A stretch of DNA of 64,000 nt, taken from positions 386 to 64,385 of the forward strand of contig DASXSC010000093.1 in the NCBI GenBank assembly GCA_036506215.1, written 5' to 3'. Origin of the DNA: Pyrinomonadaceae bacterium. Lineage in GTDB: Bacteria; Acidobacteriota; Blastocatellia; Pyrinomonadales; Pyrinomonadaceae. Within the stretch, counting starts at the first letter, position 1; each line of letters begins with the position of its first letter. The notes under the pieces are model-generated. The model searched no databases and was not told where the DNA came from. It saw nothing but the letters and a program-made list of their open reading frames with translations. The translations under genes were made by a program, and so were the position numbers. Below are positions 1 through 64,000 of this stretch, in pieces.

Positions 1-79
1 GTTCGCCAGTTTCAGTTTTCAAATAACAGATCGTTTGTTGTCGTGCATGAAAGTCAACGCCGATATATATTGTGTTCAT

Positions 80-158
80 AGCGCCTCCTTCCAGTCTCAT
101 GTCTTGAGCGACACTGCGCGACTGGTCCGTGAGTTTAGCACTCACGGAAGGAGGCGCT
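80..158. repeat. Hairpin with 13-bp stem (agcgcctccttcc / ggaaggaggcgct) and nested gtgag/ctcac stem
   Basis: Perfect reverse-complement arms read directly at 80-92 and 146-158. Confidence 0.6.
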
Positions 159-170
159 TGCTTCATAACA

Positions 171-532
171 TCAGTACCACCTCGCGGTAGCGGGTGGGTC
201 TCCCGGGGATAGATCGGTCCGCGCACCGAACTTGCTCAGAAAGGGTTGGGTGAAGCGGCGACAAGTCTTTGACATCCGATGCGCGGTAAGTCTCCGACTT
301 ACCGAAGACCGTAGCCCAGTTTTCCGGTCTTTGACCGGAGTCTCAAAGGTCGGAGACCTTAAATTTTAGAAAGGTCGCCGGCAAGTCGGAGACTTGCCGC
401 GCATCGGAGGTCAAAGACCTTACCTGCAAATTGAAAATCCCGAGGAAGACCCACCGGCTACCGCCTGGTGGTACTGACCTCATCGCACCGCAGGGTTGCT
501 AATGTGCGCATCGTTCAAACTGCATCAGTACC
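171..532 (-). repeat. Family-B structured repeat element (reverse orientation): ~85-nt conserved head plus nested long inverted repeats
   Basis: Outer arms 171-202 / 445-477 (tcagtaccacctcgcggtagcgggtgggtct vs gaagacccaccggctaccgcctggtggtactga). Inner arms 264-304 / 380-421. The reverse complement of 440-532 aligns with 59957-60040. Confidence 0.65.
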
Positions 533-545
533 CACCGGCTTTGTT

Positions 546-2486
546 TTACCTGTCAATAAATTGTCGCTGCCAAAGTTCTAGATTCAGTAACTGAAAAACC
601 TGGAGGCTGAAGTCCTCACGACTTGAGAGGTTGGCTTCGATGATTCGCTTCACTTCCTCCGGTCGAAACAGACCACGCTCTCTAACTACTGCATCCGACA
701 ACAGCTCCCCGACCAGCGGACGCAAGGGCCCACGCAGCCAGGAGCGAATGGGTGCGCCAAAACCGGCTTTCTTTCGCCATACCACATCATGCGGGAAGAG
801 TTTTTCGAGGGCGCGCTTAAGAATATATTTCCGTTTGAAGCCACGCAGTTTTAGGTGCGGCGGCATGCGCGCGGTGAATTCAATCATCTGCCGATTGAGA
901 AACGGCACTCTAACTTCCAGGTTCGCGGCCATCGAAGTTTTGTCGGTAGTTATCAGATTCAAACAAGGCAGGAACGTTTTGAGATCGACGTACAGCAGGC
1001 GGTTCAGCGGCGCAGCGTCACGCACGCGAGCAAAGTAGCGGCGATGGGAGGAATAAGCGTCCAGGCCTTTTGTCGCCTCGCGCATATCGTCGGAATAGAG
1101 TTGCTGTTTGGCATCGTCTGTGAAGTACGTGCCGTAACCGAGATATCGTTCTTCAAAGTCGAGACCGGCGCTGCGTGCAAACTTTTTGGCATTGCGCAGC
1201 GGCGCTGTCAATCGTCCCGGCAGACCGCCCGGCAACGCGCGGGCGAGCGTCTTCATTAGTGGACTGCGCAACATCGAGGGCACCGGGTCGAAAGCGCCGG
1301 CGATCTTCATCGCCAGCTGCCGTGGGTAGCCGGCAAACACTTCGTCACCGCCCATGCCTGATAACATCACGCGCAGCGTCTCGCGGGCGGCTTGCGAAAT
1401 CAGGTAGCTTGGTATGGCCATGTCGATGGCCGGCTCGTCCATGTGATAGACCAACTTCGGCAACAACTCGGCCAGCGCAGGCTGCAACATTATTTCGTGG
1501 TAATCGGTATCAAGATGTTGATTGACCCGGCGCGCCCACTCGACATCGTCCGGGATAATGTCGTAACGCAGATCCTCGGATTCAATGCCGGCGGTGTAAG
1601 TGGAAACGCGCCGCCCGTTGCTATGACGTTTCATCATCGCGACGATGCCTGAAGAATCGATCCCTCCAGACAGAAACGAACCAAGTGGCACGTCTGCAAC
1701 CATCTCCTTCGTGACTACGCTATCGAGTGTCTCGAGCACTTGCCCCTGCCACCACGCTTCGCTGCGGCCTTCTTCAATCTCGGCAAAGGAAACATCCCAC
1801 CATTCATTGAGCTTGATCTCATCATTATGAAAAGTGAGACTGTGGGCCGGTGGGAGCGTCTTGATCCCGCGAAACAACGTATTCGGATCGGGAGTCCAGA
1901 GGAACGTTAAAAACTGGTTCAACGATTCCGGGTCGAGCGCTCGGTTGACCAGGCGACTGGCCAGTATGGCTTTAACTTCGGATCCAAAGATGAGCGAACC
2001 CGGTTGGCCCGCTGTGCCGGAGACATAGGCATAATAAAGAGGCTTGATGCCAACGTGATCGCGCGCAAGCGTTAACCTGCGCTCCTGGTTGTCCCAGACA
2101 GCGAAGTGAAACATACCATTGAGGCGCGGCAAACATTCGGTGCCCCATTCCGCAAAAGCAGTCAGCAGTACTTCCGTGTCCGTCTCGGTCGTGAATAAGT
2201 GGGCCTTGCTCTGCAGCTGCTCGCGTAACGCGCGATAGTTATAAATCTCGCCGCCGAAACTAATGACATAACGACCATCAGCGGAAAGCATTGGTTGATG
2301 TCCGGCCCGGCTTGTATCGATGATTGCCAAACGACGATGGCCCAAACAGGCGTGCCGGCCCGCGTCGTCAATCGCTTCTGAGGCCCACACACCTTCGTCG
2401 TCGCGCCCACGGTGCTCGATGGTCTGCAACATCGCAGCCATCCGTCGTTCAGGATTAAGACTGATTAGTCCGGCAATTCCACACAT
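546..2486 (-). CDS. asnB: Asparagine synthase (glutamine-hydrolysing) family amidotransferase, paralog 1
   Basis: N-terminal MCGIAG (Ntn Cys2 nucleophile), SGGIDSS PP-loop motif, 646 aa. Sits in a polysaccharide locus, so WbpS-like sugar amidation is possible. Confidence 0.9.
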   Translation of the reverse strand: MCGIAGLISLNPERRMAAMLQTIEHRGRDDEGVWASEAIDDAGRHACLGHRRLAIIDTSRAGHQPMLSADGRYVISFGGEIYNYRALREQLQSKAHLFTTETDTEVLLTAFAEWGTECLPRLNGMFHFAVWDNQERRLTLARDHVGIKPLYYAYVSGTAGQPGSLIFGSEVKAILASRLVNRALDPESLNQFLTFLWTPDPNTLFRGIKTLPPAHSLTFHNDEIKLNEWWDVSFAEIEEGRSEAWWQGQVLETLDSVVTKEMVADVPLGSFLSGGIDSSGIVAMMKRHSNGRRVSTYTAGIESEDLRYDIIPDDVEWARRVNQHLDTDYHEIMLQPALAELLPKLVYHMDEPAIDMAIPSYLISQAARETLRVMLSGMGGDEVFAGYPRQLAMKIAGAFDPVPSMLRSPLMKTLARALPGGLPGRLTAPLRNAKKFARSAGLDFEERYLGYGTYFTDDAKQQLYSDDMREATKGLDAYSSHRRYFARVRDAAPLNRLLYVDLKTFLPCLNLITTDKTSMAANLEVRVPFLNRQMIEFTARMPPHLKLRGFKRKYILKRALEKLFPHDVVWRKKAGFGAPIRSWLRGPLRPLVGELLSDAVVRERGLFRPEEVKRIIEANLSSREDFSLQVFQLLNLELWQRQFIDR

Positions 2487-2497
2487 GATCTAAAAAA

Positions 2498-2628
2498 GTG
2501 ACGAGTGATGAGTGGTGAGCGTCAAGAGGTTCAGAGTTCAACCGTTAGGTTGCCTCTCTCGTATGAACGCAAGCTAAAGCTTGAACTCTGAACTTCTTGA
2601 CGCTCATCACTCATCACTCATCACTCAT
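2498..2628. repeat. Long palindromic intercistronic element (family A core with heptamer-periodic outer arms)
   Basis: Left arm gtgacgagtgatgagtggtgagcgtcaagaggttcagagttcaac; right arm ttgaactctgaacttcttgacgctcatcactcatcactcatcac. Lies between the oxidoreductase stop and the asnB start. Confidence 0.75.
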
Positions 2629-4793
2629 GTCTCAGTATTCATCACCTTTGAACGCTTTCCCATTCGCAGCGAATCAATTATGCGAAAGGTAGCTCGAGTC
2701 GTAGCTTCGAGCTGCTCGAGAGTAATGGGCGCGGGCTTTCCCTCTGCAACAACGGCACAGGCGACACGTGCTTCTTCCGGCTGCCCCTTGTCCTGTTGTC
2801 GCAGATTCTCCTTTTTCTCGCGGCCGCCGGCATAAAGCCTGGCGCTGCGAAAGTCGTCAATGACGAAAGTTTTTCCTTCACCAAAAACTTCGATGCGCTC
2901 TTTTGCCAGGCTCTTGTCACCTTCGGCGAGATACGCAACAACTCCGTTTGATCCATCGCCGAACTGCAGCGTGATAAGGACAGAATCTTCACCGACGATA
3001 TCGCCACGACCAGCAGCGACTCCTTCGGCGTAGACACTGGTTGGCGGCGCGTCGGTAAGGAACTGCATCAAGTCGACGAAGTGACAGACTTCGCCGATAA
3101 TTCGTCCCCCGCCTTCGCTCGGATCCTGCGTCCAGTGTTCGCGCGGAAGGCGGCCGGCATTGACTCGGTAAACGATGGAAAGTGGCGATTGGCGTCCGGC
3201 AAAAATATCCCTGGCCCTGGCAGCGAAAGGCGAAAAGCGGCGGTTGAATCCAACCATTAACCGGCCTTGAGAGTTTGATGCCGCCTCCAGCACGCGATCT
3301 AATTCAGTGTCGTTGAGCGCGAGCGGCTTTTCCACGAAGACGTGTTTGCCATGCTCCAGCGCCAGCCTCGTGAGTTCCGCGTGCGAACCGTGCCGCGTGG
3401 CAACAACAATTAGGTTCGCCTCACTGTCATCAATGACGCTTTGCGCGTCGGAGAGAAAACGTGCGAAGCCGTATTTAGTACCGACGTCATGCGCTGAGAC
3501 ACCGGAGGCCGAAGCAACTGAACAAAACTCGGCGCCTGCTGCCTTGAAGTTCGGCAGGAGAACTTTTTGCGCGTAGTCGCCGGCGCCGATCAAGCCAACG
3601 CGAACGTTCCCTGATCCTGGTTGCGCTCTCCTGGCAACCGATGGGTTCTCAATGCGGCGGTTAACTACGGCTTCAGTATCGTAAGTAAGGATGACCGCCA
3701 GATACTTTTCGTTTGTGCGACCGGAAATCACTTCGTAAGCGCGTCGCGCGTCCTCGATGGAAAATCGATGCGTGATGAGCGGTTTCACATCAAGACGCCC
3801 CGCAGCCAACAGGTCGAGGAAAGCTTCAATGTTGCGGCCCTCGGTCCAACGCACATATGCTATCGGGTAGTCATGTCCTCGTTCCTCGTAATCGGGATCA
3901 TGCCGGCCCGGCCCATACGAAAGCGAAACTTTCAGAGTCAGCTCGCGAGGGTAATAGATATTGCGCGGCACATTCATGCCGACCATGCCAACCGCCACCA
4001 CGCGACCCTTCAACCGGGAAATCTCGCCGGCCAGCTCGATGGGTTCACTTGACGCTGCGGCGGCAGCGATGATGCAAGCGTCGGCACCACGCCCTCTGGA
4101 CCAGGCCATTACCCTCTGTATCGCATCATTAGGAATGCATCCATCATCGGCGCCGGACGTGCGTGCCAGTTGAATACGTGTTTCGTCGATGTCGATTCCA
4201 AAGACACGACAACCATTCGCCTGCAACAGTTGCACCGTGAGCTGGCCAACCAGACCTAGCCCGATAACTACGACTGACTCGCCGATTGTTGGCTCGGCAA
4301 GACGAACACCCTGCAATGCGATCGCCCCGACTGTGCCGAAGGCTCCTTCTTCAAAACTCAATTGATCGGGTAAGCGCACGCATAGATTTCGCGGCACCGA
4401 GATCACTTGCGCGTGCGATGCGTAGTCGGTGCCCGCACAAGCAACGCGATCCCCGGCGCGAAACTCAGTCACATCGTTCGCAGTTTCAATTACTATTCCG
4501 TTCGCGCTATAACCGACTGCGTGCGATTGATCGAGTTTGTCGCGCACGTCGTCAAGCGCCTGCGCCAACCCGTCATTTTTTACCTTCTCCCAGACTTTTC
4601 CGATTAGCTCAGGCCTTTCCCTGGCTTTTCCTAACAGGCCTTTCTGACCGAGCTCAGCCAACGCGCGCTCAGTGCCGGCGCTGATCAGAGATGCGGCAGT
4701 GCGAACCAGTACGCGGCCAGGTTGGACCACCGGCACGGGTACTTCCGCCACTGTGCCTTCGCCTGTTCTCAAGTTTTGCAAAAGCTGCTTCAT
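2625..4793 (-). CDS. Bi-domain oxidoreductase (Zn-type alcohol dehydrogenase/MDR domain fused to a Gfo/Idh/MocA domain)
   Basis: N-terminal half has MDR-like GLGLVGQL Rossmann motif; C-terminal half has VGLIGAGDYA and EKPLAL (Gfo/Idh/MocA). Start moved to MKQLLQNLRTG (ATG 4793), the typical N-terminus of this family. Confidence 0.8.
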   Translation of the reverse strand: MKQLLQNLRTGEGTVAEVPVPVVQPGRVLVRTAASLISAGTERALAELGQKGLLGKARERPELIGKVWEKVKNDGLAQALDDVRDKLDQSHAVGYSANGIVIETANDVTEFRAGDRVACAGTDYASHAQVISVPRNLCVRLPDQLSFEEGAFGTVGAIALQGVRLAEPTIGESVVVIGLGLVGQLTVQLLQANGCRVFGIDIDETRIQLARTSGADDGCIPNDAIQRVMAWSRGRGADACIIAAAAASSEPIELAGEISRLKGRVVAVGMVGMNVPRNIYYPRELTLKVSLSYGPGRHDPDYEERGHDYPIAYVRWTEGRNIEAFLDLLAAGRLDVKPLITHRFSIEDARRAYEVISGRTNEKYLAVILTYDTEAVVNRRIENPSVARRAQPGSGNVRVGLIGAGDYAQKVLLPNFKAAGAEFCSVASASGVSAHDVGTKYGFARFLSDAQSVIDDSEANLIVVATRHGSHAELTRLALEHGKHVFVEKPLALNDTELDRVLEAASNSQGRLMVGFNRRFSPFAARARDIFAGRQSPLSIVYRVNAGRLPREHWTQDPSEGGGRIIGEVCHFVDLMQFLTDAPPTSVYAEGVAAGRGDIVGEDSVLITLQFGDGSNGVVAYLAEGDKSLAKERIEVFGEGKTFVIDDFRSARLYAGGREKKENLRQQDKGQPEEARVACAVVAEGKPAPITLEQLEATTRATFRIIDSLRMGKRSKVMNTET

Positions 4794-4835
4794 CGGGTTT
4801 CTGCGATCATTTTCCACTATCGTCCAAAAAAATTG

Positions 4836-4973
4836 GCCGCGGATTTACGCGGATGAAACGCGGATCAGAACAGATAAAGGTTTAGGGAATTCACGAGTGC
4901 TATTCACGTCTCCGCTAGTCGTGGACTTTAATTTGGTTTTTCAGATCCGCGTTCATCCGCGCAAATCCGCGGC
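4836..4973. repeat. Family-D inverted repeat (~30-bp arms gccgcggatttacgcggatgaaacgcggatc / gatccgcgttcatccgcgcaaatccgcggc)
   Basis: Arms read at 4836-4866 and 4944-4973. The right arm overlaps the last ~6 codons and stop of the GT gene. Confidence 0.7.
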
Positions 4974-6206
4974 TAAAGTTCTCTCAATCAGGTCGGAAAC
5001 CCATTCAGAGCGCGCGTCCCACGTTCCGCTCGAAACCGCCGCTTGCCGGGCCCGCGCAGCCGCGGGCTCGTTTTCCGCCAACGCTTCTTCCACCAGGCGA
5101 AACCAGTCATCGTGGCTGCGCGCAATACGCAACACCCCGCTCATGGATTCGTATTCCGGCAGAGGTGATATCACAACCGGAAGTCCGGTTGCTAAATACT
5201 CACGCACCTTGATCGCCGAACCATAACTCGTAAATGAGTGCGCAGTGTCCCACGGCAGCACGCAGACATCAAAACCGGCGGCATATTTTGGCAACTCCTG
5301 ATAGGGCACCGGCGGCAAGAAATGGGTGTTCGGCAACGCCTCAACTTCGACGCCGCGCGACTTATTACCAATGAAAACCCACTGCCAATCAGGCCGCTCC
5401 CGCGCCGCGCGCTTGATCAGTTCCTGGTCGACCAGCCAGGGCTCTATCGCCCCAAAATAGCCAAGCCGCGGCCGAGGAATACGCGCCACTGCCTCAGCGA
5501 CGGTGAGGTTACCCGCGCCTACCTGCGACCAGTGTGCGAAATCGACCGCCTGTTCCAAAAGGTAGGAGCGTTCTCCGGCCCGTTCGGCTTCCGCCAGAAG
5601 CTTTTGGCCTGAATAGAAGACGAGGTCAGCGTTATCGATTGCGCGGTCATGCAACCTCCTAATCGTCAACTGATCCGTGGCGTGGTCCATCACATTCGCC
5701 TCATACTTGTCCGACACCTGATAGATCACCAGCTGTTCATCAAACTGGCCAATCATGTCCGCCGCCGTCGGAATCGCAATCCAAAGGATTGGCCGGGAAA
5801 GACCTGCGCTGCGCGCAAGCCGGCCAATTTGCATTGCCAGCAACTTGCGGTTGACAGCGCGTGCAGCCAGGCTACCAAAGAACGGAATAACTGCCGGTGA
5901 GACAACGGTCACTCCTTCCGGTGTAGAACGCGCCAGCCGAGCATAAGAACGAAGCTTGCGAACAATGCGAGGTAGCAAGTCTTTGTTTCCGAGAGCAGGC
6001 AGGCCCATCGAAATCGAGTTTACAAAGATCACCCGGTTGCCGGCCTTTGCGAAACGTCGCATCAGATGGTACTTCGAGTGGGGATGGTGATACCACCAAT
6101 CCTCACCGGCGAAACAGATAATCGAGTGTCCCTGGATCACTTTGGCTCTGTATAATCCCAGCACTCCAGCGTGGCTGCCCCGCCGGGGCCTCCGCGCACC
6201 GAGCAA
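4953..6206 (-). CDS. Glycosyltransferase, GT-B fold (family 1/4-like)
   Basis: IICFAGEDWWYHHPHS N-terminus and C-terminal GSAIKVREYLATGLPVV motif. The TTG start at 6206 would abut the divergent gene, so the GTG at 6140 (VIQGHSIICF) is an equally plausible start. Confidence 0.7.
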   Translation of the reverse strand: MLGARRPRRGSHAGVLGLYRAKVIQGHSIICFAGEDWWYHHPHSKYHLMRRFAKAGNRVIFVNSISMGLPALGNKDLLPRIVRKLRSYARLARSTPEGVTVVSPAVIPFFGSLAARAVNRKLLAMQIGRLARSAGLSRPILWIAIPTAADMIGQFDEQLVIYQVSDKYEANVMDHATDQLTIRRLHDRAIDNADLVFYSGQKLLAEAERAGERSYLLEQAVDFAHWSQVGAGNLTVAEAVARIPRPRLGYFGAIEPWLVDQELIKRAARERPDWQWVFIGNKSRGVEVEALPNTHFLPPVPYQELPKYAAGFDVCVLPWDTAHSFTSYGSAIKVREYLATGLPVVISPLPEYESMSGVLRIARSHDDWFRLVEEALAENEPAAARARQAAVSSGTWDARSEWVSDLIERTLAADLRG

Positions 6207-7675
6207 TGAAGCACGACAATAACGACGGCCGAAAAGTGGATCATTCTTGTGTTCCGCAACAACCTAAGGTGAATCGTCTCGCACCGCGGCGCCAATTACT
6301 AATTCTTTCCTTGATCTTTTTCACTGCGCTCGGAGTTAGACTGCTGAATTGTCATGCCCTCCGTAACGAAGTTTCAGTGGTCCAGACCAGGGTCGTACTC
6401 AATTACAAACATCAGGCAAACTTAATTCGTGAGAATGGTCTCGTCTCGCTTTACGACGCTTCATCGGCAACGAACAATCCCGACTTGCTTGGACACCCGT
6501 TGGGTTATCCAATTTTGCTGTCATTGATCTACCGCCTCGCTCCCGGGTCAGACACAACCACGCCGGTACTGCAGATGATGCTCGATTCGCTCGCCGTTGT
6601 GATCATTTGCCTGATCGCCTGGGATCTCTTTCCCATGGCTGTTGGCGTTATTGCCGGGCTACTGGCCGCCTTCGCTCCACAGTTTAGCTGGAATTCCATT
6701 TTGCTATTGCCGGACTCGCTGGCAGCGTTGCCAATCGTGCTGGCTGTCCTTGCGGTTGTTCGAACCCGCCATCAGCATCCCACGCGGGCTGCCCGTGCCG
6801 GGACGGCGCATCGAACCAGGCAGCTGAGCTCGATTCTGGCAGCGGGCGCGCTGATTGGCGTCTCCTGCTGGCTCCGAGCAAACGCCCTTCTGCTCGCGCC
6901 TTTTTTAGCGCTGTTGTTCCCTATCATTTACAAACGTGGCGAACGATTACGTCGCGCTCTCGTGCTCCTCGGCGGCGCCTGCCTGGTGATTGCTCCGCTC
7001 ACAATTCGGAATGCGATCGTTTTTGGCAAGTTTATTCCCGTGTCACTGGGAGCCGGGCAAACGCTCATCGAAGGCATTGCAGATTACAACATCGATGGGA
7101 GTCTTGGCTTGCCACAGACAGACGTGGAACTTATTCGCGGAGAAGCCGAAACTTTCCAGCGGCCCGATTATGCTGGTTCGCTATTTGCCACCGACGGACC
7201 CGAGCGTGACCGTACGCGTCTGGCACGCGGCCTTCGTGTCATTCGGGCGCACCCCTTCTGGTTCTGTGGCGTGATGGTTCGCAGGGCAGCTTCAATGCTG
7301 CGGCTCGAGCGCACGCCTTTGCGACTGGCAACAACAGATTCTGGCACGTGGCAGTATTTATTTCAGTGGCCCTTGCGCGCTGTGCAAAAGCTTTTCATCA
7401 CGGTAATCTTCCTGCCGCTGGTTTTGCTCGGCGCCGGCATTCTCGTGTACCGGCGCCAGTTTCAAGATCTCGCGATTCTGCTCTCTGTTCCGGGTTACTA
7501 CTTCTGCACACAGTCAGCCTTGCATACTGAATATCGCTACGTACTAGTCATTCACTATTTTCTTTTTATGCTGGCCGCGGTGGCCCTATACACAATCGCG
7601 TACGTGCTCGCCAAAGCATTTCAGGGATCCGCCAAATCCTTGAGTGAATCTAATAAGGTAGCCATAAGTCCATAA
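6206..7675 (+). CDS. Polytopic membrane protein, GT-C-like (GT39/83, ArnT/PMT-like) glycosyltransferase
   Basis: About 10 or more hydrophobic helices, 489 aa, located in a glycan locus. No catalytic motif verified. Confidence 0.5.
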   Translation: MKHDNNDGRKVDHSCVPQQPKVNRLAPRRQLLILSLIFFTALGVRLLNCHALRNEVSVVQTRVVLNYKHQANLIRENGLVSLYDASSATNNPDLLGHPLGYPILLSLIYRLAPGSDTTTPVLQMMLDSLAVVIICLIAWDLFPMAVGVIAGLLAAFAPQFSWNSILLLPDSLAALPIVLAVLAVVRTRHQHPTRAARAGTAHRTRQLSSILAAGALIGVSCWLRANALLLAPFLALLFPIIYKRGERLRRALVLLGGACLVIAPLTIRNAIVFGKFIPVSLGAGQTLIEGIADYNIDGSLGLPQTDVELIRGEAETFQRPDYAGSLFATDGPERDRTRLARGLRVIRAHPFWFCGVMVRRAASMLRLERTPLRLATTDSGTWQYLFQWPLRAVQKLFITVIFLPLVLLGAGILVYRRQFQDLAILLSVPGYYFCTQSALHTEYRYVLVIHYFLFMLAAVALYTIAYVLAKAFQGSAKSLSESNKVAISP

Positions 7676-7775
7676 ATCGAATTTCACGTTTGCAGGCGTT
7701 ATTATACAGATGAGAGTACGAAGCAGCAGCGCATCGTTCGCCGGTAACAACCACAGGAAGATTTAAGAAAGAACA

Positions 7776-8867
7776 ATGACTCAGCAGATAGTTTTACTTG
7801 GGCCGTATCCGCCACCGCACGGTGGTGTGGCGACTTTCACCAAAGCGCTTTTCGAGTTCACTAAGGACGAAGGCGTCGAGTTGTGGGCGGCAGGAGAGGG
7901 CTTGCGTGAGACGCCGAACGTCAGCCCAATCAACTACAGGCGACTGGGACTCATTCCGCTTCTGCTGAGCCGGGGATTCAAGGCAAGAATCATTGATTCA
8001 TTTCATTTCTTAATCGAGTACCCGAATTTGGTGATGATTCCGTTATGGGTGCTGCTAAAACTGTTACTGCGTTTCGAGTGGGTCAAGGTCGTGCACGACG
8101 GCTCTCTGCCTTCGAGGTACGAAAGCTTTAGCCGGTTTCGTAAACTGCTTTTCAGGCTCTCAGTTAATTCGGTTGATGAGTTCACGACCGTTAACGACAA
8201 AATCAACGACTTTTTGCGGACTGTAATCTGTGTGCGCCAGGAAGTCAGAACCATGAACGCCCTGCTTCCGTTACCCGACAGCGAGCTTAACGCCGCGTTG
8301 CCGGAAGAGCTGGAGGAGGCGCTCGCTCGTTATGACAAAATTGTTGTCTCCACCGGTGTATTCATTCCCAGTTACGGGTTCGCGCATGCGGCTCAGGCGG
8401 TAGAGAGAATTCGGCGTGAGACTAGTGACAACATCGGACTCGTGCTAATAGACGGGGGCTTTGTGTGCGACGAGGCTTATCGCGCACAGATGTTAAGAGA
8501 GCGCGAGTGGATCAGCGTGCTGGAGAAAGTTCCGCATCCGCAAGTGCTGCAAATCTTCAAACGGAGCGATGTGTTCGTCCGCGGGTTCCGGCACGAAGGA
8601 TATGGACTGTCGCGAATAGAAGCTGTGTGGTGCGGCATCCCGGTCATCGCCGCAATGGGTGAAGAGAGCCGCGGCATGCTCCTTTACGAGTTCGGCGATT
8701 TGGACGCGTTAGTCAGGCACCTGAAGGAAGCGTTGCAAAATCCGCCGACCGAGCAGCTCATGCAGTGGGCAGCGAAGTTTCAGCGCCAGGCAGAAGAGAA
8801 CCTCGAAAACTGGAAGAGAATCATGAAGCTTGATCCTAGAGATTCGCGATCGCAAGCTAAAGCTTGA
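7776..8867 (+). CDS. Glycosyltransferase, GT-B fold (GT4-like)
   Basis: IVLLGPYPPPHGGVATF N-terminus; HEGYGLSRIEAVWCGIPVIA (E-x7-E-like GT4 motif). The last codons run into a family-A repeat half-site (8852-8882). Confidence 0.8.
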   Translation: MTQQIVLLGPYPPPHGGVATFTKALFEFTKDEGVELWAAGEGLRETPNVSPINYRRLGLIPLLLSRGFKARIIDSFHFLIEYPNLVMIPLWVLLKLLLRFEWVKVVHDGSLPSRYESFSRFRKLLFRLSVNSVDEFTTVNDKINDFLRTVICVRQEVRTMNALLPLPDSELNAALPEELEEALARYDKIVVSTGVFIPSYGFAHAAQAVERIRRETSDNIGLVLIDGGFVCDEAYRAQMLREREWISVLEKVPHPQVLQIFKRSDVFVRGFRHEGYGLSRIEAVWCGIPVIAAMGEESRGMLLYEFGDLDALVRHLKEALQNPPTEQLMQWAAKFQRQAEENLENWKRIMKLDPRDSRSQAKA

Positions 8868-8911
8868 ACTCAAAACTCCTTGTCTGATTGCAAAGATCGT
8901 AAAGTAAAAAA

Positions 8912-9904
8912 ATGATCGCAACTGAGTTGGAGGAAGAGACTGAACAAGTATTCCACGATCAGCCACCGACCGTCTCCGTGGTTGTCCCTTCCTACAATCA
9001 CGCGCGATTTATTGAAGCAACCTTGCGCTCGATCATGAAGCAAACGCTCTGGCCGGCGCAGTTGACCGTTATCGACGATGGCTCGAGCGATGATTCAACG
9101 GCTGTAATTGAAAAGGTGCTTGACGATTGCCCTTTCCCCTGCGAACTCGTAGCCAGGGACAACCGTGGTTTATGTGCGACTTTAAACGAAGGGTTTGCGC
9201 GCACTCGCGGAGATTATTTCGCTTATCTCGGTTCGGACGACTTGTGGCTGCCCGATTTTCTAAGAGCGCGAGTCAGCCTGCTCAACTCACGACCCGATGC
9301 CGTACTGGCTTACGGTCACGCCTATTTTATTGACGAACAAAATCGCATCATTGACTCGACTGCGGACTGGGCCCGTTATGCGGATGGCAATGTGCGCGAG
9401 ATGCTCTTGCAAACCACGGCGCCGATGAGTCCGACGGTGCTGTATCGCCGTGAAGCTCTCGAGCAACAACGCTGGAATGAACAGTCGAAACTGGAAGACT
9501 ACGATTTGTATCTGCGTCTGAGCGCCGTGGGACCGTTTGCGTTTGATCCCCGGCTCTTATCAGCCTGGCGCCGGCATAGTTCCAATGTCAGTTGGGATCA
9601 AACGCTCATGCTTGAGGAGCAGTTGCAGGCGCAACGCGCGGCAGCGTTGAGCTTTGGTTTCACTGCCAGGCAGATTGAAGACCTGCAAAGGGCGACCAGA
9701 TTCAGCCGTGCGGAAGATTTCCTAAGAGTTGGGCAAAAGTCGCAGGCGCTGCGTTTGCTAATACATAACTTGAGGGGTGTTGATTCGCCACGCACGACCG
9801 CAAAAATCTTGCTGAGACTGCTGATTCCTGGTTCGATCATGCGCTGGCGTGCGCGGCTCCGGCAACGACGGGCACACGGCCGTTACGGAACGATTAACCT
9901 GTAG
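8912..9904 (+). CDS. Glycosyltransferase family 2
   Basis: VSVVVPSYNHARFIEATLRSI, VIDDGSSDDS and LGSDD motifs. Confidence 0.85.
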   Translation: MIATELEEETEQVFHDQPPTVSVVVPSYNHARFIEATLRSIMKQTLWPAQLTVIDDGSSDDSTAVIEKVLDDCPFPCELVARDNRGLCATLNEGFARTRGDYFAYLGSDDLWLPDFLRARVSLLNSRPDAVLAYGHAYFIDEQNRIIDSTADWARYADGNVREMLLQTTAPMSPTVLYRREALEQQRWNEQSKLEDYDLYLRLSAVGPFAFDPRLLSAWRRHSSNVSWDQTLMLEEQLQAQRAAALSFGFTARQIEDLQRATRFSRAEDFLRVGQKSQALRLLIHNLRGVDSPRTTAKILLRLLIPGSIMRWRARLRQRRAHGRYGTINL

Positions 9905-10029
9905 CGAACGGATAATAAGCCACCGATAAACATCGATCGACACGGATTCCGGCACGAGCTAACGCAGCTCACTCGGCCTTGGGGTTTTTCAGATTCTTAT
10001 TCATCCGTGTTTATCTATGGCATTTTCCA

Positions 10030-10893
10030 TTAGGTGTTCACGAATCCGAAAACATCCTGATGATTGTCCCAGCCGCGCTCTTTGAAAAAGACTTCTCGCA
10101 AACCTCCCAGGTCGCGAACGAGCTCTCGGATCCATTCGGGAGAAGTCAGCGAAACGCCGTAGTCTCTCTCGCCCGGATAATCCGCAAACGCATAACCAGT
10201 TTTTGGGTAGTCAACGCCAATCCTGCGGATCTGTTCCGCGTCCAGTCCATAATCAAAATCTTGCGTGGGGATTCGGCGCTGCACAAAGTCACCGTGAGTC
10301 GTGAAGATCATGATGCCATCGGGCGCCAGATGGCGTTGAAAGAGCCTGAGCAGAGCGGTAATGCCAGACTCGTTTAGATGAGTAACGAGTGATCCACACC
10401 AGATCAAATCAAACTTCTGGCCAAGCGAAACTTCATCCAGGTTTAGCGAGGAGAACGCCGGTTGGGCGCCAAAGGTGCGCGCGCAAAACTCCACCTCCCC
10501 TGACGCCAACTCGCAAGCAGTAATCTCCGCATCGGGAAAGCGATGCACCAAAAATCTCAACACGCGCCCGCTTCCACACGGCAGATCGAGGATGCTCCGC
10601 ACTCCTTTCAAACCCGCTCGCTCCAGCGCCTCATCGATGCAACTGATCGCGGATAGTCCGACCTTGTAGTAATGCACGCCATCCTCGTTGTACATGCCAT
10701 GCCTGTAATAGATCCGGCTGCTCACCTGGTGGAGAAGTTCGCGTTCAGCTTCACTAAGTGAGGGATCGGCAAGAAGTCGCTTCTTATAGAGTAAAGGCCG
10801 CGGCGGGAGCGTATAAATCCAACGACGGACCGCACCCAAATAAGGCCAGAAAGGCCGAGGCACAATACGTTTCAATGCTTTGACGTGGTTCAT
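10030..10893 (-). CDS. Class I SAM-dependent methyltransferase
   Basis: SILDLPCGSGRV (motif I) and IWCGSLVTHL. Confidence 0.8.
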   Translation of the reverse strand: MNHVKALKRIVPRPFWPYLGAVRRWIYTLPPRPLLYKKRLLADPSLSEAERELLHQVSSRIYYRHGMYNEDGVHYYKVGLSAISCIDEALERAGLKGVRSILDLPCGSGRVLRFLVHRFPDAEITACELASGEVEFCARTFGAQPAFSSLNLDEVSLGQKFDLIWCGSLVTHLNESGITALLRLFQRHLAPDGIMIFTTHGDFVQRRIPTQDFDYGLDAEQIRRIGVDYPKTGYAFADYPGERDYGVSLTSPEWIRELVRDLGGLREVFFKERGWDNHQDVFGFVNT

Positions 10894-10944
10894 GCGCGGA
10901 TTCAGTTATTCGACTGGGAATGACGATAACAGGTCTTGAATCAG

Positions 10945-10980
10945 GAAAACAAAAGGCGGGGATTTGATTCCCCGCCTTTG
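10945..10980 (-). terminator. Rho-independent terminator downstream of the 1210-aa gene
   Basis: Minus-strand stem aaaggcgggga/tccccgccttt (10952-10962 / 10969-10979) followed by a TTTTGTTTT tract. Confidence 0.7.
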
Positions 10981-11014
10981 TCCGTAGAACGAAGTGTTTA
11001 GCAAGCCAATGGAC

Positions 11015-14000
11015 TTACTGGCCGAAGCGCCTGCGATACTCGATGCTAACAATGAACGACTTTACCATCTCGGCCTCAATGAAGTTTCCATTATGCTGAT
11101 TGAGCTTGGTGAGCCAGAAGTTATAGCCCACAAAGTTAGGATCAGGCTGTCCATCAAAACCAATGTCGTCAGGGTTGCGCCGCAGGTAACCGAAGTATTG
11201 CATCAAGACGAAGGCCTTGTTGAACTCACGATCCGAGAACACAGAGTTCTCGGCCACCTGTCGCACGGCTGACGCGCGGCCTGCCGTGTTGTTATTTGAC
11301 GACAGTTGGTTGACCAGCGCGTCGCGCTGTGCCGTGGTGAGCGAGCCGCCGGTGTTTGCGTTCAGCGTGTCCACGAAGTCTGTCGGGCTCATACCTATTG
11401 GGAAGCGCGCGAGAAATTCCGGTCGCTGCACCCAGCCCGCGAAGAACGCCTGCTTGTTAGTCTCTAACAGCACCTGCCAGGCGTTGTCCGGCGGGGGAGT
11501 AACAATGACGTTGCGAGCTACACGCTGCGTATCGGTCATCAACTGCTGGAAAGTGATCGGTACAGGCTTGCCCGGTAGGTCACCGAACGAAGCCTTATAA
11601 GTGCGGTAGACGAGATAGCCGGTTTCTTTGAACTCAATCGAGAGGAAGAAGGCTCCTGAGACGTTATCGCGCTTCAGTCGTCTGCAATCCTGATCTGTAC
11701 CGCAACTCTCGATCTGATTGATCCAGAATGCCAGACCCGGCGCATCCGGTTCGCGGTTTAGGAAGTCAGCATAATGTTGGGACACAAAGAACGGCGAGAA
11801 GTCAGCCGCACTTCCCGTAGGTAAAGTAGTGAAAGAAGCCGACACGTTCCACACTGGATTAGTGACTGAGCGATCGAGGGGAGTGAACGTCAGGCCTGTC
11901 TTTTGCGGCGTTACGGTATGCGTGCCCGTTGTCGAAATGAAGTTGAAGACGTACTTGCCCTGGGAGTCGGTAATGGCGGAGGCCGACTGTTTACCGGAGA
12001 GAGTAAGCGTGACACCAGCGATACCATTCCCGGCAATATCAACAACGCGCCCACTTATCTGAACAGAAGTGCGTGTTTCATCGTCGTTCAGGATGCCATT
12101 CGCGTCGCGATCGATGGCGAATAGAGGGCCTTCGCCTGGGGGTACACCCATGAAGGTCAATTCCGCACCGGCAGTCACGCCGTTGATGAGCGTTTGCGAA
12201 GTGACAGGTGCTTCAGAGAGGCTATCCGGCTGGAACAGTCCATTGGACAGACGGAGGAAGCTGCGCGGGACGCCCCCGTAGATTCCTCTCACGATAAGGT
12301 CGCAGTTGCCTACCTGCGCCTCCGGGATGAGGACGTTGTTGATTCGATTCGTCACATTAAATGACGACTTGTTAGTGGCGTCCACAGTTACCATTAAGCC
12401 GACCGCTGGCGCTGTGCCGGTGTCAAACTTCAACAACATTTGTTCGATGTCGTGACGCCAACCGTCAGCCGTCGCCTCGCTTCCCGCTTGACCAAAGTTA
12501 AACTGCGGCGCCTTTTGAAAATTGAAAAGTGTGTCAAACGAACCATCACGCGAAAATCCGAAACCGGTAATCTGCTCACCCGGCGCCTTGTTCAATCCGA
12601 CCTTCTGGTAAAGCCCACGGAATGGTGCCACTTTCACCGACTGCGACTCTTGAATGTTCGCAGCCGGAGTAATTTTATTGTCCGACCCAACCTTAAAGTT
12701 GGTTACCAAATGGCATTCGCTGCAATTGATCGTCCCGCTTGGCCCGGGAGGACCAAATAATTTGTTTGTGCTAAAGAAGCCGAAGCCACCCAGGAATTCG
12801 TTAGGGGTGCGCCGCTGCGGATGGTTTGGATTTGGTGGGTATACGAGAGATTGAACGAACGCCTTGAAGGAGCCCATCTCTTCATTGCTTAGTAAGCGCG
12901 GCCCTCCCAGCAGCGATACGAATGCCGGGTTGAAGTTCTCTAATCCGGCACGATCGCCTCGCCAGTGAAACGGCTCATTGCCAATGATGCCGCGCAGACT
13001 CTGCGTCATCATCGGTCCCTTCATCGGGTGCAACGTGTCCGAGCCATTGACATTCGGCGGCAGAAAGGTCGTCACGGGATCAACCGATCCCTGGGGGTTG
13101 CCGAGGTCCCAGGCTACTCCGTCCCGGTGACCGTTCAAATGGCAACTCGCGCAAGACACTGTGCCATGAGCCGAGAAGCTCGTCGCGTCGTAAAGAAAGC
13201 GACGCCCGTCGCGAACGGAAGCAGGCTCCGGGTTGAAGCCGATACTCAGCTGCGACAACACCAACTTCGTACCGGTATCCACTACACTTAAGGTCTGGTC
13301 GAAACGGTTGAGCACGTATAGTCGCGATCGCGCTTCGTCGAGCGCGAGACCGGTCGGCCCTTGTCCTACGCCGATGCGCCCCGTCACAACGCCTGCCGAA
13401 GACAATACGCCCACTCGTGCCGAGCTGGTCGCTGCCACATAAACGGTGCCGTCGGATTGGCGCACGATATCCGCCGGTAAAGCCAGGCTTTGTCCGCGTT
13501 CGGCATCAGAGCCGGGACTGCCGAAGTCAACGTGCGGGTTCAGATCTGATTTGCCTAAAAGTGTGGGTGTGGCAGCGCTCGCGTTGAGTATGGAGACGCG
13601 GCTGGCCTGGAATCTTCCGCGGATGTTCGGTTCGAAGCGCACGTGGTTGATGTCTTCGAGATTAGCGACGAAGAGTTGTTGCGTCGAAGCGTCAAAGGCC
13701 ATGTTGCCAATGTGCGTTCCTACGTCGCGAACGCGCGCGCTTACCACAGCCGACAGCCCCGGGCCCGACGCATTAAGGACGACTACGTCAGAATCGGCTA
13801 GCGTGTAGGGGATCTGTGAAGTCCAGGATCTATTTATCTCATCTTTCCAGTTAGAGCCGTCCCACTTGACGATAAGGCTTGTGTTGGGATTCTCAGGTAA
13901 TCCCGGCGCCAATGGTGGGTTTGGGGGCGGCAATCCGCCATTCGCTCTGACGATGCTCTCCGGAACTATAGTAGTCTGGTTGCCCGACTCGAATACCGAG

Positions 14001-14647
14001 ACGAAGACTCGCGAGCCGTCGGCGTTGCGCGCCAGCGCGCGAGGCTGTTTGCCAATCGCCTCAACGGTCGTCGGAGTCACGGTGGGGTTGTTCGGGTCGA
14101 ATACCTTGACGACGCCGCTCATGCCAGTTATCTGACTAAAACCGACAATCTGGAGCCCACCGCCCGCAACGCAGACGAAGGCTTTGTTATTGCCTGGTCC
14201 TGCGAAGAGCACATCTGTGGGTTCATCGCCGACGTCAAGCGTGCGAACGACATTCCCGGTCGTCAAGTCCACGATGCTCACGGAATCCGAGAGCCAGTTG
14301 ACAACCCACGCCTCCCGGTCGTTGCGGGCCGCTACGCTCACCGGTTCGAATCCCACTGGAATCTCCGCTGTGAGCACTGGCGAGCCAGACACCAACTGGA
14401 AGACTGAAAGGGTAGCGTTCGGGGTGTTGACGGCGAGCAATCGCGTACCGTCAGGTGTCAACGCGAGTGGGTGAATCTGGGGTGCTTCAAAGGCTCGGAA
14501 GGACGGAGGCGGCGCCTGTGCTAATCCCACCTGGGTCCAACTACTTCCGACAAGCCAAAAGATGACAAACGAAAGCATGACGGCTGTGGCGAGCAGCGGT
14601 CGCCGATATTTAAAAGGGACGTAAGGTGGCATAAATACTCCTCGCAT
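11015..14647 (-). CDS. Secreted multidomain protein: YVTN-type beta-propeller repeats + di-haem cytochrome c peroxidase-like module + carboxypeptidase-regulatory-like domain + DUF4214
   Basis: N-terminal TM/signal segment. Two CxxCH motifs (CASCH at nt 13139-13153, CSECH at nt 12710-12724) with PFHWRGDRAGLENF between them. GRVVDIAGNGIAGVTLTLSG...DSQGKYVF is CarboxypepD_reg-like. The C-terminal FVSQHYADFLNREPDAPGLAFW is DUF4214-like. Confidence 0.75.
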   Translation of the reverse strand: MRGVFMPPYVPFKYRRPLLATAVMLSFVIFWLVGSSWTQVGLAQAPPPSFRAFEAPQIHPLALTPDGTRLLAVNTPNATLSVFQLVSGSPVLTAEIPVGFEPVSVAARNDREAWVVNWLSDSVSIVDLTTGNVVRTLDVGDEPTDVLFAGPGNNKAFVCVAGGGLQIVGFSQITGMSGVVKVFDPNNPTVTPTTVEAIGKQPRALARNADGSRVFVSVFESGNQTTIVPESIVRANGGLPPPNPPLAPGLPENPNTSLIVKWDGSNWKDEINRSWTSQIPYTLADSDVVVLNASGPGLSAVVSARVRDVGTHIGNMAFDASTQQLFVANLEDINHVRFEPNIRGRFQASRVSILNASAATPTLLGKSDLNPHVDFGSPGSDAERGQSLALPADIVRQSDGTVYVAATSSARVGVLSSAGVVTGRIGVGQGPTGLALDEARSRLYVLNRFDQTLSVVDTGTKLVLSQLSIGFNPEPASVRDGRRFLYDATSFSAHGTVSCASCHLNGHRDGVAWDLGNPQGSVDPVTTFLPPNVNGSDTLHPMKGPMMTQSLRGIIGNEPFHWRGDRAGLENFNPAFVSLLGGPRLLSNEEMGSFKAFVQSLVYPPNPNHPQRRTPNEFLGGFGFFSTNKLFGPPGPSGTINCSECHLVTNFKVGSDNKITPAANIQESQSVKVAPFRGLYQKVGLNKAPGEQITGFGFSRDGSFDTLFNFQKAPQFNFGQAGSEATADGWRHDIEQMLLKFDTGTAPAVGLMVTVDATNKSSFNVTNRINNVLIPEAQVGNCDLIVRGIYGGVPRSFLRLSNGLFQPDSLSEAPVTSQTLINGVTAGAELTFMGVPPGEGPLFAIDRDANGILNDDETRTSVQISGRVVDIAGNGIAGVTLTLSGKQSASAITDSQGKYVFNFISTTGTHTVTPQKTGLTFTPLDRSVTNPVWNVSASFTTLPTGSAADFSPFFVSQHYADFLNREPDAPGLAFWINQIESCGTDQDCRRLKRDNVSGAFFLSIEFKETGYLVYRTYKASFGDLPGKPVPITFQQLMTDTQRVARNVIVTPPPDNAWQVLLETNKQAFFAGWVQRPEFLARFPIGMSPTDFVDTLNANTGGSLTTAQRDALVNQLSSNNNTAGRASAVRQVAENSVFSDREFNKAFVLMQYFGYLRRNPDDIGFDGQPDPNFVGYNFWLTKLNQHNGNFIEAEMVKSFIVSIEYRRRFGQ

Positions 14648-15042
14648 GTCGGGCGTCCCGCAAGCATGAGATGAGATCGGAATCAGGCGCGGCGATGAGC
14701 GAAGCCAGCTAGGCTATAAGTTCCACGGGCTGTAGAGCGTGTTCATCTTAACTAGGCCGGCAAGGACTATGCGCTTCGATTCCTCAGGACGCGTCAGCTA
14801 ATCATCGGGGACGCTAAAAATTCACGGATGCCCAGGCTGGGCTCAATCTTGGGCCGCAATATACACTACGGAGAGGTCCAAAGTCTCGCTTTTTCCGTCA
14901 ATCATTTCAAGCTTTTCGATATTAGTGCCAAACGCTCCGATGACGCAGAGTAGGCTCGGTTGTGGCCCACTAGCTTGAGCACTTGAACGCTCATCCGCAG
15001 GGCTTTGCAAAAAAAGTAATCGATTAGTCCGAGTATGCTTCT

Positions 15043-15163
15043 TGCAGAACCGCGAGTGGTAGCGAGCGGATGCAACCATTCAACGATCAGTCGGCAATTA
15101 TTAAAAGATTTTTCTGACTGATGTTGCGTGTAGCATCCGCTCGCTAACGCTTGCGGTTCTGCA
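15043..15163. repeat. Hairpin made of two inverted copies of the family-B 'gcagaaccg.g.g.ggtagcg..cggatgc' unit
   Basis: Arms 15043-15074 and 15131-15163, with an inner stem atcagtc/gactgat. The unit matches the 53-bp units at 60028-60458. Confidence 0.65.
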
Positions 15164-15348
15164 ACAGCCGATTCAGCCCGAAGACCGTTCCTGTGCAATG
15201 CACATCCGTAGTTTCGATTGATGATCTTCGGATTGTGCGACCTTCAACAGGGCGGATCACCAAGCGTGCGTCGAACCGACTCATGATCTTGCCGACGCCT
15301 GCATTAATCAGTGCGCGGTTTGAGAGTCGCGAGTTAAGATAGAACTTG

Positions 15349-16278
15349 ATGGATTTACAAACCAGCAAAGGCGCAAACCGCGAGCTTCCCCAGCCTACAT
15401 CCGCGCACAGGGTTCGGAGATTCGAATCAGACGCTAACAATTCACTGATTACCCCTAACCCCGAAAGACACACCCTGATCAAATCAGAGGAAGCCGGCGT
15501 ACAACTCAATTTGTCGGAACTGTGGTATTACCGCGAGTTGCTTTACTTTCTCACGCTCCGGGACGTGAAGGTACGTTACAAGCAGACGCTAATGGGACTG
15601 GCGTGGGTCATCATCCAGCCGCTGGCGACCATGCTCATCTTCACGTTGGTGTTCAATCGTTTCGTGCGGCTCGATGCAGGCTCGCTGCCATATCCGCTGT
15701 TCGCACTTTCCGGCCTGCTACTCTGGCTCTTCTTCGCCAATGCCGTCACCAACAGCACCAACAGTTTAGTCAGCAATGCAAACCTGATTACGAAAGTCTA
15801 CTTTCCGCGCATGTTCATCCCGGCGGCTTCAGTGGGCGCCGGCCTGGTAGATCTGGGCGTGGCTTTCTTGTTGCTGATTGTGATGTCTTTCTACTATGGC
15901 GTGACGTTGACTTTGAACATCCTGTTCTTGCCTCTAATCATTTTGATGATGACCGTGCTCGCGCTTGGAGTGGGCTTGCTTTCGGCAGCCCTCACCGTCA
16001 AATACCGCGACCTGCGCCATGCGCTTCCGTTCATCATTCAACTTTGGATGTTTGCCTCGCCGGTGATTTACCCGACGAGCATTGTGCCCGCAAGGTGGAA
16101 ATGGCTGATCATGATTAATCCGGTAGCGGGCATCATCGAAGGATTCCGTGCTTCGCTCACGGGACGCCCTTTCGACTGGTTGCATTTGTCCGTTTCAGCC
16201 GCCATAACTTTGGCGCTGCTCGTCTTTTCTGTCTATGTGTTCCGGCGCTTCGAAAATACTTTTGCCGATGTTGTTTGA
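15349..16278 (+). CDS. wzm: ABC-2 type polysaccharide/O-antigen export permease
   Basis: LSELWYYRELLYFLTLRDVKVRYKQT is the hallmark Wzm/TagG N-terminus; six hydrophobic helices. The ORF opens at TTG 15346 and the first ATG is 15349. Confidence 0.85.
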   Translation: MDLQTSKGANRELPQPTSAHRVRRFESDANNSLITPNPERHTLIKSEEAGVQLNLSELWYYRELLYFLTLRDVKVRYKQTLMGLAWVIIQPLATMLIFTLVFNRFVRLDAGSLPYPLFALSGLLLWLFFANAVTNSTNSLVSNANLITKVYFPRMFIPAASVGAGLVDLGVAFLLLIVMSFYYGVTLTLNILFLPLIILMMTVLALGVGLLSAALTVKYRDLRHALPFIIQLWMFASPVIYPTSIVPARWKWLIMINPVAGIIEGFRASLTGRPFDWLHLSVSAAITLALLVFSVYVFRRFENTFADVV

Positions 16279-16281
16279 GTG

Positions 16282-17577
16282 ATGAAGCCAGCGATCAAAA
16301 TCGAACATCTCAGCAAGCGCTACCGCATCGGTGGGCTGCACCCGGGTTACATGACTTTCCGGGAAATGATCGGCGGCGTCATGACTGCGCCGTTCAGAAA
16401 GCTCAAGGGTGGCAACGGTCATCAAACACTTTGGGCGCTCAGCGACATCAACCTGCAAATCGGACAGGGCGAACTCGTCGGCATCATCGGTCACAACGGC
16501 GCAGGCAAATCAACACTGCTGAAAATTCTTTCGCGAGTGACTAAACCCACCACTGGTGAGGTCGAACTTTTCGGACGAATCGGCAGCCTGCTCGAGGTCG
16601 GCACCGGGTTTCACCCCGACCTCACCGGACGCGAAAACATTTTCCTGAGTGGCGCCATCCTGGGGATGCGGCGTGTCGAGATCGAGCGAAAGTTTGACGA
16701 GATTGTAGCCTTTTCAGAGGTTGAGAAGTTCATTGAAACTTCCGTCAAGTGGTATTCATCCGGCATGTACGTCCGCCTTGCCTTTTCAGTCGCCGCTCAC
16801 CTTGAACCGGAGATTCTAATGATGGACGAGGTGCTGGCGGTGGGCGACGCTGCCTTTCAACAGAAGTGCCTCGATAAGCTCCACGATATTCGTCAACAAG
16901 GCCGCACTATACTTTTCGTGTCGCATGACATGGCTGCCATTACACGACTGTGCAAGCGCGTGGTATTGCTGGAAAAAGGCAAAATTGCCTGCGACGGCGC
17001 GCCACGCGAAGTTGTCGATCATTACCTGAGCTCGAGTCTGAAAACAGGCGCGTGGCGCGAATGGACGAATGCGGCCGAGGCGCCTGGCGATGAAGTTGTG
17101 CGTCTCCGGCGCGGACGGGTGCGGGATGAGGCCGGCGAGACGATCTCGGTTGTTGATATCCGAAAACCCTTCGGAATAGAGTTGACCTATGAAGTGCTGG
17201 AGGAAGGCCACGCGCTTGTGCCGGTGATTGAGTTTTACAACGAGGAAGGCACCGAACTCTTCAGCACTCACGACACGCAAGTGGAGTGGCGTCGTCAAAC
17301 ACGCCCACGTGCAACCTACACCAGCACCGTCTGGATCCCCGGCAACCTGCTCGCTGAAGGAAGTCTAATTGGTCACGTTTCCATAATGTCTCACTTCCCC
17401 GCGACAGTCCTGCATGCTCACGAGCGAAATGCCGTCGCCTTTCAGGTTGTTGACAGCCCGGCGGGTGATTCTGCGCGAGGCGACTACATCGGTCCGATGC
17501 CTGGCCTGATACGTCCCTTGCTAAGTTGGACCACTGAGATGGCGGCCGTCAAGACAGGCCTTCTAAAGCCAGACTAA
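16282..17577 (+). CDS. wzt: Polysaccharide ABC exporter ATP-binding protein with ~170-aa C-terminal extension
   Basis: Walker A GHNGAGKST, signature YSSGMYVRLAF and Walker B ILMMDEVLAVGD, plus an extra C-terminal domain (aa ~260-432). The wzm stop TGA (16276-78) is followed by GTG ATG. Confidence 0.85.
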   Translation: MKPAIKIEHLSKRYRIGGLHPGYMTFREMIGGVMTAPFRKLKGGNGHQTLWALSDINLQIGQGELVGIIGHNGAGKSTLLKILSRVTKPTTGEVELFGRIGSLLEVGTGFHPDLTGRENIFLSGAILGMRRVEIERKFDEIVAFSEVEKFIETSVKWYSSGMYVRLAFSVAAHLEPEILMMDEVLAVGDAAFQQKCLDKLHDIRQQGRTILFVSHDMAAITRLCKRVVLLEKGKIACDGAPREVVDHYLSSSLKTGAWREWTNAAEAPGDEVVRLRRGRVRDEAGETISVVDIRKPFGIELTYEVLEEGHALVPVIEFYNEEGTELFSTHDTQVEWRRQTRPRATYTSTVWIPGNLLAEGSLIGHVSIMSHFPATVLHAHERNAVAFQVVDSPAGDSARGDYIGPMPGLIRPLLSWTTEMAAVKTGLLKPD

Positions 17578-17584
17578 CAAACCG

Positions 17585-19747
17585 TTGCTCCGTCTAAAGA
17601 AAAGTCTGCAAAACAATCTATCACTGTCCTCCAAGCTTTTCTTGCGGGAAGTATTTTCAACCGTCGGCAGAATTGTTGCTCGACTCGCGGCTCCCGGCCA
17701 TTTCGTGAAGCGAGTCGTTGGCGCTGCCTCAGGTCACATGGTGACTCCTTTTCGAAGGCACGAGTCGCACCGTTACGATCTGCAACTTCACAGACTGGAA
17801 GCGTCTGATTTTGATCTGGACGCGAAGCGGCTTGCTGAAAAGAAACTCGAGCATGACCAGGCCAGCTCCATTCAGACCTCAATTATCATGCCAGTCTTCA
17901 ATAAGGCAGAGTTCACTTTTCAATGCCTAAGGTCGATTATCCACGTGGTCGATTTTAGTCGGACCGAAGTGATAATTGTGGACAACGCTTCGACGGACAA
18001 CACCGAGCAAGTTCTTTCTCATTTTGATGATCTCGTTCGTGTCATAACCAACAAACGTAATTGTGGCTTCGTGGATGCTTGCAACCAGGGGGCGGCGGCC
18101 GCGCAAGGAAAGTATCTCGTTTTTTTGAATAACGATACGACCGTATTGCCAGGCTGGCTCGACTATCTCGTTAAAACAGTTGAAGACAATCCTTCGGCGG
18201 GCGCGGTCGGTTCAATGTTTCTATATCCCGATGGCTCGATTCAGGAAGCGGGCGCCATAGTTTGGAAAAACGGCGAAGCGGACCATTATGGCTGGGGAGA
18301 ATCGCCCGATGACAAACGGTTCAACTTCGCGCGGGAGGTCGATTACTGTTCCGCGGCCTCGCTGATGGTAAGAAAAGAGATCTTTCAAAGCCTCGGAGGG
18401 TTCGATCGCCGTTTTGTGCCCGCCTATTACGAAGACGTCGATCTTTGTTTTGGCGTGAGATTGCTGGGCTACAAGGTAGTTTATCAACCGCTGTCTCGGC
18501 TGGTGCATTACGAAGGAGCTACCGCGGGTGTCAATCCCAAAATCGGCGTAAAGCGATTTCAGATCGTTAACCGGGAAAAGTTTGTCGAGAAATGGCGCGA
18601 CGTCCTGGAGCGCGAACATCATGAAAAGAACCTTAAGCGCCTCGAGGAAGCGAGTGACCGAAACTGCGCGCGGCCCCGAATCATCGTGTTCGACGAACGT
18701 GTTCCCAGCCCGGACAGAGACGCCGGCAGCTTAAGAATGTTCATGATCCTTAAGACTCTCGTGCGGTGGTCCCATGTGATCTTCGTGCCATTTAACCGGC
18801 CTCAGAGTATCGACTATGAACGCGCGCTTTGGCAGCAAGGTATCGAAACAGCCGACGCCATCGACTATCGCCGCCTGCTTAAGAACAAAAATGTTAAGGC
18901 TGCGATCGTCAGCCGGCCCAGCATGGCTGGAGCTTTCATCCGTCGCATCCGTCGCGTTAATCGAGAAATTCGTGTTGTTTTTGATATGGTCGATACCCAT
19001 TTTCTCAGGTTCCAACGCGAGCACGAGATATCAGGCGATGCGGCAGCCCTCCGAAAGGCGGTGCGCTATCGAAAACTCGAAAGAAGGCTGGCACAGGCCA
19101 GCGACCTCGTTTGGTGTGCTTCGCTCGAAGACAAGCAGGTCATGGACCGCGAGGTAACAAACACAAAAATTGAAATTATTCCCACGATCCATGAACTGCG
19201 CGATTGCGGCAAGCCGTTTGAAGAGCGACAGGGTTTACTCTTCATCGGCAACCTCGCCCATCGACCCAACGAAGACGCCGTTCTGTTCTTTATGCGTGAA
19301 GTCTATCCGCGTCTTCGGCAAAGCCTGCCCAACGTCAGGCTGGATATCATTGGCGATAATCGCTCGCCGGCTATCGCGGCTTACAACTCCGAGGAGGTGC
19401 GAATATGGGGGTACGTTCCGGACGTCGAGCCTTACTTGCGAGATCGCCGCGTCTTTATCGCGCCGTTGCGGTTCGGCGCCGGTATCAAGGGCAAGGTTGG
19501 TGAAGCCATGTCTCGCGGCATTCCGGTGGTCACAACCTCGATCGGAGCGGAAGGGTTTGGACTAACGCACGGGCTCGACGTAATGATTGGAGATGATCCC
19601 GCATCCTTTGCAGTCGCGATCCAACAGCTGTATTCGCAGAAAGAACTATGGCAGCGAGTGGTCTACAACAGCCGCCTTCGGATCGAGAAGCACTTTACTC
19701 CGGAAGTGATTAGCGAGACGATAAACAACTCGCTCCTGGATTTATAA
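17585..19747 (+). CDS. Two-domain glycosyltransferase (GT2 N-terminal + GT-B/GT4-like C-terminal)
   Basis: IIMPVFNKAEFTFQCLRSI, IIVDNASTDNT and FLNNDT indicate GT2. C-terminal GAGIKGKVGEAMSRGIPVVTT indicates GT-B. Start is uncertain: TTG 17585 or ATG 17738. Confidence 0.75.
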   Translation: MLRLKKSLQNNLSLSSKLFLREVFSTVGRIVARLAAPGHFVKRVVGAASGHMVTPFRRHESHRYDLQLHRLEASDFDLDAKRLAEKKLEHDQASSIQTSIIMPVFNKAEFTFQCLRSIIHVVDFSRTEVIIVDNASTDNTEQVLSHFDDLVRVITNKRNCGFVDACNQGAAAAQGKYLVFLNNDTTVLPGWLDYLVKTVEDNPSAGAVGSMFLYPDGSIQEAGAIVWKNGEADHYGWGESPDDKRFNFAREVDYCSAASLMVRKEIFQSLGGFDRRFVPAYYEDVDLCFGVRLLGYKVVYQPLSRLVHYEGATAGVNPKIGVKRFQIVNREKFVEKWRDVLEREHHEKNLKRLEEASDRNCARPRIIVFDERVPSPDRDAGSLRMFMILKTLVRWSHVIFVPFNRPQSIDYERALWQQGIETADAIDYRRLLKNKNVKAAIVSRPSMAGAFIRRIRRVNREIRVVFDMVDTHFLRFQREHEISGDAAALRKAVRYRKLERRLAQASDLVWCASLEDKQVMDREVTNTKIEIIPTIHELRDCGKPFEERQGLLFIGNLAHRPNEDAVLFFMREVYPRLRQSLPNVRLDIIGDNRSPAIAAYNSEEVRIWGYVPDVEPYLRDRRVFIAPLRFGAGIKGKVGEAMSRGIPVVTTSIGAEGFGLTHGLDVMIGDDPASFAVAIQQLYSQKELWQRVVYNSRLRIEKHFTPEVISETINNSLLDL

Positions 19748-19848
19748 GGCAAACTGTTAGTTTGCGAACGCTTCCATAACCCTCAACCGGAGTGTCAACG
19801 AGTCGCCGCGAAATAACAGTTCGCGTTACAAGGTCTGGCGCAGGCCTA

Positions 19849-21789
19849 TCAGCTGCGATCAATCCATCGTTCGTACCAAAGGCTCACGTTGAGGAGCGCC
19901 CAGAGATGGAAACTCCACTCACGTGCCTCGCGCCGGTGTTCGTCAAGCAGTTTTGTAACAAACGTATAGTCAAACAGATCGCGGCGGCGGATTGAGGAGT
20001 TCATTATTACTTCGCCCAACATCTCACCGCTATCGCCGCGAAACCATTCACGGACGGGCGCCCCAAAACCGCGCTTGGGACGATAAAGCAAATCTGATGG
20101 CAAGACTTTTTCGAGCGCCTGCTTCAAAATGTGTTTCCCGCTGGCGCCCTTGATCTTGAAATCTACCGAAAGGCCCATCGCGTATTCCACGAGGTGGTGA
20201 TCGAGGAAAGGCACTCGTGCTTCAACAGAAGTGGCCATTGTCATCTTGTCCACGCGCATCAGCAGCAACTCCGGCAGTCGCAGCTTTAGCTCGAGGTACG
20301 TCATACGGGCGGCAAAATCCGAGTTTGGCCTGGCCTGGCTAATGTACTCGAGGTGTTTTCTTACCGCGTCGTATGACGACAAGCCATCGGCCCGGGCACT
20401 CATGTCGCTGGACAAAACCCTGCGTTTGAAAGCTTCGTCGAAGACTATCGCGCCGCCCCAGAAGAGCGATTCGCCGGCGCCTAGCCGGCGCACCAGCTCG
20501 ATGGCCGTGCGTTTGTTGAATGAAGCTTCCATCAGCGGCTTTGCCATCGCCGTTAATGAATGGCGCAGTGCAGCCGGAAGTTTTTGGGCCTGGCTCCAAA
20601 AGAGCTCGTTGATGCGCACGTATTTTCTAAACCAGTCGTAACCGGCAAATATTTCATCGGCTCCTTCGCCAACCTGCACGACGATCGTTCCGGTCTCACG
20701 GGCCAGCTTTGAAACGTAATAGAGCGGCACGCAAACCGGATCGCCAAGTGGTTCATCCTGGTGAAAAACCAAATCGGGCAGAAACTTCTGCATCTCTTTC
20801 TGGCCGATGATTACCTCGTGGTGATCCGTGCCGAAGCGTTTGGCGATCGCTCGCGCACTCTCGAGCTCATTCAGTTCTTTAGTGTCTTCGAAGCCAACGG
20901 TATAGGTTCGTACCGGTTGCGACATCAGTTCCGACATCAGGGCAACGTTGGCTGAAGAATCCACGCCTCCGGAAAGAAATACGCCAAATGGCACGTCTGA
21001 CATCATGCGTTTGCGAATGGAATCTCTCAGCAGCCGCAGAATTTCTTTGCTGTGTTCGACTTCACAGCGCGAGCGCATGCTTTCCGGAAGTTTTTCCGGC
21101 GGCAGCGCGTCCCAATACTGTTTGAGATCGATTGATCCGTCTCGACTAACGACCAGCATGTGGCCGGCAGGTATTTTCTGGATGTTGCGGAACAGCGTGC
21201 GTGGCGCCGGAGTAGTGAGGAAAGTCAGGTAATGATAAAGCGACTCTTCGTTAATCTCGGCTGTAACTGCGGGATGCTTTAGGATGGCTTTGATCTCTGA
21301 AGCGAAGATAAAACGTCCGTCCCGGTGATAAAAATAGAGTGGCTTGACGCCCACGCGATCGCGTGCGAGTACAAGCTGCCCTCGCTCAGCATCCCACAAG
21401 GCGATGCCGAAGTCGCCTTCAATCTCATTGACGAAATCGACGCCGCGCTCTTCGTAGAGATGCAGGATGGTCTCGGAGTCTGTAAGCGAAGTGTACTTGT
21501 GGCCGCGCTTCTCGAGTCCTTCACGTAGATACAGATGGTTGTAAATCTCGCCATTAAAAACCAGCCAGACACGATCCGTGCAACCATGCATCGGCTGGTT
21601 TCCGGCCGGCGAGAGATCAATGATCGACAGACGGCGAAAACCAAGACCGACGCGTCCCTCGTCAAAGAGCGACGCGCCTTCATCGTCTGGTCCACGATGT
21701 CGCATCTCATCGCGCATGCGCTCGATGAGCGGTAAGTCAACCCGCCCTTCGGTTGCGCCATATTCCCAGATTCCGCAGATGCCACACAT
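19849..21789 (-). CDS. asnB: Asparagine synthase (glutamine-hydrolysing) family amidotransferase, paralog 2
   Basis: MCGICGIW N-terminus and SGGVDSS PP-loop. Also 646 aa, but strongly diverged from paralog 1. Confidence 0.9.
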   Translation of the reverse strand: MCGICGIWEYGATEGRVDLPLIERMRDEMRHRGPDDEGASLFDEGRVGLGFRRLSIIDLSPAGNQPMHGCTDRVWLVFNGEIYNHLYLREGLEKRGHKYTSLTDSETILHLYEERGVDFVNEIEGDFGIALWDAERGQLVLARDRVGVKPLYFYHRDGRFIFASEIKAILKHPAVTAEINEESLYHYLTFLTTPAPRTLFRNIQKIPAGHMLVVSRDGSIDLKQYWDALPPEKLPESMRSRCEVEHSKEILRLLRDSIRKRMMSDVPFGVFLSGGVDSSANVALMSELMSQPVRTYTVGFEDTKELNELESARAIAKRFGTDHHEVIIGQKEMQKFLPDLVFHQDEPLGDPVCVPLYYVSKLARETGTIVVQVGEGADEIFAGYDWFRKYVRINELFWSQAQKLPAALRHSLTAMAKPLMEASFNKRTAIELVRRLGAGESLFWGGAIVFDEAFKRRVLSSDMSARADGLSSYDAVRKHLEYISQARPNSDFAARMTYLELKLRLPELLLMRVDKMTMATSVEARVPFLDHHLVEYAMGLSVDFKIKGASGKHILKQALEKVLPSDLLYRPKRGFGAPVREWFRGDSGEMLGEVIMNSSIRRRDLFDYTFVTKLLDEHRREAREWSFHLWALLNVSLWYERWIDRS

Positions 21790-21835
21790 AAAAACAGAGG
21801 TCAGAAGTCAGACTTGATCTTAGTCCAACATCTCG

Positions 21836-21910
21836 CAAGCAGTTCAGAGTTCAACCTTCAGGTTGTCTTTATTCAGGCTAAAGCTTGTACACTAAAGTTC
21901 TTGAGCTTGC
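21836..21910. repeat. Family-A palindromic intercistronic element
   Basis: gcaagcagttcagagttcaaccttcaggttg ... caggctaaagcttgtacactaaagttcttgagcttgc, between the heparinase-like stop and the asnB-2 start. Confidence 0.7.
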
Positions 21911-21912
21911 TG

Positions 21913-24054
21913 TTACCTTTGTAAAACTCTCAAACGTTGATCGTGATCTTCGCCGGCGCACACCGGAACGATCGCCCAGCGAAGTTTACAAGGCATTGTC
22001 ATCTTGGTGATCCAATTCGCCGAAACCGATGGGGCCTTCGAACCATAATGCCGGGAGGTGAACTGGGGTTCCAGTTCCGGAGGCTGATCGAGATCGAGCG
22101 AAGATACAATTAAACGCGCGCCACTCATCTTATCCCACGTGATGACGCCACCGTTGTTGAGGAGGCTTACCTCGAGTCCGGCATCGAAATGGAAACGCGT
22201 GGCAATTTTGTGTTGGCCCTTTCCGCCAATCTCATCCTCGATTAACCACCAGCGATTGACTTTGTCAAAAATAATTGTGCGGCGATGAGTGATCGGTTCG
22301 GCCAAACGCTGGTAGCCGGTATGTTCGGCAACAACCCGGTCATGTTTGGGCGTGCTCTCCCAATCCAAAACGCGCGCTACCGCTTCGCCTCCAGTCACAA
22401 ACGGCGCATCTTCGCGAATTGTTTGTTGCTCCGCGTCGTCAATCTCTATCGTCGAATGGTAGGCGGTCGAGCGAAAAAGATGCCGCTCGCCCAAGTCGGC
22501 CGTGTAAACATACGAGCCTGGGTCAACTATAAAAGCGCAGCCGCAGGCTGAGACCTCCACGCTCAACACGTCGTTGTGTCGATGCGAAGTCGGCCTGCTG
22601 TTATTGGCGCCGTTTGCATTGAACAAAAGATACAGGTCTTCGTGCCGCAGAACATAAGTGCAGGCATCAGGAAACGCCCGTGATGAAGTTTCCTCATTTA
22701 AACTCGTGAGCTGTTCGTAGTCTCGCAAACCTCCTTCGCCTAACAGCCACAACAACTCCTGCGGCGCCTCCACCTGCTCCGGCTTCAATTGCGAATCCTT
22801 AAAAACTGCTGCGCCGATAGCCGGCAGAAACGCGTGATCGCTAGCGCTGCGAGGAACGATTGGCAAGAATTGGCCACCATCCGAATCGCCGATGAGCGGC
22901 GCTAAACCGTCGGGCCGCACAATAGCGCCCAGATAGGCGAGCATAGTATTAAGCTTGCGCCAATATTTGTCTTCAATCTGTATTTCATTCGCTCGGCAAA
23001 GAATGAACGAGTAGAGGAACAGTTCGAGAATAAAGCGCTGGTAGCCCGTCGAACCTTCGTAGTCAGCGCCGTCAAGCAGGATCTGCTTGTCCATCTCGTG
23101 GAGCAATTCATTCAATGCCCATATTCGCCACGCTTCAGCGCGTGCGAGCTCCGGCAGCATGATGGCGATCCATAGCAATCCCGCTAAGTTCGATAGGTAA
23201 TGGTTGCTCGTAGCGATGTGTGAAAACTCGAGGTTGCGACGAATGTGAGCGCCGTGCTGATCGAACATCGCTAACAACATCGACAGTTTTTCTTCGTTGA
23301 GGGCCGGCGAGATTCGGAACAGCGAGAAGGCCGCGAGCAGGTTTATGGCGCGGAGCGCAACTTCCATCGCACACGACCAGTTAGCACCACGTCCGACCGG
23401 GTTTTGTTGGCGCCAGCTTTCGAGCTGGGCGAAAAACTCCGCGGCCAGGTGTTCTTCCCTGGTCAGCGCATACGCGCGGGCGAGCGTGATGAGATGGCCA
23501 AGGCGATTGAGTTCCCACAACAATCTGATGTCTGAACCGTCGCTGTGCCAGAAAGTGATCTCGGCGTGATAGTCGAGTGGCCAGATTCTTCCGGAGAGTG
23601 GATCACGATGCCAGTTTATCGGATCAGCTACCTCACGCGGCCAACCAGCGCGCGAAGAAGGCTCGCCGAATTCTTTCTCCCCAAAACCTAACAACGGCCA
23701 GCGATGTTCTTTAGTGATCAGTTGCGCGGATTCAATCAGCGAGTCAGTTTCATCAGGAAAGAGATCTCGTTGTCGGGAAGCCGTCGAGTCCGCCTGTTGA
23801 AATCCGGGCAGAAATGAAGGCCTCGCGCGTTCGCGAAAGTGTTTCAGTAAAGCGGATGACGAGAGGCTTTGGAATCCAGTTCGCAACTGCGCCGGTCGAG
23901 AAGCGAGCTCATCAAGCATTGCCTGTTCCCGGCGGCGGCGCACAGCAACTCGCCCGCGCCGAAAAGCTTCGCGCGTCGCCCGGCTGAAGCTAATTCGCCC
24001 ACGAAGCACGCTTCGCACCCCTCGCGTCAATGATCTCACAACGACTGCGCTCAT
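21913..24054 (-). CDS. Heparinase II/III family protein (alginate-lyase-like N-domain + heparinase II/III C-domain)
   Basis: DIRLLWELNRLGHLITLARAY and HRHNDVLSVEVSACGCAFIVDPGSYVYT motifs. Start re-set to ATG 24054, 1 nt after the wecB stop, instead of the 62-nt overlapping 24117. Confidence 0.75.
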   Translation of the reverse strand: MSAVVVRSLTRGVRSVLRGRISFSRATREAFRRGRVAVRRRREQAMLDELASRPAQLRTGFQSLSSSALLKHFRERARPSFLPGFQQADSTASRQRDLFPDETDSLIESAQLITKEHRWPLLGFGEKEFGEPSSRAGWPREVADPINWHRDPLSGRIWPLDYHAEITFWHSDGSDIRLLWELNRLGHLITLARAYALTREEHLAAEFFAQLESWRQQNPVGRGANWSCAMEVALRAINLLAAFSLFRISPALNEEKLSMLLAMFDQHGAHIRRNLEFSHIATSNHYLSNLAGLLWIAIMLPELARAEAWRIWALNELLHEMDKQILLDGADYEGSTGYQRFILELFLYSFILCRANEIQIEDKYWRKLNTMLAYLGAIVRPDGLAPLIGDSDGGQFLPIVPRSASDHAFLPAIGAAVFKDSQLKPEQVEAPQELLWLLGEGGLRDYEQLTSLNEETSSRAFPDACTYVLRHEDLYLLFNANGANNSRPTSHRHNDVLSVEVSACGCAFIVDPGSYVYTADLGERHLFRSTAYHSTIEIDDAEQQTIREDAPFVTGGEAVARVLDWESTPKHDRVVAEHTGYQRLAEPITHRRTIIFDKVNRWWLIEDEIGGKGQHKIATRFHFDAGLEVSLLNNGGVITWDKMSGARLIVSSLDLDQPPELEPQFTSRHYGSKAPSVSANWITKMTMPCKLRWAIVPVCAGEDHDQRLRVLQR

Positions 24055-24055
24055 C

Positions 24056-25144
24056 TTAACCGAGCGCGGCGATAATGCGCTCTGCCGTGTGACCATCCCA
24101 AAGCGGAATCCTGACAACCTTTTTCGAGGTTTCGTTAAGCGCCTTAAAAGCTGCGGCGGTGATCTTCGTTGGGTCGCTCCCGACTATTGTGTTTGTTCCC
24201 ATCGTAACTGTAATTGGCCGTTCCGTATTCTCGCGTAAGGTCAGACAGGGAATACCCAAAACGCTCGTCTCTTCCTGAATGCCGCCCGAATCCGTGAGCA
24301 CTAAACGCGCACTGCTGTAGAGACTAAGAAAATCAAGGTACCCGAGCGGGTCAATCAAGCGCAGGCCTTTCACTCTATCTACTCGCATATCCAGGCCAAG
24401 TTCAGCAATTGACTTCCTCGTGCGTGGATGCACAGGGAAAACCAGCGGAAGCCTTTCGCTGATTGCGGCGAGCGCCTCAAGTATTTTTCCGAAGGCGGCC
24501 GGGTCGTCAACATTCGCAGGTCGATGTAGCGTAAGCACTGCATAACTCTTGTCGGTCAATCCCATTTGGTCCTTGATCCGCGATTGCCGGGATTGATCCA
24601 GGTGTTTGCAGAGCGAGTCGATCATGATGTTGCCGACCAGGCGTATTCGTTCCGGTGGAATTCCCTCGGCACGCAAGTTTTCATCTGCGTCGGCGGAAGG
24701 AGTAAAAAGCAGATCGGCAATCTGATCGGTTAGCAGCCGGTTGATCTCTTCTGGCATGGTGCGGTCCCGGCTGCGCAAGCCTGCCTCGACGTGCGCGACC
24801 TTCACGCCTAGTTTCACACAAACAAGCGCGCAGGCGAGCGTGGAATTAACATCGCCTACTACCAGGACCCAATCAGGCTGCTCGCGCAGAACAACGGATT
24901 CGAAGCGCTCCATGATGGCCGCTGTTTGTGCGGCGTGTGAGGCGGAACCAACGCCGAGATAAACATCGGGTTGCGGCAAATCCAGATCGCTGAAGAAAGC
25001 GTCAGACATAGCCGCGTCGTAGTGTTGACCAGTATGAACAACAAGCGGCGTAAACTCTCGTTCACGCCGCTTCATTGCTTCCACAATCGGCGCGACCTTC
25101 ATGAAGTTGGGACGCGCGCCGACAACGTTGATTACTTTAAGCAT
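24056..25144 (-). CDS. wecB: UDP-N-acetylglucosamine 2-epimerase (non-hydrolysing)
   Basis: MLKVINVVGARPNFMKVAPI, HTGQHYD, VHVEAGLRS and LTDSGGIQEE motifs. Confidence 0.92.
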   Translation of the reverse strand: MLKVINVVGARPNFMKVAPIVEAMKRREREFTPLVVHTGQHYDAAMSDAFFSDLDLPQPDVYLGVGSASHAAQTAAIMERFESVVLREQPDWVLVVGDVNSTLACALVCVKLGVKVAHVEAGLRSRDRTMPEEINRLLTDQIADLLFTPSADADENLRAEGIPPERIRLVGNIMIDSLCKHLDQSRQSRIKDQMGLTDKSYAVLTLHRPANVDDPAAFGKILEALAAISERLPLVFPVHPRTRKSIAELGLDMRVDRVKGLRLIDPLGYLDFLSLYSSARLVLTDSGGIQEETSVLGIPCLTLRENTERPITVTMGTNTIVGSDPTKITAAAFKALNETSKKVVRIPLWDGHTAERIIAALG

Positions 25145-25192
25145 TCAGCAAAGCCCAACCGCGAAAGTCCACCGTACAACATTCGCTGTTGC

Positions 25193-25297
25193 GCAAGTAG
25201 TTCAGAGTTCAAGCTTTAGCTTGCGTGACGCTTCAGAAAAGACAACCTGAAGGTTGAACTCTAAACTGCTTGACCGGGTTCAAAGTTCAAGCTTTTG
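25193..25297. repeat. Family-A palindromic intercistronic element (composite)
   Basis: gcaagtagttcagagttcaagctttagcttgc ... caacctgaaggttgaactctaaactgcttga ... gttcaaagttcaagcttttg, between the wecC stop and the wecB start. Confidence 0.75.
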
Positions 25298-25319
25298 TCA
25301 CGGGCCGTCAACTTTGAGC

Positions 25320-26657
25320 TTAGAGACGAATTATTCGTGCGCTACTGTCGCGCCTGACATCACCATTGAGCGCGTTCCGCGTATCAATTATCAGCGAACT
25401 GAGTTGGCAAACGCGTTTGTAATCCGTTGCGCTGTGATCGGTGACGATCACCACGCAATCCGTCGAGCGCAACTCTTCATCGGTTAAGGGCACGGAACCG
25501 AGTGGCTCGCCTCCGCCTTCGGTATGCGCGTCGTCAAAGTGAACTTCATTCACAAATGGATCGTGGTAACGCACCTCGGCGCCTTTCGCGCGCAGGCGAT
25601 CGATAATCGACAAGGCCGGACTCTCGCGCACGTCATCAATGTCTTTCTTGTAAGCGACGCCCAACAACAGAATACGTGAACCTTTCATTGCCTTGCGTTC
25701 GTCGTTCAGACCATCCGCAATCAGTTGCACCACATGCTCCGGCATGCGTGAGTTTACTTCCTCCGCGAGGCCGATGAAACGAGAATCGAAACCGTGTTGC
25801 CGTGCCTTCCACGACAGGTAATGCGGATCAAGCGGAATGCAGTGTCCACCGATTCCCGGACCGGGATAGAAAGGCATGAAACCAAAAGGCTTCGTGGCCG
25901 CTGCGCGAATCACTTCCCAGGTGTCGATGTTCAGAGCATAACAGAGTCGCGCCATCTCGTTTGCCATGCCGATGTTCACTGCGCGAAACGTGTTTTCCAA
26001 AAGCTTGGCCGTTTCGGCAACGCGAGCTGAGCTGACGGCATGGACGTCTTTAACAATTTGCGAATAGAGATAAGCGGCAGCTTCGGTGGAATCGGCGGTC
26101 ACGCCACCGACGACCTTGGGAATATTATTCGTTTGAAACTGGGGGTTACCCGGATCAACTCGTTCCGGGGAAAACGCCACCAGAAAATCGACATCGAGCT
26201 TGAGTCCAGTTTCCTCGAACATCGGCACCAGCATTTCGTCGGTAGTGCCGGGATAGGTAGTTGACTCGAGAATGATCAACTGTCCCGCGTGCAGGCGCCG
26301 CTTGATCTCTTCGGCAGCGGCCAGGATGTAAGAAACGTCGGGCTCTTTTGTCTTTCTGAGCGGTGTCGGGACACAGATGATGATGGCATCGCATTCCTTT
26401 AATTGATCGAAATCGGTGGTTGCGCGCAGGCGCTTGCCATCGACAAATTCCTTGACTACCGCGGCCGGCACGTCGCCGATATAAGAATCACCTGCATTAA
26501 TCTGGGCTGCTTTATGCTCGTCAACCTCAAAGCCGGTGGCCTGATAACCACTGCGTGCAAATTCGGCCAGTAGTGGCAAGCCGACATACCCTAAGCCAAC
26601 CACTCCGACATGCGCACGCTTGCGTTTTATCAGAGCAATTATTTGTTCCTTGATCAT
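25320..26657 (-). CDS. wecC: Nucleotide-sugar 6-dehydrogenase (UDP-ManNAc / UDP-GlcNAc dehydrogenase family)
   Basis: VGVVGLGYVGLPL Rossmann motif and GPGIGGHCIPLDP catalytic-Cys motif. Adjacency to wecB favours UDP-ManNAc dehydrogenase, but WbpA-like specificity cannot be excluded. Confidence 0.8.
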   Translation of the reverse strand: MIKEQIIALIKRKRAHVGVVGLGYVGLPLLAEFARSGYQATGFEVDEHKAAQINAGDSYIGDVPAAVVKEFVDGKRLRATTDFDQLKECDAIIICVPTPLRKTKEPDVSYILAAAEEIKRRLHAGQLIILESTTYPGTTDEMLVPMFEETGLKLDVDFLVAFSPERVDPGNPQFQTNNIPKVVGGVTADSTEAAAYLYSQIVKDVHAVSSARVAETAKLLENTFRAVNIGMANEMARLCYALNIDTWEVIRAAATKPFGFMPFYPGPGIGGHCIPLDPHYLSWKARQHGFDSRFIGLAEEVNSRMPEHVVQLIADGLNDERKAMKGSRILLLGVAYKKDIDDVRESPALSIIDRLRAKGAEVRYHDPFVNEVHFDDAHTEGGGEPLGSVPLTDEELRSTDCVVIVTDHSATDYKRVCQLSSLIIDTRNALNGDVRRDSSARIIRL

Positions 26658-26732
26658 GTAACCGGTTTTCCTTTGATGCCTGGAGTGCGGTGGTTGGCCG
26701 GCTCCTACCGCCAGCGATTCCCTAACGACCGT

Positions 26733-27365
26733 TCAGTGTTTGAAGCTCTCGAGAAGCCAATTGTAAGGTTTGTCAATATTGAAAAAGTAAGTTGCACTCT
26801 GCTTAGTCTTTGGATCAACCGCGGTCATTCTGTCGTAACTATGGCCATTTTCTTCAACTTTGGACTGACCCGACGGCTTCAGTCCCATAAAGTTGAACCA
26901 GGCATATTCTTCATCGACTGAGATCACGAGGAAAGCTGTCTCCATAGTTTTCCCATCGCCAGAATCAGAGATTGACTTCAAGAGATTCTGAAAAACGTAT
27001 TTGTGGTAGTTAGCTTTTTCCTTGCGTCCCAGGTGTCGATTGGCAGCGAAGGCCACGAAGTGAGCATCGACGTCAAGGTAGTTGGCGGCAAGGACTTTTT
27101 CGCCCGACGCCAGAGCCTTCTCATACTCCCCGGCCTCGAGCTCCGCAATCATCGCCTTTTTGGAATTGCCGTCGCCGCCGTAAGGGCTGTACTGTTTTGT
27201 CTCAGTGTAAGTGAAGCGCAGGTCTTTGAAGTTGACCTCCGGATCCTGCTTCTTCATCCTTTCGAGAAGAGTCTCATAAGAAAGTTGGGGAATAGTTTGC
27301 TGGGCTGCGACGACAAATTGAAGCAAAAATATGCCACAAACGATGAAGACCGATTTTTTGATCAT
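26733..27365 (-). CDS. Secreted hypothetical protein (DUF4919-like)
   Basis: Signal peptide MIKKSVFIVCGIFLLQFVVAAQQ. The family call is from memory of DUF4919 proteins of this size. Start set at ATG 27365. Confidence 0.5.
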   Translation of the reverse strand: MIKKSVFIVCGIFLLQFVVAAQQTIPQLSYETLLERMKKQDPEVNFKDLRFTYTETKQYSPYGGDGNSKKAMIAELEAGEYEKALASGEKVLAANYLDVDAHFVAFAANRHLGRKEKANYHKYVFQNLLKSISDSGDGKTMETAFLVISVDEEYAWFNFMGLKPSGQSKVEENGHSYDRMTAVDPKTKQSATYFFNIDKPYNWLLESFKH

Positions 27366-27815
27366 AGCTGGGGCAAGACGCGCTAGAGGTTCCAACACTC
27401 CGAAGACTTTCCTGGATTCAAGTCAGCAAGACTATTTGAGCGGTGCGAGGAGTGTCAAGGAGAGCGGTTCTGTGATACTGATGCAGTTTGAATTTGACCG
27501 GGGCAGCAGCCTTCTCCGGCTAAAGGTGACCAAACATGGGGCTATGCCCCCACTCGGGGCATAGCCCCCGAAACGATTTTGGCACCGTTCCGGTGGGGCG
27601 AAGCCGCCACCGCACATCAGACGGCAGAGCCGCAAACCGATGTTTTCCATAGACTCAATAGCGGGCGGTCGCTCGTTGGCAATAGCTTTCTAGCGTCCAA
27701 CGAGCGTTGGGCCTCTATCGACGCTAAACTAACTTTTACTTAAGCCCAGGAGTGGCGCTGTTAATCGTCTTTTAGGTTGCTGCCACGCACAACCAGTGAA
27801 CCCCTTTCTGATCCA

Positions 27816-29342
27816 ATGAGCCAACCTACAGGTAGCTCCTCTCCGAAACTTGTTCGCGGTCTCGGCTTGATCGACGCCAGCATGATCGTCGTTGGATCGA
27901 TGATCGGCTCAGGAATTTTCATCACTTCGGCCGAGTCAGCGCGGCTGGTAGGATCGCCTGGCTGGTTAGTGGTTGCCTGGGCACTAGCCGGCGTACTCAC
28001 CATCACTGGTGCACTCTGTTGCGCCGAGCTGGCGGCGATGATGCCGCGGGCCGGAGGACAATATGTCTTTCTGCGGGAGGCGTATGGTCCAGCGGCCGGA
28101 TTCCTTTTCGGCTGGTCACTCCTTCTGGTCATTCAAACCGGCACCATCGCCGCTGTGGCAGTTGCTTTCGCCCGCTTCATGGGCGTGCTCGCGCCGCAAG
28201 TTTCCGAGTCAAAATACATTGTCGCGCCCGTACATCTATTCGGTCGTTACGCCATAAGTCTTTCAACTGCGCAACTGGTCGCGATCATCCTTATTTTGTT
28301 GCTGACCGCAACGAACACGCGTGGTCTCAAAACCGGCAAGCTCATTCAGAACACGTTTACTCTCACGAAGACGGCGGCGCTTATTGGTCTCATACTGGTG
28401 GGCTTGTTGCTAGGTTGGAACAGCCATAGCGCTGCCTACACTTCCGCGTGGTGGAATCCCTGGGCCAACGGCTGGAATCCGCAGGCAGTTCAGCCCGGCC
28501 TGACAGCGACCGGCACCACTGCCCTGTTGATGTTGCTGGGTCTCGGGATGGTTGGGCCGCTGTTTGCGCAGTCTGCCTGGAACAATGTCACGTTTACGGG
28601 TAGCGAAATCCGTGATCCCGGACGCAATTTGCCGCGGGCCTTATTAATCGGCTGTCTCACAGTGGTAGCTCTTTACCTCCTCGCCAATGTTGCTTACAGC
28701 GTGACCCTTCCTCTCGCCACAATTCAAAAGCCGCAGAACAGTGTCGCCACTGCCACGATGCAGGCAGTCTTCAACCGGCCCGGCACGATTCTGATGGCCG
28801 TGGCCATCATGATCTCAACCTTCGGTTGCAACAACGGCCTGATTCTCGCTGGAGCGCGCGTTTATTACGCAATGGCGCGTGACCGGTTGTTCTTTTCCCG
28901 CATTGCTATTCTTAACTCCAGGCATGTTCCGGCAATCGCTCTCATCACTCAGGGTATTTGGGCGTCTCTCCTGACACTGCCCCGCACAATCAAGGTGAAT
29001 CCCGCGCCAGGGGAAGATCCTTACGGCAATGTTTACACGCAGCTACTTGAATACATTGTTTCCGCGGATTTGGTTTTTTATGCATTGATGGTAGGAGCAG
29101 TAATCGTTATGCGGCGCAAAGCTCCTTCGAACAAGCGCCCCTATCGCACGTTCGGTTACCCGGTTGTGCCTTTGATCTATATTTTGCTCGCACTGCTATT
29201 AGTGATCGATCTTGCTTTGCTGAAGCCTCAAACATCTGGCATTGGCTACCTGCTCGTGTTAACCGGCATCCCCGTGTACTTTGTGTGGCATCGCAAAGCG
29301 AGCACGCCGCCGGAGAGTATTGCCAAAAACACGCAACCGTAA
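27816..29342 (+). CDS. Amino acid permease (APC superfamily)
   Basis: GLIDASMIVVGSMIGSGIF motif and ~12 TM helices. The ORF opens at TTG 27777; ATG 27816 is the likelier start. Confidence 0.85.
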   Translation: MSQPTGSSSPKLVRGLGLIDASMIVVGSMIGSGIFITSAESARLVGSPGWLVVAWALAGVLTITGALCCAELAAMMPRAGGQYVFLREAYGPAAGFLFGWSLLLVIQTGTIAAVAVAFARFMGVLAPQVSESKYIVAPVHLFGRYAISLSTAQLVAIILILLLTATNTRGLKTGKLIQNTFTLTKTAALIGLILVGLLLGWNSHSAAYTSAWWNPWANGWNPQAVQPGLTATGTTALLMLLGLGMVGPLFAQSAWNNVTFTGSEIRDPGRNLPRALLIGCLTVVALYLLANVAYSVTLPLATIQKPQNSVATATMQAVFNRPGTILMAVAIMISTFGCNNGLILAGARVYYAMARDRLFFSRIAILNSRHVPAIALITQGIWASLLTLPRTIKVNPAPGEDPYGNVYTQLLEYIVSADLVFYALMVGAVIVMRRKAPSNKRPYRTFGYPVVPLIYILLALLLVIDLALLKPQTSGIGYLLVLTGIPVYFVWHRKASTPPESIAKNTQP

Positions 29343-29574
29343 CTGTAGTCTCGCAGCCTGGGCATTTGTTTAGGTTAGAGAGATTCGCCATGGGATAACT
29401 ACTCGCATTGATTGGCGAAATTTGTGACAGCCCTTAACCTGCGCCTTTCAATTCTGCCGGATAAGCTGCGGTTGACTATGTTAGACTAAGTGCTTCGGTT
29501 CCTCGTATCTCAGAGCTAGTGGCATTGTCTTCTCGACGCCACACGATTTCTCACTAGAGCCAAAGGAGACGTTC

Positions 29575-32500
29575 ATGGCTCAGTCCTTACCTGCCAACCA
29601 TATTGAGGCGCAGATCGGAGATGTTAGCGGCGGCAGCCAGGTGGCGATCGGCAGCTATATCGTACAGATCGGTCGCATCGAAGGTGGTGTGGTCAACATT
29701 CTCAATGGACCGCCCACTTACCCGCGTTCACGACCACAGCCGGTTTTACTACTTCCGCGAGCATTCCCAGGCATCCTGGACCGCGTGACTGAATCTTCTA
29801 ATGCCATCCAGGCACTTCAATCGAAGGAGTCGGTGGAGTGTAGCGGCGAGCCCGGCTCGGGCAAGACCAGTTTGATTCGCCACCTCGCCTATCAATCGCA
29901 GGTTTCCGGTTTCACCGCCGGCGTGGTCTATTTTCAAGTCAACCAACAATCCAACGATGATCTTCTGAAATCACTCTTCGACGCCTTCTACGAATACGAT
30001 TCGCCAGTCAAGCCGACCGAAACCGAAATCCGTCATTACTTGCAGGCCCTGAGTGCGCTGATTCTGCTCGACGACGTGGAGGCTACTTCGGAGCAAATCG
30101 AATCGTTGATGAACATAGCGCCGCACTGCACTTTCATCGCTGCCACGGCGAAGCGTCGGCTCTTTGGGGAAACGCGCGAGGTCACGCTAAAGGGATTGCC
30201 TACAGCCGAAGCGGTAGATTTGTTTCAACGCGAGTTTGGCCGTGCCTTGTCACCCGAAGAACAGAAGGGCGCGCAGTATTTATGTGAATCGGTGGACTGT
30301 ATTCCGCAGCGCGTTTTGCGAGCCGCCCACGAGGCGCGCGAGGAAAATCGTTCGCTGCTGGAAATTGTTCCGCAAGCGAAATCACCGTCTCTGGACCAGA
30401 CGCTCGCAGCCGCGGAAGTCAAACCGCGCTCGGAAGATCAAAAGAAAGTACTGGCTGCGCTGGCTGTTTTCTACGGCGCCCCGATCGCTGCGCAACATGT
30501 GGCCGCCGTCGCCGGCGTCTTTGGCGTTACGGAAATGCTCGACGATTTCGAAAAACGCGGGCTGGTTCAATCACATGAAAAACGCTACACGTTGGCAAGC
30601 GATGTGAACAACGCGCTGCTGGGCGATCTTCAACCCTGGCTAACGCGCGCCCTGGCCCACTTTGTCGAGTGGACTGAGGAGCACCGTAGCCAACCTGAGG
30701 TCATTGCGGAATCAGCGCAACCGATCTTACTCATTCTGCAGTGGGCGGTCGCGGCCAAACATTGGCGAGAGGCGAAACGCCTGGGCCATGCGACTGAAGA
30801 AGCACTGGCGCTAAGTGGCAAGTGGGACATGTGGGCCACTGCACTGCAAAGCATTCTGAAGGCCGCTCAGGGGCTGCAGGATCGTCCGAACGAAGCCTGG
30901 GCCCTGCATCAAATCGGCACGCGCGCCCTTTGTTTGGGCGCACGATCCGCAGCCCTGACTTCGCTGAATGCAGCCCTCGCGCTCAGAGAGTCGCTCAACG
31001 ACCAGAGCGGCGTGGCAGTAACACGTCACAACCTGAATATTCTTTTAGCTCCTCCACCACCACCATCTGAACCCGATGATTCCTCGGGGCGTGGAGTCGG
31101 TGCAGGAGCCGCTGCGATTCCGGTGGCGCTCAAAGTCGGGGTGCTTGTTCTGCTGGCTTTGGTAGTGGCGCTATTAGTCTGGTGGCTTTGGCCTCGAAAG
31201 CCGCCAGTTACGACGGCCAGAATTGTGAGTTTCACTGTCGATCCCGCCACTGTTCCCGCGAACGGTCAGGCCAAACTTTGCTACGAAGTCGAGGATGCCG
31301 GCTACGTTCTCATTGAACCGAACATTGGCGAAAAAAAGCCGGCATCAAAGGAGTGCCTACCGGTCACTGCTGAACAGACAACAACCTATACGCTTAAGGC
31401 CTTCGGTTCGGACGCAAAAGAAATCACTCAGCAGGTTACCCTCAACGTTGAAACGGCGCCGCCAATGGCTCAGATAGGTCGCTTTGAAGTTTTGCGCGAG
31501 AACGGTCCTGGCGGTGAAAGCGACGTGCAGTTTCGTCTTTGCTATGAGGTGCGAAACGCAGCTCATGCGGAAATCGACAACAACGGTGGAGCAGTGGTAC
31601 TGGATCAAAACCACTGCCAGCAAATCAGTCCTGAAGGGATCATCACCTACACCCTTTCTGCCACTGGGTTGGACGGCCGCACAGTTACGCGCCAGGCTAC
31701 CGCCGATGCCACGAAACCTCCATCGCGACCTCCTCAGGTTTTGAGTTTCGAAGCGTTACCCGGAAGCATCGTGCTTGGCGAAAAAGCGCAGCTATGCTTT
31801 CACCTGAAGGACGCGAGCAGCGTGCAAATTGATCCCGGCGTTCCCAACGTGGAAGCCGGAACTGAGAAACGTTGTGTTAGCGTCGCGCCGATTAAAACAA
31901 CGACCTACTCGCTGACGGCCCTCAACTCCGAAGGCAAGGCTAGCCTAAAGCAGGCAACAATTAGAGTGAGGATACCGGCGCCGCAAATAGTCAGCTTCAC
32001 CGCGCAACCAAATTCACTCAAAGACGAGGGAACTGTCCAACTTTGTTACGAGGTGCTTCATGCCGGCAACTTACAAATAGATCAAGGGATTGGCGAGGTC
32101 AGACCGAGTAAGGGTTGTGTCGATGCTAAAGTTGCTGAAACAACCACTTTCACCTTGACTGCCACTGGAGATGGGGGAGTGGAGAAGGGTCAAGCCAGAA
32201 TCACATTCACGCACTCACCGCTCGAAGTAGAGTTCACCGCGGAGCCGCAAACTATCACTGTGCCCGATGCAGCGTCGCTCTGTTATTCCGTTAGTCAGCC
32301 CGCCACGATCACAATTGATCACGGCGGCGGCCGATTTCGCGCTCCGAATCCAGGAAAGAGAGATTGCGTCAAGGTGCAACCAAAGCAGACGACAACCTAC
32401 ACATTGACTGCGGTTGGTTCGTTCAATCGCACAGAGAGCAGACAGGTCACGGTTACTGTCAAAGAGTCACCCCCGGAACGGAAGCACGCTCGGATACTCT

Positions 32501-33516
32501 TTTTCGAAGTTACGCCCACGCGCATCAAGTCCGGAGAACGCGTCCAGGTGTGTTATGGAGTCGCCGATGCGATTCGAGCCGGCATCGCCCCGCTTAGGAG
32601 AGAGATCGCCCTCCTGGAGAAAGAGTGCATTAACGACTCACCGGAAAAATCAACGCGGTACGTCTTGAGTGCGACGGGCGAAGATCAACAAGCTGAGCGC
32701 AGCACGGTAAACGTAATAGTGGATGAGCCGGAGCCGGCGAAACACGCCCGAATTATTGATTTCAACCCTTCCGAGACCCGCATCAAAGCCGGCGCATCCG
32801 TTCGCTTGTGCTACGTGATTGCCGACGCGCAACACGCTTCCATGGCGCCTATCAGCAGAGAAGTGCCTGCCGAAAAGGACTGCATTAGCGATTCTCCGAA
32901 AAGATCAACGCGGTATGTCTTGAGGGCGGTGGGCGAAGATCAACAAGCTGTAAGTCGCGCGGTAACTGTGGAAGTTGAGGAACCGGCTGGGGCGCCTCCC
33001 GTCAGGATTACGCGTCTCGAAATCAAGCGGACCATACTTCGCGGTATGCAGATATGTTATGCGGTCGAAAATGCTGTCAGCGCCAATATTGATCCGGAAT
33101 TTGGCGCCGTGAATTTGCCTGCCGATTGTAAGACTATCAGATCGACCAAGCCGACAACCTTCACGCTAACGGCAAGAGACGCGAATGGGAATAGTGATCA
33201 AAGAAGCGTGAACTACACTCCTCGCGAACAGCCCCAGGAAACACCAATCAGAATCAAATCCTTTACTCCTGCGACCCAGGTCATCAACTTGGGCGCGCGA
33301 GCTAAAATCTGCTACAGCACTGACGGCAATGGCACGGCGGAGATTTCGCCTGAGCCGGGTACCGTGTCGCCTTCAATCCTGGGCATCCAGCGTTGTGTCA
33401 ATGTTTCTCCGAAGGAGAGTACGGTCTATACGCTAACGGTAACGGGCCCGCAGGGACAAAAGGACAGTAGAAGAGTCACTGTCAGAGTACAAAAGCCGGG
33501 GATTGTGATTCAATGA
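29575..33516 (+). CDS. NB-ARC/AP-ATPase-like STAND NTPase - winged helix - TPR-like - Pro-rich linker - single TM helix - nine ~85-aa Cys-pair Ig-like repeats
   Basis: SD aaaggag lies 7 nt upstream. Motifs in order: Walker A GEPGSGKTSL (nt 29845-29868), Walker B ALILLDDVE, TFIAATAKRR, VTLKGLPTAEAVDLFQREFG, C-IPQRVLRAA. TM at aa 512-539 (nt ~31108-31191). Repeats run from nt 31216, each with 'LCY...C...TTYTL'. Confidence 0.8.
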   Translation: MAQSLPANHIEAQIGDVSGGSQVAIGSYIVQIGRIEGGVVNILNGPPTYPRSRPQPVLLLPRAFPGILDRVTESSNAIQALQSKESVECSGEPGSGKTSLIRHLAYQSQVSGFTAGVVYFQVNQQSNDDLLKSLFDAFYEYDSPVKPTETEIRHYLQALSALILLDDVEATSEQIESLMNIAPHCTFIAATAKRRLFGETREVTLKGLPTAEAVDLFQREFGRALSPEEQKGAQYLCESVDCIPQRVLRAAHEAREENRSLLEIVPQAKSPSLDQTLAAAEVKPRSEDQKKVLAALAVFYGAPIAAQHVAAVAGVFGVTEMLDDFEKRGLVQSHEKRYTLASDVNNALLGDLQPWLTRALAHFVEWTEEHRSQPEVIAESAQPILLILQWAVAAKHWREAKRLGHATEEALALSGKWDMWATALQSILKAAQGLQDRPNEAWALHQIGTRALCLGARSAALTSLNAALALRESLNDQSGVAVTRHNLNILLAPPPPPSEPDDSSGRGVGAGAAAIPVALKVGVLVLLALVVALLVWWLWPRKPPVTTARIVSFTVDPATVPANGQAKLCYEVEDAGYVLIEPNIGEKKPASKECLPVTAEQTTTYTLKAFGSDAKEITQQVTLNVETAPPMAQIGRFEVLRENGPGGESDVQFRLCYEVRNAAHAEIDNNGGAVVLDQNHCQQISPEGIITYTLSATGLDGRTVTRQATADATKPPSRPPQVLSFEALPGSIVLGEKAQLCFHLKDASSVQIDPGVPNVEAGTEKRCVSVAPIKTTTYSLTALNSEGKASLKQATIRVRIPAPQIVSFTAQPNSLKDEGTVQLCYEVLHAGNLQIDQGIGEVRPSKGCVDAKVAETTTFTLTATGDGGVEKGQARITFTHSPLEVEFTAEPQTITVPDAASLCYSVSQPATITIDHGGGRFRAPNPGKRDCVKVQPKQTTTYTLTAVGSFNRTESRQVTVTVKESPPERKHARILFFEVTPTRIKSGERVQVCYGVADAIRAGIAPLRREIALLEKECINDSPEKSTRYVLSATGEDQQAERSTVNVIVDEPEPAKHARIIDFNPSETRIKAGASVRLCYVIADAQHASMAPISREVPAEKDCISDSPKRSTRYVLRAVGEDQQAVSRAVTVEVEEPAGAPPVRITRLEIKRTILRGMQICYAVENAVSANIDPEFGAVNLPADCKTIRSTKPTTFTLTARDANGNSDQRSVNYTPREQPQETPIRIKSFTPATQVINLGARAKICYSTDGNGTAEISPEPGTVSPSILGIQRCVNVSPKESTVYTLTVTGPQGQKDSRRVTVRVQKPGIVIQ

Positions 33517-33598
33517 TATCGACAAACAAGGACAAGTGCTTCTTTAGGTACTGATGCAGTTTGTTCTTTAGCGAATCCTTGACTCCAGGAGACAAAAC

Positions 33599-34027
33599 AT
33601 GAATGCCGAAAAGAACTCGGGTGATTCGATTAGCGCCAACATCGGTGACGTAACAGAGCGAAGTCAGGTGGCGGTGGGAAAGGGAATTACTCAAACCCAG
33701 AGCTACAGTGCCACGCCGGTCGTAACTGCGGAGGACAGAGCCCAGCTGCAACAGATGTTCGAAGAACTGAAAGCAACGATTGAGCAGGAAGTTGCCGCTA
33801 CTGAAAAAGAAAAAGCGCTCGAACGGGTAGATGAATTGCAGCAGGCGGTCACCGCTAAAGAACCCGACTTAACCACCATGGAATACGTCAGGAATTGGTT
33901 CGGCAAAAACGTTCCGTCCGCGGCGAGTGCGGTGGTCGACTTCATCGTGCATCCGCTGGTAGCTAAGTTTGTGGCAGCCGGTGGCAAAGCTTTGGCTGCC
34001 ACTTTTCGCGAACGTTTTGGCGGCTGA
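33599..34027 (+). CDS. Small hypothetical protein sharing the N-terminal 'IGDV-x3-SQVA-G' motif with the upstream NTPase; coiled-coil plus amphipathic/hydrophobic C-terminus
   Basis: SD caggagacaaaac-ATG. NIGDVTERSQVAVGKG matches QIGDVSGGSQVAIGSY in the upstream protein. Heptad-like EDRAQLQQMFEELKATIEQEV. C-terminal VVDFIVHPLVAKFVAAGGKALAA. Confidence 0.6.
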   Translation: MNAEKNSGDSISANIGDVTERSQVAVGKGITQTQSYSATPVVTAEDRAQLQQMFEELKATIEQEVAATEKEKALERVDELQQAVTAKEPDLTTMEYVRNWFGKNVPSAASAVVDFIVHPLVAKFVAAGGKALAATFRERFGG

Positions 34028-34193
34028 GACTAACTCAACGATGAAGGATGAAGTTTTGTCAGCAGCATGAAAGTGAATCGGTGCTTTAGAAACCTGCGAT
34101 TTTCGACTCAATTCTGTAAATAATTTCCTCGCCCTTGAGCCCGACCTTGACCAGCTAAAACTCAGTTTTAGAGAAGATTTAAGATAAAAAAAC

Positions 34194-34222
34194 TTGACAG
34201 AAGGCCCCGCAAAGAGGATATT
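34194..34222 (+). promoter_or_regulatory. Candidate sigma70-type promoter (TTGACA-17-GATATT) upstream of the TonB-dependent receptor
   Basis: TTGACA at 34194-34199 and GATATT at 34217-34222, preceded by an A-rich tract. Hexamer match only. Confidence 0.3.
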
Positions 34223-34447
34223 GTCCCAACTTAGAACAAAACTGAGAAGTTTAAACTCCAACGACCCGAAAGTGCCCGGTCATTGGCGCAAGATTTCTTC
34301 AGTTCCCCTGAGCTGCAGGACCAAACGCAAAACAAATCCAAGTTCCTGATCCCTGAACATGCAGTCTTTTGCCCGCACGTTCAACGGAAGGAACACCATC
34401 ATTTTCCGGAGGGCTAACCCCGTTAGCTCTTCTGACTGGAGGGCAGG

Positions 34448-37400
34448 ATGAACTCTACATCGCGTCGCATATTTTTGCTCATAGTTTTTGGGTTTATCCT
34501 GAATGCTGCGGGCCTTATTTCCGTTTCCAGCATCGTAAGCGCGCAAACTAACGTTGGCCGCATTTCGGGAACGGTGAAGGACTCAACGCACGCAGTGATT
34601 CCCGGCGCCAACGTGACTGTCACCAACCAAGCCACTGGAATAAGCCGCGCCACGACAACAGACGAAGACGGCTTTTATCTGGTCACGAATCTACCGCTGG
34701 GAGACTACAGTGTTGCGGTCGAACGGGAGGGGTTCACTCGAGCGGAGAAAAGAGACTACAACCTCGTCTCGGATGGCCGCCTCACGATTGATTTCAACCT
34801 GGAGCCCGGGAACATTTCGGCGGCGGTCCTTATCACAAGTGCAGTAGGCGAAACCGTTAACAACACTTCTGGAGAAGTTGCTCGATTAATCGATGGCGAG
34901 CAGGTCCAGGATTTGGCGACCAACGGTCGCAACTACACGGAGCTGTTAACGCTCATTCCGGGGGCGCCATTGTTGACTGATGATGCCCTCGACTTGATGA
35001 CCAGCCTCGGTGTTAGTCAACCCATCAACGGAAATCGAGGGAATTCCAACAATATGACCGTAGATGGCGGCTTCAACCTCGACGGCGGCAGCAATGGCAG
35101 CCAGATCAACAATGTGGGCCTCGATTTTATTCAGGAAGTTAGTATTAAGACCTCCAACTTCTCGGCTGAATACGGGCGTAATTCCGGAGCCTCTATCAAT
35201 GTCTCAACCAAAAGTGGCACGAACCGTTTCAAGGGAAGTGTGTTTGAGTATTTCCGGAACGAGAAGGTGAACGCTAATAGTTTTGCCAACAATGCGCAGG
35301 GCATTTTCAGCAGCGATCTCAGCAGGCCGGGAGCAAAGGTACTTGTGCCGGTGGGTGATCCCCGCGATGGTCAGCCGCGGGCAGCGCGTCGACCCGAACG
35401 GTACAACAACCCCGGCTTTAGCATAGGAGGGCCGATCGTTAAGAACAAGGTCTTCTTCTTTGGCGGCATCGAGTGGAAACTGATCCGCCGCATTGAATCG
35501 AAAACGTCTACGATCCCGACGAGCCGCGAATGGGCGGGCGATTTTTCGTTTCGCCTGCGGGGCGCGGACGGCATAGTGGGCACGGCGGACGACGGCGTGT
35601 TGAAGGATCCCAACAGCACATTACCGTGTACCACGTCGAACAGGAGCGGCTGTTTCGGCGGCAATAACGTCGCCCTCAGAAACATCATACCCGCCAACAG
35701 GATCACTACCGACGGCGCCGCGATTGCTAAAGTTTATGCCGCAATGGCAGCGCGAGCAGTCTTTACGGACACGCCAACGGGCAACAATGCGCTGTTTCTG
35801 GAACCGAATCCGTTTGGTCTAAGGTCGGAAGTAATCCGAATTGACTACAACGTCAATGAAAAGAACAGCATCTTCGGGCGCTTCCTGCGTGACAAATACG
35901 ATCCACTAATCGATCCCTACGGAACGCTCATCGCCCCGTCCGGCGCGGCGCTGCCTACCATCCCGACCCAACGAAACCGACCGGGGTATAGTGCTCAGGT
36001 GGCGCATACCTGGCTGATCAACCCCCACATGGTCAACGAGCTGAAGGCCAACGCTTCGTGGAATGCCCAACGGATTCAACCCATCGGTGATGCCTGGAAG
36101 CGGGAGACTTATGGCTTTCAATTCCCTGAGCTTTATCCTGGCCAGGGCCGGTTTCCCAATGGCATCCCCAAAGTCAGCGTTACAAATTTCACCGGGTTTG
36201 AGGGGCCAGCCAGGGCATTGCTCGCACCGACTACTGAAATCCAAATCTCCGACAACGTCTCCATTTCCCGTGGGAAACAATCCCTTAAGCTTGGCGCGGT
36301 GATAATCCGCAATCGCAAGGATCAGAACGGCCGAACCCAATCGCTCGGTGATATCACTTTCAGTACCAGCGGCAATTCTCGCACGACGGGCAATGCGTTT
36401 GCTGACACCCTCCTTGGTAACTTCCGAACATACTCGGAATTCAACAACGATCCGCTGGGTTTCTTTCGGTTTACTCAGATCGAAGCCTTCGTCGCAGACA
36501 CCTGGAGGGTTCGTCCCTCGCTGAGTCTTGATCTTGGCGTTCGCTACCGTCATAACTCTCCCCATTACACGCAAGCGAATAATATCGTGAACTTCGACCC
36601 GCGCCTTTACGATCCAGCCCGGGCAGTAACCGTCAACGCCAACAACACCATTACGATTGGCCCGAACGGCAATCCCTTTAATGGTTTGATCCGGGCAGGC
36701 AACGGCATCCCTGCCTCAGAGTTAGGACGGGTGCCTGGAGGCGCCGATCCGATCGTCCTGTCAGTACCGGCAGGAGCGCCAAGGGGTCTGTACCCTACTG
36801 CGAGCATATTAGAGCCACGCGTGGGTTTTGCCTGGAGTCCCTTGAAGAACAGAAAGACCGCCATTCGCGGAGGCTTCGGCATCTTTCACGACCGGCCCGA
36901 GGGGAACCTCATTTTCTCGCAGCTGAATGTTCCGCCTTATTCGATCAGCGCGCAGTTTGAAAACGGCAACCTGTCAAACCCGTCAGGCGGGGTCACGTCG
37001 GCACTCGCACCTTTCGCCACCATCAATGCGATTGACCCCAACCTGAAGTTCCCTTACGTGATGAGCTACAGTCTGACCGTGCAGCGTGAGCTGCCGTATG
37101 GGATCTTTGCCGAAGTAGGTTATGTAGGAAATCTAGGCCGTCATCTGATTCGGCAACCTGACATCAACGTGCCAAGCTTCGCCGCCTTATTAGCCAGGGC
37201 ACAATTGCCATCACCCCCGAATCTCAACACGATCAGGCCCTACAAAGGTTACTCGCAGATCAGAATGCGATTGAGTGACGCTAACTCAAACTACAACGCG
37301 TTTCAGGTTTACGTAACGAAGAGAAAGGGAGCCATAAGGATGACCGCCAGCTATACCTGGTCGAAGGTGCTGGCGGATGCGGACTCGAATACCGATACCG

Positions 37401-37960
37401 TCGATGCGGGCGAAAACCCGTATAACCGGTCGGCAAACTACGGGCCTGCCAGCTTCGACCGCAGGCAAATTCTCGCTACCACAACTTCTTACCGGATACC
37501 GTTCTTCAGCCGCTCACACAATTTCCTGGGCAACATCCTTGGCGGCTGGGAGATCAGCTCGGTCTTCCGCGCCCAGACCGGTGCGCCTTTAACTATTACT
37601 GGGGATAGCCTCGTCGGAAATGACCGGCGGGCCGACTATACCGGCCTGCCCCTTACGCCACTTGATGACGAGCATTGGTTCAATCCGGCAGCCTTCAAGC
37701 GGGCTGACGAAACGCGTGTCGGCACGACGGGCCCGGGACTACTTTTTGGCCCGGGACGGAGTCGGCTTGACCTTGCCATGAGCAAGAGTGTCCGGTTCGG
37801 CGAAAAGCTTAGGGCGCGATTACGGGTTGACGCGTTCAATGCCCTCAATCATGCGAGTCGGACGGGTGTCAATACAGATGTCGACAGCAGCTCGTTGGGC
37901 CTTATAACAGGCTCCACGTCGCCGCGTTCCATACAGGTTGGGGTGAGGTTTGAGTTCTAA
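34448..37960 (+). CDS. TonB-dependent receptor-like outer-membrane protein with N-terminal carboxypeptidase-regulatory-like domain
   Basis: Signal peptide; GTVKDSTHAVIPGANVTVTNQATG...DEDGFYLVTNLPLGDYSV (CarboxypepD_reg); 1170 aa; C-terminal ...VGVRFEF beta-barrel terminus. Confidence 0.85.
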   Translation: MNSTSRRIFLLIVFGFILNAAGLISVSSIVSAQTNVGRISGTVKDSTHAVIPGANVTVTNQATGISRATTTDEDGFYLVTNLPLGDYSVAVEREGFTRAEKRDYNLVSDGRLTIDFNLEPGNISAAVLITSAVGETVNNTSGEVARLIDGEQVQDLATNGRNYTELLTLIPGAPLLTDDALDLMTSLGVSQPINGNRGNSNNMTVDGGFNLDGGSNGSQINNVGLDFIQEVSIKTSNFSAEYGRNSGASINVSTKSGTNRFKGSVFEYFRNEKVNANSFANNAQGIFSSDLSRPGAKVLVPVGDPRDGQPRAARRPERYNNPGFSIGGPIVKNKVFFFGGIEWKLIRRIESKTSTIPTSREWAGDFSFRLRGADGIVGTADDGVLKDPNSTLPCTTSNRSGCFGGNNVALRNIIPANRITTDGAAIAKVYAAMAARAVFTDTPTGNNALFLEPNPFGLRSEVIRIDYNVNEKNSIFGRFLRDKYDPLIDPYGTLIAPSGAALPTIPTQRNRPGYSAQVAHTWLINPHMVNELKANASWNAQRIQPIGDAWKRETYGFQFPELYPGQGRFPNGIPKVSVTNFTGFEGPARALLAPTTEIQISDNVSISRGKQSLKLGAVIIRNRKDQNGRTQSLGDITFSTSGNSRTTGNAFADTLLGNFRTYSEFNNDPLGFFRFTQIEAFVADTWRVRPSLSLDLGVRYRHNSPHYTQANNIVNFDPRLYDPARAVTVNANNTITIGPNGNPFNGLIRAGNGIPASELGRVPGGADPIVLSVPAGAPRGLYPTASILEPRVGFAWSPLKNRKTAIRGGFGIFHDRPEGNLIFSQLNVPPYSISAQFENGNLSNPSGGVTSALAPFATINAIDPNLKFPYVMSYSLTVQRELPYGIFAEVGYVGNLGRHLIRQPDINVPSFAALLARAQLPSPPNLNTIRPYKGYSQIRMRLSDANSNYNAFQVYVTKRKGAIRMTASYTWSKVLADADSNTDTVDAGENPYNRSANYGPASFDRRQILATTTSYRIPFFSRSHNFLGNILGGWEISSVFRAQTGAPLTITGDSLVGNDRRADYTGLPLTPLDDEHWFNPAAFKRADETRVGTTGPGLLFGPGRSRLDLAMSKSVRFGEKLRARLRVDAFNALNHASRTGVNTDVDSSSLGLITGSTSPRSIQVGVRFEF

Positions 37961-38028
37961 CTTGAACGGCTGAGGGATGCAGACGCCACTCACCTCGTCC
38001 TGCATCCCACACACTGTTTAGGGTTCAC

Positions 38029-38103
38029 TCAAGCAGTTTAGAGTTCAAACTTTAGTTTGTGTTGGAACGCAGCAAGCTAAAGCTTGAACTCTAAACTGCT
38101 TGA
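38029..38103. repeat. Family-A palindromic element
   Basis: tcaagcagtttagagttcaaactttagtttg ... gcaagctaaagcttgaactctaaactgcttga, between convergent genes. Confidence 0.75.
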
Positions 38104-38170
38104 GGAGCTCCCTCCCCTGTTTACATCGGGCCCGCGTCTTTGATCTCGTCGTTCTCGTCGAGCGCGCCGC

Positions 38171-39886
38171 TCAGCGCTTCAACCGGCGGGCTCGCATTCC
38201 CTCATGAAGGTCCTTTGGACACAGGCTTGCGGGTTCAATCTGCTCAACGATCCATTGATAGGGCCAATCTGAACTCTTGCCATTCGTCCCAACTCCGATA
38301 AAGTTCAGCAGGGGGCCGAAATCGGGCGGCGGAAGGTGCAAAGCTCCCGTCGCCCGGATATTCCAGTAGGTGTTATAGGCTCCAGCGTGTGCGCCACGAT
38401 TACTCGCTCCGCCACTATTGAAGGGCCGTGTGCCGGCGCCAGGATCAAGCTGACTAAAGAGACTGGCATAGTTTGCCTCTCGATGATGGTCCATGTTGAG
38501 GTCGATGCCCTGACCCTTTGAGAATACTGTGTGAAGGGCATACCACTCGACACTGATGTCGTGTACGAATTTTGTCTGCACCGAAAAGCCGGTGACAAGA
38601 TTTTCCGTGCCGTGACTGATGTCGATCCCATGATGCCCATTGGCTCCGCGTGCGCCGGCGCCGACCGCCCTGCTCGCATTCGTGGTCAGCTTCACATTGC
38701 TCACGGTGCAGAAATTCGTGGAATTCAAGTCGATGGCAAAGTCACTATTTTGAATTTCAACGTCATTGATCCAACACTGAGAGACATCCTGAAAGAAGAG
38801 CGCGTTATATCCCCTTTCCCTGAAGTGACCGGGATAAGCGGTCCACGGAAAATGAATAGAAAGATGTTCGATCCCAACCTCCTGAACCGAAGGAACAAAC
38901 TTATGGATTTCGGGCGCCCATTCCGGACGCACGTCATAGGGCAACGGTCCTTCAATTTCAATTTTGTTTCCCGACACAGACTTAACGCGCGATAAAAACC
39001 GCACCACCGCTCGAGTTCCAATCAGATCTTCAATCGAGCCTGGCACCGCAGGTGTCAGTTCTCCATATAAATAACGAATCAGCGATCCTGTGGTCGCGCT
39101 GGCCTTTGGTGGATCGCTCTGAACCAGGCGTATCCACTGCCCTTTCCTAATCGAAGCATGAGACGACAATCGCCTTGGCGCGGTTCCGCTTTGGACCAGG
39201 GTTGAGATCTTCAAGGTCCGACTCCCGCGTTTGGCGGCTGCGATTACCGACGCTAATCGTGTCTCGGGTATGATCGGATCTTTCCCAGTTACGTTGATCA
39301 GACCTGGCCGAAAGGCCCATTGAGACTGTTCCGTTCCCTTCGCCGTGTTGCCGAAAAGATCTTCTAAAGAGTTTGGAAAGAACAAAGTTGTTTCGTTGGG
39401 TCCAGCGCCACGCAAGACGAAATTTCCCCTGGAAATATCGATTCGCTTTGAAATAACGTAAGTGCCCTTTGGGATGAATAGCACACCACTCTTAATCGAC
39501 GCGATTGCCTTCAGTAGTGAGGGCGAATCATCTGTCCGTCCATCACCGGCGGCGTGGAAATCTCGTTTGAGATCCCACTTGACTGGTGGAGTGGGAATCT
39601 TTGCTTCGCCGGCATGGTAACCAGCATAGGAAAAGTCCGGTAACTTGCCCGCAGGATTCCATTTCTCTCCGGCAACGCCCCAGAGCGAGGAGTAAACGCA
39701 AGGACCTGATGAAACCTCTCCGGCGCCGGCATGGTCGGCTGCCAGTTCAGTTTGGGACGCGTTTCCCCCATCACTAACTGCGTCAATGCCAGTCGTTCCG
39801 ATTAGTGGAGAATGCGAAATTGCGCTTTGTGTCCACGCCAGCGCGGACGCAAAAAGGATAAAGGAGGCCAATTTTCTTAGCGACAT
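38171..39886 (-). CDS. Secreted right-handed beta-helix protein (pectate-lyase superfamily / GH55- or GH28-related glycosidase-like)
   Basis: Signal peptide. DFSYAGYHAGEAKIP...FHAAGDGRTDDSPSLLKAI is typical of the Pectate_lyase_3 N-terminus. Confidence 0.6.
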   Translation of the reverse strand: MSLRKLASFILFASALAWTQSAISHSPLIGTTGIDAVSDGGNASQTELAADHAGAGEVSSGPCVYSSLWGVAGEKWNPAGKLPDFSYAGYHAGEAKIPTPPVKWDLKRDFHAAGDGRTDDSPSLLKAIASIKSGVLFIPKGTYVISKRIDISRGNFVLRGAGPNETTLFFPNSLEDLFGNTAKGTEQSQWAFRPGLINVTGKDPIIPETRLASVIAAAKRGSRTLKISTLVQSGTAPRRLSSHASIRKGQWIRLVQSDPPKASATTGSLIRYLYGELTPAVPGSIEDLIGTRAVVRFLSRVKSVSGNKIEIEGPLPYDVRPEWAPEIHKFVPSVQEVGIEHLSIHFPWTAYPGHFRERGYNALFFQDVSQCWINDVEIQNSDFAIDLNSTNFCTVSNVKLTTNASRAVGAGARGANGHHGIDISHGTENLVTGFSVQTKFVHDISVEWYALHTVFSKGQGIDLNMDHHREANYASLFSQLDPGAGTRPFNSGGASNRGAHAGAYNTYWNIRATGALHLPPPDFGPLLNFIGVGTNGKSSDWPYQWIVEQIEPASLCPKDLHEGMRARRLKR

Positions 39887-39936
39887 ATTCGAAAGCTAAC
39901 CAACTTCAGGATACCGACAATGGCTTGCTTCATCCT

Positions 39937-40470
39937 TCATCCCTCTTCCTTAAGTTGTGGCATTGGCCTCGGATTGGATCCGGGCGCCGGACCGGGTCGA
40001 CGTCCAGGTACGGACCCTGATATCCGCTTGATTGCCTGAAGCTTTGCCTGCTGCTCAAGTGTCAGCTTGTTCTTGATTCGAATAACAAGTCCGACGTGCA
40101 GGTGCTTGATTTCGCGTTCGGCATCGAGCACCTTGTCGAGTTGAGCCAGGGCTTGTTGCTCGTTTACTGTACTCTCTTTCATCGTCGAGCCCAACGCTTC
40201 CATTGCATCCTGCAACTGCCACTGAAGCTCATTGAAGCGCACTGTGACTCGTTGAATTTCCCCGCGCATGAATACCTTCTGTTCGTCCGTCAGTCCGATT
40301 TCTCGCTGATGCTGCATGACCAGTTCAGGGGGAAACATCGAGTCGCCGAGCGGATCATTCTCGGGCCGCGGGGGTTGTGGCTGCTGCGCTGAAGTAAACA
40401 CCACACTGAAAAGAACCGCGGCAACCAGCAGTATGACTAATCCAGGTTTTGTTTTCATTGACTTCTCCAT
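39937..40470 (-). CDS. Periplasmic Spy/CpxP-family (LTxxQ) protein
   Basis: Signal peptide, GLTDEQK and KLTLEQQAKLQ motifs. The start abuts the anti-sigma stop. Confidence 0.7.
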   Translation of the reverse strand: MEKSMKTKPGLVILLVAAVLFSVVFTSAQQPQPPRPENDPLGDSMFPPELVMQHQREIGLTDEQKVFMRGEIQRVTVRFNELQWQLQDAMEALGSTMKESTVNEQQALAQLDKVLDAEREIKHLHVGLVIRIKNKLTLEQQAKLQAIKRISGSVPGRRPGPAPGSNPRPMPQLKEEG

Positions 40471-41019
40471 TCAGTTCGTGCCATTCGGCAAGAATGCTTC
40501 CATCTCATGTAAGTTCTGGTTCAGTTGAGGAAGGGTCCTGAACACTTCATCACCGGGCGATCGCAGTAGGGTGGCTGTTGGTGATCGCCATCGCGAGAGA
40601 GCAATTGCATCGCGCGTGGTTGATCGCCTTAACGCGAGTTTCGCCGCTTGGCTGCGCGGCGCGAATCCCAGGCGTCGTGGCCTGCGGATAACGCGCCTGA
40701 CTTGCTGCACTAACTCCGGGTCCTTTTTGATTTGTGCGGGGCTAGCTTCAGGTTTGACAGCTCCGCTCGCGACCGCGTCAATCGATCGCGGCTTACGTTG
40801 CCAATGTCTTGATAAGAAGGCGAGCGAGAAGAGTGCAAAGCAAACGATGACTACTGCCACCGCCATGCGAAAGTCGACCGCGGTCTTTCGTCGGGCGCTT
40901 TTGATGTGCGCTCGGTTCCACACGGCGGCAAATCGTGGCATGACGCGTTCGTCCTCGAGTCTCAGCTCACGAAACAACGCTCGGATTCTTCTCTCCTCTC
41001 CACTTAACGCCATAACCAA
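40471..41019 (-). CDS. Putative anti-sigma factor (single-pass membrane protein)
   Basis: Position downstream of the ECF sigma; N-terminal RALFRELRLEDERVMPRF; one TM helix (VAVVIVCFALFSLAFL). The 53-nt overlap with the sigma gene makes the start uncertain (alternative ATG 40944). Confidence 0.55.
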   Translation of the reverse strand: MVMALSGEERRIRALFRELRLEDERVMPRFAAVWNRAHIKSARRKTAVDFRMAVAVVIVCFALFSLAFLSRHWQRKPRSIDAVASGAVKPEASPAQIKKDPELVQQVRRVIRRPRRLGFAPRSQAAKLALRRSTTRDAIALSRWRSPTATLLRSPGDEVFRTLPQLNQNLHEMEAFLPNGTN

Positions 41020-41545
41020 TCTCCGATGGTCCCAAAGATTCGCGCAATCGTTTCTTTCCCCGCTCGTAATGCCGGCGCACGCTACCGACCGAGATATTCA
41101 TCACGTCCGCGGCTTCTCGCAAGCTGAGGTCCTGGTAAAAGACCAGATGCAGTGTTTGTCGCTGGCGTAACGGCAACCGTTCCAGCGCTTGCTGAAATCG
41201 TATCTGCATCTCCGATCTTTCAACCGCCGCATCTGGCCCTTCGGCCGGAGAGATCCTGTCAGCTTTCCCTTGCGGCTCACCACACAATCTCAGCTTTCGC
41301 AGCAGATTCTTGCGCTGCTCCGCCGCCGCCGTCTTGTAAATCACGGCAAATAGCCACGTTCTGAATGACGACTCGCCACGAAAGCGCGCTTTGCCTTCAA
41401 GGATCTTCAAATAGACCGTCTGCAGAACTTCCTCTGCTTCTCCGCGGTCGCGTCGGCAACAACTCAAGGCCCAGCCGAAACTGGAACTGTGCAGCTTCTC
41501 CAGCTCAGCCTCCAAAGCCGAGATGTTCATTCGGTCTACCTTCAC
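40967..41545 (-). CDS. ECF-type RNA polymerase sigma-70 family factor
   Basis: Region 2 (VLQTVYLKILEG...FRTWLFAVIYKTA) and region 4 (LPLRQRQTLHLVFYQDLSLREAADVMNISVGSVRRH). Confidence 0.85.
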   Translation of the reverse strand: MKVDRMNISALEAELEKLHSSSFGWALSCCRRDRGEAEEVLQTVYLKILEGKARFRGESSFRTWLFAVIYKTAAAEQRKNLLRKLRLCGEPQGKADRISPAEGPDAAVERSEMQIRFQQALERLPLRQRQTLHLVFYQDLSLREAADVMNISVGSVRRHYERGKKRLRESLGPSEIGYGVKWRGEKNPSVVS

Positions 41546-41750
41546 GAATTATTTCCGTGCTCAAACTATTAGTCGCTTGAGCCGACGAAATGTATGACAA
41601 CGATCCTGGGGGAATTACTGATTAAACGTTGGACCCGTGAAGAATGTTTGATCTGGCACTTAAAAGAAGGATGCTTTTGGTTGGAAGCGAGTGTCGTGTT
41701 TTCCCCAAATCCAGGTACTGGTGAACTTTGGATCCCGCGATCAATGTCTT

Positions 41751-41855
41751 CACTGGGATCGCGGGCGTCACGCCCTCCTGCGTAGGGCAGGCGCAAGCAT
41801 CGGGAGTTAAAGCCAACGTACCTACGGAGCGGGCGGGACGCCCGCGGTCCCAGTG
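41751..41855. repeat. Family-C MITE-like element (terminal inverted repeats cactgggatcgcgggcgtcacgccc / gggcgggacgcccgcggtcccagtg)
   Basis: Arms at 41751-41775 and 41831-41855. Same termini as the element at 49613-49730. Confidence 0.7.
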
Positions 41856-41869
41856 ATTGTAATCAAGAG

Positions 41870-43663
41870 CTATTTCACCCACTCGTCCGCGATCTCCGTT
41901 TCCACTTTCACCGGTACTGTCTTCACGTATTCTTCGCCCGCGGCGCGCATTGCACGCTCTACCCGTCGCGCAATCTCTTCGGCCTCATTCGCGTCTGCTT
42001 CAACCACAATTTCGTCGTGAATGATATTGACGATCTGCGCGTTAGTCCCGCGCAACTCATCCTTCAGCAGGCGTAAAGCGCGCTTCAGTATGTCGGCACT
42101 CGTTCCTTGAATTGGGGTGTTCTTACCGTTTCGCTTAGTCATTGAAATCTGCTGGCGGTCCTGTTCGTCGTAGCGGAAACGGACCAGGCGGCCCGAGCCG
42201 GTTCTAGCCTGGCGCTCGCTTACGGCGCGGTTTGCCGCTTCGTGGAGATAAGTATCGAGTTGGCTATAGGTGGCAAAATATTTGCGTAGCACGTTTTCCG
42301 CTTCGGGCACGCTCAGACCTGTCATTATCGAGAAGCGTTGCGCTCCGATGCCATAAACCACTCCGAAGTTTAAGCGTTTGGCAAAATCTCTTTGCTCTCG
42401 CGTAACCTGATCAAGCGCCACATTAAAAACTTCAGCGGCCGTTACGCGATGAAGATCGGCGCCGGAGTTGAAAGCATTGATGAACCCGCGGTCTCCTGAA
42501 AACTCGGCGAGAATGCGCAACTCGATTTGCGAGTAGTCGGCAATCACAAGCTTTCTACCCTCAGGGTATCCGGAAAAGCAGCGACGATATTCCACCGCGT
42601 GCGGCACCTGTTGGATATTGGGATTCGTGCAGGAGAACCTGCCGGTCGGCGCGCCTATCTGCCGGAAATCGGCGTGCAGCCGCCCGGTGGTGGGATTGAT
42701 CAACTCGATCATGTTCTGACCGTAACTGGTCAGCGCTTTTTGCACCGTGCGGTACTCGAGCAACGTGGCAATAATCGGATACTCGGCGGCGAGCGGTTGA
42801 AGTTTCCAGTTGCGTGTCGAGTCGGGAAGCGAGATTCCCAGACGGTCAAACGCTCGTGTCAACTGTTGGGCCGAATCGAGGTTGATCTCATCGCGTTGTG
42901 GCCCGCCGAAGAGCGTTCCCTGCGAAGACTCTTCGGCAAGTACTTCCTGCAATTCATCTGCCAGCTGGCCTCTTTTCTTTTCAACGATAGCCAACTGTTC
43001 GAGCCAGCGATCCTTGTGCATATAGAAGCCGGCCAGCTCCATATCGGCGACCGTCATTATGCAGTCGAACTCCAATCGTGCGCAGTCAATCAGAGAATCG
43101 GATCGCAATCGCTCGATCAATTTCTCACGCAGCGGGAGCATCACTGCCGCGTCGCGCGCGGCATACTGGAGCTGCGCATCGGAAAGCTCGAAGTTCCAGT
43201 TGCTGAGACGTTCAGTCTTATCGACCGCCTCATTCAAATAGCGTGACGCGACGGCCTCGAGTCCGTGCCGCTCTTCAATATCTCCAGCGCCCAGCAACTG
43301 ACTCGCCAGCAGCGTATCGAAAATTCCATCCAGATCGACGCCGAGACTGTGCTTGATGAATTTCGCGTCAAACTTCGCGTTGTGAGCTATCTTGACGGGA
43401 CGATGAGCAGCAAGCAGACTGCGCAACGGAGCGAGCGCGCTGGTTTGCACAAGGTCACCATTGCCGCCATTGCGAAAAGCGTCGAGGTCAATGATGTGTA
43501 CCCCACTGGGTGTGGCAAGCTGGATCAGACGCAGTCGACCGTAGTAGGGATCAAGCTCGGTGGTTTCGGTATCAAGTCCGATTGCCTGGTGAGTCGACAA
43601 GAAGTCAACGGCCTCGCGAAGCTCTTCCTCGTTTTTGATTAACTGATAATTCGTATTCATCAA
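41870..43663 (-). CDS. Family A DNA polymerase with 3'-5' exonuclease domain, lacking a 5'-nuclease domain (597 aa)
   Basis: Exo I GLDTETT, Exo II HNAKFDAKF and Exo III YAARDAAV. Pol motif A DYSQIELRILA, motif B RDFAKRLNFGVVYG and motif C IIHDEIVVE. Confidence 0.9.
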   Translation of the reverse strand: MMNTNYQLIKNEEELREAVDFLSTHQAIGLDTETTELDPYYGRLRLIQLATPSGVHIIDLDAFRNGGNGDLVQTSALAPLRSLLAAHRPVKIAHNAKFDAKFIKHSLGVDLDGIFDTLLASQLLGAGDIEERHGLEAVASRYLNEAVDKTERLSNWNFELSDAQLQYAARDAAVMLPLREKLIERLRSDSLIDCARLEFDCIMTVADMELAGFYMHKDRWLEQLAIVEKKRGQLADELQEVLAEESSQGTLFGGPQRDEINLDSAQQLTRAFDRLGISLPDSTRNWKLQPLAAEYPIIATLLEYRTVQKALTSYGQNMIELINPTTGRLHADFRQIGAPTGRFSCTNPNIQQVPHAVEYRRCFSGYPEGRKLVIADYSQIELRILAEFSGDRGFINAFNSGADLHRVTAAEVFNVALDQVTREQRDFAKRLNFGVVYGIGAQRFSIMTGLSVPEAENVLRKYFATYSQLDTYLHEAANRAVSERQARTGSGRLVRFRYDEQDRQQISMTKRNGKNTPIQGTSADILKRALRLLKDELRGTNAQIVNIIHDEIVVEADANEAEEIARRVERAMRAAGEEYVKTVPVKVETEIADEWVK

Positions 43664-43958
43664 CCATAATTTTCCGTAGAAGCTGACTGTTGTAATTACT
43701 AATCACAAACAGACAAGCTGAAACCTGAATTAATACTGCCTAAGCGACGAGATAAAACGTACTCGAAAAAAAAGATTCTGTCATTCGGCGGGCGGGTTAC
43801 CTATGTTGTTAGGACGATAGTGGGAGCGAGCGGCCTAGCAATCTTTCTGAAAGCATGCCTACTCGCGAGGGCGCGGCGTGGCGATTTTCTTTTGCAGCGT
43901 CGATTGCGACAGGCATTAGATCTGTCGGGGTTTGCCCTCCTCGCGTTGTAAGAGCAGA

Positions 43959-46900
43959 CTACCGCGCCTTCTCCCGCACAACTTTGGCCTTCTCCTTGAC
44001 CTTCTCGGCCTCGGCCTGCATGCCCAGTCTTTTGCTGTAGTCCTCGAGCGTCGCAGCGTAAAAAACAAGAAGCTTCTTATCGTCGACGTTGCCCATAATG
44101 TAGTCGAACGCGTCAAGCGCCCGCTGGTAGGCGCCCAAGGCGTCGTCATTATTCATATTTTTGAACGCTAAGGCATTAATGGCGTAGAGATATTCCGACA
44201 CTAGCAAGTCCGGCTTTTCAGGCGGTGGGTCTGCCTTCATCTCCAGCTGCTTGAAGTAGTTCGCCATGGTGTTGACCCTGTCCCGGCGCGCCTGCGCTCG
44301 TTGATCTTCCCTTTTTTGTTTCTCGTATAGCTTTGAGAGTCGGAAGAGTATGATGTCCTCCTTCATCCAATCGCTCTGTCCCTTGTAGACAGCGAGGGCG
44401 TCCTTGTAGTACTGCTCGGCTTCGGAGGGTATCTTCGGGTCGTAAGGATCGTCCGAATGGAGAGCTCCAAGTTGAAACAGCGCATCGGGGTTGTCTTTGA
44501 CGGCCGTCTTCAGGAGATTTTTGTATTTCTCGGCGTCCGCGGCGTCCTTCTTACTTTCGCGGTAAAACGTCGCCAGTCTGTCGTAACTCTTCCACAGCTC
44601 GTTTTTCAAGGACCTTCTCTGCCACAGTTCCTGGTTCTTCTCCCTGTGTTCTAACGCCTCCAAGTAGATCTTCTCGGCGACAGCGTACTTGTCTAACCTG
44701 ATGTAGGCGTCGCCCAGCTCATCGAGGTCGGCAGTCAGCTTCACGACGTGTGAAATAAGCAGGTCAAGACGGCCTTCTCTGTCGAGAGTTGAACGTCCCA
44801 GACGGTCTTCTTCCTGACTCTTCCTCATGTCCCGCAGCTTGAACGCAGTCCGCTGCAGTAGATTCGCCGCGCGCAAGGCGTCTTCGGCCTGCCGCGTCTG
44901 GAGGGCCGCATCTTCTTTGGCCTTCTTAGACGCGGCTTCTTCGGCCTCCCTGGAAGCGGCGTCCTGGGCCTCCATAGAAGCGGCGTCGTGCATCGCGGCC
45001 TTTTGCCTAGCCGCGTCGCTAACTGCCGCGTGGATTTGCCCAAGGTCGCTATAACTGCTGGCGATTTCCTTACCGTGATCGATGAGTTCGCTGACAGGAA
45101 CGTCCTCCTGCACGGCTATCATGTCACTGAGAACCCCAATGGCCTCGTCGTAACAACCCTCCCGCCCCTGGTAGAACTCGGCGAGTTCTCTGAACGCGGC
45201 GACGAGCCCAGACCGCTCATTGCTGTTCAGTTCGCTGCTCTTTCTGCCCAACAGGCGGTGTTCAATCGCGAGCAGGAAATTCTCGTCGGCCTTGTCGAAG
45301 TTGCCCATATCCACATATAGCCGCGCGAGGCTCGCGTATCTGGGGGCGAGAACCTGATCCGAGAGTCTTTTGCTACGTATGTGCTCTCTCTGAAGATCCA
45401 GGGCCGCCTCGTAAAAATGTTTCGCCTTCTGGTAGTTCTCGTCCCTCCTGGCTGCCTCGTCTTTAGCCCGCAGCCCGACGCCATGATAAGCGTCGGCAAG
45501 GCCGCCGTAAGTGTCGAGCAGGATTGGGCTGGTGTCCTTATTCGGTGATTTCTCCAGGATGGCGCGTGCCTTCTCGAATGCTTCAACTGCCTTGGTGCTA
45601 TTGTCGAGTTTCAGTTGCGTACTGCCGATGTTGGAGTAGGCCCAGCCGCGCAAGTCGGTGAGTTCCTGAGTCTGTTCGCTCGTTAAGCCCTGAGCGTTCG
45701 CAGGCTGGCTCGAGCCGGGTTGCAGATCGGGGAGTTGCCCGATCAATTCCTCGAAGGCTGCGTTTGCCTTCTCGAAATTCCCGCGCTGAAACCCTTCAAG
45801 ACCGCTGCGGACGGAATCGTTGCGATCCATGGATTTCTGTAGCTGCGTGGCTTTGGCTCTCTCGCTCGCGGCAGCCTCCTCAGCCTTCTGGCGGGCCAAC
45901 CCGGCCTTCTTCGTGGCCTCCTCAGCCTGGATCCGAGCAGTCTCCGCCTTCTTAAAATTTTCCGCGGCGCTCCGCTCTTGCTCGTTGGCGTGTCGGGTTT
46001 CCCGCTCCTGCGCCTCAAGCGCTTTGCTCTCCGCAGCTAAGGCGTTCTCCGCCTCTCTCTTCTTCTTCGCCAGATCGTCGTTAAGCAATTGCGTCTGCGC
46101 TTTCTCGTGTCGCAGGCTGGCAGCAGCCTTGAACGCGAAGCCTGTCAACGCGATCGCTAGCACGAACATGACGGCCATCCCGGCAGTCAACCAGCGCATA
46201 CGGTGCGCTGAGCGGGCCTGCTTCTCAGCGAAGTCGCGCGCCATTTCCAGTTCACGGCGCTCGCGCGCCAGTTGTTCTTCGCGTTGCCGTTCTTTCTCGA
46301 CGATTTCGGCTTCGTGGGCTGTCTTGCTCGCTTCTAGAAACGCCATCGCCTCGGCAAACTCGGGGTGATAGCGGCGCCCCCAAGCGGCGTTGGGCCGTGA
46401 TTGCTCGCGCCAATAGAGGGCGATCTGAAGCCCCGGGTTTTGCATCATTCCCTCGCTACCTTCGCGGTGCAGGACGGCGGCCTCGGCCAGGCGACGGTAG
46501 ATGCGGGACGACTGGGCCTCTTCATCAACCCACTTCTGCAGTCGATCCCAGTTGCGGATAAGGCTCTCGTGCGAGATGTCGATTACGGTGTCTGGCGTCA
46601 GCGGGACACCCGCCGGCGGCATCAGGAATGAGCACCCCTCATAGCGGAAGACCTCAACAACCGCGCTGACCTCCTCAACGCTCGCATCGGCGATCTCGCA
46701 GAGTTCTGAAATGCGCGTCGGGCGGCGTATCTCGCGATTGTCTGCTCCGCGCTCAGTTAGGGCCTTGAAGATCAACTCGGCGACGCGTTGGCTGCGCTCG
46801 TCCAATATGTCAAACGCCTCGTCGGCGTGGAGTGAGAGCGCCTCGGCCATCGTACCGATGGCCTCGTAGTGTTCCAGGCCAAGCGGCTCACCATCGCGCC

Positions 46901-47741
46901 GGTGAACGCTCCAGTAGTCCCATGTGCGCATCAGCGCGTGCTGCAGAATTGGGAGCTGGTCGGGATTATCGCCCACGTCGTTAAGAAGGCGACTGACGAG
47001 CGGCTCGGCAACCCGACTTCGGGCGACGCCGATAGGCCCAGTGATGGCGAAGCGTCGCTCGTCGCGCGTCATCCGCGGGATTAAATACTGACCATCATTG
47101 ATTGCCTCCGGAAGTCCCTGAAACTGAGCGCAGTCACCCAGGAAGTCTGAGCGCATTGTGGGGACGACATAGATCGAGAACTCACGCTGCTGCGAAGCTT
47201 CGAGCAGAAGCTTAACGAAGGCCGACGCATCGTCCCCGCTGCTCGAAGATGCACGGGCCGCGCGAAAGCGAAACAACTCTTCGAATTGGTCTACAACGAG
47301 GAGCAGCTTCTGATGGTCGGCAAGCCGAGCTTGTCTCGCTACGTCCACTAAACCAAGCGCACCGCGACGCAATTTGGCCTCGATGACGGCCTTTGCTTCC
47401 GCGGGAGGCAAACCTCCCCCTGCTTCCAACAGCACGTCCTTGTCACCAAGAGCGGATGCAAGGTTCCCAATCGGGTCGCTCCCTGGTCGCATAATGGCGA
47501 TGCGCCAGCCGGAGCCTGCACCCGCCATCAAGCCGCCGCGTAACGCGGGAAGCAGTCCGGCGCGAACGAGCGAAGACTTGCCGCTGCCGGAAGTGCCAAC
47601 GACGGCAAGGAAGTGTGAGTGCTGCAGGCGAGCGATCAGGGCGTCTGACTGTCCCTCGCGACCGAAGAACAGGCGATATTCATCTGTCTCAAACGGGCGG
47701 AGACCAGGGAAAGGGTTTTTGATTTTTTTCGACTCAATCAT
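43959..47741 (-). CDS. 'Novel STAND'-type P-loop NTPase - single TM helix - charged coiled coil - TPR-like repeat region (1260 aa)
   Basis: NPFPGLRPFETDEYRLFFGRE; Walker A VVGTSGSGKSSLVRAGLLPAL (nt 47571-47597); Walker B LLLVVDQFEELF. TM WLTAGMAVMFVLAIALTGFAFKA (aa 517-539, nt 46125-46193). Lys/Glu/Ala-rich coiled coil, then ~600 aa of TPR-like helices. Its ATG overlaps the upstream stop (TGATG). Confidence 0.85.
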   Translation of the reverse strand: MIESKKIKNPFPGLRPFETDEYRLFFGREGQSDALIARLQHSHFLAVVGTSGSGKSSLVRAGLLPALRGGLMAGAGSGWRIAIMRPGSDPIGNLASALGDKDVLLEAGGGLPPAEAKAVIEAKLRRGALGLVDVARQARLADHQKLLLVVDQFEELFRFRAARASSSSGDDASAFVKLLLEASQQREFSIYVVPTMRSDFLGDCAQFQGLPEAINDGQYLIPRMTRDERRFAITGPIGVARSRVAEPLVSRLLNDVGDNPDQLPILQHALMRTWDYWSVHRRDGEPLGLEHYEAIGTMAEALSLHADEAFDILDERSQRVAELIFKALTERGADNREIRRPTRISELCEIADASVEEVSAVVEVFRYEGCSFLMPPAGVPLTPDTVIDISHESLIRNWDRLQKWVDEEAQSSRIYRRLAEAAVLHREGSEGMMQNPGLQIALYWREQSRPNAAWGRRYHPEFAEAMAFLEASKTAHEAEIVEKERQREEQLARERRELEMARDFAEKQARSAHRMRWLTAGMAVMFVLAIALTGFAFKAAASLRHEKAQTQLLNDDLAKKKREAENALAAESKALEAQERETRHANEQERSAAENFKKAETARIQAEEATKKAGLARQKAEEAAASERAKATQLQKSMDRNDSVRSGLEGFQRGNFEKANAAFEELIGQLPDLQPGSSQPANAQGLTSEQTQELTDLRGWAYSNIGSTQLKLDNSTKAVEAFEKARAILEKSPNKDTSPILLDTYGGLADAYHGVGLRAKDEAARRDENYQKAKHFYEAALDLQREHIRSKRLSDQVLAPRYASLARLYVDMGNFDKADENFLLAIEHRLLGRKSSELNSNERSGLVAAFRELAEFYQGREGCYDEAIGVLSDMIAVQEDVPVSELIDHGKEIASSYSDLGQIHAAVSDAARQKAAMHDAASMEAQDAASREAEEAASKKAKEDAALQTRQAEDALRAANLLQRTAFKLRDMRKSQEEDRLGRSTLDREGRLDLLISHVVKLTADLDELGDAYIRLDKYAVAEKIYLEALEHREKNQELWQRRSLKNELWKSYDRLATFYRESKKDAADAEKYKNLLKTAVKDNPDALFQLGALHSDDPYDPKIPSEAEQYYKDALAVYKGQSDWMKEDIILFRLSKLYEKQKREDQRAQARRDRVNTMANYFKQLEMKADPPPEKPDLLVSEYLYAINALAFKNMNNDDALGAYQRALDAFDYIMGNVDDKKLLVFYAATLEDYSKRLGMQAEAEKVKEKAKVVREKAR

Positions 47742-49354
47742 CAGTTCCCTCCTTCCGCGGCCTGCACGGCAGTAACAAAATCGCGCAGGTCTTTGGGATC
47801 GAATGAGCTGTAATTGCGTATGACGTAGGGCACCAGGTGGGTGAGGAAGTCTTCCTTTTGATCGTTTGGCGGCGAGCCGACGTAAACCGCGCTGGCGCTC
47901 CAGTCGTGTTCTCGACCGTAGCCGTAGGCTTTCTCAAGGTCTTCGAGATTCTTGCGCACCCAGGGCTCGTCGGCACTGCCGAAGTAGATGAGCGCCGCGT
48001 CACACTCTCTGAGGTTCTTGCGGTGATAATCCATAAGCGTATCCATGCCATTCTGGTCAAACCACGGGATGACCTCCAGGTTTTGTTCGTAGAGGTATTT
48101 TTTTATCGGCCGCACGAAACTCCGGTCGCGGTCTTCACAGATGAGGTATACATGTCTAAACTTTGAGCGCTCGCTGCCGTGCGCCGTCGTCTTCTCAGGC
48201 GGATTTAGTTTTTCGACAATGCGCGTCTTTAGATCCTCCACGCTTGTTTGCAAGAGCTCCGAGCCGCCCGTAATGCGATTTTGGAGTTCACTCACGAAAG
48301 ACTTCTGGCGTTCATCGGTGATTTCCAGCGCCGGTGTCATCAATCCCTGCGGCATCCAGAGTAGACGCAAAAAGGCTGGATCAGCCGCGCCGTGTTGAGC
48401 AGCCAGTTCTTCCTGGATGCGAACCACGGAGCGCGCGTCGTCTTCGGGTGTCGAGCCATAGCGCGTCCCTACCAGGTGCACAGAAAGCGCGCAACGCGTG
48501 AGGGCCGCGCGAACGGTATTTTCAGTTTGCTTCACCTCTTCGAGCGGCAGCTTCTGCTCGGGCAACACGCCGTAGCCGCGCTGCCGCAACTCGTCACGCA
48601 CAAGCTCGCGCTCGTCCGCCAGATCAGATGTAGTCTCGGCGAGATAGACTAACTTCGATGATACCAACGCGCCCTTCCCATTGGGTTGGTTAGTCAACGG
48701 CTTCGACGAAGCATTCGTGGCATTTGTGATGGCGGGTGCATTAGTGGAAGCCGGGTTTAACCGGGAGGCGTCAAGAGGTCCCGTTTGTTTTGTCTCCGAA
48801 GAATGCTTCAACTCAATAAGAGTCTTGGTGATGTCAGCCACAAGCCGGTTCAGCATTCGCCAGTAGTGCTTATCATCCGGTTCGGGGCTGAACTCAGTCA
48901 GCAGACCCGTCGCTTCATCCTCCGCGTAGAACTGGTAGCCGATGAGATTTCTTATCTGCGCCGGCTCTCGCTTTTTCAGGTGAGCGGGCAGCGGAGTTTT
49001 CACCACCTTGAAGACGCGTGAGCGGAAACCGGGCGCGGCCTCACTCGCCAGTGGTTCGCCTGCGTGAAAGGCTTCCATCTCCCGGCAGCACCAGTCTGAC
49101 TGGACGTATCGCGGAGAGATGACCGGGATGAGCAAAAGCGACTGCGTAACGCCCTCGCTGATTGCCCCACCCAATTCATCATTGCCCTGGAGGTTGTGAC
49201 CATCGCGCCAGATTTCCGGCTCGTAGCCGAGTGCCTGTCCTACCAGCACCAAAAGGCGTTCGTGGAGCAGGTCAATCCAGCCCTTCTCCTGGCCGAAGGG
49301 ATTAAGGTCGTCAAGGTGTCCGTAGCTAATAAAGATATCGTGAGTAAAAGACAT
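47741..49354 (-). CDS. TIR domain protein with two additional DUF4062/TIR-like Rossmannoid modules (537 aa)
   Basis: DIFISYGHLD...LLLIPVISPRYVQSDWCCREMEAF (TIR, putative catalytic Glu92). VYLAETTSDLADERELVRDEL...SVHLVGTRYGS (DUF4062 consensus). VYLICEDRDRSFVRPIKKYL...CDAALIYFGS (third TIR-like module). SD GGAGG lies 8 nt upstream. Confidence 0.8.
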   Translation of the reverse strand: MSFTHDIFISYGHLDDLNPFGQEKGWIDLLHERLLVLVGQALGYEPEIWRDGHNLQGNDELGGAISEGVTQSLLLIPVISPRYVQSDWCCREMEAFHAGEPLASEAAPGFRSRVFKVVKTPLPAHLKKREPAQIRNLIGYQFYAEDEATGLLTEFSPEPDDKHYWRMLNRLVADITKTLIELKHSSETKQTGPLDASRLNPASTNAPAITNATNASSKPLTNQPNGKGALVSSKLVYLAETTSDLADERELVRDELRQRGYGVLPEQKLPLEEVKQTENTVRAALTRCALSVHLVGTRYGSTPEDDARSVVRIQEELAAQHGAADPAFLRLLWMPQGLMTPALEITDERQKSFVSELQNRITGGSELLQTSVEDLKTRIVEKLNPPEKTTAHGSERSKFRHVYLICEDRDRSFVRPIKKYLYEQNLEVIPWFDQNGMDTLMDYHRKNLRECDAALIYFGSADEPWVRKNLEDLEKAYGYGREHDWSASAVYVGSPPNDQKEDFLTHLVPYVIRNYSSFDPKDLRDFVTAVQAAEGGN

Positions 49355-49494
49355 GGGGCTTACCTCCGGACTTTGTTCTGCCGGCAGCCTCGGGTTAGAA
49401 GAGGACTTAATCGGTTTCGGCGAGAGTACCGGCGCAGCCTACTAAGGCCTGATAGCAGGAATGCCTTAAGAGGCGAGGTTTAATTACTAACCGC

Positions 49495-49524
49495 TGTATA
49501 CATTGAGGGCCGCGATCCTGTCAA
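49495..49524 (-). promoter_or_regulatory. Candidate sigma70-type promoter for the TIR/STAND operon (TTGACA-18-TATACA on the minus strand)
   Basis: Minus-strand TTGACA at 49524-49519 and TATACA at 49500-49495, ~140 nt upstream of the TIR start. Hexamer match only. Confidence 0.35.
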
Positions 49525-49612
49525 CCAGATGTTATGCGTGGAGGCTCGCGCCAGTGAAGTAAGCGTAACGTCGAGCCATGAGATCTCTTCTACGCTGACT
49601 ATCAGCCTCTTG

Positions 49613-49730
49613 CTGGGACCGCGGGCGTCTCGCTCGCCTCCCTGGAATGCCACTTTGCCAAAGTTGACAACTTCAACCCAAACTTGATTGAACGCGTTGC
49701 TTGAGGCGGGCGAGACGCCCGCGGTCCCAG
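49613..49730. repeat. Family-C MITE-like element (ctgggaccgcgggcgtctcgctcgcctc / gaggcgggcgagacgcccgcggtcccag)
   Basis: 28-bp near-perfect terminal inverted repeats at 49613-49640 and 49703-49730. The interior contains gccaaagttgac, also seen in family-B units. Confidence 0.75.
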
Positions 49731-49741
49731 CGGAAACGCCG

Positions 49742-51118
49742 TTAGTTTTGCAGCAGCTCGGCGGAACCCCGGGTTCTCACTAGCATCAGCAGCAACAACG
49801 CCGCTGTTGCACCAAGGACCGCACTTACAAGGAAAGCCGTTTGCGGGCCGCGCCAATCCCACAAAGCGCCCATCAGCAAAGACGCCGGAAGCACTGTTAT
49901 TCCGAAAGCAAGATTATACAACCCATACGCTGTGCCACGTTGCTCGGGTCTCACTAAATCAGCAACCAAAGCCTTCTCGGCGCCTTCCGCCAGTCCAAAA
50001 TAGATCCCATAGATCAGGAATAGTATCCACACCGAAATGTGATTTGAGACGAAGGCAAACCCAGCATACACTGCGGCGTAAAGAACCCATCCGGAAACTA
50101 TTAACCGGCGGCGACCGAGGGTGTCCGAGAGATGGCCGCCGAAAAGGGAGCTGACGACTTTGCTGACGTGCAGAATGGCCCAAAGCAAGGGAATTGCCGC
50201 AATCGAGACGCCCGCCGATTGTGCGCGCAACAGCAGAAAGGCGTCGGAAGAATTCGACAGCGTAAACAGTGCCACGATTACCAGGAAGCGTTTGAAGTTG
50301 CCGTCAAAGCCACCCAGCGAAAAACGCAACGGAGCACTCTTTATATCCGGAGCGATTCCCAGGGCCGCATCAAGAGCGGCATCCGGCGCCGCATTCGGCC
50401 TAAACGACTCGCGCACGAAGAATGCGACAACGACCACAGCCGCAAGTGCGGGAATGGAAGCCAGTAAAAAGATCTTGTTGAAGACTCCGGCGGTCGGGGC
50501 GTTACGATCAGCCGAGAAAAGCAGCAACAGCAGGTAACCAATCAACGGGCCGACGACTGCTCCGGTGTGATCCATCGCCCGATGAAGTCCAAAGGCCAGC
50601 CCACGCTCTTCGACAACGACGGTATCCGCGATCATCGCGTCGCGTGGCGCGCTGCGTACGCCTTTCCCCACGCGGTCGGCTACCCGCATTACCAACACCT
50701 GATACCAAGTAGCGGCAAACGCCAGCAATGGCCTGGCAAAGCTTGAGAGGGCGTATCCCAGAACAACGAAGATTTTCCGTTTGCCCAGGCGATCGCTGAA
50801 ATGACCAGCAAAGAGCTTCAGCAAACTCGAGATCGATTCCGCTGCTCCTTCGATCAGTCCAACAATTCCGGGTGAAGCACCTAAGGTCAGCGAGAGGAAT
50901 ACCGGCAACAACGGGTAGATGATCTCGCTCGAGGCATCGTTTAGCAGACTAACAAGACTGATCGCGAAAACATTGCGGGGCAGACGGCGGTAGCGGCGCC
51001 ATAATCCGGAGATTCCTCCCTGGAGGGGCGCAGCTAGTGCGGGCAAGTCTGCTTGCAGAGCAGGAACTAAAGCGGGATCGAGCGGATCGGCGGCATCATC
51101 GGTATCAATCTTCCCCAT
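49742..51118 (-). CDS. MFS transporter
   Basis: About 12 TM helices and a GHFSDRLGKRK-type loop motif. Confidence 0.8.
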   Translation of the reverse strand: MGKIDTDDAADPLDPALVPALQADLPALAAPLQGGISGLWRRYRRLPRNVFAISLVSLLNDASSEIIYPLLPVFLSLTLGASPGIVGLIEGAAESISSLLKLFAGHFSDRLGKRKIFVVLGYALSSFARPLLAFAATWYQVLVMRVADRVGKGVRSAPRDAMIADTVVVEERGLAFGLHRAMDHTGAVVGPLIGYLLLLLFSADRNAPTAGVFNKIFLLASIPALAAVVVVAFFVRESFRPNAAPDAALDAALGIAPDIKSAPLRFSLGGFDGNFKRFLVIVALFTLSNSSDAFLLLRAQSAGVSIAAIPLLWAILHVSKVVSSLFGGHLSDTLGRRRLIVSGWVLYAAVYAGFAFVSNHISVWILFLIYGIYFGLAEGAEKALVADLVRPEQRGTAYGLYNLAFGITVLPASLLMGALWDWRGPQTAFLVSAVLGATAALLLLMLVRTRGSAELLQN

Positions 51119-51130
51119 GATCTTCGCGGT

Positions 51131-51358
51131 TCAGCGAACAGAGGCTCGCCTGGTTGGCGCGGATGGTTGCCGGGTTGGACTGGGTTTAGCAGTAAGCCGG
51201 CTGCTCCACCACCAAAAGCCGCCGGCGCCGAGCAACGCGATCAGAATTATGCCGACAATAGCCACCCTGATTGCCCAACGAATTGCCAGTCTCGCAATCA
51301 GGAAAAAGATGGCCAGTAAAACTATGCCGGCGATTACGAAGATGGTGCTGAAGGTCAT
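51131..51358 (-). CDS. Small two-TM membrane protein (hypothetical)
   Basis: 75 aa with two hydrophobic helices, 12 nt upstream of the MFS gene on the same strand. Confidence 0.45.
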   Translation of the reverse strand: MTFSTIFVIAGIVLLAIFFLIARLAIRWAIRVAIVGIILIALLGAGGFWWWSSRLTAKPSPTRQPSAPTRRASVR

Positions 51359-51367
51359 GAATTAATT

Positions 51368-51484
51368 AGTGGGCGGTGGGCAGTGGGCAGTTGACTGGTC
51401 CTTGTAAATATCGTTGGTGTGTCATTAGTTATTATTCCTTTTGTTGTCTGCTCAGTGCCGACCGCTCACTGCCCACCGCTCACT
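51368..51484. repeat. Long-range inverted repeat with octamer-periodic arms (agtgggcggtgggcagtgggcag / ctgctcagtgccgaccgctcactgcccaccgctcact)
   Basis: Arms at 51368-51390 and 51448-51484. The right arm overlaps the queF stop codon. Confidence 0.6.
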
Positions 51485-51902
51485 GTTTCTTATAAGTGGC
51501 TCGCACGACAGTCTTGATGTTTCCACGGACGTGAAAGTCGCCTTCAATCTCAACGCTTAGAGGATCGCAGGCCTGTACGAAGTCTTCAAGAATTATGTTG
51601 ATGACATGCTCATGAAAGATCTTCACATTTCTAAATGAATTGATGTAGAGCTTCAAGCTCTTCAATTCCACACAACGCTCGTGGGGGACATATTCGAGAC
51701 GAATGGTGGCAAAGTCGGGAAAGTCGGAGAACGGGCAGATAGCGGTGAATTCGGTGATCTTGAAATCGATTTTTATCTCACGACCGGGAAACTCATAAGC
51801 GAAGGTGTCGAGCGGGAACAGATTCATTTCTTCCCGTGGTGTCGAGCGGACGTCCAGACCCTGCTGATTGACGGGCGCGAGTGGGCTTTCCCCAATTGCC
51901 AT
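51480..51902 (-). CDS. queF: NADPH-dependent 7-cyano-7-deazaguanine (preQ0) reductase, type I
   Basis: [12 protein letters not shown] (catalytic Cys) and the ELKSLKLY QueF motif; 140 aa. Confidence 0.9.
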
Positions 51903-52022
51903 TTTTGCTCCTTAGAAATCGAAAAGCGATCTTAACTGAGCGTCCGACCTGCTGCAATTCGCCGTAATTTTGGGGGTCTCCTAATTTTGATCAGCAAAGA
52001 CCGCAGGCGTATTGACAAGAGT

Positions 52023-52781
52023 TTAGGCGTAGCCTGCGCTACGCCCAATGGTGAACACCTTAACCAACACAAGGCCCGCGACGAAACCGCCGATGTGGGC
52101 AGCGTAGGCCACGCCACCTAATTGCGATCCGCCTCCAAGAAGAGTGGTTCCGCTAATTATTTGAAACACGAACCAAATTCCGATGGCGACGTAGGCGGGA
52201 ACGTCAGTGACGAAACGAAACACGATCGCCGTCACGCGGCGATGGGGAAAGAGCACGATGTAGCCACCGAGAACCCCGGAAATCGCTCCCGAAGCTCCCA
52301 GGCTGGGTATCAACAGACTACTTGGATCGGTAGCAAACATCGCGGTAGTCAACACATGAGCCAGTGATGCCAGCACGCCGCAAACAAGATAAAAGATTAG
52401 ATACCGCAGATGGCCCATTCGGTCCTCAACGTTATCGCCAAAAATCCAGAGAAAGAGCATGTTGCCGGCGATGTGGGCGATGCCGCCGTGCATGAACATC
52501 GAAAGCAGCAACGTTAGATAAACGGAAATCGGAGTCCGTTGCAGACCTGGCACCAGCAATTGCTGACCGGTGACAGGATGTTCCAGCACGCGATCTGGAG
52601 TCCTGATATCGCGGCCGCTAATAATCTCCTCTGGCACCGTCGAGAACGCATAGGTAAATCTATCGTTAGTGCCAAGCTGCTGGAGGAAAACAAAGACGAG
52701 GATATTGGTCGCAATCAGTGCATAGTTAACTATCGGTGTGGTGGTGCGATCACTGTTGTCGTCATAAAGTGGAAAAATCAC
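52023..52781 (-). CDS. Rhomboid family intramembrane serine protease
   Basis: HGGIAHIAGNMLFLWIFG and GASGAISGVLG (catalytic Ser) ... AHIGGF (His). Confidence 0.88.
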   Translation of the reverse strand: MIFPLYDDNSDRTTTPIVNYALIATNILVFVFLQQLGTNDRFTYAFSTVPEEIISGRDIRTPDRVLEHPVTGQQLLVPGLQRTPISVYLTLLLSMFMHGGIAHIAGNMLFLWIFGDNVEDRMGHLRYLIFYLVCGVLASLAHVLTTAMFATDPSSLLIPSLGASGAISGVLGGYIVLFPHRRVTAIVFRFVTDVPAYVAIGIWFVFQIISGTTLLGGGSQLGGVAYAAHIGGFVAGLVLVKVFTIGRSAGYA

Positions 52782-52869
52782 CTTGCGCCCCCTGTGTTCT
52801 AAAATGGCTGCACGATTATCTGTGGAATCATCTGAAATACCCTCGGACCATCAAGCCATTAGCCGGCAC

Positions 52870-54312
52870 TCATTCCGCCGGCATAGACACACCAGCATGA
52901 ACAATCGCCGGTTCGTGAGCCCGCAATAGCTCGTAACCCTCCGAGCGGGCCACGTAAGTTGCCGCGGTAATGTCGCCGACAACGTTAAGCGTCGTACGGC
53001 ACATGTCGAGTATTCGATCCACGCCAAGGATGATCGCAATCAACGCCGGATTCACGCCGATGGTGACAAGTACGCCGATGATGAAAGGAATCGAGCCTGA
53101 AGGTACCCCAGCCGTTCCGATTCCGCCGAGAATGGCCAGATAGACCACCATCAATTGCTGGCCCAGCGACAGATCGACGCCGGCAAGTTGGGCCAGAAAA
53201 AGCACGGTCACACCTTCATACAACGCCGTGCCGTTTTGGTTAGCGGTGGCGCCGACAGTAAGCACAAAACTGTTAATCTCCTGCGGCACGCCCAGGTTTT
53301 CTTCAGAAATCTTTAGCGCGGTCGGCAGCGTCGCGTTCGAAGAAGACGTCGAGAAAGCCGTCAATATTACTGTTTTGATGCGCCTGAAAAAGTCGATTGG
53401 CGAGAGCCGTGACAGGAAATAAACGGATAGCGAGTAGACGCCAAACATGTGCAGCGATAGTCCGAGCAGCACCGTTATTACAAACCAACCGAGCGCTTGC
53501 AGGAGGTCGAGACCGAAACGCGCGGTGTTATTGAAAAGCAAACATGCCACCGCATAAGGAGCAAACTTCATGATCATCTCGATGATCTTGGCCGTGATTT
53601 CGTAGAGTGCCTCAAGGCCGCGGAGTAAAGGCGCAGTGATGCTGACTGGAATAAGCGTAATGGCAATGCCGATCACCAGGGCGAAAAACATGAGGTGAAG
53701 CATATTCGGATTTTCACCGGCCACCGCGAACACGGGATTCTTCGGAACAATTGTTTCCACGACGGCCATCAGCGGTTTCGGAGCCGCAGTGCTGGCCTTC
53801 TTAGCATCCTCAACTGTCTTCGTAGCGTCAGTCGCGTAGCGCTGTTGCAGTGCCGCGGAGGTGGCGGGATCAATTCGCTTGCCCGGCTTGATCGTGTTAG
53901 CAAGAGTTAATCCGATGACCACCGAGATTGCTGAGATGACCAAACAATAGGCAAACGACTTCAAACCTACGCGCCCCAGTTTGCGAATGTCTCCGATGCC
54001 TGCCACACCGACGACCAGTGAAGAAAAAACCAGTGGTACTACAATCATAAGGAGCAGGCGTAGGAATAGCTGTCCGATGGGCTGCGTGATGTTATCTATC
54101 ACCCAGGCCACCCGCGGATGATCGCCACCAAATGCGGAGTTGACAGAAACGCCGGCAATCACACCCACTGCCAGCCCGATCAGAATGCGCGAGTGCAGCG
54201 CCAGGCCCTTCGGCTTATCCGGCGTTTCTTCGTCGAGGTCCGTCGTAACTTCCCGCTCAAATGCGTCGGCGTCGATCGTTCGTTTGGTTTTGTCTTTTTT
54301 ATTCTCAGGCAT
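52870..54312 (-). CDS. Dicarboxylate/amino acid:cation symporter (DAACS, GltP-like)
   Basis: FSTSSSNATLP and GIPSGSI-type hairpin motifs (AFSTSSSNATLPTAL; GTAGVPSGSIPFI). Confidence 0.88.
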   Translation of the reverse strand: MPENKKDKTKRTIDADAFEREVTTDLDEETPDKPKGLALHSRILIGLAVGVIAGVSVNSAFGGDHPRVAWVIDNITQPIGQLFLRLLLMIVVPLVFSSLVVGVAGIGDIRKLGRVGLKSFAYCLVISAISVVIGLTLANTIKPGKRIDPATSAALQQRYATDATKTVEDAKKASTAAPKPLMAVVETIVPKNPVFAVAGENPNMLHLMFFALVIGIAITLIPVSITAPLLRGLEALYEITAKIIEMIMKFAPYAVACLLFNNTARFGLDLLQALGWFVITVLLGLSLHMFGVYSLSVYFLSRLSPIDFFRRIKTVILTAFSTSSSNATLPTALKISEENLGVPQEINSFVLTVGATANQNGTALYEGVTVLFLAQLAGVDLSLGQQLMVVYLAILGGIGTAGVPSGSIPFIIGVLVTIGVNPALIAIILGVDRILDMCRTTLNVVGDITAATYVARSEGYELLRAHEPAIVHAGVSMPAE

Positions 54313-54327
54313 GATGTTTAGTTTCGC

Positions 54328-54515
54328 GTTTCGATTTTCGAGTTCCGGGTTTAGAGTTCCAAGTTCCGATTCAGGTTCCGAGGTCGATTTGTGTTTTTAG
54401 TTAGGAATTCCGGTTAGCGGCTTCCTGAGTGATAATTCAAATCGCGACTGAACATAAGAGCAACAACCGGAATCAAGAACTCGAGACTCGGAACCCGAAA
54501 CTCGGAACTCGAAAC
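54328..54515. repeat. Long inverted repeat with heptamer-periodic arms (ttcgag ttccggg tttagag ttccaag ttccga / tcgagactcggaacccgaaactcggaactcgaaac)
   Basis: Imperfect ~35-bp arms at 54328-54369 and 54481-54515, between the symporter start and the nadK stop. Confidence 0.6.
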
Positions 54516-54520
54516 TGTTC

Positions 54521-55417
54521 TTACCTTCCCCAGCGCAGTTTGTCGCGCAGCACATCGAAGTAGTTTCGGTTCATGGGCTGCACAAGGTTGAATGTAGTCT
54601 TGCTCTTCCGGATGATTACCCGATCATCAACTTTCAACGGAAAGCCAACCTGGCCATCCAGCGTTAACGCAACGTCCTCCTGCTCAGTCTTCAAACACAG
54701 TTCAATAACAGCATCATCCGGTACGACGATAGGGCGATTGGACAGTGTGAAGGGGCAAATCGGAGTAATGACGACCGCATTCATCGAGGGGAAAATAACT
54801 GGACCGCCCGCCGAGAGATTGTAAGCAGTGGATCCCGTGGGGGTAGAAACGATCAGGCCGTCAGCGCGGAATGAATTTACAAACTGCTGATTGAGATAAG
54901 CCTCTATTTCAATTATGCGGGCCAGCGCCGACTTGTTAATCACGACATCGTTGAGCACTCGATTGTGCGTTACCTCTTCGTCACCGCGAAGAAGCTCGAC
55001 GTCAAGCATCACGCGTTTGTCCAGACGATAGTTGCCGGCAAGAATCGATTCGAGTGCTGTGTGTAATTCTTCAATGCGAAACTCAGCGAGGTAGCCCAGG
55101 CCGCCATAATTAACACCGAGCACCGGCACTTCCGTTGCGCGCATCAACCGGGCAGTGGCGATCATTGTGCCGTCGCCGCCGAGCACGAGAATAAGATCAA
55201 CGCTTTCGGCGAGTTTCTCGGGCGGTATTTCCTCAACCGCGCAGCCGGTCTGCTGTCCAATTCGCTCGCGTTCAATTTCGGGTCCGCCAACCAGAGTGAT
55301 CCCCCGCTCGGCAAGCCAGACCACCAGATCGCACATCGTCTTTAATGCGTCAGGCTGATGTTGCTTGAGAACTACGCCAATACGCTTTATGGACGAGATC
55401 GTCATCGCGCTTTGCAA
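54521..55417 (-). CDS. nadK: NAD+ kinase
   Basis: LVLGGDGTMI motif and STPTGSTAYNLSAGGP. Confidence 0.92.
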   Translation of the reverse strand: MQSAMTISSIKRIGVVLKQHQPDALKTMCDLVVWLAERGITLVGGPEIERERIGQQTGCAVEEIPPEKLAESVDLILVLGGDGTMIATARLMRATEVPVLGVNYGGLGYLAEFRIEELHTALESILAGNYRLDKRVMLDVELLRGDEEVTHNRVLNDVVINKSALARIIEIEAYLNQQFVNSFRADGLIVSTPTGSTAYNLSAGGPVIFPSMNAVVITPICPFTLSNRPIVVPDDAVIELCLKTEQEDVALTLDGQVGFPLKVDDRVIIRKSKTTFNLVQPMNRNYFDVLRDKLRWGR

Positions 55418-55645
55418 TTAACCGATAGTTACGTTCTGGGTGATTGTTGGAAATCGCCGGCAATGGTAACTGCAAGCGTGACTGGTGGGCAATATGCGAA
55501 GCAGCGGGGGCAAGCCCACCTTCCGGACCCTTGAGCTTCTCAAGCTTGGCAATGCTTCCGAATTGGAGTGGCTTTCAATGAAGAAGAAACGCGGGACAAG
55601 ATAGTCTCGAGGTCAGGAAGGTGGGCTTGCCCCCGCTCATTGACG

Positions 55646-56416
55646 CTAACGTTTCTCGTAAAGCGCGAGGAATTCAAGATTGCCGTCCGCGCCATGAATT
55701 GGAGACTCGATGATATTTCTTACGCTGAGGCCCAACGCTTCAGCCGCGTGGTTGACCTCGTCGATCACCCGCGCGTGTTTCTCTTTGTCGCGAACTATGC
55801 CTCCCTTTCCGACTTCACCGCGACCAACTTCAAACTGAGGCTTAATGAGTGTTATCAACAAGCCAATGTCCTTCAGCAGCGGCACTATCGCGGGCATGAT
55901 TTTCGTGGCGGATATGAATGAGACATCCACGACTGCGAGATCAAATTTTGTCGCGAAATCTTCCGGCTTGAGGTAGCGCGCATTGATTCCTTCTCTAACT
56001 TCCACTCTGGCATCAGTGCGCAATCGCCAATCGATTTGATTGTGACCGACGTCGATAGCAGTGACCTTCTCCGCTCTGTGTTGCAGCAAACAATCCGTGA
56101 AACCGCCCGTTGAAGCGCCGACGTCCAGGCAATGAAATCCCTCTACATCAATTGCAAACTCACGCAGCGCCGTTTCGAGTTTTAGGCCGCCGCGACCCAC
56201 ATAGCGTGAAGTTGGGTCGTTTCCGCCTTTGATACGGATCTCGGCATTTGGGCTGGCAGTGTCTGAAGGTTTGTTGACGCGTTGTTCGTCAACTAGTACG
56301 ACGCCGGACATGACCAATGCCTGCGCTTTGGTGCGCGATTCGGCCAGGCCGCGCTGGACCAGCAGCTTGTCAATTCTCTCGGGGCGCAAAGATCGCTCAG
56401 GTCGCTCATGCTTCAT
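55646..56416 (-). CDS. tlyA: TlyA family rRNA (cytidine-2'-O)-methyltransferase
   Basis: N-terminal S4 domain (RIDKLLVQRGLAESRTKAQ) and FtsJ-like CLDVGASTGGFTDCLL. Confidence 0.9.
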   Translation of the reverse strand: MKHERPERSLRPERIDKLLVQRGLAESRTKAQALVMSGVVLVDEQRVNKPSDTASPNAEIRIKGGNDPTSRYVGRGGLKLETALREFAIDVEGFHCLDVGASTGGFTDCLLQHRAEKVTAIDVGHNQIDWRLRTDARVEVREGINARYLKPEDFATKFDLAVVDVSFISATKIMPAIVPLLKDIGLLITLIKPQFEVGRGEVGKGGIVRDKEKHARVIDEVNHAAEALGLSVRNIIESPIHGADGNLEFLALYEKR

Positions 56417-56484
56417 CTGCAGCTACTCTACCGCAGAACGCGATGATGAGCGCGCTAATTTGTCCAGGGAAAATGGCCCAGTTC

Positions 56485-56793
56485 TTAGGCCTGGCGTCGT
56501 GCCGCTTGGGTGATGGCGCGCGGCGTATCCCTTAGTTGGAGATCGTCCGCACAAGCTGCACACAGCCACACTAGAATATGAGGTGCGTCCGCCCAGAAGA
56601 AAGAGCCCACCTTGCCGGCCACCTGCATTGCGCGATCGATAGGCAGTTGCTGAAGCGCCTGCACATAGAAAACACCATTGTAGAACTCGCCTTCCGCGCC
56701 TTCGTCTCTATGAATGCACTCTCGCTCACGAAACACTTGTCTCATAAAAATCCCTACTTTCTCGCGACGCATCGCGAAAAAATGATTAGTCAA
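56485..56793 (-). CDS. Hypothetical protein (weak call)
   Basis: ORF only; no recognisable motif. Same strand as its neighbours. Confidence 0.3.
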   Translation of the reverse strand: MTNHFFAMRREKVGIFMRQVFRERECIHRDEGAEGEFYNGVFYVQALQQLPIDRAMQVAGKVGSFFWADAPHILVWLCAACADDLQLRDTPRAITQAARRQA

Positions 56794-57019
56794 GAAGTAA
56801 GCGTCGGGTTTCGCTTGTCTGAGAGAGTTGTTATCGGGGCAAATAACCTGCTGATCAGCAAACTCTTAATCGCTTTGGGCAGATGATGCCATTGGCTTGA
56901 GAAACAGTCAACAACCATCAACTAGTAACAACATTATTTCGGTAGCAGTTTAATTGCGGATTTGTTGCATCGCCTCTCGCTGAGGCAGCACGCGCTCTTA
57001 TCTTTTCAGTTGTGAATTA

Positions 57020-57679
57020 CTACGGTCTCGGCGAACCTTCAAATATCTCCCTAATTCTCCACAAATCATCGGAGGCGCGGCTTTTTTGGCCCCGAGCCTC
57101 TCGCCTGGCCTCGCGTTCGGCATTTCGTTTCAACCGTCGCGCCTCGATTCGCTCGAAGCGACGCAATTCTTTTTCGTCTCCCAGATTGCCGGCTCCATCT
57201 TGCCAGGTCTCATTTGCTTGTCCTGATTTAGCACTTTGTGAGAACGGCGGTGTCGGCTTTCGAGCCTTCGTAGCCGCAGCATTTTTGCGCCCGTCCCCGG
57301 TTACCAGATCCTCAATATCCTCAGAAGTGGAAGATGCAGAGGCATGCAAGTCCGATGTTGTACCTCCGCTGACACTGGAAAGAGATTGGCCGTCAGGTAC
57401 TACCGGCTCAGGATTTCGACTGCCTGTCTCAACAATCGCCGTCGCCTGTTTCTGACCACGCTGCTTGTAAATAATACTGGCGCCGAAAGCTCCAGCCATG
57501 ACTGCAAGTACGATCGACAATCCGAAGGCCAAACGTGTTCCCGAACGCGCTTGCGGCCTGACGTCCCCTAGGGGAACAACCCGCCGCGCCGAAAGCAGAG
57601 TTGCTTCTTCGTCAAAGTGCGGCTCAGAAAGTTGCAAATCCGCGCCAAAATATTGCTGGTCGGTAACATTAGATTCCAT
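57020..57679 (-). CDS. Hypothetical single-pass membrane protein with low-complexity, basic C-terminus
   Basis: One TM helix (LAFGLSIVLAVMAGAFGASII) and a Ser/Thr- then Arg/Glu-rich tail. Confidence 0.45.
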   Translation of the reverse strand: MESNVTDQQYFGADLQLSEPHFDEEATLLSARRVVPLGDVRPQARSGTRLAFGLSIVLAVMAGAFGASIIYKQRGQKQATAIVETGSRNPEPVVPDGQSLSSVSGGTTSDLHASASSTSEDIEDLVTGDGRKNAAATKARKPTPPFSQSAKSGQANETWQDGAGNLGDEKELRRFERIEARRLKRNAEREARREARGQKSRASDDLWRIREIFEGSPRP

Positions 57680-57885
57680 ATGAATTCCAAGCCGCAGGAC
57701 GATCGTCGCCTTAGGTCTGACAGTTTGTTTGCAAGATGGAGGCCAAACGAGTAGTTGCGGTTCTGTTTACGTCTAATTCAATGGAGAGAGTAGTTGGCAG
57801 ACAAGCTGCGTGAAATCAGGTAACGATATCGTGCACCAAAACAACGCGTCCGTCTGTCCGGCAGATTGGCGCGAAGTTTTGATTC

Positions 57886-59805
57886 CTATCGTCCCATTTT
57901 CTGCAGCTTTGCTCGGCGGTCATCTAACACATCAATACTTTGCTTTACGCGAGTGTAAATGCCATCAGCATCGAGGCCATATTTTGCCAGCAGAAGCTTG
58001 GGGTCGCCATGTGTTACCAGGCGATCGGGAATCCCCATTCTAACGACGCGCACCTTGTCCTGCAGGCCGTTTTCTTCCAGCAGCTCCAAAACCGCTGACC
58101 CAAAACCACCCGCCAGGTACGCCTCTTCGACAGTGACAATCAGCCGTTTAGTTTGCGCCAAAGCAAGCAGTAGTTGCGCATCCAGTGGTTTGACGAACCT
58201 GGCATTCACTACCGTAGTCTCGATTTTCTCTTTCGCCAGATTCTCGGCCGCCTGCAATGCGGGGTGAACCATCGAGCCATAAGCGACGATCGCGACTTCG
58301 CCGCCGTCGCGAAGGATCTCGCCTTTTCCGATTTCGAGAAGTTGCGGCGAACGATCAATGTCTACTCCAACGCCATTGCCGCGCGGGTAACGCATCGCCG
58401 CCGGACCCACGTGCTCGATCATCGTTAACAACATGTCGCGCATTTCGCCTTCGTCCTTAGGTGCCATCACGGCGATGTTAGGAACGGCGCGCAGATATGC
58501 AATGTCGAGAAGTCCGTGGTGAGTTGGACCGTCGCCGCCTGCAACTCCTCCGCGATCCAGGCAAAACTTAACGTTTAGATTCTGAATACAGACGTCGTGG
58601 ATTAACTGATCGAATCCTCGCTGGAGGAATGTCGAATAAATTGCGCAAACCGGCTTCAGGCCTTCGCAAGACATTCCGGCGGCAAAGGTGACGCAATGTT
58701 GTTCGGCGATTCCCACGTCGAAGGAGCGCTCGGGAAATCTCTCGAGCGCTGTGCAAACACCGGTGCCATCAGGCATCGCCGCCGTTAAAGCAATGATCTT
58801 TTCGTCCTTCTCCATCAAATCTGCCAGGCTATTACCGAAAACAGCCGTATAGGTAGGAGCGCTCGCTTTCGACTTAATTGCTTTGCCGCTCTGCAGGTCG
58901 AAAGGGCCGGTCGCATGCCAACGATAGTAATCCTTCTCAGCCTGCGGATGGCCTTTGCCCTTGGTGGTTAACGCATGAACAATTACCGGGCCGTCCTTTA
59001 TTTGTTTAGCTTCACGCAGCGCCGCTACCAGAGCGCGCGGGTTGTGACCATCGACGTAGCCGATGTACTTGAATCCAAGCTCACTAACGAGCGCGCCGGG
59101 GAGTACAGCCGCGGCGATCGCATCTTTCACAGTCTTGGCGGCGTGATGGAGACGTTCGCCCACAGACGGAATCGCCAGCAGCGTCTCTTCGACCTCATCT
59201 TTGAAACGATGGTAATTGTGAGCACCCCGTATGCGATTGAGATAACCTGTCAACGCACCCACGGCCGGCGCAATAGACATCTCGTTGTCGTTGAGAACAA
59301 CGATCAGCCGGCTCTTGAGGTGACCGGCCTGGTTGATCGCTTCCATCGCCATACCCCCGGCCAGCGACGCGTCACCGATCAATGCCACCACATGATAGTC
59401 ATCACCCTTACGATCGCGAGCGATCGCCATGCCGAGGGCAGCGGAAAGCGAAGTGGAAGCATGGCCGGCGCCAAACGTGTCATACTTCGATTCGTCCCGG
59501 CGCAAGAAGCCGCTCAGCCCGCCATACCGTTTGATCGTCGGCAGTAATTCGCGGCGACCCGTCAGAATCTTATGGGCGTAAGCCTGGTGTCCCACATCCC
59601 AGACAAGACGGTCTCGAGGTGTTTCGAAGGCGTAGTGGAGTGCCACAGCCAGTTCAATCGCCCCTAGAGAAGCGCCGGTGTGGCCACCAATCCGCGACAT
59701 CGTTTCTAAAATGTACTGCCGAATCTCGTCGGCCACGGGCTGCAACTGCTCTAAGGGCAGCCGCCGCAGGTCTGCAGGTGAGCTTATAGTCTCAAGAAGA
59801 TCCAT
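57886..59805 (-). CDS. dxs: 1-deoxy-D-xylulose-5-phosphate synthase
   Basis: GGHTGASLGAIELAVALHY, GDASLAGGMAMEA, 639 aa. Confidence 0.95.
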   Translation of the reverse strand: MDLLETISSPADLRRLPLEQLQPVADEIRQYILETMSRIGGHTGASLGAIELAVALHYAFETPRDRLVWDVGHQAYAHKILTGRRELLPTIKRYGGLSGFLRRDESKYDTFGAGHASTSLSAALGMAIARDRKGDDYHVVALIGDASLAGGMAMEAINQAGHLKSRLIVVLNDNEMSIAPAVGALTGYLNRIRGAHNYHRFKDEVEETLLAIPSVGERLHHAAKTVKDAIAAAVLPGALVSELGFKYIGYVDGHNPRALVAALREAKQIKDGPVIVHALTTKGKGHPQAEKDYYRWHATGPFDLQSGKAIKSKASAPTYTAVFGNSLADLMEKDEKIIALTAAMPDGTGVCTALERFPERSFDVGIAEQHCVTFAAGMSCEGLKPVCAIYSTFLQRGFDQLIHDVCIQNLNVKFCLDRGGVAGGDGPTHHGLLDIAYLRAVPNIAVMAPKDEGEMRDMLLTMIEHVGPAAMRYPRGNGVGVDIDRSPQLLEIGKGEILRDGGEVAIVAYGSMVHPALQAAENLAKEKIETTVVNARFVKPLDAQLLLALAQTKRLIVTVEEAYLAGGFGSAVLELLEENGLQDKVRVVRMGIPDRLVTHGDPKLLLAKYGLDADGIYTRVKQSIDVLDDRRAKLQKMGR

Positions 59806-59956
59806 TTGCGCAGTATTGTAACTTGGCAGTTCAGATTTTTACTACTTACAAGATTTTGAAATACTCGGAGGACCTGGGCGACATTCCCAACCAGCCTCCT
59901 CCTTTGTACTGTAAAGTACTCTGCCTCACTTAAAAAGTCAATGGTCAATTGTTTCC

Positions 59957-60458
59957 GGTACTGATGCAGGTTTGAACTATGCGCAGATTTAGCAAGATGC
60001 GGTCCGATGAGTCAGTGCCACCAAGCGGGTAGCACCGGATGCTCGAGTCAACTTTGGCGTAGTAATGCAGAACCGAGCGCGGTAGCGCCGGATGCTAAAG
60101 TCAACTTTGGAGTAGTGATGCAGAACCGAGCGGGGTAGCGCCGGATGCTAAAGTCAACTTCAAACATTTGCCCAGTGGCAGCATCCGCACAAGCGAAGGC
60201 TGGAAATTAATAGGTGCCGCCTGTAACAAGTCTCTTCCGCCAATCCTCGTACAATCACTACGCCAAAGTTGACTTTAGCATCCGGCGCTACCGCGCTCGG
60301 TTCTGCATTACTACGCCAAAGTTGACTCCAGCATCCGGCGCTACCGCGCACCGTTCTGCATCATTACGCCAAAGTTGACTCCAGCATCCGGCGCTACCGC
60401 GCACGGTTCTGCATGGAGTGCGTTGAAGTTGACTCTAGCATCCGGCGCTACCGTGAGG
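59957..60458 (+). repeat. Family-B element: ~85-nt conserved head followed by opposed arrays of 53-bp tandem units (2.5 forward, ~4 reverse)
   Basis: Forward units at 60028-60080, 60081-60133 and 60134-60160 (partial). Reverse-complement units at ~60256-60455. Unit: ggtagcgccggatgctaaagtcaactttggNgtagtRatgcagaaccgagcg. Confidence 0.8.
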
Positions 60459-60631
60459 TGGTTACCTCATGGGACCGAAACTTTCGAACTGACGGTAATA
60501 TTCAAACCGCATCCCCACCTTCTTTCCAAACTAATTCAGGCACTGCCACGTCTAAAGTCTCAGAAACCAGGTTAGCCTATCGCCAGTCTGCTTCTGCAAA
60601 CCAGATTAAGGGCAAAAGGAGTTGGAGAGAA

Positions 60632-61186
60632 ATGTTTTTACGAAAAGGTCTGTTTGTAATCTCAGGGATCATTTTAGCTTGTGGGATCGTTACTTTCGCC
60701 CAGGAACCTCAGCCACAGATGCCTGCTGTGCGGGACGAAGCCTTCCAAAAAGAAAGGCTTGAGCGGAGGGAACGTCAGCGCGAGCGGTTGGGCCGCCAGG
60801 AGGGAATCCGGGGACATGATCTGGTGCGCCGCCGCGGCGCCGGCATGGGTCACTTGATGCGTGAACTGAATCTCACTGAAGAGCAGCGACAGCAAAGTCA
60901 CGCAATCGTACAGCGCCGCCTGGAAAGCATTAAGGCCCAGCGCGAAGAACTGTTCAAGCTGCGCGAAAAACGAATTGCAGGCACGTTCACAGCCGACGAT
61001 GAAGCTCGAGCAAAAAATTTGCGTCAGGAAATCCGTACGACGATGGCAGGTGTAAGCACCGAGATGGCTGGGGTTTTAACTGTTGAGCAGAAGGGCAAAT
61101 TGGAGCAATTGAAACAAGAACGCAAAGAGAAATTTGAACAGAGAATGAAGGAACGTCAGAAGCGTTTGAACCAAAACCCCGAGTAG
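60632..61186 (+). CDS. Periplasmic Spy/CpxP-family (LTxxQ) protein, second paralog
   Basis: SD aaaggag upstream of ATG 60632; signal peptide MFLRKGLFVISGIILACGIVTFAQ; LNLTEEQRQQ and LTVEQKGKLEQL. The annotated 60413 start lies inside the repeat array. Confidence 0.7.
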   Translation: MFLRKGLFVISGIILACGIVTFAQEPQPQMPAVRDEAFQKERLERRERQRERLGRQEGIRGHDLVRRRGAGMGHLMRELNLTEEQRQQSHAIVQRRLESIKAQREELFKLREKRIAGTFTADDEARAKNLRQEIRTTMAGVSTEMAGVLTVEQKGKLEQLKQERKEKFEQRMKERQKRLNQNPE

Positions 61187-61208
61187 TTACCCTACTTCTT
61201 TTGAGGAG

Positions 61209-61248
61209 AGGCCTGGCTGCCTTGGGCGCGCCAGGCCTTTTCGTTTGC
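61209..61248 (+). terminator. Rho-independent terminator
   Basis: Stem aggcctggc/gccaggcct (61209-61217 / 61230-61238) followed by TTTCGTTT. Confidence 0.6.
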
Positions 61249-61338
61249 AGACTTCTCGCTTGACGATCTGCGCCGCGATCCTTTCGGCACACTCGGTAAT
61301 TCTGTGTCGCGCTGACAGGCAGCGATCAGCGGTTTGTT

Positions 61339-61833
61339 TTAAGTCAGCTGTGCCCGCCGTCCGATTTCAATGGGCTGCGGAACTTCAGTAGTACAACAGA
61401 GGTCGCTGGCCGGCAGATTATCTTCCAGAACCACGAATGCCTCCCATTCATTTCCATCCGGATCCCGAACCCAGGTCTTGTCCTGAACGGCGTAGCAGCA
61501 GTTGGTCCGCATCTCGTCGCGCGTCCCAAGTCCGGCGTCGGACCATTTCTGACGCATAGCCAGGACGTCTTCGGTTGAGGCGAGTTGAATTCCCAGGTGT
61601 GACAGCGCGCCACGTTCACCAAATTGGTTCTGATTTAATGTGAGATTTAGGGGCGGATTTTGCACATCGAATTTAGCGTAGCCCGCACGAACTTTGCTGG
61701 GTTCTATTCCCAGCAGCTTCCGGTAAAATTCGATACTTTTCTCCACGTCACGAACGTTAAGAGCCAAATGCGCTTTGAGTGCCCTTACTGAATTTTCTGG
61801 CTTGCCTTCCATCTCTTCCTCCTCTATATTCAT
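61339..61833 (-). CDS. ArsI/CadI-family VOC (glyoxalase-fold) metalloenzyme
   Basis: HLALNVRDVEKSIEFYRKLLG VOC motif and a vicinal Cys pair (TNCCYAVQDKTWVRDPDGNEWE), as in ArsI/CadI. Confidence 0.65.
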   Translation of the reverse strand: MNIEEEEMEGKPENSVRALKAHLALNVRDVEKSIEFYRKLLGIEPSKVRAGYAKFDVQNPPLNLTLNQNQFGERGALSHLGIQLASTEDVLAMRQKWSDAGLGTRDEMRTNCCYAVQDKTWVRDPDGNEWEAFVVLEDNLPASDLCCTTEVPQPIEIGRRAQLT

Positions 61834-61893
61834 ATTCGTTTACGCGAATGTATAGCACAATACGCCCTGGGCGTCATATCTGTCAACCCATAT

Positions 61894-62418
61894 GTGAGGA
61901 TGGTGTGGAGGGTGGCTGAACGCGAGCTTCAAATCAGACCTCTGGTTGAAACAGACTGGGAGTCTGTGCGTTCAATCTACCTCGCCGGCATTGCCACCGG
62001 CCTCGCAACTTTTGAAACGGAGGCGCCAAGCTGGGAGCGGTGGAACAACGCTCATCTGCCTGCCCCGCGCCTGGCAGCCATTTCCAGCCAGGGTATGGTC
62101 GGGTGGGCGGCGCTGACGTCAGTGTCAGGACGCGCTGCCTATGCAGGCGTAGCGGAAGTGAGCGTCTATATCGCCGGAGAAAGACGGGGCCAGGGAATTG
62201 GTCGCCTGTTGCTGGAAGGTCTTGTAAATGAATCGGAGCAGAACGGTATCTGGACGCTGCAAGCCAGCATCTTTCCGGAAAATATTCCCAGTATTTCCCT
62301 GCACAAATCGTGCGGATTTCGCGAGGTGGGAAAACGCGAGCGCATTGGCAAACTGAAAGGCGTCTGGCGGGACACAATCCTTCTGGAAAGACGAAGCACA
62401 CTGGTTGGCTGCGATTAA
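61894..62418 (+). CDS. GNAT N-acetyltransferase, phosphinothricin-acetyltransferase/ArsN1-like
   Basis: IRPLVETDWESVRSIYLAGIATGLATFE and RGQGIGRLLLEGL (acetyl-CoA site). Start codon uncertain. Confidence 0.65.
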   Translation: MRMVWRVAERELQIRPLVETDWESVRSIYLAGIATGLATFETEAPSWERWNNAHLPAPRLAAISSQGMVGWAALTSVSGRAAYAGVAEVSVYIAGERRGQGIGRLLLEGLVNESEQNGIWTLQASIFPENIPSISLHKSCGFREVGKRERIGKLKGVWRDTILLERRSTLVGCD

Positions 62419-62561
62419 CTCCAGAAACCATGAGGCAATTTCCGGCAAAAGATCCGGATAGAAACAATTGCGGTTTTGGACTTAAATAAGTCTCCCTAAA
62501 AGGAACTCTGGAGCGGTCAAAGTCGTAATAATTAAACTACCAAATAGGTAAACAATACGGC

Positions 62562-62954
62562 ATGGGCACTAAGGAATATAGCATCGCGCTGCTGTTTAAG
62601 GCGCTGGCGGATCGCACGCGTTTGCGGCTAATCAATCTGATGGGCGATGACGAAGTTTGCGTATGTTTCTTTGTCGAAGTATTGAAGATAAATCAGCCAA
62701 AAATCTCGCGGCATCTCGCTTACTTGAGGCGCGCTGGAGTGGTCTCGGCGCGCCGGGAAGGCAAATGGATTCACTATCGAATTGTTGAACCGCCGGACCC
62801 TCGCGCTGCCAATATCTTTCGTGAAGTCCGCACCTGGCTGGCGAACGAAGCAGCGATGAAAAGCGATCGCGCCCGTTTCGAAAGGATCTGCTGCGGGCCA
62901 AAGCTTCCAGTTCAACTTCAGCGAGCCCCGCTTCCTGCCAGCCTGGTGGCCTGA
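62562..62954 (+). CDS. arsR: ArsR/SmtB family metalloregulator
   Basis: LADRTRLRLINLM, a CVC metal(loid)-binding motif (EVCVCFF) and the HTH segment ISRHLAYLRRAGVV. Confidence 0.8.
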   Translation: MGTKEYSIALLFKALADRTRLRLINLMGDDEVCVCFFVEVLKINQPKISRHLAYLRRAGVVSARREGKWIHYRIVEPPDPRAANIFREVRTWLANEAAMKSDRARFERICCGPKLPVQLQRAPLPASLVA

Positions 62955-62986
62955 CAAACGTCACATACACAAGGAAGGAATGAACA

Positions 62987-63967
62987 ATGGTTACAGCTAT
63001 CGAACCACTACTGCGTGAACAATTAATCGACCGCCGTCACAAATTGGAAGACGCCGCGGGTGCTTTTCACCGGCCTGCGGAGCTGACGCGACTTTTGGAA
63101 GAAGTTGACGCTGCTTTACATCGCATGGATATCGGCGTTTATGGCCTGTGTGAGGTTTGTCATGAGCCGGTGGAAACGGAGCGACTGATCGCTGATCCGT
63201 TGACGCGTTTCTGTCTGGGTGATCTTACTCCTCGCGAGCAGCGGGCACTCCAGGAAGACCTGGATCTCGCAGCACAAATTCAAACCGGATTGTTGCCTTC
63301 GCCCACGCAGAAGATCGACGGCTGGGAGGTCTGTTATCACTACGAGCCCGCCGGCGCGGTGAGTGGGGACTATTGCGACTTAATCAAGGGTGAGGACCAG
63401 TCTCTCCATTTCGTGCTTGGCGACGTTTCGGGCAAAGGCGTGGCGGCTTCAATGTTGATGGCCCACCTCCACGCGATGTTTCGCACCCTCAGTTCAATCA
63501 ACCTGCCGCTGGAGCAAATGGTTGAGCGCGCGAGTAGAGTTTTCTGCGAGAGCACCTTGCCTACCCAATACGCTACTCTCGTTTGCGGCCGGGCCAATAC
63601 GAGCGGTGAAGTGGAACTTTGTAACGCCGGACATGTGCCGCCACTCCTGGTTCAGGAAGGCAAGGTTACCAGCATTGCGGCGACCGGTCTGCCGGTTGGC
63701 GTGTTCTGCAGTGAAAGTTTTTCTGTAAACCGAGTTCTTATGAACAAGGGTGACACGTTATTTCTTTACACCGACGGGTTATCGGAAAGTTTGGATGGAG
63801 CGGGTAACGAGTACGGCGCCGATCGACTGAGGCAACTCCTGAACGACAACCACAATCTTTCGCCTGATTCAATCGTCTCGCTCTGCAGGAAGGAGTTGCA
63901 TACTTTTGCTGAGGGAAGGTTACCGGGAGATGATTTGACGCTCATGGCGATCAGGCGCACAAAGTAG
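62987..63967 (+). CDS. DksA/TraR-type zinc-finger domain fused to a PP2C/SpoIIE-family phosphatase
   Basis: [30 protein letters not shown] (CxxC...C-x2-D). SGDYCDLI...[19 protein letters not shown] and LFLYTDGL (SpoIIE/PP2C). Confidence 0.7.
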
Positions 63968-64000
63968 TAGGACACATCTGAAGTTGGCTCTGTTGTGGTT

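What the first reader, a model, noticed from the sequence alone, without database searches (positions are those of the whole stretch)
29575..33516. NB-ARC-like STAND NTPase wired through a single TM helix to nine extracytoplasmic Cys-pair Ig-like repeats
Seen, in order along the 1313-aa protein:
- A short Gly/Val/Ile-rich N-terminal motif.
- Walker A GEPGSGKTSL, then Walker B ALILLDDVE.
- TFIAATAKRR (RNBS-B/'TTR'-like).
- VTLKGLPTAEAVDLFQREFG (the L-x2-L-x3-EA-x2-LF motif of AP-ATPases).
- A GxP-like segment (DCIPQRVLRAA).
- A winged-helix-like region (...FEKRGLVQSHEKRYTL).
- One or two TPR-like units, then a PPPPPSEPDD linker.
- A hydrophobic helix at aa 512-539 followed by PRKPP.
- Nine tandem ~80-90-aa repeats. 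Each has the pattern (I/V)xxFxxxP...(A/V)x(L/I)CYxV...(I/A)xP...C......TT(Y/F)TLTA, with two invariant Cys.

Established knowledge: STAND/NB-ARC proteins are cytosolic switches whose C-terminal repeats bind the trigger. Paired Cys in Ig-like domains usually signal an oxidising (periplasmic or extracellular) compartment.

Inference: this is a STAND switch whose ligand-sensing array lies outside the cytoplasmic membrane, giving receptor-like 'outside-in' signalling. No recognisable enzymatic effector domain is fused.
Basis: partly seen in the sequence, partly recalled or inferred. Interest (0 to 1): 0.75.

Follow-up and report, generated by a model that had tools for sequence, protein, structure and literature searches.

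The report
Membrane-spanning NLR-like receptor with partner gene
This gene encodes a bacterial relative of plant and animal NLR immune switches that is anchored in the cell membrane with nine disulfide-type Ig-like domains outside, and it shares a short N-terminal motif with the small gene next to it, which is probably its output.

Summary
ORF 29575-33516 encodes a 1313-aa protein. Its parts in order are a 37-aa Gly/Val/Ile/Gln-rich motif, an Apaf-1/NB-ARC-type STAND module, one strongly hydrophobic helix (aa 512-539) and nine Ig-like repeats. The STAND assignment rests on an AF2 model (pLDDT 83) whose best PDB matches are Apaf-1, CED-4 and NRC.

Each repeat carries one Cys pair. Across homologues, 409 of 413 repeats have exactly two Cys, and the two are lost or shifted together.

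This is one member of a large unnamed family: 1,808 clusters at 50% identity and at least 223 species, in Acidobacteriota, Chloroflexota, Cyanobacteria and others. The STAND module and the helix are constant. The outer domains are swapped (LysM, PAN, FN3, Ig, beta-helix).

The downstream gene 33599-34027 (142 aa) starts with the same motif. In relatives, neighbouring motif-bearing genes encode a caspase, CHAT or TIR domain. This matches the logic of known NLR/effector "amyloid signalling" pairs.

Best reading: an outside-in envelope sensor that activates a separately encoded, probably membrane-active effector. Topology, ligand and effector activity are inferred. Transmembrane STANDs and motif pairs have been noted in the literature, so this is a new variant of a known kind.

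The parts
29575..33516 (+). Gene for the 1313-aa membrane-spanning NB-ARC-like STAND protein, with an AGGAG ribosome-binding site 8 nt upstream
29596..29706 (+). N-terminal motif, aa 8-44 (HIEAQIGDVSGGSQVAIGSYIVQIGRIEGGVVNI). It is built of pseudo-repeats of the form h-x-h-x-h-G and includes a V-Q-I-G tetrad. It is conserved across the family and shared with the neighbouring gene.
   Evidence: modelled as short beta strands with pLDDT 69-80
29782..30189 (+). P-loop nucleotide-binding domain, aa ~70-205. Walker A is at aa 91-98, Walker B at aa 161-167, and the sensor-I-like R194 follows.
30202..30615 (+). Helical domain (aa 210-264, with the GxP-like P244) and winged-helix domain (aa 273-347). 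Together they correspond to the ARC1/ARC2 parts of NB-ARC.
30631..31047 (+). TPR-like alpha-solenoid, aa 353-491 (about seven helices). It contains the family signature WALHQIGTR.
31108..31191 (+). Single hydrophobic, predicted transmembrane helix, aa 512-539. A PPPPPSEPDD linker precedes it and PRKPP follows it.
31213..33513 (+). Nine tandem Ig-like repeats, aa 547-1313, each with one conserved Cys pair. This is the predicted extracytoplasmic (periplasmic) array.
33599..34027 (+). Partner gene, 142 aa, 82 nt downstream on the same strand, with its own AGGAG site. It has no known family. It is the putative effector.
33626..33694 (+). Partner N-terminal motif, aa 10-32 (SISANIGDVTERSQVAVGKGITQ), matching the first half of the STAND motif
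33917..33979 (+). Partner C-terminal conserved hydrophobic segment, aa ~107-127, preceded by a conserved helix (ALERVDEL...EPDLTTMEYVxNWF). It is a candidate membrane-active element.

Best explanation
This is a two-gene signalling module.

Gene 1 encodes a single-pass inner-membrane protein. Its cytoplasmic part is an Apaf-1/NB-ARC-type STAND switch (NBD, helical domain, winged helix, TPR-like arm). Its outer part is a rod of nine disulfide-stabilised Ig-like domains in the periplasm.

The proposed sequence of events is as follows. A cue at the outer array (ligand binding, or a disturbance of the envelope) is passed through the helix to the adjoining TPR-like arm. This releases the closed, ADP-type state. 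The NBDs exchange nucleotide and oligomerise on the inner face of the membrane. Oligomerisation brings the N-terminal beta-strand motifs together. The clustered motifs capture or template the matching motif at the N-terminus of the 142-aa product of gene 2. That switches on the partner's helical/hydrophobic C-terminal domain, which most likely damages the membrane. The result would be an abortive-infection or regulated cell-death type of output.

Shown here: the domain folds, the conserved helix, the Cys-pair behaviour, the shared motif, the conserved gene pairing, and the substitution of the small partner by caspase, CHAT or TIR proteins in relatives.

Inferred: the topology, the direction of signalling, the trigger, motif-mediated activation, and the partner's activity.
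For: **Cytoplasmic STAND module.**
- Profile hits to solved STAND and NLR proteins.
- A confident AF2 model that superposes best on ADP-bound Apaf-1, and also on CED-4, NRC and MalT.

**Membrane helix.**
- It is the only strongly hydrophobic segment in the protein.
- It is conserved at a fixed distance from Walker A in 120 of 127 evaluable representatives and in 56 of 59 genome copies.
- Family-wide, K+R is higher on the N-terminal flank (1.98 against 1.38, n=135).

**Outer location.**
- The repeats have an Ig-like fold.
- The Cys pair is kept, lost or moved in concert.
- Relatives carry LysM, PAN, FN3, beta-helix, FGE-sulfatase and solute-binding domains in that position.
- The ectodomain diverges faster than the cytoplasmic module, for example 67% against 88% identity in P0002. 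The copy number varies from 1 to 10.

**Output.**
- The same motif opens the adjacent gene in the window, in L001 and in L002.
- It does so in 17 further pairs matched by shared contig length.
- It does so across phyla, including Nostoc.
- Within-pair motif identity exceeds all 5000 permutations.
- In other family loci the motif-bearing neighbour is a caspase plus Zn ribbon (8 loci), a CHAT protein or a TIR protein. Some family members instead have CHAT or DUF4062 fused N-terminally.
- The partner's C-terminus has a conserved hydrophobic segment of borderline transmembrane strength.

**Precedent.** NLR N-terminal motifs that match adjacent Bell, TIR2 or CHAT effectors signal by amyloid templating (bioRxiv 10.1101/2020.01.06.895854; 10.1101/2024.11.07.622273).

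**Context.** A second STAND/TIR system lies about 10 kb away.
Against: - No experiment or dedicated topology predictor was available.
- For this particular protein the charged residues flanking the helix are ambiguous: PRKPP lies on the C-terminal side.
- The model coordinates could not be read, so the Cys-Cys distance was not measured.
- The Cys residues sit in strands B and E, not in the canonical B-F pair of Ig domains.
- The partner has no detectable homology to Bell, EACC1 or any known pore former. It has only a weak PADLOC hit, PDC-M14B at 7e-5.
- The partner's motif is N-terminal, unlike Bell-type effectors.
- Only the first half of the STAND motif is shared with the small partner.
- Only about a third of family genes in genome loci have a detectable motif-bearing neighbour: 21 of 75, with 12 more truncated by contig ends.
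- A subset of the family has Walker A Lys replaced by Arg.
- There is no PADLOC defence-system match for the STAND protein itself.
Confidence: 0.5

Rival explanations
1. Inside-out or anchoring role. The STAND module senses a cytoplasmic cue through its TPR-like arm. The Ig array is then an output or a tether (adhesion, cell-wall or outer-membrane attachment, spacing of the envelope), not a sensor.
For: The TPR-like arm (aa 353-491) is highly conserved, and in cytosolic STANDs such arms bind the trigger. Ig, FN3 and LysM arrays are common in adhesins and wall-binding proteins. Nine domains would be long enough to span a periplasm (inference).
Against: The variable part of the family is the ectodomain, and the cytoplasmic part is constant. 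That is the pattern expected of a sensor. Motif-linked caspase, TIR and CHAT partners are cytoplasmic outputs, so a second, external output is not needed.
Confidence: 0.15
2. The same machinery is used not for anti-phage defence but for kin or neighbour recognition, or for developmental cell death in aggregating or filamentous bacteria. This would be analogous to fungal NLR-based incompatibility.
For: The family is concentrated in filamentous or aggregate-forming lineages: Anaerolineae, Nostoc, Scytonema, Herpetosiphon. The ectodomains are fast-evolving and copy-number variable. The published BASS systems are enriched in multicellular bacteria (10.1101/2020.01.06.895854).
Against: The family is also found in many Acidobacteriota and Gemmatimonadota MAGs that are not known to be multicellular. 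A neighbouring nSTAND1/TIR pair suggests a defence locus. Nothing here separates the two uses.
Confidence: 0.15
3. The shared motif is a plain heterodimerisation or autoinhibition strand, and the small protein is a regulator (inhibitor, chaperone or adaptor) rather than an effector. The true output would lie elsewhere, or would be the oligomer itself.
For: The partner has no recognisable toxic domain. AF2 models the STAND motif as ordered strands in the monomer. In L032 the neighbour carries the motif followed by a helical region that, by eye only, looks like a known adaptor (EAD) domain; it matched no NCBIfam or PADLOC model. Most family genes lack a detectable partner.
Against: The same genomic slot and the same motif are used by caspase, CHAT and TIR proteins, which are effectors. 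The partner's C-terminal domain is highly conserved across four phyla and has a hydrophobic core.
Confidence: 0.15
4. The hydrophobic segment is not membrane-spanning, and the whole protein is cytosolic.
For: No topology experiment has been done. The charge bias is ambiguous for this protein.
Against: - The Kyte-Doolittle 19-mer score is 3.0, with a core of about 23-28 residues flanked by Pro-rich linkers.
- The segment is conserved across a family whose C-terminal domains are LysM, PAN and solute-binding.
- The Cys pairs behave as disulfides.
Confidence: 0.03

Closest known systems
Apaf-1 / CED-4 / plant NLR NB-ARC (AP-ATPase clade of STAND NTPases)
   Same: Both have the same NBD, helical domain and winged-helix core, followed by a helical arm. 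The best structural matches are to this group. Walker A and B, the sensor-I Arg and the GxP proline are conserved.
   Different: Those proteins are soluble, with cytosolic WD40 or LRR sensors and fused CARD, CC or TIR outputs. Here a membrane helix and an external Ig array follow the helical arm, and the output is recruited through a short motif. Pfam NB-ARC is below threshold on this sequence.
Bacterial NLR/Bell 'BASS' amyloid-signalling gene pairs and Bab/Agp (10.1101/2020.01.06.895854; 10.1101/2024.11.07.622273)
   Same: A G/V/Q/I-rich motif of about 25 aa sits at the N-terminus of the STAND protein and is repeated in the product of the adjacent gene. The same motif type is also linked to TIR and CHAT effectors. 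A h-Q-h-G tetrad is present on the STAND side.
   Different: The receptor here is membrane-spanning, with an external sensor. The small partner carries the motif at its N-terminus, not its C-terminus, and is not a Bell domain by any search. Amyloid formation was not tested. The motif string was not found in the searchable literature.
'Transmembrane STAND ATPases' and TM-containing bacterial NACHT proteins mentioned in surveys (10.1101/2025.11.14.688446; 10.1101/2022.07.19.500537)
   Same: These are STAND NTPases with membrane segments in candidate defence contexts.
   Different: They are mentioned only in passing, in figure-level architecture lists. They have protease fusions or belong to the NACHT clade. 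This NB-ARC-like family, its motif and its partner are not described there.
Sea-cucumber transmembrane NLR with extracellular Ig and intracellular NACHT (cited in PMC13133943)
   Same: The overall architecture is the same: Ig domain(s) outside, one membrane pass, and a STAND NTPase inside.
   Different: That protein is animal, belongs to the NACHT clade and is evolutionarily independent. No motif-coupled partner is described for it.
Single-pass bacterial receptors with a large cytoplasmic N-terminal enzyme and external repeats, such as PknB-type Ser/Thr kinases with PASTA repeats (own knowledge)
   Same: The topology is the same: N-terminus inside and C-terminus outside, with a tandem external repeat array acting as the sensor.
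   Different: The cytoplasmic module there is a kinase, not an oligomerising NTPase switch.

Membership tests
STAND NTPase, AP-ATPase/NB-ARC clade | P-loop NTPase with Walker A GxxxxGK[ST] and Walker B hhhhDD | tested here: met
   GEPGSGKT is at aa 91-98 and ALILLDD at aa 161-167. G91, G94, G96, K97, T98 and D166 are invariant in the alignment.
STAND NTPase, AP-ATPase/NB-ARC clade | NBD, helical domain and winged-helix domain arranged as in Apaf-1, CED-4 and plant NLRs | tested here: met
   The AF2 model has pLDDT 82.8. The top Foldseek matches are 1z6t and 3shf (Apaf-1; E 6e-10 and 2e-9, TMq 0.53-0.57), followed by CED-4, NRC1 NB-ARC, MalT and PH0952.
STAND NTPase, AP-ATPase/NB-ARC clade | Significant match to the curated Pfam NB-ARC model (PF00931) | tested here: inconclusive
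   This protein scores 20.8 bits against a cut-off of 23.5, E 2.5e-4. Many homologues have precomputed PF00931 hits. The family profile hits the solved STAND PH0952 at 8e-7 and the plant NLR 9jbn at 3e-5.
STAND NTPase, AP-ATPase/NB-ARC clade | Nucleotide-dependent oligomerisation switch | not testable with these tools
   This needs biochemistry.
Single-pass membrane receptor (N-in, C-out) | One hydrophobic helix of transmembrane length, conserved in the family | tested here: met
Single-pass membrane receptor (N-in, C-out) | C-terminal part located outside the cytoplasm | tested here: inconclusive
   The indirect evidence is the behaviour of the Cys pair, the LysM, PAN, FN3 and solute-binding domains in relatives, and a family-wide K+R bias of 1.98 against 1.38. 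For this protein the flanking charges are ambiguous. No reporter fusion or topology predictor was available.
Ig-like beta-sandwich repeats | Seven-strand sandwich fold | tested here: met
   AF2 on repeat 4 gives pLDDT 87.4 and seven strands. Foldseek finds Ig domains of PTP-delta, titin and SoxY at TMq 0.60-0.65, with E no better than 2e-3. The profile hits the Ig-like protein 9ncf at 8e-6 and the KIAA0319L PKD domains at 9e-5.
Ig-like beta-sandwich repeats | Intradomain disulfide | tested here: inconclusive
   Exactly two Cys occur in 409 of 413 repeats, and they are lost or shifted together. They lie in the neighbouring strands B and E.
NLR-associated amyloid signalling (BASS-type) gene pair | Short motif at the NLR N-terminus repeated in the product of an adjacent gene | tested here: met
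   The permutation test gave 0 of 5000.
NLR-associated amyloid signalling (BASS-type) gene pair | Effector is a Bell/HeLo-like helical domain with the motif at its C-terminus | tested here: not met
   The small partner has the motif at its N-terminus and no Pfam, NCBIfam or PDB match. The caspase and CHAT partners of relatives do carry the motif C-terminally.
NLR-associated amyloid signalling (BASS-type) gene pair | Motif forms amyloid or prion-like fibrils and templates the partner | not testable with these tools
   Only composition (rich in G, V, I, Q and S, with no Pro) and predicted beta strands are available. There was no Pfam RHIM hit at E<=1.
Known anti-phage defence systems (PADLOC models) | Significant match to a catalogued defence protein | tested here: not met
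   For the STAND protein, the best hit is mad8 at 5.5e-4, over the P-loop region only. For the partner, the best hit is the candidate family PDC-M14B at 7e-5.

The most novel reading that the evidence does not exclude
This is a large family spanning several phyla of bacterial NLR-like receptors. They read signals outside the cytoplasmic membrane through swappable ectodomains. They relay the signal across a single helix to an oligomerising STAND switch, which fires separately encoded death effectors through a shared prion-like motif. Those effectors are a caspase, CHAT, TIR, or a new family of 142-aa membrane-active proteins. In effect, a surface pattern-recognition receptor and an NLR are fused in one bacterial protein.
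Probability: 0.4. Interest if true: 0.8.

Novelty: new variant of a known kind. Interest (0 to 1): 0.62.

Why it matters
NLR/STAND switches are textbook intracellular sensors. Sensing outside the cell is normally left to separate surface receptors.

A widespread bacterial family that couples an external, fast-evolving sensor array directly to an Apaf-1-like switch would show that STAND oligomerisation can be driven across a membrane. It would also open the question of what envelope-level cue is being watched: phage adsorption, wall damage or neighbouring cells.

The module is compact, at two genes, and it occurs in a cultured Nostoc (Nostoc paludosum FACHB-159). The partner is an unannotated family of at least 887 clusters with no known fold match. 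Both the signalling step and a possibly new effector are therefore directly testable.

Tried and rejected
**Searches that gave no assignment**
- Pfam, NCBIfam and PADLOC on the whole protein gave only sub-threshold P-loop or STAND hits. A family profile and a structure model were therefore needed.
- The top PDB sequence hits to Midasin come from six summed P-loop matches and were discarded.
- The partner was searched against Pfam, NCBIfam, PADLOC and PDB by profile. Only weak, non-specific hits came back: DUF4404, a VapB-like family, PDC-M14B and hemerythrin. No assignment was made.
- EACC1 was considered as the partner's family, because the caspase partner of relatives resembles NCBIfam 'caspase, EACC1-associated type' at 96 bits, below the 140-bit cut-off. 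It was rejected because the small partner matched neither library, the best hits being non-specific.
- A RHIM/BASS3 relationship was suggested by the V-Q-I-G tetrad. No Pfam RHIM hit was found and no BASS models were available, so this stays a lead.
- Literature searches for the motif string and for 'transmembrane NLR/STAND' found no description of this family. They found only passing mentions.

**Analyses that were uninformative or blocked**
- The promoter and terminator scan was uninformative.
- The positive-inside rule gave only a modest family-level signal and is ambiguous for this protein.
- Model coordinates are not exposed, so the Cys-Cys distance and the packing of the N-terminal motif could not be examined.

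Full report
**1. The observation**

The ORF 29575..33516 on the + strand is open for 1313 codons, and the reverse strand is riddled with stops. An AGGAG ribosome-binding site lies 8 nt before the ATG.

A Kyte-Doolittle scan finds one strongly hydrophobic stretch, aa 512-539. Its 19-residue maximum is 3.0, and nothing else in the protein exceeds 1.6. The region after it holds 18 Cys, and the 511 residues before it hold 5. The 18 Cys fall into nine pairs spaced 24-28 residues apart, in repeats with a period of 79-90 residues.

**2. The cytoplasmic half is an Apaf-1/NB-ARC-type STAND module**

On the single sequence, Pfam gives only marginal hits over aa 74-191: AAA_22 at 6e-7, nSTAND3 at 7e-5, NB-ARC at 2.5e-4 (below its cut-off) and NACHT at 7e-4. 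NCBIfam and PADLOC add nothing.

I aligned aa 1-548 with 27 homologues (A1). Walker A, Walker B D166, LxGLP (aa 205-209) and P244 of the GxP-like segment are invariant. R194 is nearly invariant.

The profile of this alignment matches two solved proteins over long stretches. One is the STAND protein PH0952 (8e-7, profile positions 153-354). The other is the plant NLR At5g04720 (3e-5, positions 77-299). The higher-ranked Midasin hits are six summed P-loop matches and were ignored.

AlphaFold2 on A1 gave a good model, with pLDDT 82.8 and pTM 0.79. It contains:
- a five-stranded P-loop domain;
- a helical domain at aa 210-264;
- a winged helix at aa 273-347;
- about seven further helices at aa 353-491;
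- a disordered linker;
- a helix at aa 518-538.

The best Foldseek matches in the PDB are ADP-bound Apaf-1 (1z6t, E 6e-10, TMq 0.53; 3shf, TMq 0.57). PH0952, MalT, CED-4, the tomato NRC1 NB-ARC domain, NRC3/NRC4 and Avs3 follow.

**3. The repeats are Ig-like and their Cys behave as a pair**

A repeat HMM finds 1-10 copies in 76 of the 120 listed homologues. I made an alignment of 104 non-redundant repeat units (A2).

- AF2 on repeat 4 gave a seven-strand model with pLDDT 87.4. The Cys lie in strand 2 (B) and strand 5 (E).
- The Foldseek matches are all Ig domains (PTP-delta, titin, Dscam, SoxY), with TMq 0.60-0.65. The E-values are weak, no better than 2e-3.
- The profile hits an 'Immunoglobulin-like domain protein' (9ncf, 8e-6) and the PKD domains of KIAA0319L (9e-5).

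Among 413 repeat instances, 405 have both canonical Cys. Three related ones have lost both, four have both moved to new positions, and only one has a single Cys. In total, 409 of 413 have exactly two Cys. This concerted behaviour is what a structural disulfide predicts, and it points to an oxidising compartment. I could not read the model coordinates, so the Cys-Cys distance is unmeasured. A B-E pairing is also not the canonical B-F disulfide of Ig domains.

**4. This is one member of a large, uncharacterised family defined by STAND plus helix plus a variable outer part**

The word-indexed search returned 251 homologues. Close ones come from Pyrinomonadaceae and Gemmatimonadaceae MAGs and share the whole architecture. 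Distant ones share only the first 37-42% of the query, and after the hydrophobic helix they carry LysM, FN3, CARDB, PAN/Apple, solute-binding or ASH/HYDIN-type Ig domains.

An exhaustive HMM search of 1.84 billion cluster representatives found 1,808 clusters at E<=1e-30. The 150th best still scores 1e-164 over essentially the whole profile. Of the top 150, 127 have a canonical Walker A. Of those, 120 have a hydrophobic 19-mer scoring at least 1.6, at a median of 431 residues downstream, followed by a median of 336 further residues.

A scan of one genome per species found relatives in 223 candidate stretches. The taxa are:
- Acidobacteriota (Pyrinomonadaceae, Blastocatellia, Vicinamibacterales, Thermoanaerobaculia);
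- Gemmatimonadaceae;
- many Chloroflexota (Anaerolineae, Thermoflexia, Caldilineaceae, Herpetosiphon);
- Cyanobacteria (Nostoc, Scytonema, Tolypothrix, Argonema);
- Armatimonadota;
- Actinomycetota.

The window itself is 98% identical to a soil Acidobacteriota MAG (L005).

In 56 of 59 family proteins from these loci, the helix follows the conserved WALHQxGTR signature. Pfam on 48 post-helix regions lists Ig_Rha78A_N (7), HYDIN/ASH Ig (6), FN3 (4), DUF1573, beta-helix, LysM, PAN and FGE-sulfatase.

Across 135 proteins the hydrophobic core has a median of 23 residues. K+R is higher on the N-terminal flank (1.98 against 1.38). For the window protein itself the flanks are ambiguous, because PRKPP follows the helix.

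The window also encodes a TonB-type outer-membrane barrel. The organism is therefore diderm, and 'outside' means the periplasm.

Among close relatives the ectodomain diverges faster than the cytoplasmic module: 67 against 88% identity (P0002) and 59 against 85% (P0004). Repeats 6 and 7 are 56% identical, which indicates a recent duplication.

**5.

The 37-residue N-terminal motif is conserved across the whole family. The family consensus is IQGEISGQVAVGNxIxQIGSVHGGVVNI, and it is kept even when zinc ribbons precede it.

The gene 82 nt downstream (33599..34027, 142 aa, with its own AGGAG site) begins SISANIGDVTERSQVAVGKGITQ. The target begins HIEAQIGDVSGGSQVAIGSYIVQ.

The same small gene follows the homologue in L001 and L002. 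In 17 further cases a STAND homologue and a small-protein homologue share a contig of the same length. In one of these the NCBI locus tags are consecutive (VF290_11590/11595).

I built a motif HMM and searched it against every ORF of the 84 loci. It finds motif-bearing neighbours of several kinds:
- the small protein of about 140-150 aa with an N-terminal motif, in Acidobacteriota, Gemmatimonadota, Chloroflexota and Nostoc;
- proteins of about 360 aa with a C-terminal motif, in eight Anaerolineae/Thermoflexia loci;
- an upstream 529-aa protein;
- a downstream protein in an Acidimicrobiia locus.

Pfam identifies these as Peptidase_C14 caspase plus Zn ribbon, CHAT, and TIR_2. PADLOC agrees on the caspase, SAVED_CHAT-like and ThsB-like TIR assignments. 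Other family members have CHAT, DUF4062 or FHA domains fused N-terminally instead.

Within-pair motif identity is 10.3 of 24 residues, against 7.9 +/- 0.5 for shuffled pairs. None of 5000 shuffles reached the observed value. Shared ancestry contributes to this figure.

At a strict threshold, 21 of 75 family genes have such a neighbour and 12 more are cut by contig ends. Pairing is therefore common but not universal.

**6. The partner**

The small protein belongs to a family of at least 887 clusters at 90% identity. Nearly all are 140-150 aa, all are 'hypothetical', and none has a Pfam domain. Profile searches of the PDB, Pfam and NCBIfam give nothing significant. PADLOC gives a weak hit to the candidate family PDC-M14B (7e-5).

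After the motif come a conserved helix (ALERVDELxxAVTAKEPDLTTMEYVxNWF) and a conserved hydrophobic stretch (LPxxAGxVVxLIVHPxVGKxVxxGG). The stretch has borderline transmembrane strength, with a Kyte-Doolittle score of 1.63-1.78.

**7. Mechanism**

The arrangement reproduces the logic described for fungal and bacterial NLR/effector pairs that signal through a short amyloid-forming motif. In those pairs a motif sits at the STAND N-terminus, the same motif is in the adjacent gene product, and it is interchangeable with TIR, CHAT or caspase effectors. Examples are BASS1-10 with Bell, TIR2 and CHAT effectors (bioRxiv 10.1101/2020.01.06.895854) and BASS11 in the E. coli Bab/Agp abortive-infection system (10.1101/2024.11.07.622273).

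I therefore propose the following. An extracytoplasmic cue acts on the Ig array. The single helix and the adjoining TPR-like arm release the ADP-type closed state, which is the state the model resembles. The NBDs oligomerise on the inner membrane face. The clustered N-terminal motifs recruit or template the partner's motif. The partner's C-terminal domain then acts, most likely on the membrane.

The folds, the helix, the Cys pair, the motif pairing and the effector substitutions are shown. Topology, direction of signalling, trigger, templating and partner activity are inferred.

A second, classical STAND system lies about 10 kb away: nSTAND1-TPR at 43959..47741 next to a TIR_2/DUF4062 gene at 47741..49354. 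This weakly supports a defence context.

**8. Rivals**

- The array could be an anchor or an output rather than a sensor. This is less likely, because the ectodomain is the variable part and the outputs are cytoplasmic enzymes.
- The system could serve kin recognition or developmental death rather than phage defence. The data here cannot separate these uses.
- The small protein could be a regulator rather than an effector.
- The helix might not span the membrane. This is very unlikely.

**9. Comparison with the literature and novelty**

Each ingredient is known. Membrane-associated STANDs have been noticed only in passing. 'Transmembrane STAND ATPases' appear among the sensors fused to Pepco-associated proteases (10.1101/2025.11.14.688446). 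A class of bacterial NACHT proteins has C-terminal TM segments (10.1101/2022.07.19.500537). An animal precedent with the same overall layout, extracellular Ig and intracellular NACHT, is cited for a sea cucumber (PMC13133943).

I found no description of this NB-ARC-like family, its motif or its partner. I rate it a new variant of a known kind: a membrane-spanning NLR-like receptor family with motif-coupled effectors and a new small partner family.

Interest is moderate to high. The family is large and the module is compact and testable, but the key functional claims are still inferences.

Noticed in passing
window 43959-49354 (- strand): There is a second NLR-like system about 10 kb from the target. 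A 1260-aa nSTAND1 (Pfam 1.8e-101) plus TPR protein lies at 43959..47741. The gene directly upstream of it (47741..49354, 537 aa) carries TIR_2 and DUF4062 domains. Two STAND systems in 20 kb suggest a defence island.
   Followed up: partly
homologues P0037-39, P0045, P0047, P0048, P0052, P0056, P0059, P0061: A subset of close family members has Arg in place of the Walker A Lys (GxxGxGRT). The change may alter or abolish nucleotide handling. The proteins are otherwise intact, with a helix and 2-7 repeats.
   Followed up: no
L006 9059-9481 (+) and 9736-10158 (-): One Pyrinomonadaceae contig carries two copies of the small partner gene next to the STAND gene, in opposite orientation and with identical motif regions. 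This may be an inverted duplication or an assembly artefact at a contig end.
   Followed up: no
L010, L012, L014, L017, L018, L022, L033, L042: In Anaerolineae loci, the STAND protein begins with zinc ribbon(s) followed by the motif. The adjacent caspase ends with the motif followed by a zinc ribbon. The ribbon and the motif therefore travel together as a shared module. L009 and L010 each carry two family genes in tandem.
   Followed up: partly
L032 6918-7343: In this locus the small neighbour keeps a doubled N-terminal motif, but its C-terminal half is different (ELRTLCFDLGIDYDDLP...). By eye it resembles effector-associated adaptor (EAD/Death-like) domains. It has no NCBIfam or PADLOC hit; Pfam was not run on it.
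   Followed up: partly
window 546-26657: There is a polysaccharide-type gene cluster upstream of the target. It contains two asparagine-synthase-like genes (546..2486 and 19849..21789), a fused GT2+GT1 glycosyltransferase (17585..19747), a heparinase II/III-like gene (21913..24117) and a UDP-glucose/GDP-mannose dehydrogenase (25320..26657).
   Followed up: no
window 39937-41545 (- strand): There is an ECF-type sigma factor at 40967..41545. It is followed by a small ORF I did not analyse (40471..41019) and by a periplasmic Metal_resist/Spy-like protein (39937..40470). This is an envelope-stress module a few kb from the target, with no evident link to it.
   Followed up: no

What the first reader, a model, noticed from the sequence alone, without database searches (positions are those of the whole stretch)
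43959..49354. Translationally coupled TIR/DUF4062 multi-domain protein plus a membrane-spanning novel-STAND NTPase-coiled-coil-TPR protein: candidate two-gene conflict/defence system with a split, transmembrane architecture
Seen in the upstream gene (537 aa):
- It opens with a TIR signature, DIFISYGHLD ... LLLIPVISPRYVQSDWCCREMEAF. The W-C-x-x-E context places a putative NADase Glu at residue 92.
- Two further Rossmannoid modules follow. One matches the DUF4062 consensus (VYLAETTSDLADERELVRDEL...HLVGTRYGS). The other is TIR-like (VYLICEDRD...AALIYFGS).
- Its TGA stop overlaps the ATG of the next gene (TGATG, 47739-47743).

Seen in the downstream gene (1260 aa):
- It starts with NPFPGLRPFETDEYRLFFGRE-x20-VVGTSGSGKSSLVRAGLLPAL ... 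LLLVVDQFEELF.
- One strongly hydrophobic helix lies at aa 517-539, flanked N-terminally by RSAHRMRW.
- A ~110-aa K/E/A coiled coil follows, then ~600 aa of TPR-like repeats.

Established knowledge: this N-terminal motif set typifies the 'novel STAND' NTPases of NTP-dependent conflict systems. Those are usually fused in cis to TIR, caspase or trypsin effectors and to WD40/TPR sensors. TIR domains act as NAD+-consuming effectors in Thoeris, Avs-like and bNACHT-type defence.

Inference: here the effector part (three TIR-like modules) is a separate, translationally coupled polypeptide. The repeat 'sensor' lies beyond a TM helix, so it may face the periplasm or envelope rather than the cytosol. I do not recognise this arrangement as a named defence system.
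Basis: partly seen in the sequence, partly recalled or inferred. Interest (0 to 1): 0.85.

Follow-up and report, generated by a model that had tools for sequence, protein, structure and literature searches.

The report
Membrane-spanning STAND receptor with TIR partner
Two overlapping genes encode a TIR-type NAD-cleaving protein and a membrane-spanning ATPase switch whose fast-evolving repeat domain is predicted to face outside the cytoplasm; the pair is real and conserved across phyla but untested, and the same gene arrangement was already listed in the supplement of a 2021 survey.

Summary
Gene A (47741-49354, minus strand, 537 aa) has a TIR domain with the catalytic Glu (E92), a DUF4062 module and a weak third TIR-like module. 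Gene B (43959-47741, 1260 aa) has nSTAND1 (E 1.8e-101), one transmembrane helix (aa 517-539), a K/E/A-rich stalk and TPRs. The TGATG overlap is present.

New findings:
- The pair is co-conserved. Every A homologue in 78 genome loci with enough downstream DNA is followed by an nSTAND1 gene, and 62 of 65 metagenomic B homologues have a complete A directly upstream.
- All complete B homologues keep one hydrophobic helix after nSTAND1. Positive-inside bias puts the C-terminus outside.
- The region beyond the helix is hypervariable (TPR, WD40, MepA-like peptidase, lectin), while A and nSTAND1 are under strong purifying selection.
- The DUF4062 module carries an invariant Gln where characterised NADases have the catalytic Glu, so it is probably not an NADase.
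- In Pyrinomonadaceae the pair sits at a fixed locus among housekeeping genes.

Novelty is limited. Kaur et al. 2021 (eLife, source data) already list "TIR+DrHyd-> nSTAND1+TM+BetaPropeller" operons. The system remains unnamed and untested. Outside-in sensing that activates a TIR NADase is the best-supported mechanism, but it is inferred.

The parts
47741..49354 (-). Gene A: 537-aa cytosolic protein with three alpha/beta modules (TIR, DUF4062/NIR-like, TIR-like).
   Evidence: The ORF is shown and the Pfam hits. More than 120 orthologue clusters at 67-100% identity and full length were found. dN/dS is 0.17 against the closest orthologue.
48794..49354 (-). Module 1 (aa 1-187): TIR domain with the SDWCxRE motif. 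The putative catalytic Glu E92 is encoded at 49079-49081.
   Evidence: TIR_2 scores 31.8 bits for this module alone. A weak FxsC_Nterm match covers aa 8-175. Foldseek finds TIR domains with target-normalised TM-scores of 0.5-0.73. E92 is present in 134 of 138 homologues.
48656..48793 (-). Low-complexity variable linker (aa 188-233).
   Evidence: pLDDT is below 50. The linker varies in length and sequence. dN/dS is 1.3 over 46 codons.
48200..48655 (-). Module 2 (aa 234-385): DUF4062 (NIR/DrHyd)-like domain with Gln (Q314, codon 48413-48415) at the position of the catalytic Glu.
   Evidence: DUF4062 scores 33.1 bits at E 6.5e-8. Eva01's E87 maps to profile position 78, and so does Q314 here and the equivalent Gln in five distant homologues. 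Gln is present in 137 of 138 homologues.
47744..48163 (-). Module 3 (aa 398-537): degenerate TIR-like alpha/beta domain, with Asn469 where a TIR has its catalytic Glu.
   Evidence: TIR_2 gives E 0.0017 (19.2 bits, below the cutoff) and CAP12-PCTIR_TIR gives E 0.018. hhalign against module 2 gives E 0.008. AlphaFold2 predicts a beta-alpha-beta fold. Position 469 is N in 73 and K in 47 of 138 homologues.
47739..47756 (-). A/B junction: a Shine-Dalgarno-like GGAAGGAGGG (47747-47756) inside A's last codons, and the TGATG stop/start overlap (47739-47743).
   Evidence: The sequence is shown. Overlaps of 4 nt or 1 nt dominate among homologous loci.
43959..47741 (-). Gene B: 1260-aa single-pass membrane protein with nSTAND1, a TM helix, a stalk and TPRs.
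   Evidence: The ORF is shown, the Pfam hits and the hydropathy.
46467..47714 (-). nSTAND1 NTPase module (aa 10-425). Walker A GTSGSGKSS is at 47571-47597 and Walker B LLVVDQFEE at 47277-47303.
   Evidence: PF20703 scores 341 bits. G49, S51, G52, G54, K55, S56, S57 and D151, Q152, F153, E154, E155 are invariant in 43 diverse homologues. Orthologues are 76-81% identical and dN/dS is 0.21.
46194..46466 (-). Conserved helical region between nSTAND1 and the membrane (aa 426-516), ending in the Arg-rich RSAHRMRW.
   Evidence: Orthologues are 46-52% identical. W444, P450, W454 and Y458 are invariant. The mean K+R count in the N-flank is 5.8, against 3.4 in the C-flank.
46125..46193 (-). Predicted transmembrane helix (aa 517-539).
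   Evidence: The Kyte-Doolittle mean is 2.13. One such segment is present in all complete homologues from genomes, in 148 of 150 cluster representatives and in 296 non-identical homologues, with a median hydrophobic span of 22 aa. The position is conserved but the sequence is not.
45762..46124 (-). K/E/A-rich stalk, probably coiled coil (aa 540-660), predicted to be extracytoplasmic.
   Evidence: Composition is given. Across homologues, 68% of the first 100 residues after the TM helix are K, E, A, Q, R or L. Orthologues are 15-29% identical. Kaur et al. annotate the equivalent region of one homologue as PspA-like.
43962..45761 (-). Variable TPR-type repeat domain (aa 661-1260), the presumed sensor, predicted to be extracytoplasmic.
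   Evidence: TPR_12, TPR_8, TPR_2 and TPR_1 hit between aa 700 and 1037. Orthologues are 12-31% identical. Only 6 homologous clusters exist in 5.8 billion proteins. Homologues carry WD40, a MepA-like peptidase or a lectin domain here instead.

Best explanation
The two genes form one operon that encodes a membrane-embedded, NLR-like signalling switch and its NAD-consuming effector.

**Proposed arrangement**
- Protein B is anchored in the inner membrane by a single helix.
- Its nSTAND1 NTPase sits in the cytoplasm.
- Its stalk and TPR array sit on the periplasmic side.

**Proposed sequence of events**
1. A ligand or perturbation in the envelope is recognised by the fast-evolving repeat domain.
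2. The signal crosses the membrane through the helix and stalk.
3. This permits NTP-dependent oligomerisation of the nSTAND1 modules on the cytoplasmic face.
4. The oligomer clusters protein A, whose N-terminal TIR domains then assemble into an active NADase.
5. The outcome is NAD+ depletion, or possibly a TIR-made signalling nucleotide, followed by growth arrest or death of the cell.
6. The two degenerate modules of A (DUF4062-like with Gln for Glu, and a TIR-like module with Asn or Lys for Glu) act as docking, scaffolding or nucleotide-binding regulators rather than as enzymes.

**Shown here**
- The domain identities and the intact catalytic and Walker motifs.
- The strict gene pairing and the conserved single TM helix with positive-inside bias.
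- The hypervariable outer domain next to a conserved inner machinery.

**Inferred**
- The topology and the direction of signalling.
- The physical contact between A and B.
- The NADase output and the biological role (conflict or defence).
For: **Domains and motifs**
- TIR E92 is conserved in 134 of 138 homologues.
- The Walker A and B motifs are invariant.

**Pairing**
- An nSTAND1 gene lies immediately downstream of A in every genome locus with enough DNA. This holds for Blastocatellia, Thermoanaerobaculia, Bacteroidota and Gammaproteobacteria.
- 62 of 65 metagenomic B genes with at least 1750 nt of upstream DNA have a complete A upstream.
- The stop/start overlap is 4 nt or 1 nt in most loci.

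**Topology**
- One hydrophobic span (median 22 aa) follows nSTAND1 in 296 non-identical homologues.
- The N-flank has more K+R than the C-flank in 243 cases and fewer in 18.
- No signal peptide or other TM segment precedes the NTPase.
- Some homologues carry typically extracytoplasmic domains beyond the helix. These are Peptidase_M74 (MepA-like, with the H-x6-D zinc motif aligned) and Laminin_G_3.

**Receptor-like evolution**
- Among orthologues, nSTAND1 is 76-81% identical and the outer domain 12-31%.
- The outer domain has only 6 homologous clusters, against more than 1167 homologous proteins at E<=0.001 for A.
- dN/dS is 0.06-0.21 for the inner modules and 0.38-0.70 for the TM helix, stalk and TPRs.
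- Orthologues at the same locus carry different outer domains.

**Established knowledge**
- TIR and DUF4062 domains are NADase effectors of STAND/Avs-type defence (bioRxiv 10.64898/2026.09.04.749371 and 10.64898/2026.05.01.722283).
- nSTAND1 is described as the central NTPase of conflict systems with TIR, DrHyd, caspase or trypsin effectors (PMC8195603).
Against: - There is no experimental datum for any member of this family.
- No PADLOC defence family matches significantly.
- The window shows housekeeping neighbours rather than a defence island.
- In Pyrinomonadaceae the pair is syntenic and diverges at about the rate of its neighbours. That pattern is unusual for mobile defence genes and fits a conserved physiological role equally well.
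- WD40 and TPR arrays are mostly cytosolic domains elsewhere. Topology was inferred from hydropathy and charge only, without a dedicated predictor.
- Nothing tested here shows that A binds B.
- Two B homologues lack an adjacent A.
- Two of A's three modules lack the canonical catalytic residue, so the effector chemistry is less certain than a plain 'TIR NADase'.
Confidence: 0.55

Rival explanations
1. The pair is a conserved envelope-surveillance or cell-fate signalling system rather than an anti-phage or conflict system. B reports cell-wall or envelope status. A's TIR makes a signalling nucleotide or tunes NAD+ levels to trigger dormancy or a stress response.
For: - The pair sits at a fixed syntenic position (QueF-MFS-A-B-PolA) across many Pyrinomonadaceae genera, and A diverges at about the rate of the neighbouring MFS gene.
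- A is under strong purifying selection.
- Some homologues carry a peptidoglycan-type LAS peptidase domain outside the membrane.
- There is no PADLOC match.
Against: - The hypervariable and swapped outer domains at one locus are what arms races produce.
- Tandem or multiple copies occur in some genomes. L096 has two pairs, and one Verrucomicrobiales assembly has three nSTAND1 genes each preceded by TIR+DrHyd.
- Toxin-antitoxin genes have been inserted next to the pair in L001, L003 and L004.
- The operon encodes no downstream reader of a TIR-made signal.
Confidence: 0.25
2. B is merely tethered to the membrane and its repeat domain stays in the cytoplasm, where it senses a cytosolic (for example phage) protein as Avs proteins do. 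The hydrophobic segment would be an anchor, a re-entrant segment or an oligomerisation helix.
For: WD40 and TPR sensors of characterised STAND defence proteins are cytosolic (established knowledge). 95 of 291 homologues carry WD40 propellers.
Against: - There is a single span of 19-29 residues with charged flanks and a clear positive-inside bias.
- No second hydrophobic segment exists to bring the chain back.
- MepA-like and lectin domains occur beyond the helix in homologues.
- The helix conserves position and hydrophobicity but not sequence, as membrane anchors do.
Confidence: 0.1
3. All three modules of A are active enzymes, with the Gln or Asn variants using a shifted catalytic residue. 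A would then be a multi-activity nucleotide-processing effector rather than one TIR plus two scaffolds.
For: - Modules 2 and 3 are as strongly conserved as module 1 (dN/dS 0.06-0.08).
- An acidic residue (D or E at position 472) is conserved in 135 of 138 homologues, one helical turn after the canonical site of module 3.
Against: - E-to-Q and E-to-A substitutions at this position abolish defence in PsAvs2, Vulcan, Vesta, KpSwz and Eva01.
- Gln occupies that position in 137 of 138 homologues.
Confidence: 0.1

Closest known systems
nSTAND1 conflict systems catalogued by Kaur, Iyer, Burroughs and Aravind (eLife 2021, PMC8195603), in particular the operon class 'TIR+DrHyd-> nSTAND1+TM+BetaPropeller' in Figure 2-source data 1, table 8
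   Same: - The gene order, the split effector and the domain set are the same. DrHyd is their name for DUF4062.
- The TM segment follows nSTAND1 in the same place, and the C-terminal repeats follow it.
- Acidobacteria examples are listed, such as HBL30162.1. [quoted passage not shown]
   Different: - The window's outer domain is a TPR array, not a beta-propeller.
- The catalogue entry is a table row only. The paper's main text gives no name, topology argument, catalytic-residue analysis or experiment for it.
Avs (AVAST) and other NLR-like STAND anti-phage proteins with TIR or NIR (DUF4062) effectors, e.g. PsAvs2
   Same: The logic is the same: a repeat sensor, a STAND NTPase and an NAD+-degrading effector. 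DUF4062/NIR is a proven Avs effector.
   Different: - Avs proteins are single cytosolic polypeptides with the effector fused at the N-terminus. Here the effector is a separate protein and a TM helix separates the sensor from the NTPase.
- No Avs model of PADLOC matches.
- The DUF4062 module here has Gln in place of the catalytic Glu.
Bacterial NACHT (bNACHT) proteins with TM regions (Kibby et al., bioRxiv 10.1101/2022.07.19.500537, supplementary discussion)
   Same: These are STAND proteins whose C-terminal part contains TM segments. [quoted passage not shown]
   Different: The NTPase clade differs: it is NACHT there, and no NACHT hit was found here. Those proteins have multiple TM regions rather than one helix followed by a large repeat ectodomain, and no separate TIR/DUF4062 partner is described.
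Single-gene or two-gene DUF4062 (NIR) systems: Swarozyc, Evangelion, Vulcan, Vesta
   Same: They share the DUF4062 fold and the SxxxxE-type motif region.
   Different: - Those systems rely on the catalytic Glu of DUF4062. Here that residue is Gln.
- Their partners are AUX, HEAT or alkaline-phosphatase modules, not a STAND NTPase. They contain no TIR domain and no membrane component.
Animal Toll-like receptors (analogy only)
   Same: A repeat ectodomain, a single TM helix and TIR-based signalling on the cytoplasmic side.
   Different: TLRs have no STAND NTPase, and their TIR is fused and acts as a scaffold. No homology of the ectodomain or the TM region is implied.

Membership tests
nSTAND1 (Pfam PF20703) STAND NTPase | Profile match above the gathering score. 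| tested here: met
   The score is 341 bits against a cutoff of 27.1. The match covers aa 10-425 and profile positions 1-371 of 379.
nSTAND1 (Pfam PF20703) STAND NTPase | Intact Walker A (GxxGxGKS) and Walker B (hhhhDQFEE) motifs. | tested here: met
   GTSGSGKSS (aa 49-57) and LLVVDQFEE (aa 147-155) are present, and they are invariant in 43 diverse homologues.
Kaur et al. 2021 operon class 'TIR+DrHyd-> nSTAND1+TM+repeats' | A TIR+DUF4062 gene directly upstream of, and co-directional with, an nSTAND1 gene that has a TM segment followed by superstructure-forming repeats. | tested here: met
   See for the window and for the catalogue rows. The only difference is TPR instead of a beta-propeller, and 'nSTAND1+TM+TPR+TPR' is also listed.
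TIR-domain NADase | TIR profile match above threshold. | tested here: met
   TIR_2 scores 50.5 bits for the whole protein and 31.8 bits for module 1 alone, against a cutoff of 28. Foldseek finds TIR structures.
TIR-domain NADase | Catalytic glutamate in the SxWCxxE context. | tested here: met
   S86, W88, C89 and E92 are present, and E92 is found in 134 of 138 homologues.
TIR-domain NADase | NAD+ cleavage activity. | not testable with these tools
   This requires a biochemical assay.
DUF4062 / NIR / DrHyd NADase | Profile match above the gathering score. | tested here: met
   The score is 32.6-33.1 bits against a cutoff of 24.7.
DUF4062 / NIR / DrHyd NADase | Catalytic glutamate of the SYTExE motif (Eva01 E87, KpSwz E97, PsAvs2 E108). 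| tested here: not met
   Profile position 78 corresponds to Eva01 E87. In the window protein it is Q314, and it is Gln in five distant homologues and in 137 of 138 homologues overall.
Avs / AVAST | Match to Avs NTPase models, with a single cytosolic polypeptide carrying an N-terminal fused effector. | tested here: not met
   PADLOC returns only weak mad3 and mad8 P-loop hits for B (E about 1e-3). The effector is a separate gene, and a TM helix is present.
bNACHT | A NACHT module. | tested here: not met
   No NACHT family appears among the Pfam hits.
FxsC (TIR-like protein of the FxSxx-COOH system) | NCBIfam NF040588 above its cutoff. | tested here: not met
   The score is 40.2 bits against a cutoff of 130.
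Anti-phage defence system (any) | Protection against phage, or significant enrichment next to known defence genes. | not tested
Enrichment was not computed, and only anecdotal toxin-antitoxin and TIR neighbours were seen.

The most novel reading that the evidence does not exclude
This family is a true outside-in bacterial immune receptor: a transmembrane NLR-like switch. Its hypervariable periplasmic repeat domain would detect an invader or envelope damage before or during entry, for example phage tail or ejection proteins, peptidoglycan breaches or injected toxins. It would then relay this across the membrane to NTP-driven assembly of a cytosolic TIR NADase. A catalytically dead DUF4062 module would serve as an NAD-sensing or scaffolding pseudo-enzyme. 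That would be a prokaryotic hybrid of the TLR and NLR logics, fixed as a core locus in a whole acidobacterial family.
Probability: 0.35. Interest if true: 0.8.

Novelty: new member of a known kind. Interest (0 to 1): 0.5.

Why it matters
All experimentally studied bacterial STAND/NLR-like defence proteins sense cytosolic phage proteins. A widespread clade has the sensor on the far side of the membrane: the 150 best-scoring 50%-identity cluster representatives and at least 579 metagenomic matches. If that topology is real, bacteria also have NLR-type receptors for extracytoplasmic cues.

The clade also offers a natural case of a DUF4062 pseudo-NADase beside an intact TIR, just as DUF4062 has been shown to be an NADase in bacteria and in human TEP1.

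The family is well suited to testing. It has two genes, clear point mutants (E92A, K55A, Q314E) and naturally swapped outer domains.

Tried and rejected
- **PADLOC and NCBIfam.** These gave no meaningful family beyond weak partial hits: PDC-S66, mad3, mad8 and a sub-threshold FxsC_Nterm.
- **Solved-structure sequence search with module 2.** It found nothing relevant, and no DUF4062 structure is in the copy.
- **Foldseek of the M2+M3 model.** It gave only generic flavodoxin/TIR-like hits with E > 1e-4, so the fold class is supported but not a specific family.
- **hhalign between modules.** The results are weak (M3 vs M2 E 0.008; M3 vs M1 and M2 vs M1 not significant).
- **Promoter and terminator scan.** It found nothing above shuffled expectation on the coding strand.
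- **Rfam.** No RNA family was found in 43000-50500.
- **HMM search of the whole window.** It found no second A- or B-like gene.
- **P0152.** This looked like an A-B fusion but is a tandem nSTAND1-TM-nSTAND1 protein.
- **L117 and L145.** These were checked as possible alternative-effector loci. They are simply B genes without A, next to RNase III and a histidine kinase respectively.
- **Pseudogene or chance ORF.** Rejected because of strong purifying selection and hundreds of full-length homologues.
- **Not attempted.**

Full report
**1. What is in the sequence**

On the minus strand, ORF A (47741-49354, 537 aa) and ORF B (43959-47741, 1260 aa) are intact. They meet in the sequence GGAAGGAGGGAACTGATG. 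The TGA of A and the ATG of B share one base, and a Shine-Dalgarno-like AAGGAGG lies in A's last codons.

Pfam hits for A:
- TIR_2 at E 3.7e-13 (aa 7-98).
- DUF4062 at E 9.2e-8 (aa 236-311).
- The C-terminal 140 aa alone give a sub-threshold TIR_2 hit (19.2 bits, E 0.0017).

Pfam hits for B:
- nSTAND1 at E 1.8e-101 (aa 10-425).
- TPR families between aa 700 and 1037.

B has one segment with a 19-residue Kyte-Doolittle mean above 1.6: aa 518-536, mean 2.13, preceded by RSAHRMRW. It is followed by 120 residues made mostly of Ala, Glu, Lys and Arg, with no Pro.

AlphaFold2 models of A show three alpha/beta modules (aa 1-187, 235-383 and 400-532) joined by a disordered linker. Mean pLDDT is 64.6 for the whole protein and 73.7 for modules 2 and 3 modelled together. 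Foldseek finds plant, animal and bacterial TIR structures for the whole model, with target-normalised TM-scores of 0.5-0.73. For modules 2 and 3 it finds only generic flavodoxin/TIR-like folds.

**2. Surroundings**

The neighbours are housekeeping genes:
- Upstream of A: an MFS transporter, QueF, a rhomboid protease and a sodium:dicarboxylate symporter.
- Downstream of B: a family-A DNA polymerase and an ECF sigma factor.

No other A- or B-like gene lies in the 64-kb window. No Rfam family was found near the pair, and no convincing promoter or terminator pattern.

**3. The pair is a conserved two-gene unit**

Gene A has more than 1167 database homologues. The best 120 clusters are full length at 67-100% identity and, where named, come from Pyrinomonadaceae or Blastocatellia.

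On long contigs the order QueF-MFS-A-B-PolA recurs, and the A/B overlap is kept.

A scan of one genome per GTDB species gave 78 loci:
- About 70 are in Pyrinomonadaceae or Blastocatellia.
- The rest are in other Acidobacteriota, Thermoanaerobaculia, Bacteroidota and a gammaproteobacterium.

In every locus with enough downstream DNA, an nSTAND1 gene follows A directly. In the distant loci A is only 29-38% identical while nSTAND1 is 54-59% identical.

The reverse test started from B in metagenomes and returned 80 loci at 39-77% identity. Of the 65 B genes with at least 1750 nt upstream, 62 have a complete three-module A directly upstream. Two clearly have none. One locus carries two tandem pairs.

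Stop/start overlaps of 4 nt or 1 nt are the commonest junctions.

**4. The membrane helix and topology**

Every complete B homologue from genomes has exactly one strongly hydrophobic segment, at aa 490-580. So do 148 of the 150 best 50%-identity cluster representatives, and the two exceptions are short. In those representatives the nSTAND1 module starts at residue 1-20, so no effector is fused.

In 296 non-identical homologues:
- The hydrophobic span has a median of 22 residues.
- The 15 residues before it hold 5.8 Lys+Arg on average, and the 15 after it hold 3.4.
- The N-flank has more Lys+Arg in 243 cases and fewer in 18.

The NTPase must be cytoplasmic and no earlier hydrophobic segment exists. 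The simplest reading is therefore N-in, C-out.

Independent support comes from domains beyond the helix in some homologues:
- A Peptidase_M74 (MepA-like) domain is found in 17 of 291 homologues. Its H-x6-D zinc motif aligns to E. coli MepA.
- A Laminin_G_3 lectin domain is found in one.

No dedicated topology predictor was available, so this remains an inference.

**5. Conserved inside, variable outside**

Identity of window B to four orthologues, by region:

| Region | Identity |
|---|---|
| nSTAND1 | 76-81% |
| Pre-membrane region | 46-52% |
| TM helix | 22-52% |
| Stalk | 15-29% |
| TPR region | 12-31% |

A is 68-75% identical to the same orthologues, similar to the flanking MFS (64-78%) and PolA.

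dN/dS against the closest distinct orthologue (A 85.5% identical):

| Region | dN/dS |
|---|---|
| A modules 1-3 and nSTAND1 | 0.06-0.21 |
| TM helix | 0.70 |
| Stalk | 0.59 |
| TPRs | 0.38 |

Searched alone, the 721-aa outer region finds only six clusters in 5.8 billion proteins, all attached to nSTAND1.

Across 291 homologues the outer domain is a WD40 propeller in 95, a window-like TPR array in 40 and MepA-like in 17. The ten remaining outer domains that were sampled are mostly other TPR arrays.

Orthologues at the same syntenic locus can carry different outer domains. L005, for example, has TPR plus M74 in 954 aa. This split between a conserved signalling core and a fast-changing sensor is the pattern seen in immune receptors. 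Relaxed constraint on solenoid repeats would contribute to it as well.

**6. The three modules of A are not equivalent**

- **Module 1 (TIR).** The catalytic Glu (E92, in SDWCxRE) is present in 134 of 138 non-identical homologues.
- **Module 2 (DUF4062-like).**
  - Three 2026 preprints show that DUF4062 (also called NIR; DrHyd in Aravind-lab nomenclature) is a TIR-like NADase whose conserved Glu is essential.
  - I fetched Eva01 from plasmid pMW2. It contains ISYTEMEY with E87, and its residues 9-91 match DUF4062 profile positions 1-82, so E87 is profile position 78.
  - In the window protein and five distant homologues the Pfam alignments put a Gln at position 78. hhalign aligns S309...Q314 with S82...E87.
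  - Gln is present in 137 of 138 homologues.
  - E-to-Q mutants of characterised NIR proteins are inactive in defence, and E-to-A mutants of KpSwz and Eva01 likewise. Module 2 is therefore most likely not an NADase, although its strong conservation (dN/dS 0.08) says it matters.
- **Module 3 (TIR-like).** It has Asn or Lys at the TIR catalytic position. A conserved Asp/Glu lies one helical turn later, so residual chemistry cannot be excluded.

**7. Mechanism**

The best-supported model is an NLR-like switch split over two proteins and across the membrane:
1. The outer repeat domain senses something in the envelope.
2. The signal passes through the stalk and helix.
3. nSTAND1 oligomerises using NTP.
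4. The oligomer concentrates A.
5. A's TIR domains form active NADase assemblies, while the two degenerate modules dock or regulate.

The oligomerisation and TIR-assembly steps are taken from established STAND and TIR biology, not shown here. I put 0.55 on this model, and about 0.35 on the specific claim that it is an outside-in immune receptor.

The main rival (0.25) is a conserved envelope-status or cell-fate signalling role. The fixed locus and vertical descent in Pyrinomonadaceae fit it.

Against that rival, and for a conflict role:
- The outer domains are hypervariable and exchanged.
- Copies are multiplied in some genomes.
- Toxin-antitoxin genes, and in L001 also a TIR gene, are inserted beside the pair in L001, L003 and L004.

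**8. Comparison with what is known**

The pair is not matched by PADLOC families. It fails the tests for Avs, bNACHT, FxsC and the named DUF4062 systems (see the membership table).

It is not new as an architecture. The nSTAND1 source-data table of Kaur et al. 2021 (PMC8195603) contains:
- 412 occurrences of 'nSTAND1+TM' and 92 of 'TIR+DrHyd'.
- Rows such as 'TIR+DrHyd-> nSTAND1+TM+BetaPropeller*->' from Acidobacteria, Verrucomicrobia and Bacteroidetes.
- 'nSTAND1+TM+PspA+BetaPropeller'.
- 'nSTAND1+TM+TPR+TPR'.

The main text of that paper mentions nSTAND1 only as one of several central NTPases. Kibby et al. remark that TM-bearing bacterial NACHT proteins may sense periplasmic signals. I found no paper that names, models or tests this pair, but my searches cover only the held library.

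**9. Verdict**

This is a real, conserved and widespread two-gene module, correctly read by the first stage.

What this analysis adds:
- Strict co-conservation of the two genes in both directions of search.
- A quantitative topology argument.
- The contrast between a conserved core and a hypervariable outer domain.
- The fixed locus in Pyrinomonadaceae.
- The Glu-to-Gln state of the DUF4062 module.

Because the architecture is already catalogued, I class it as a new member of a known kind, with moderate interest (0.5). Its value lies in being an untested and readily testable candidate for extracytoplasmic sensing by a bacterial NLR-like protein.

Noticed in passing
window 49612-49731 and 41755-41851: A palindromic element has 29-nt arms at 49612-49640 and 49703-49731 (97% complementary, 62-nt loop). 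It lies just after the MFS stop and upstream of gene A. A related copy, with conserved arms and a different loop, lies between PolA and the ECF sigma gene. The 19-nt core matches 4 times against 0.03 expected. The two hairpins bracket the block PolA + B + A. They could be REP/MITE-like elements or terminators.
   Followed up: partly
window 43959-49354 compared with L164 5057-10401: Synonymous divergence is mosaic along the cassette:
- A module 1: dS 0.18
- A module 2: dS 0.43
- A module 3: dS 2.0
- nSTAND1: dS 0.37
- B aa 426-539: dS 1.1-1.3
- TPR region: dS 0.49
- Flanking MFS: dS 1.17; flanking QueF: dS 0.90

This hints at recombination or segment exchange inside the operon. It rests on a single pair of sequences.
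   Followed up: no
L027 (genome contig CAWGWE010000003.1): In this locus the flanking genes are close to the window (PolA 82%, MFS 77%, QueF 86%) but gene A is only 64% identical. This suggests in-situ replacement of the cassette by a divergent allele.
   Followed up: no
L096 3041-11355: Two complete A-B pairs lie in tandem on one metagenomic contig. Kaur et al.'s table also lists three nSTAND1 genes preceded by TIR+DrHyd (two of them annotated with a TM segment) in one Verrucomicrobiales assembly.
   Followed up: no
L001 7619-8142 and 15472-16269; L003 9013-9723; L004 19569-20091: Toxin-antitoxin pairs (ParE/antitoxin, DUF433/DUF5615, MqsA/DUF4258) and an extra 265-aa TIR_2 gene are inserted next to the A-B pair in different orthologous loci. 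The site appears to accept accessory conflict genes.
   Followed up: no
L002 15641-18811: The orthologous family-A DNA polymerase downstream of B is interrupted by an intein with a LAGLIDADG homing endonuclease in this genome. The protein is 1056 aa instead of about 595 aa.
   Followed up: no
P0152 (cluster representative, 1138 aa): A single protein has two nSTAND1 modules (aa 6-471 and 625-1095) separated by about four hydrophobic segments, with another after the second module. It is a tandem, multi-pass variant of the family.
   Followed up: partly
L117 5049-8150 and L145 5914-9060: Two nSTAND1-TM-WD40 genes have no TIR/DUF4062 partner upstream. In L117 the neighbours are RNase III and a ketoacyl synthase. 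In L145 the neighbours are a divergent GAF histidine kinase and a response-regulator cyclase. They may be orphan receptors or use a partner encoded elsewhere.
   Followed up: partly
window 47747-47756: The invariant C-terminal Glu-Gly-Gly of protein A is encoded by the same bases as gene B's Shine-Dalgarno-like sequence (GAAGGAGGG). The protein-level conservation there may therefore reflect a translational signal.
   Followed up: no
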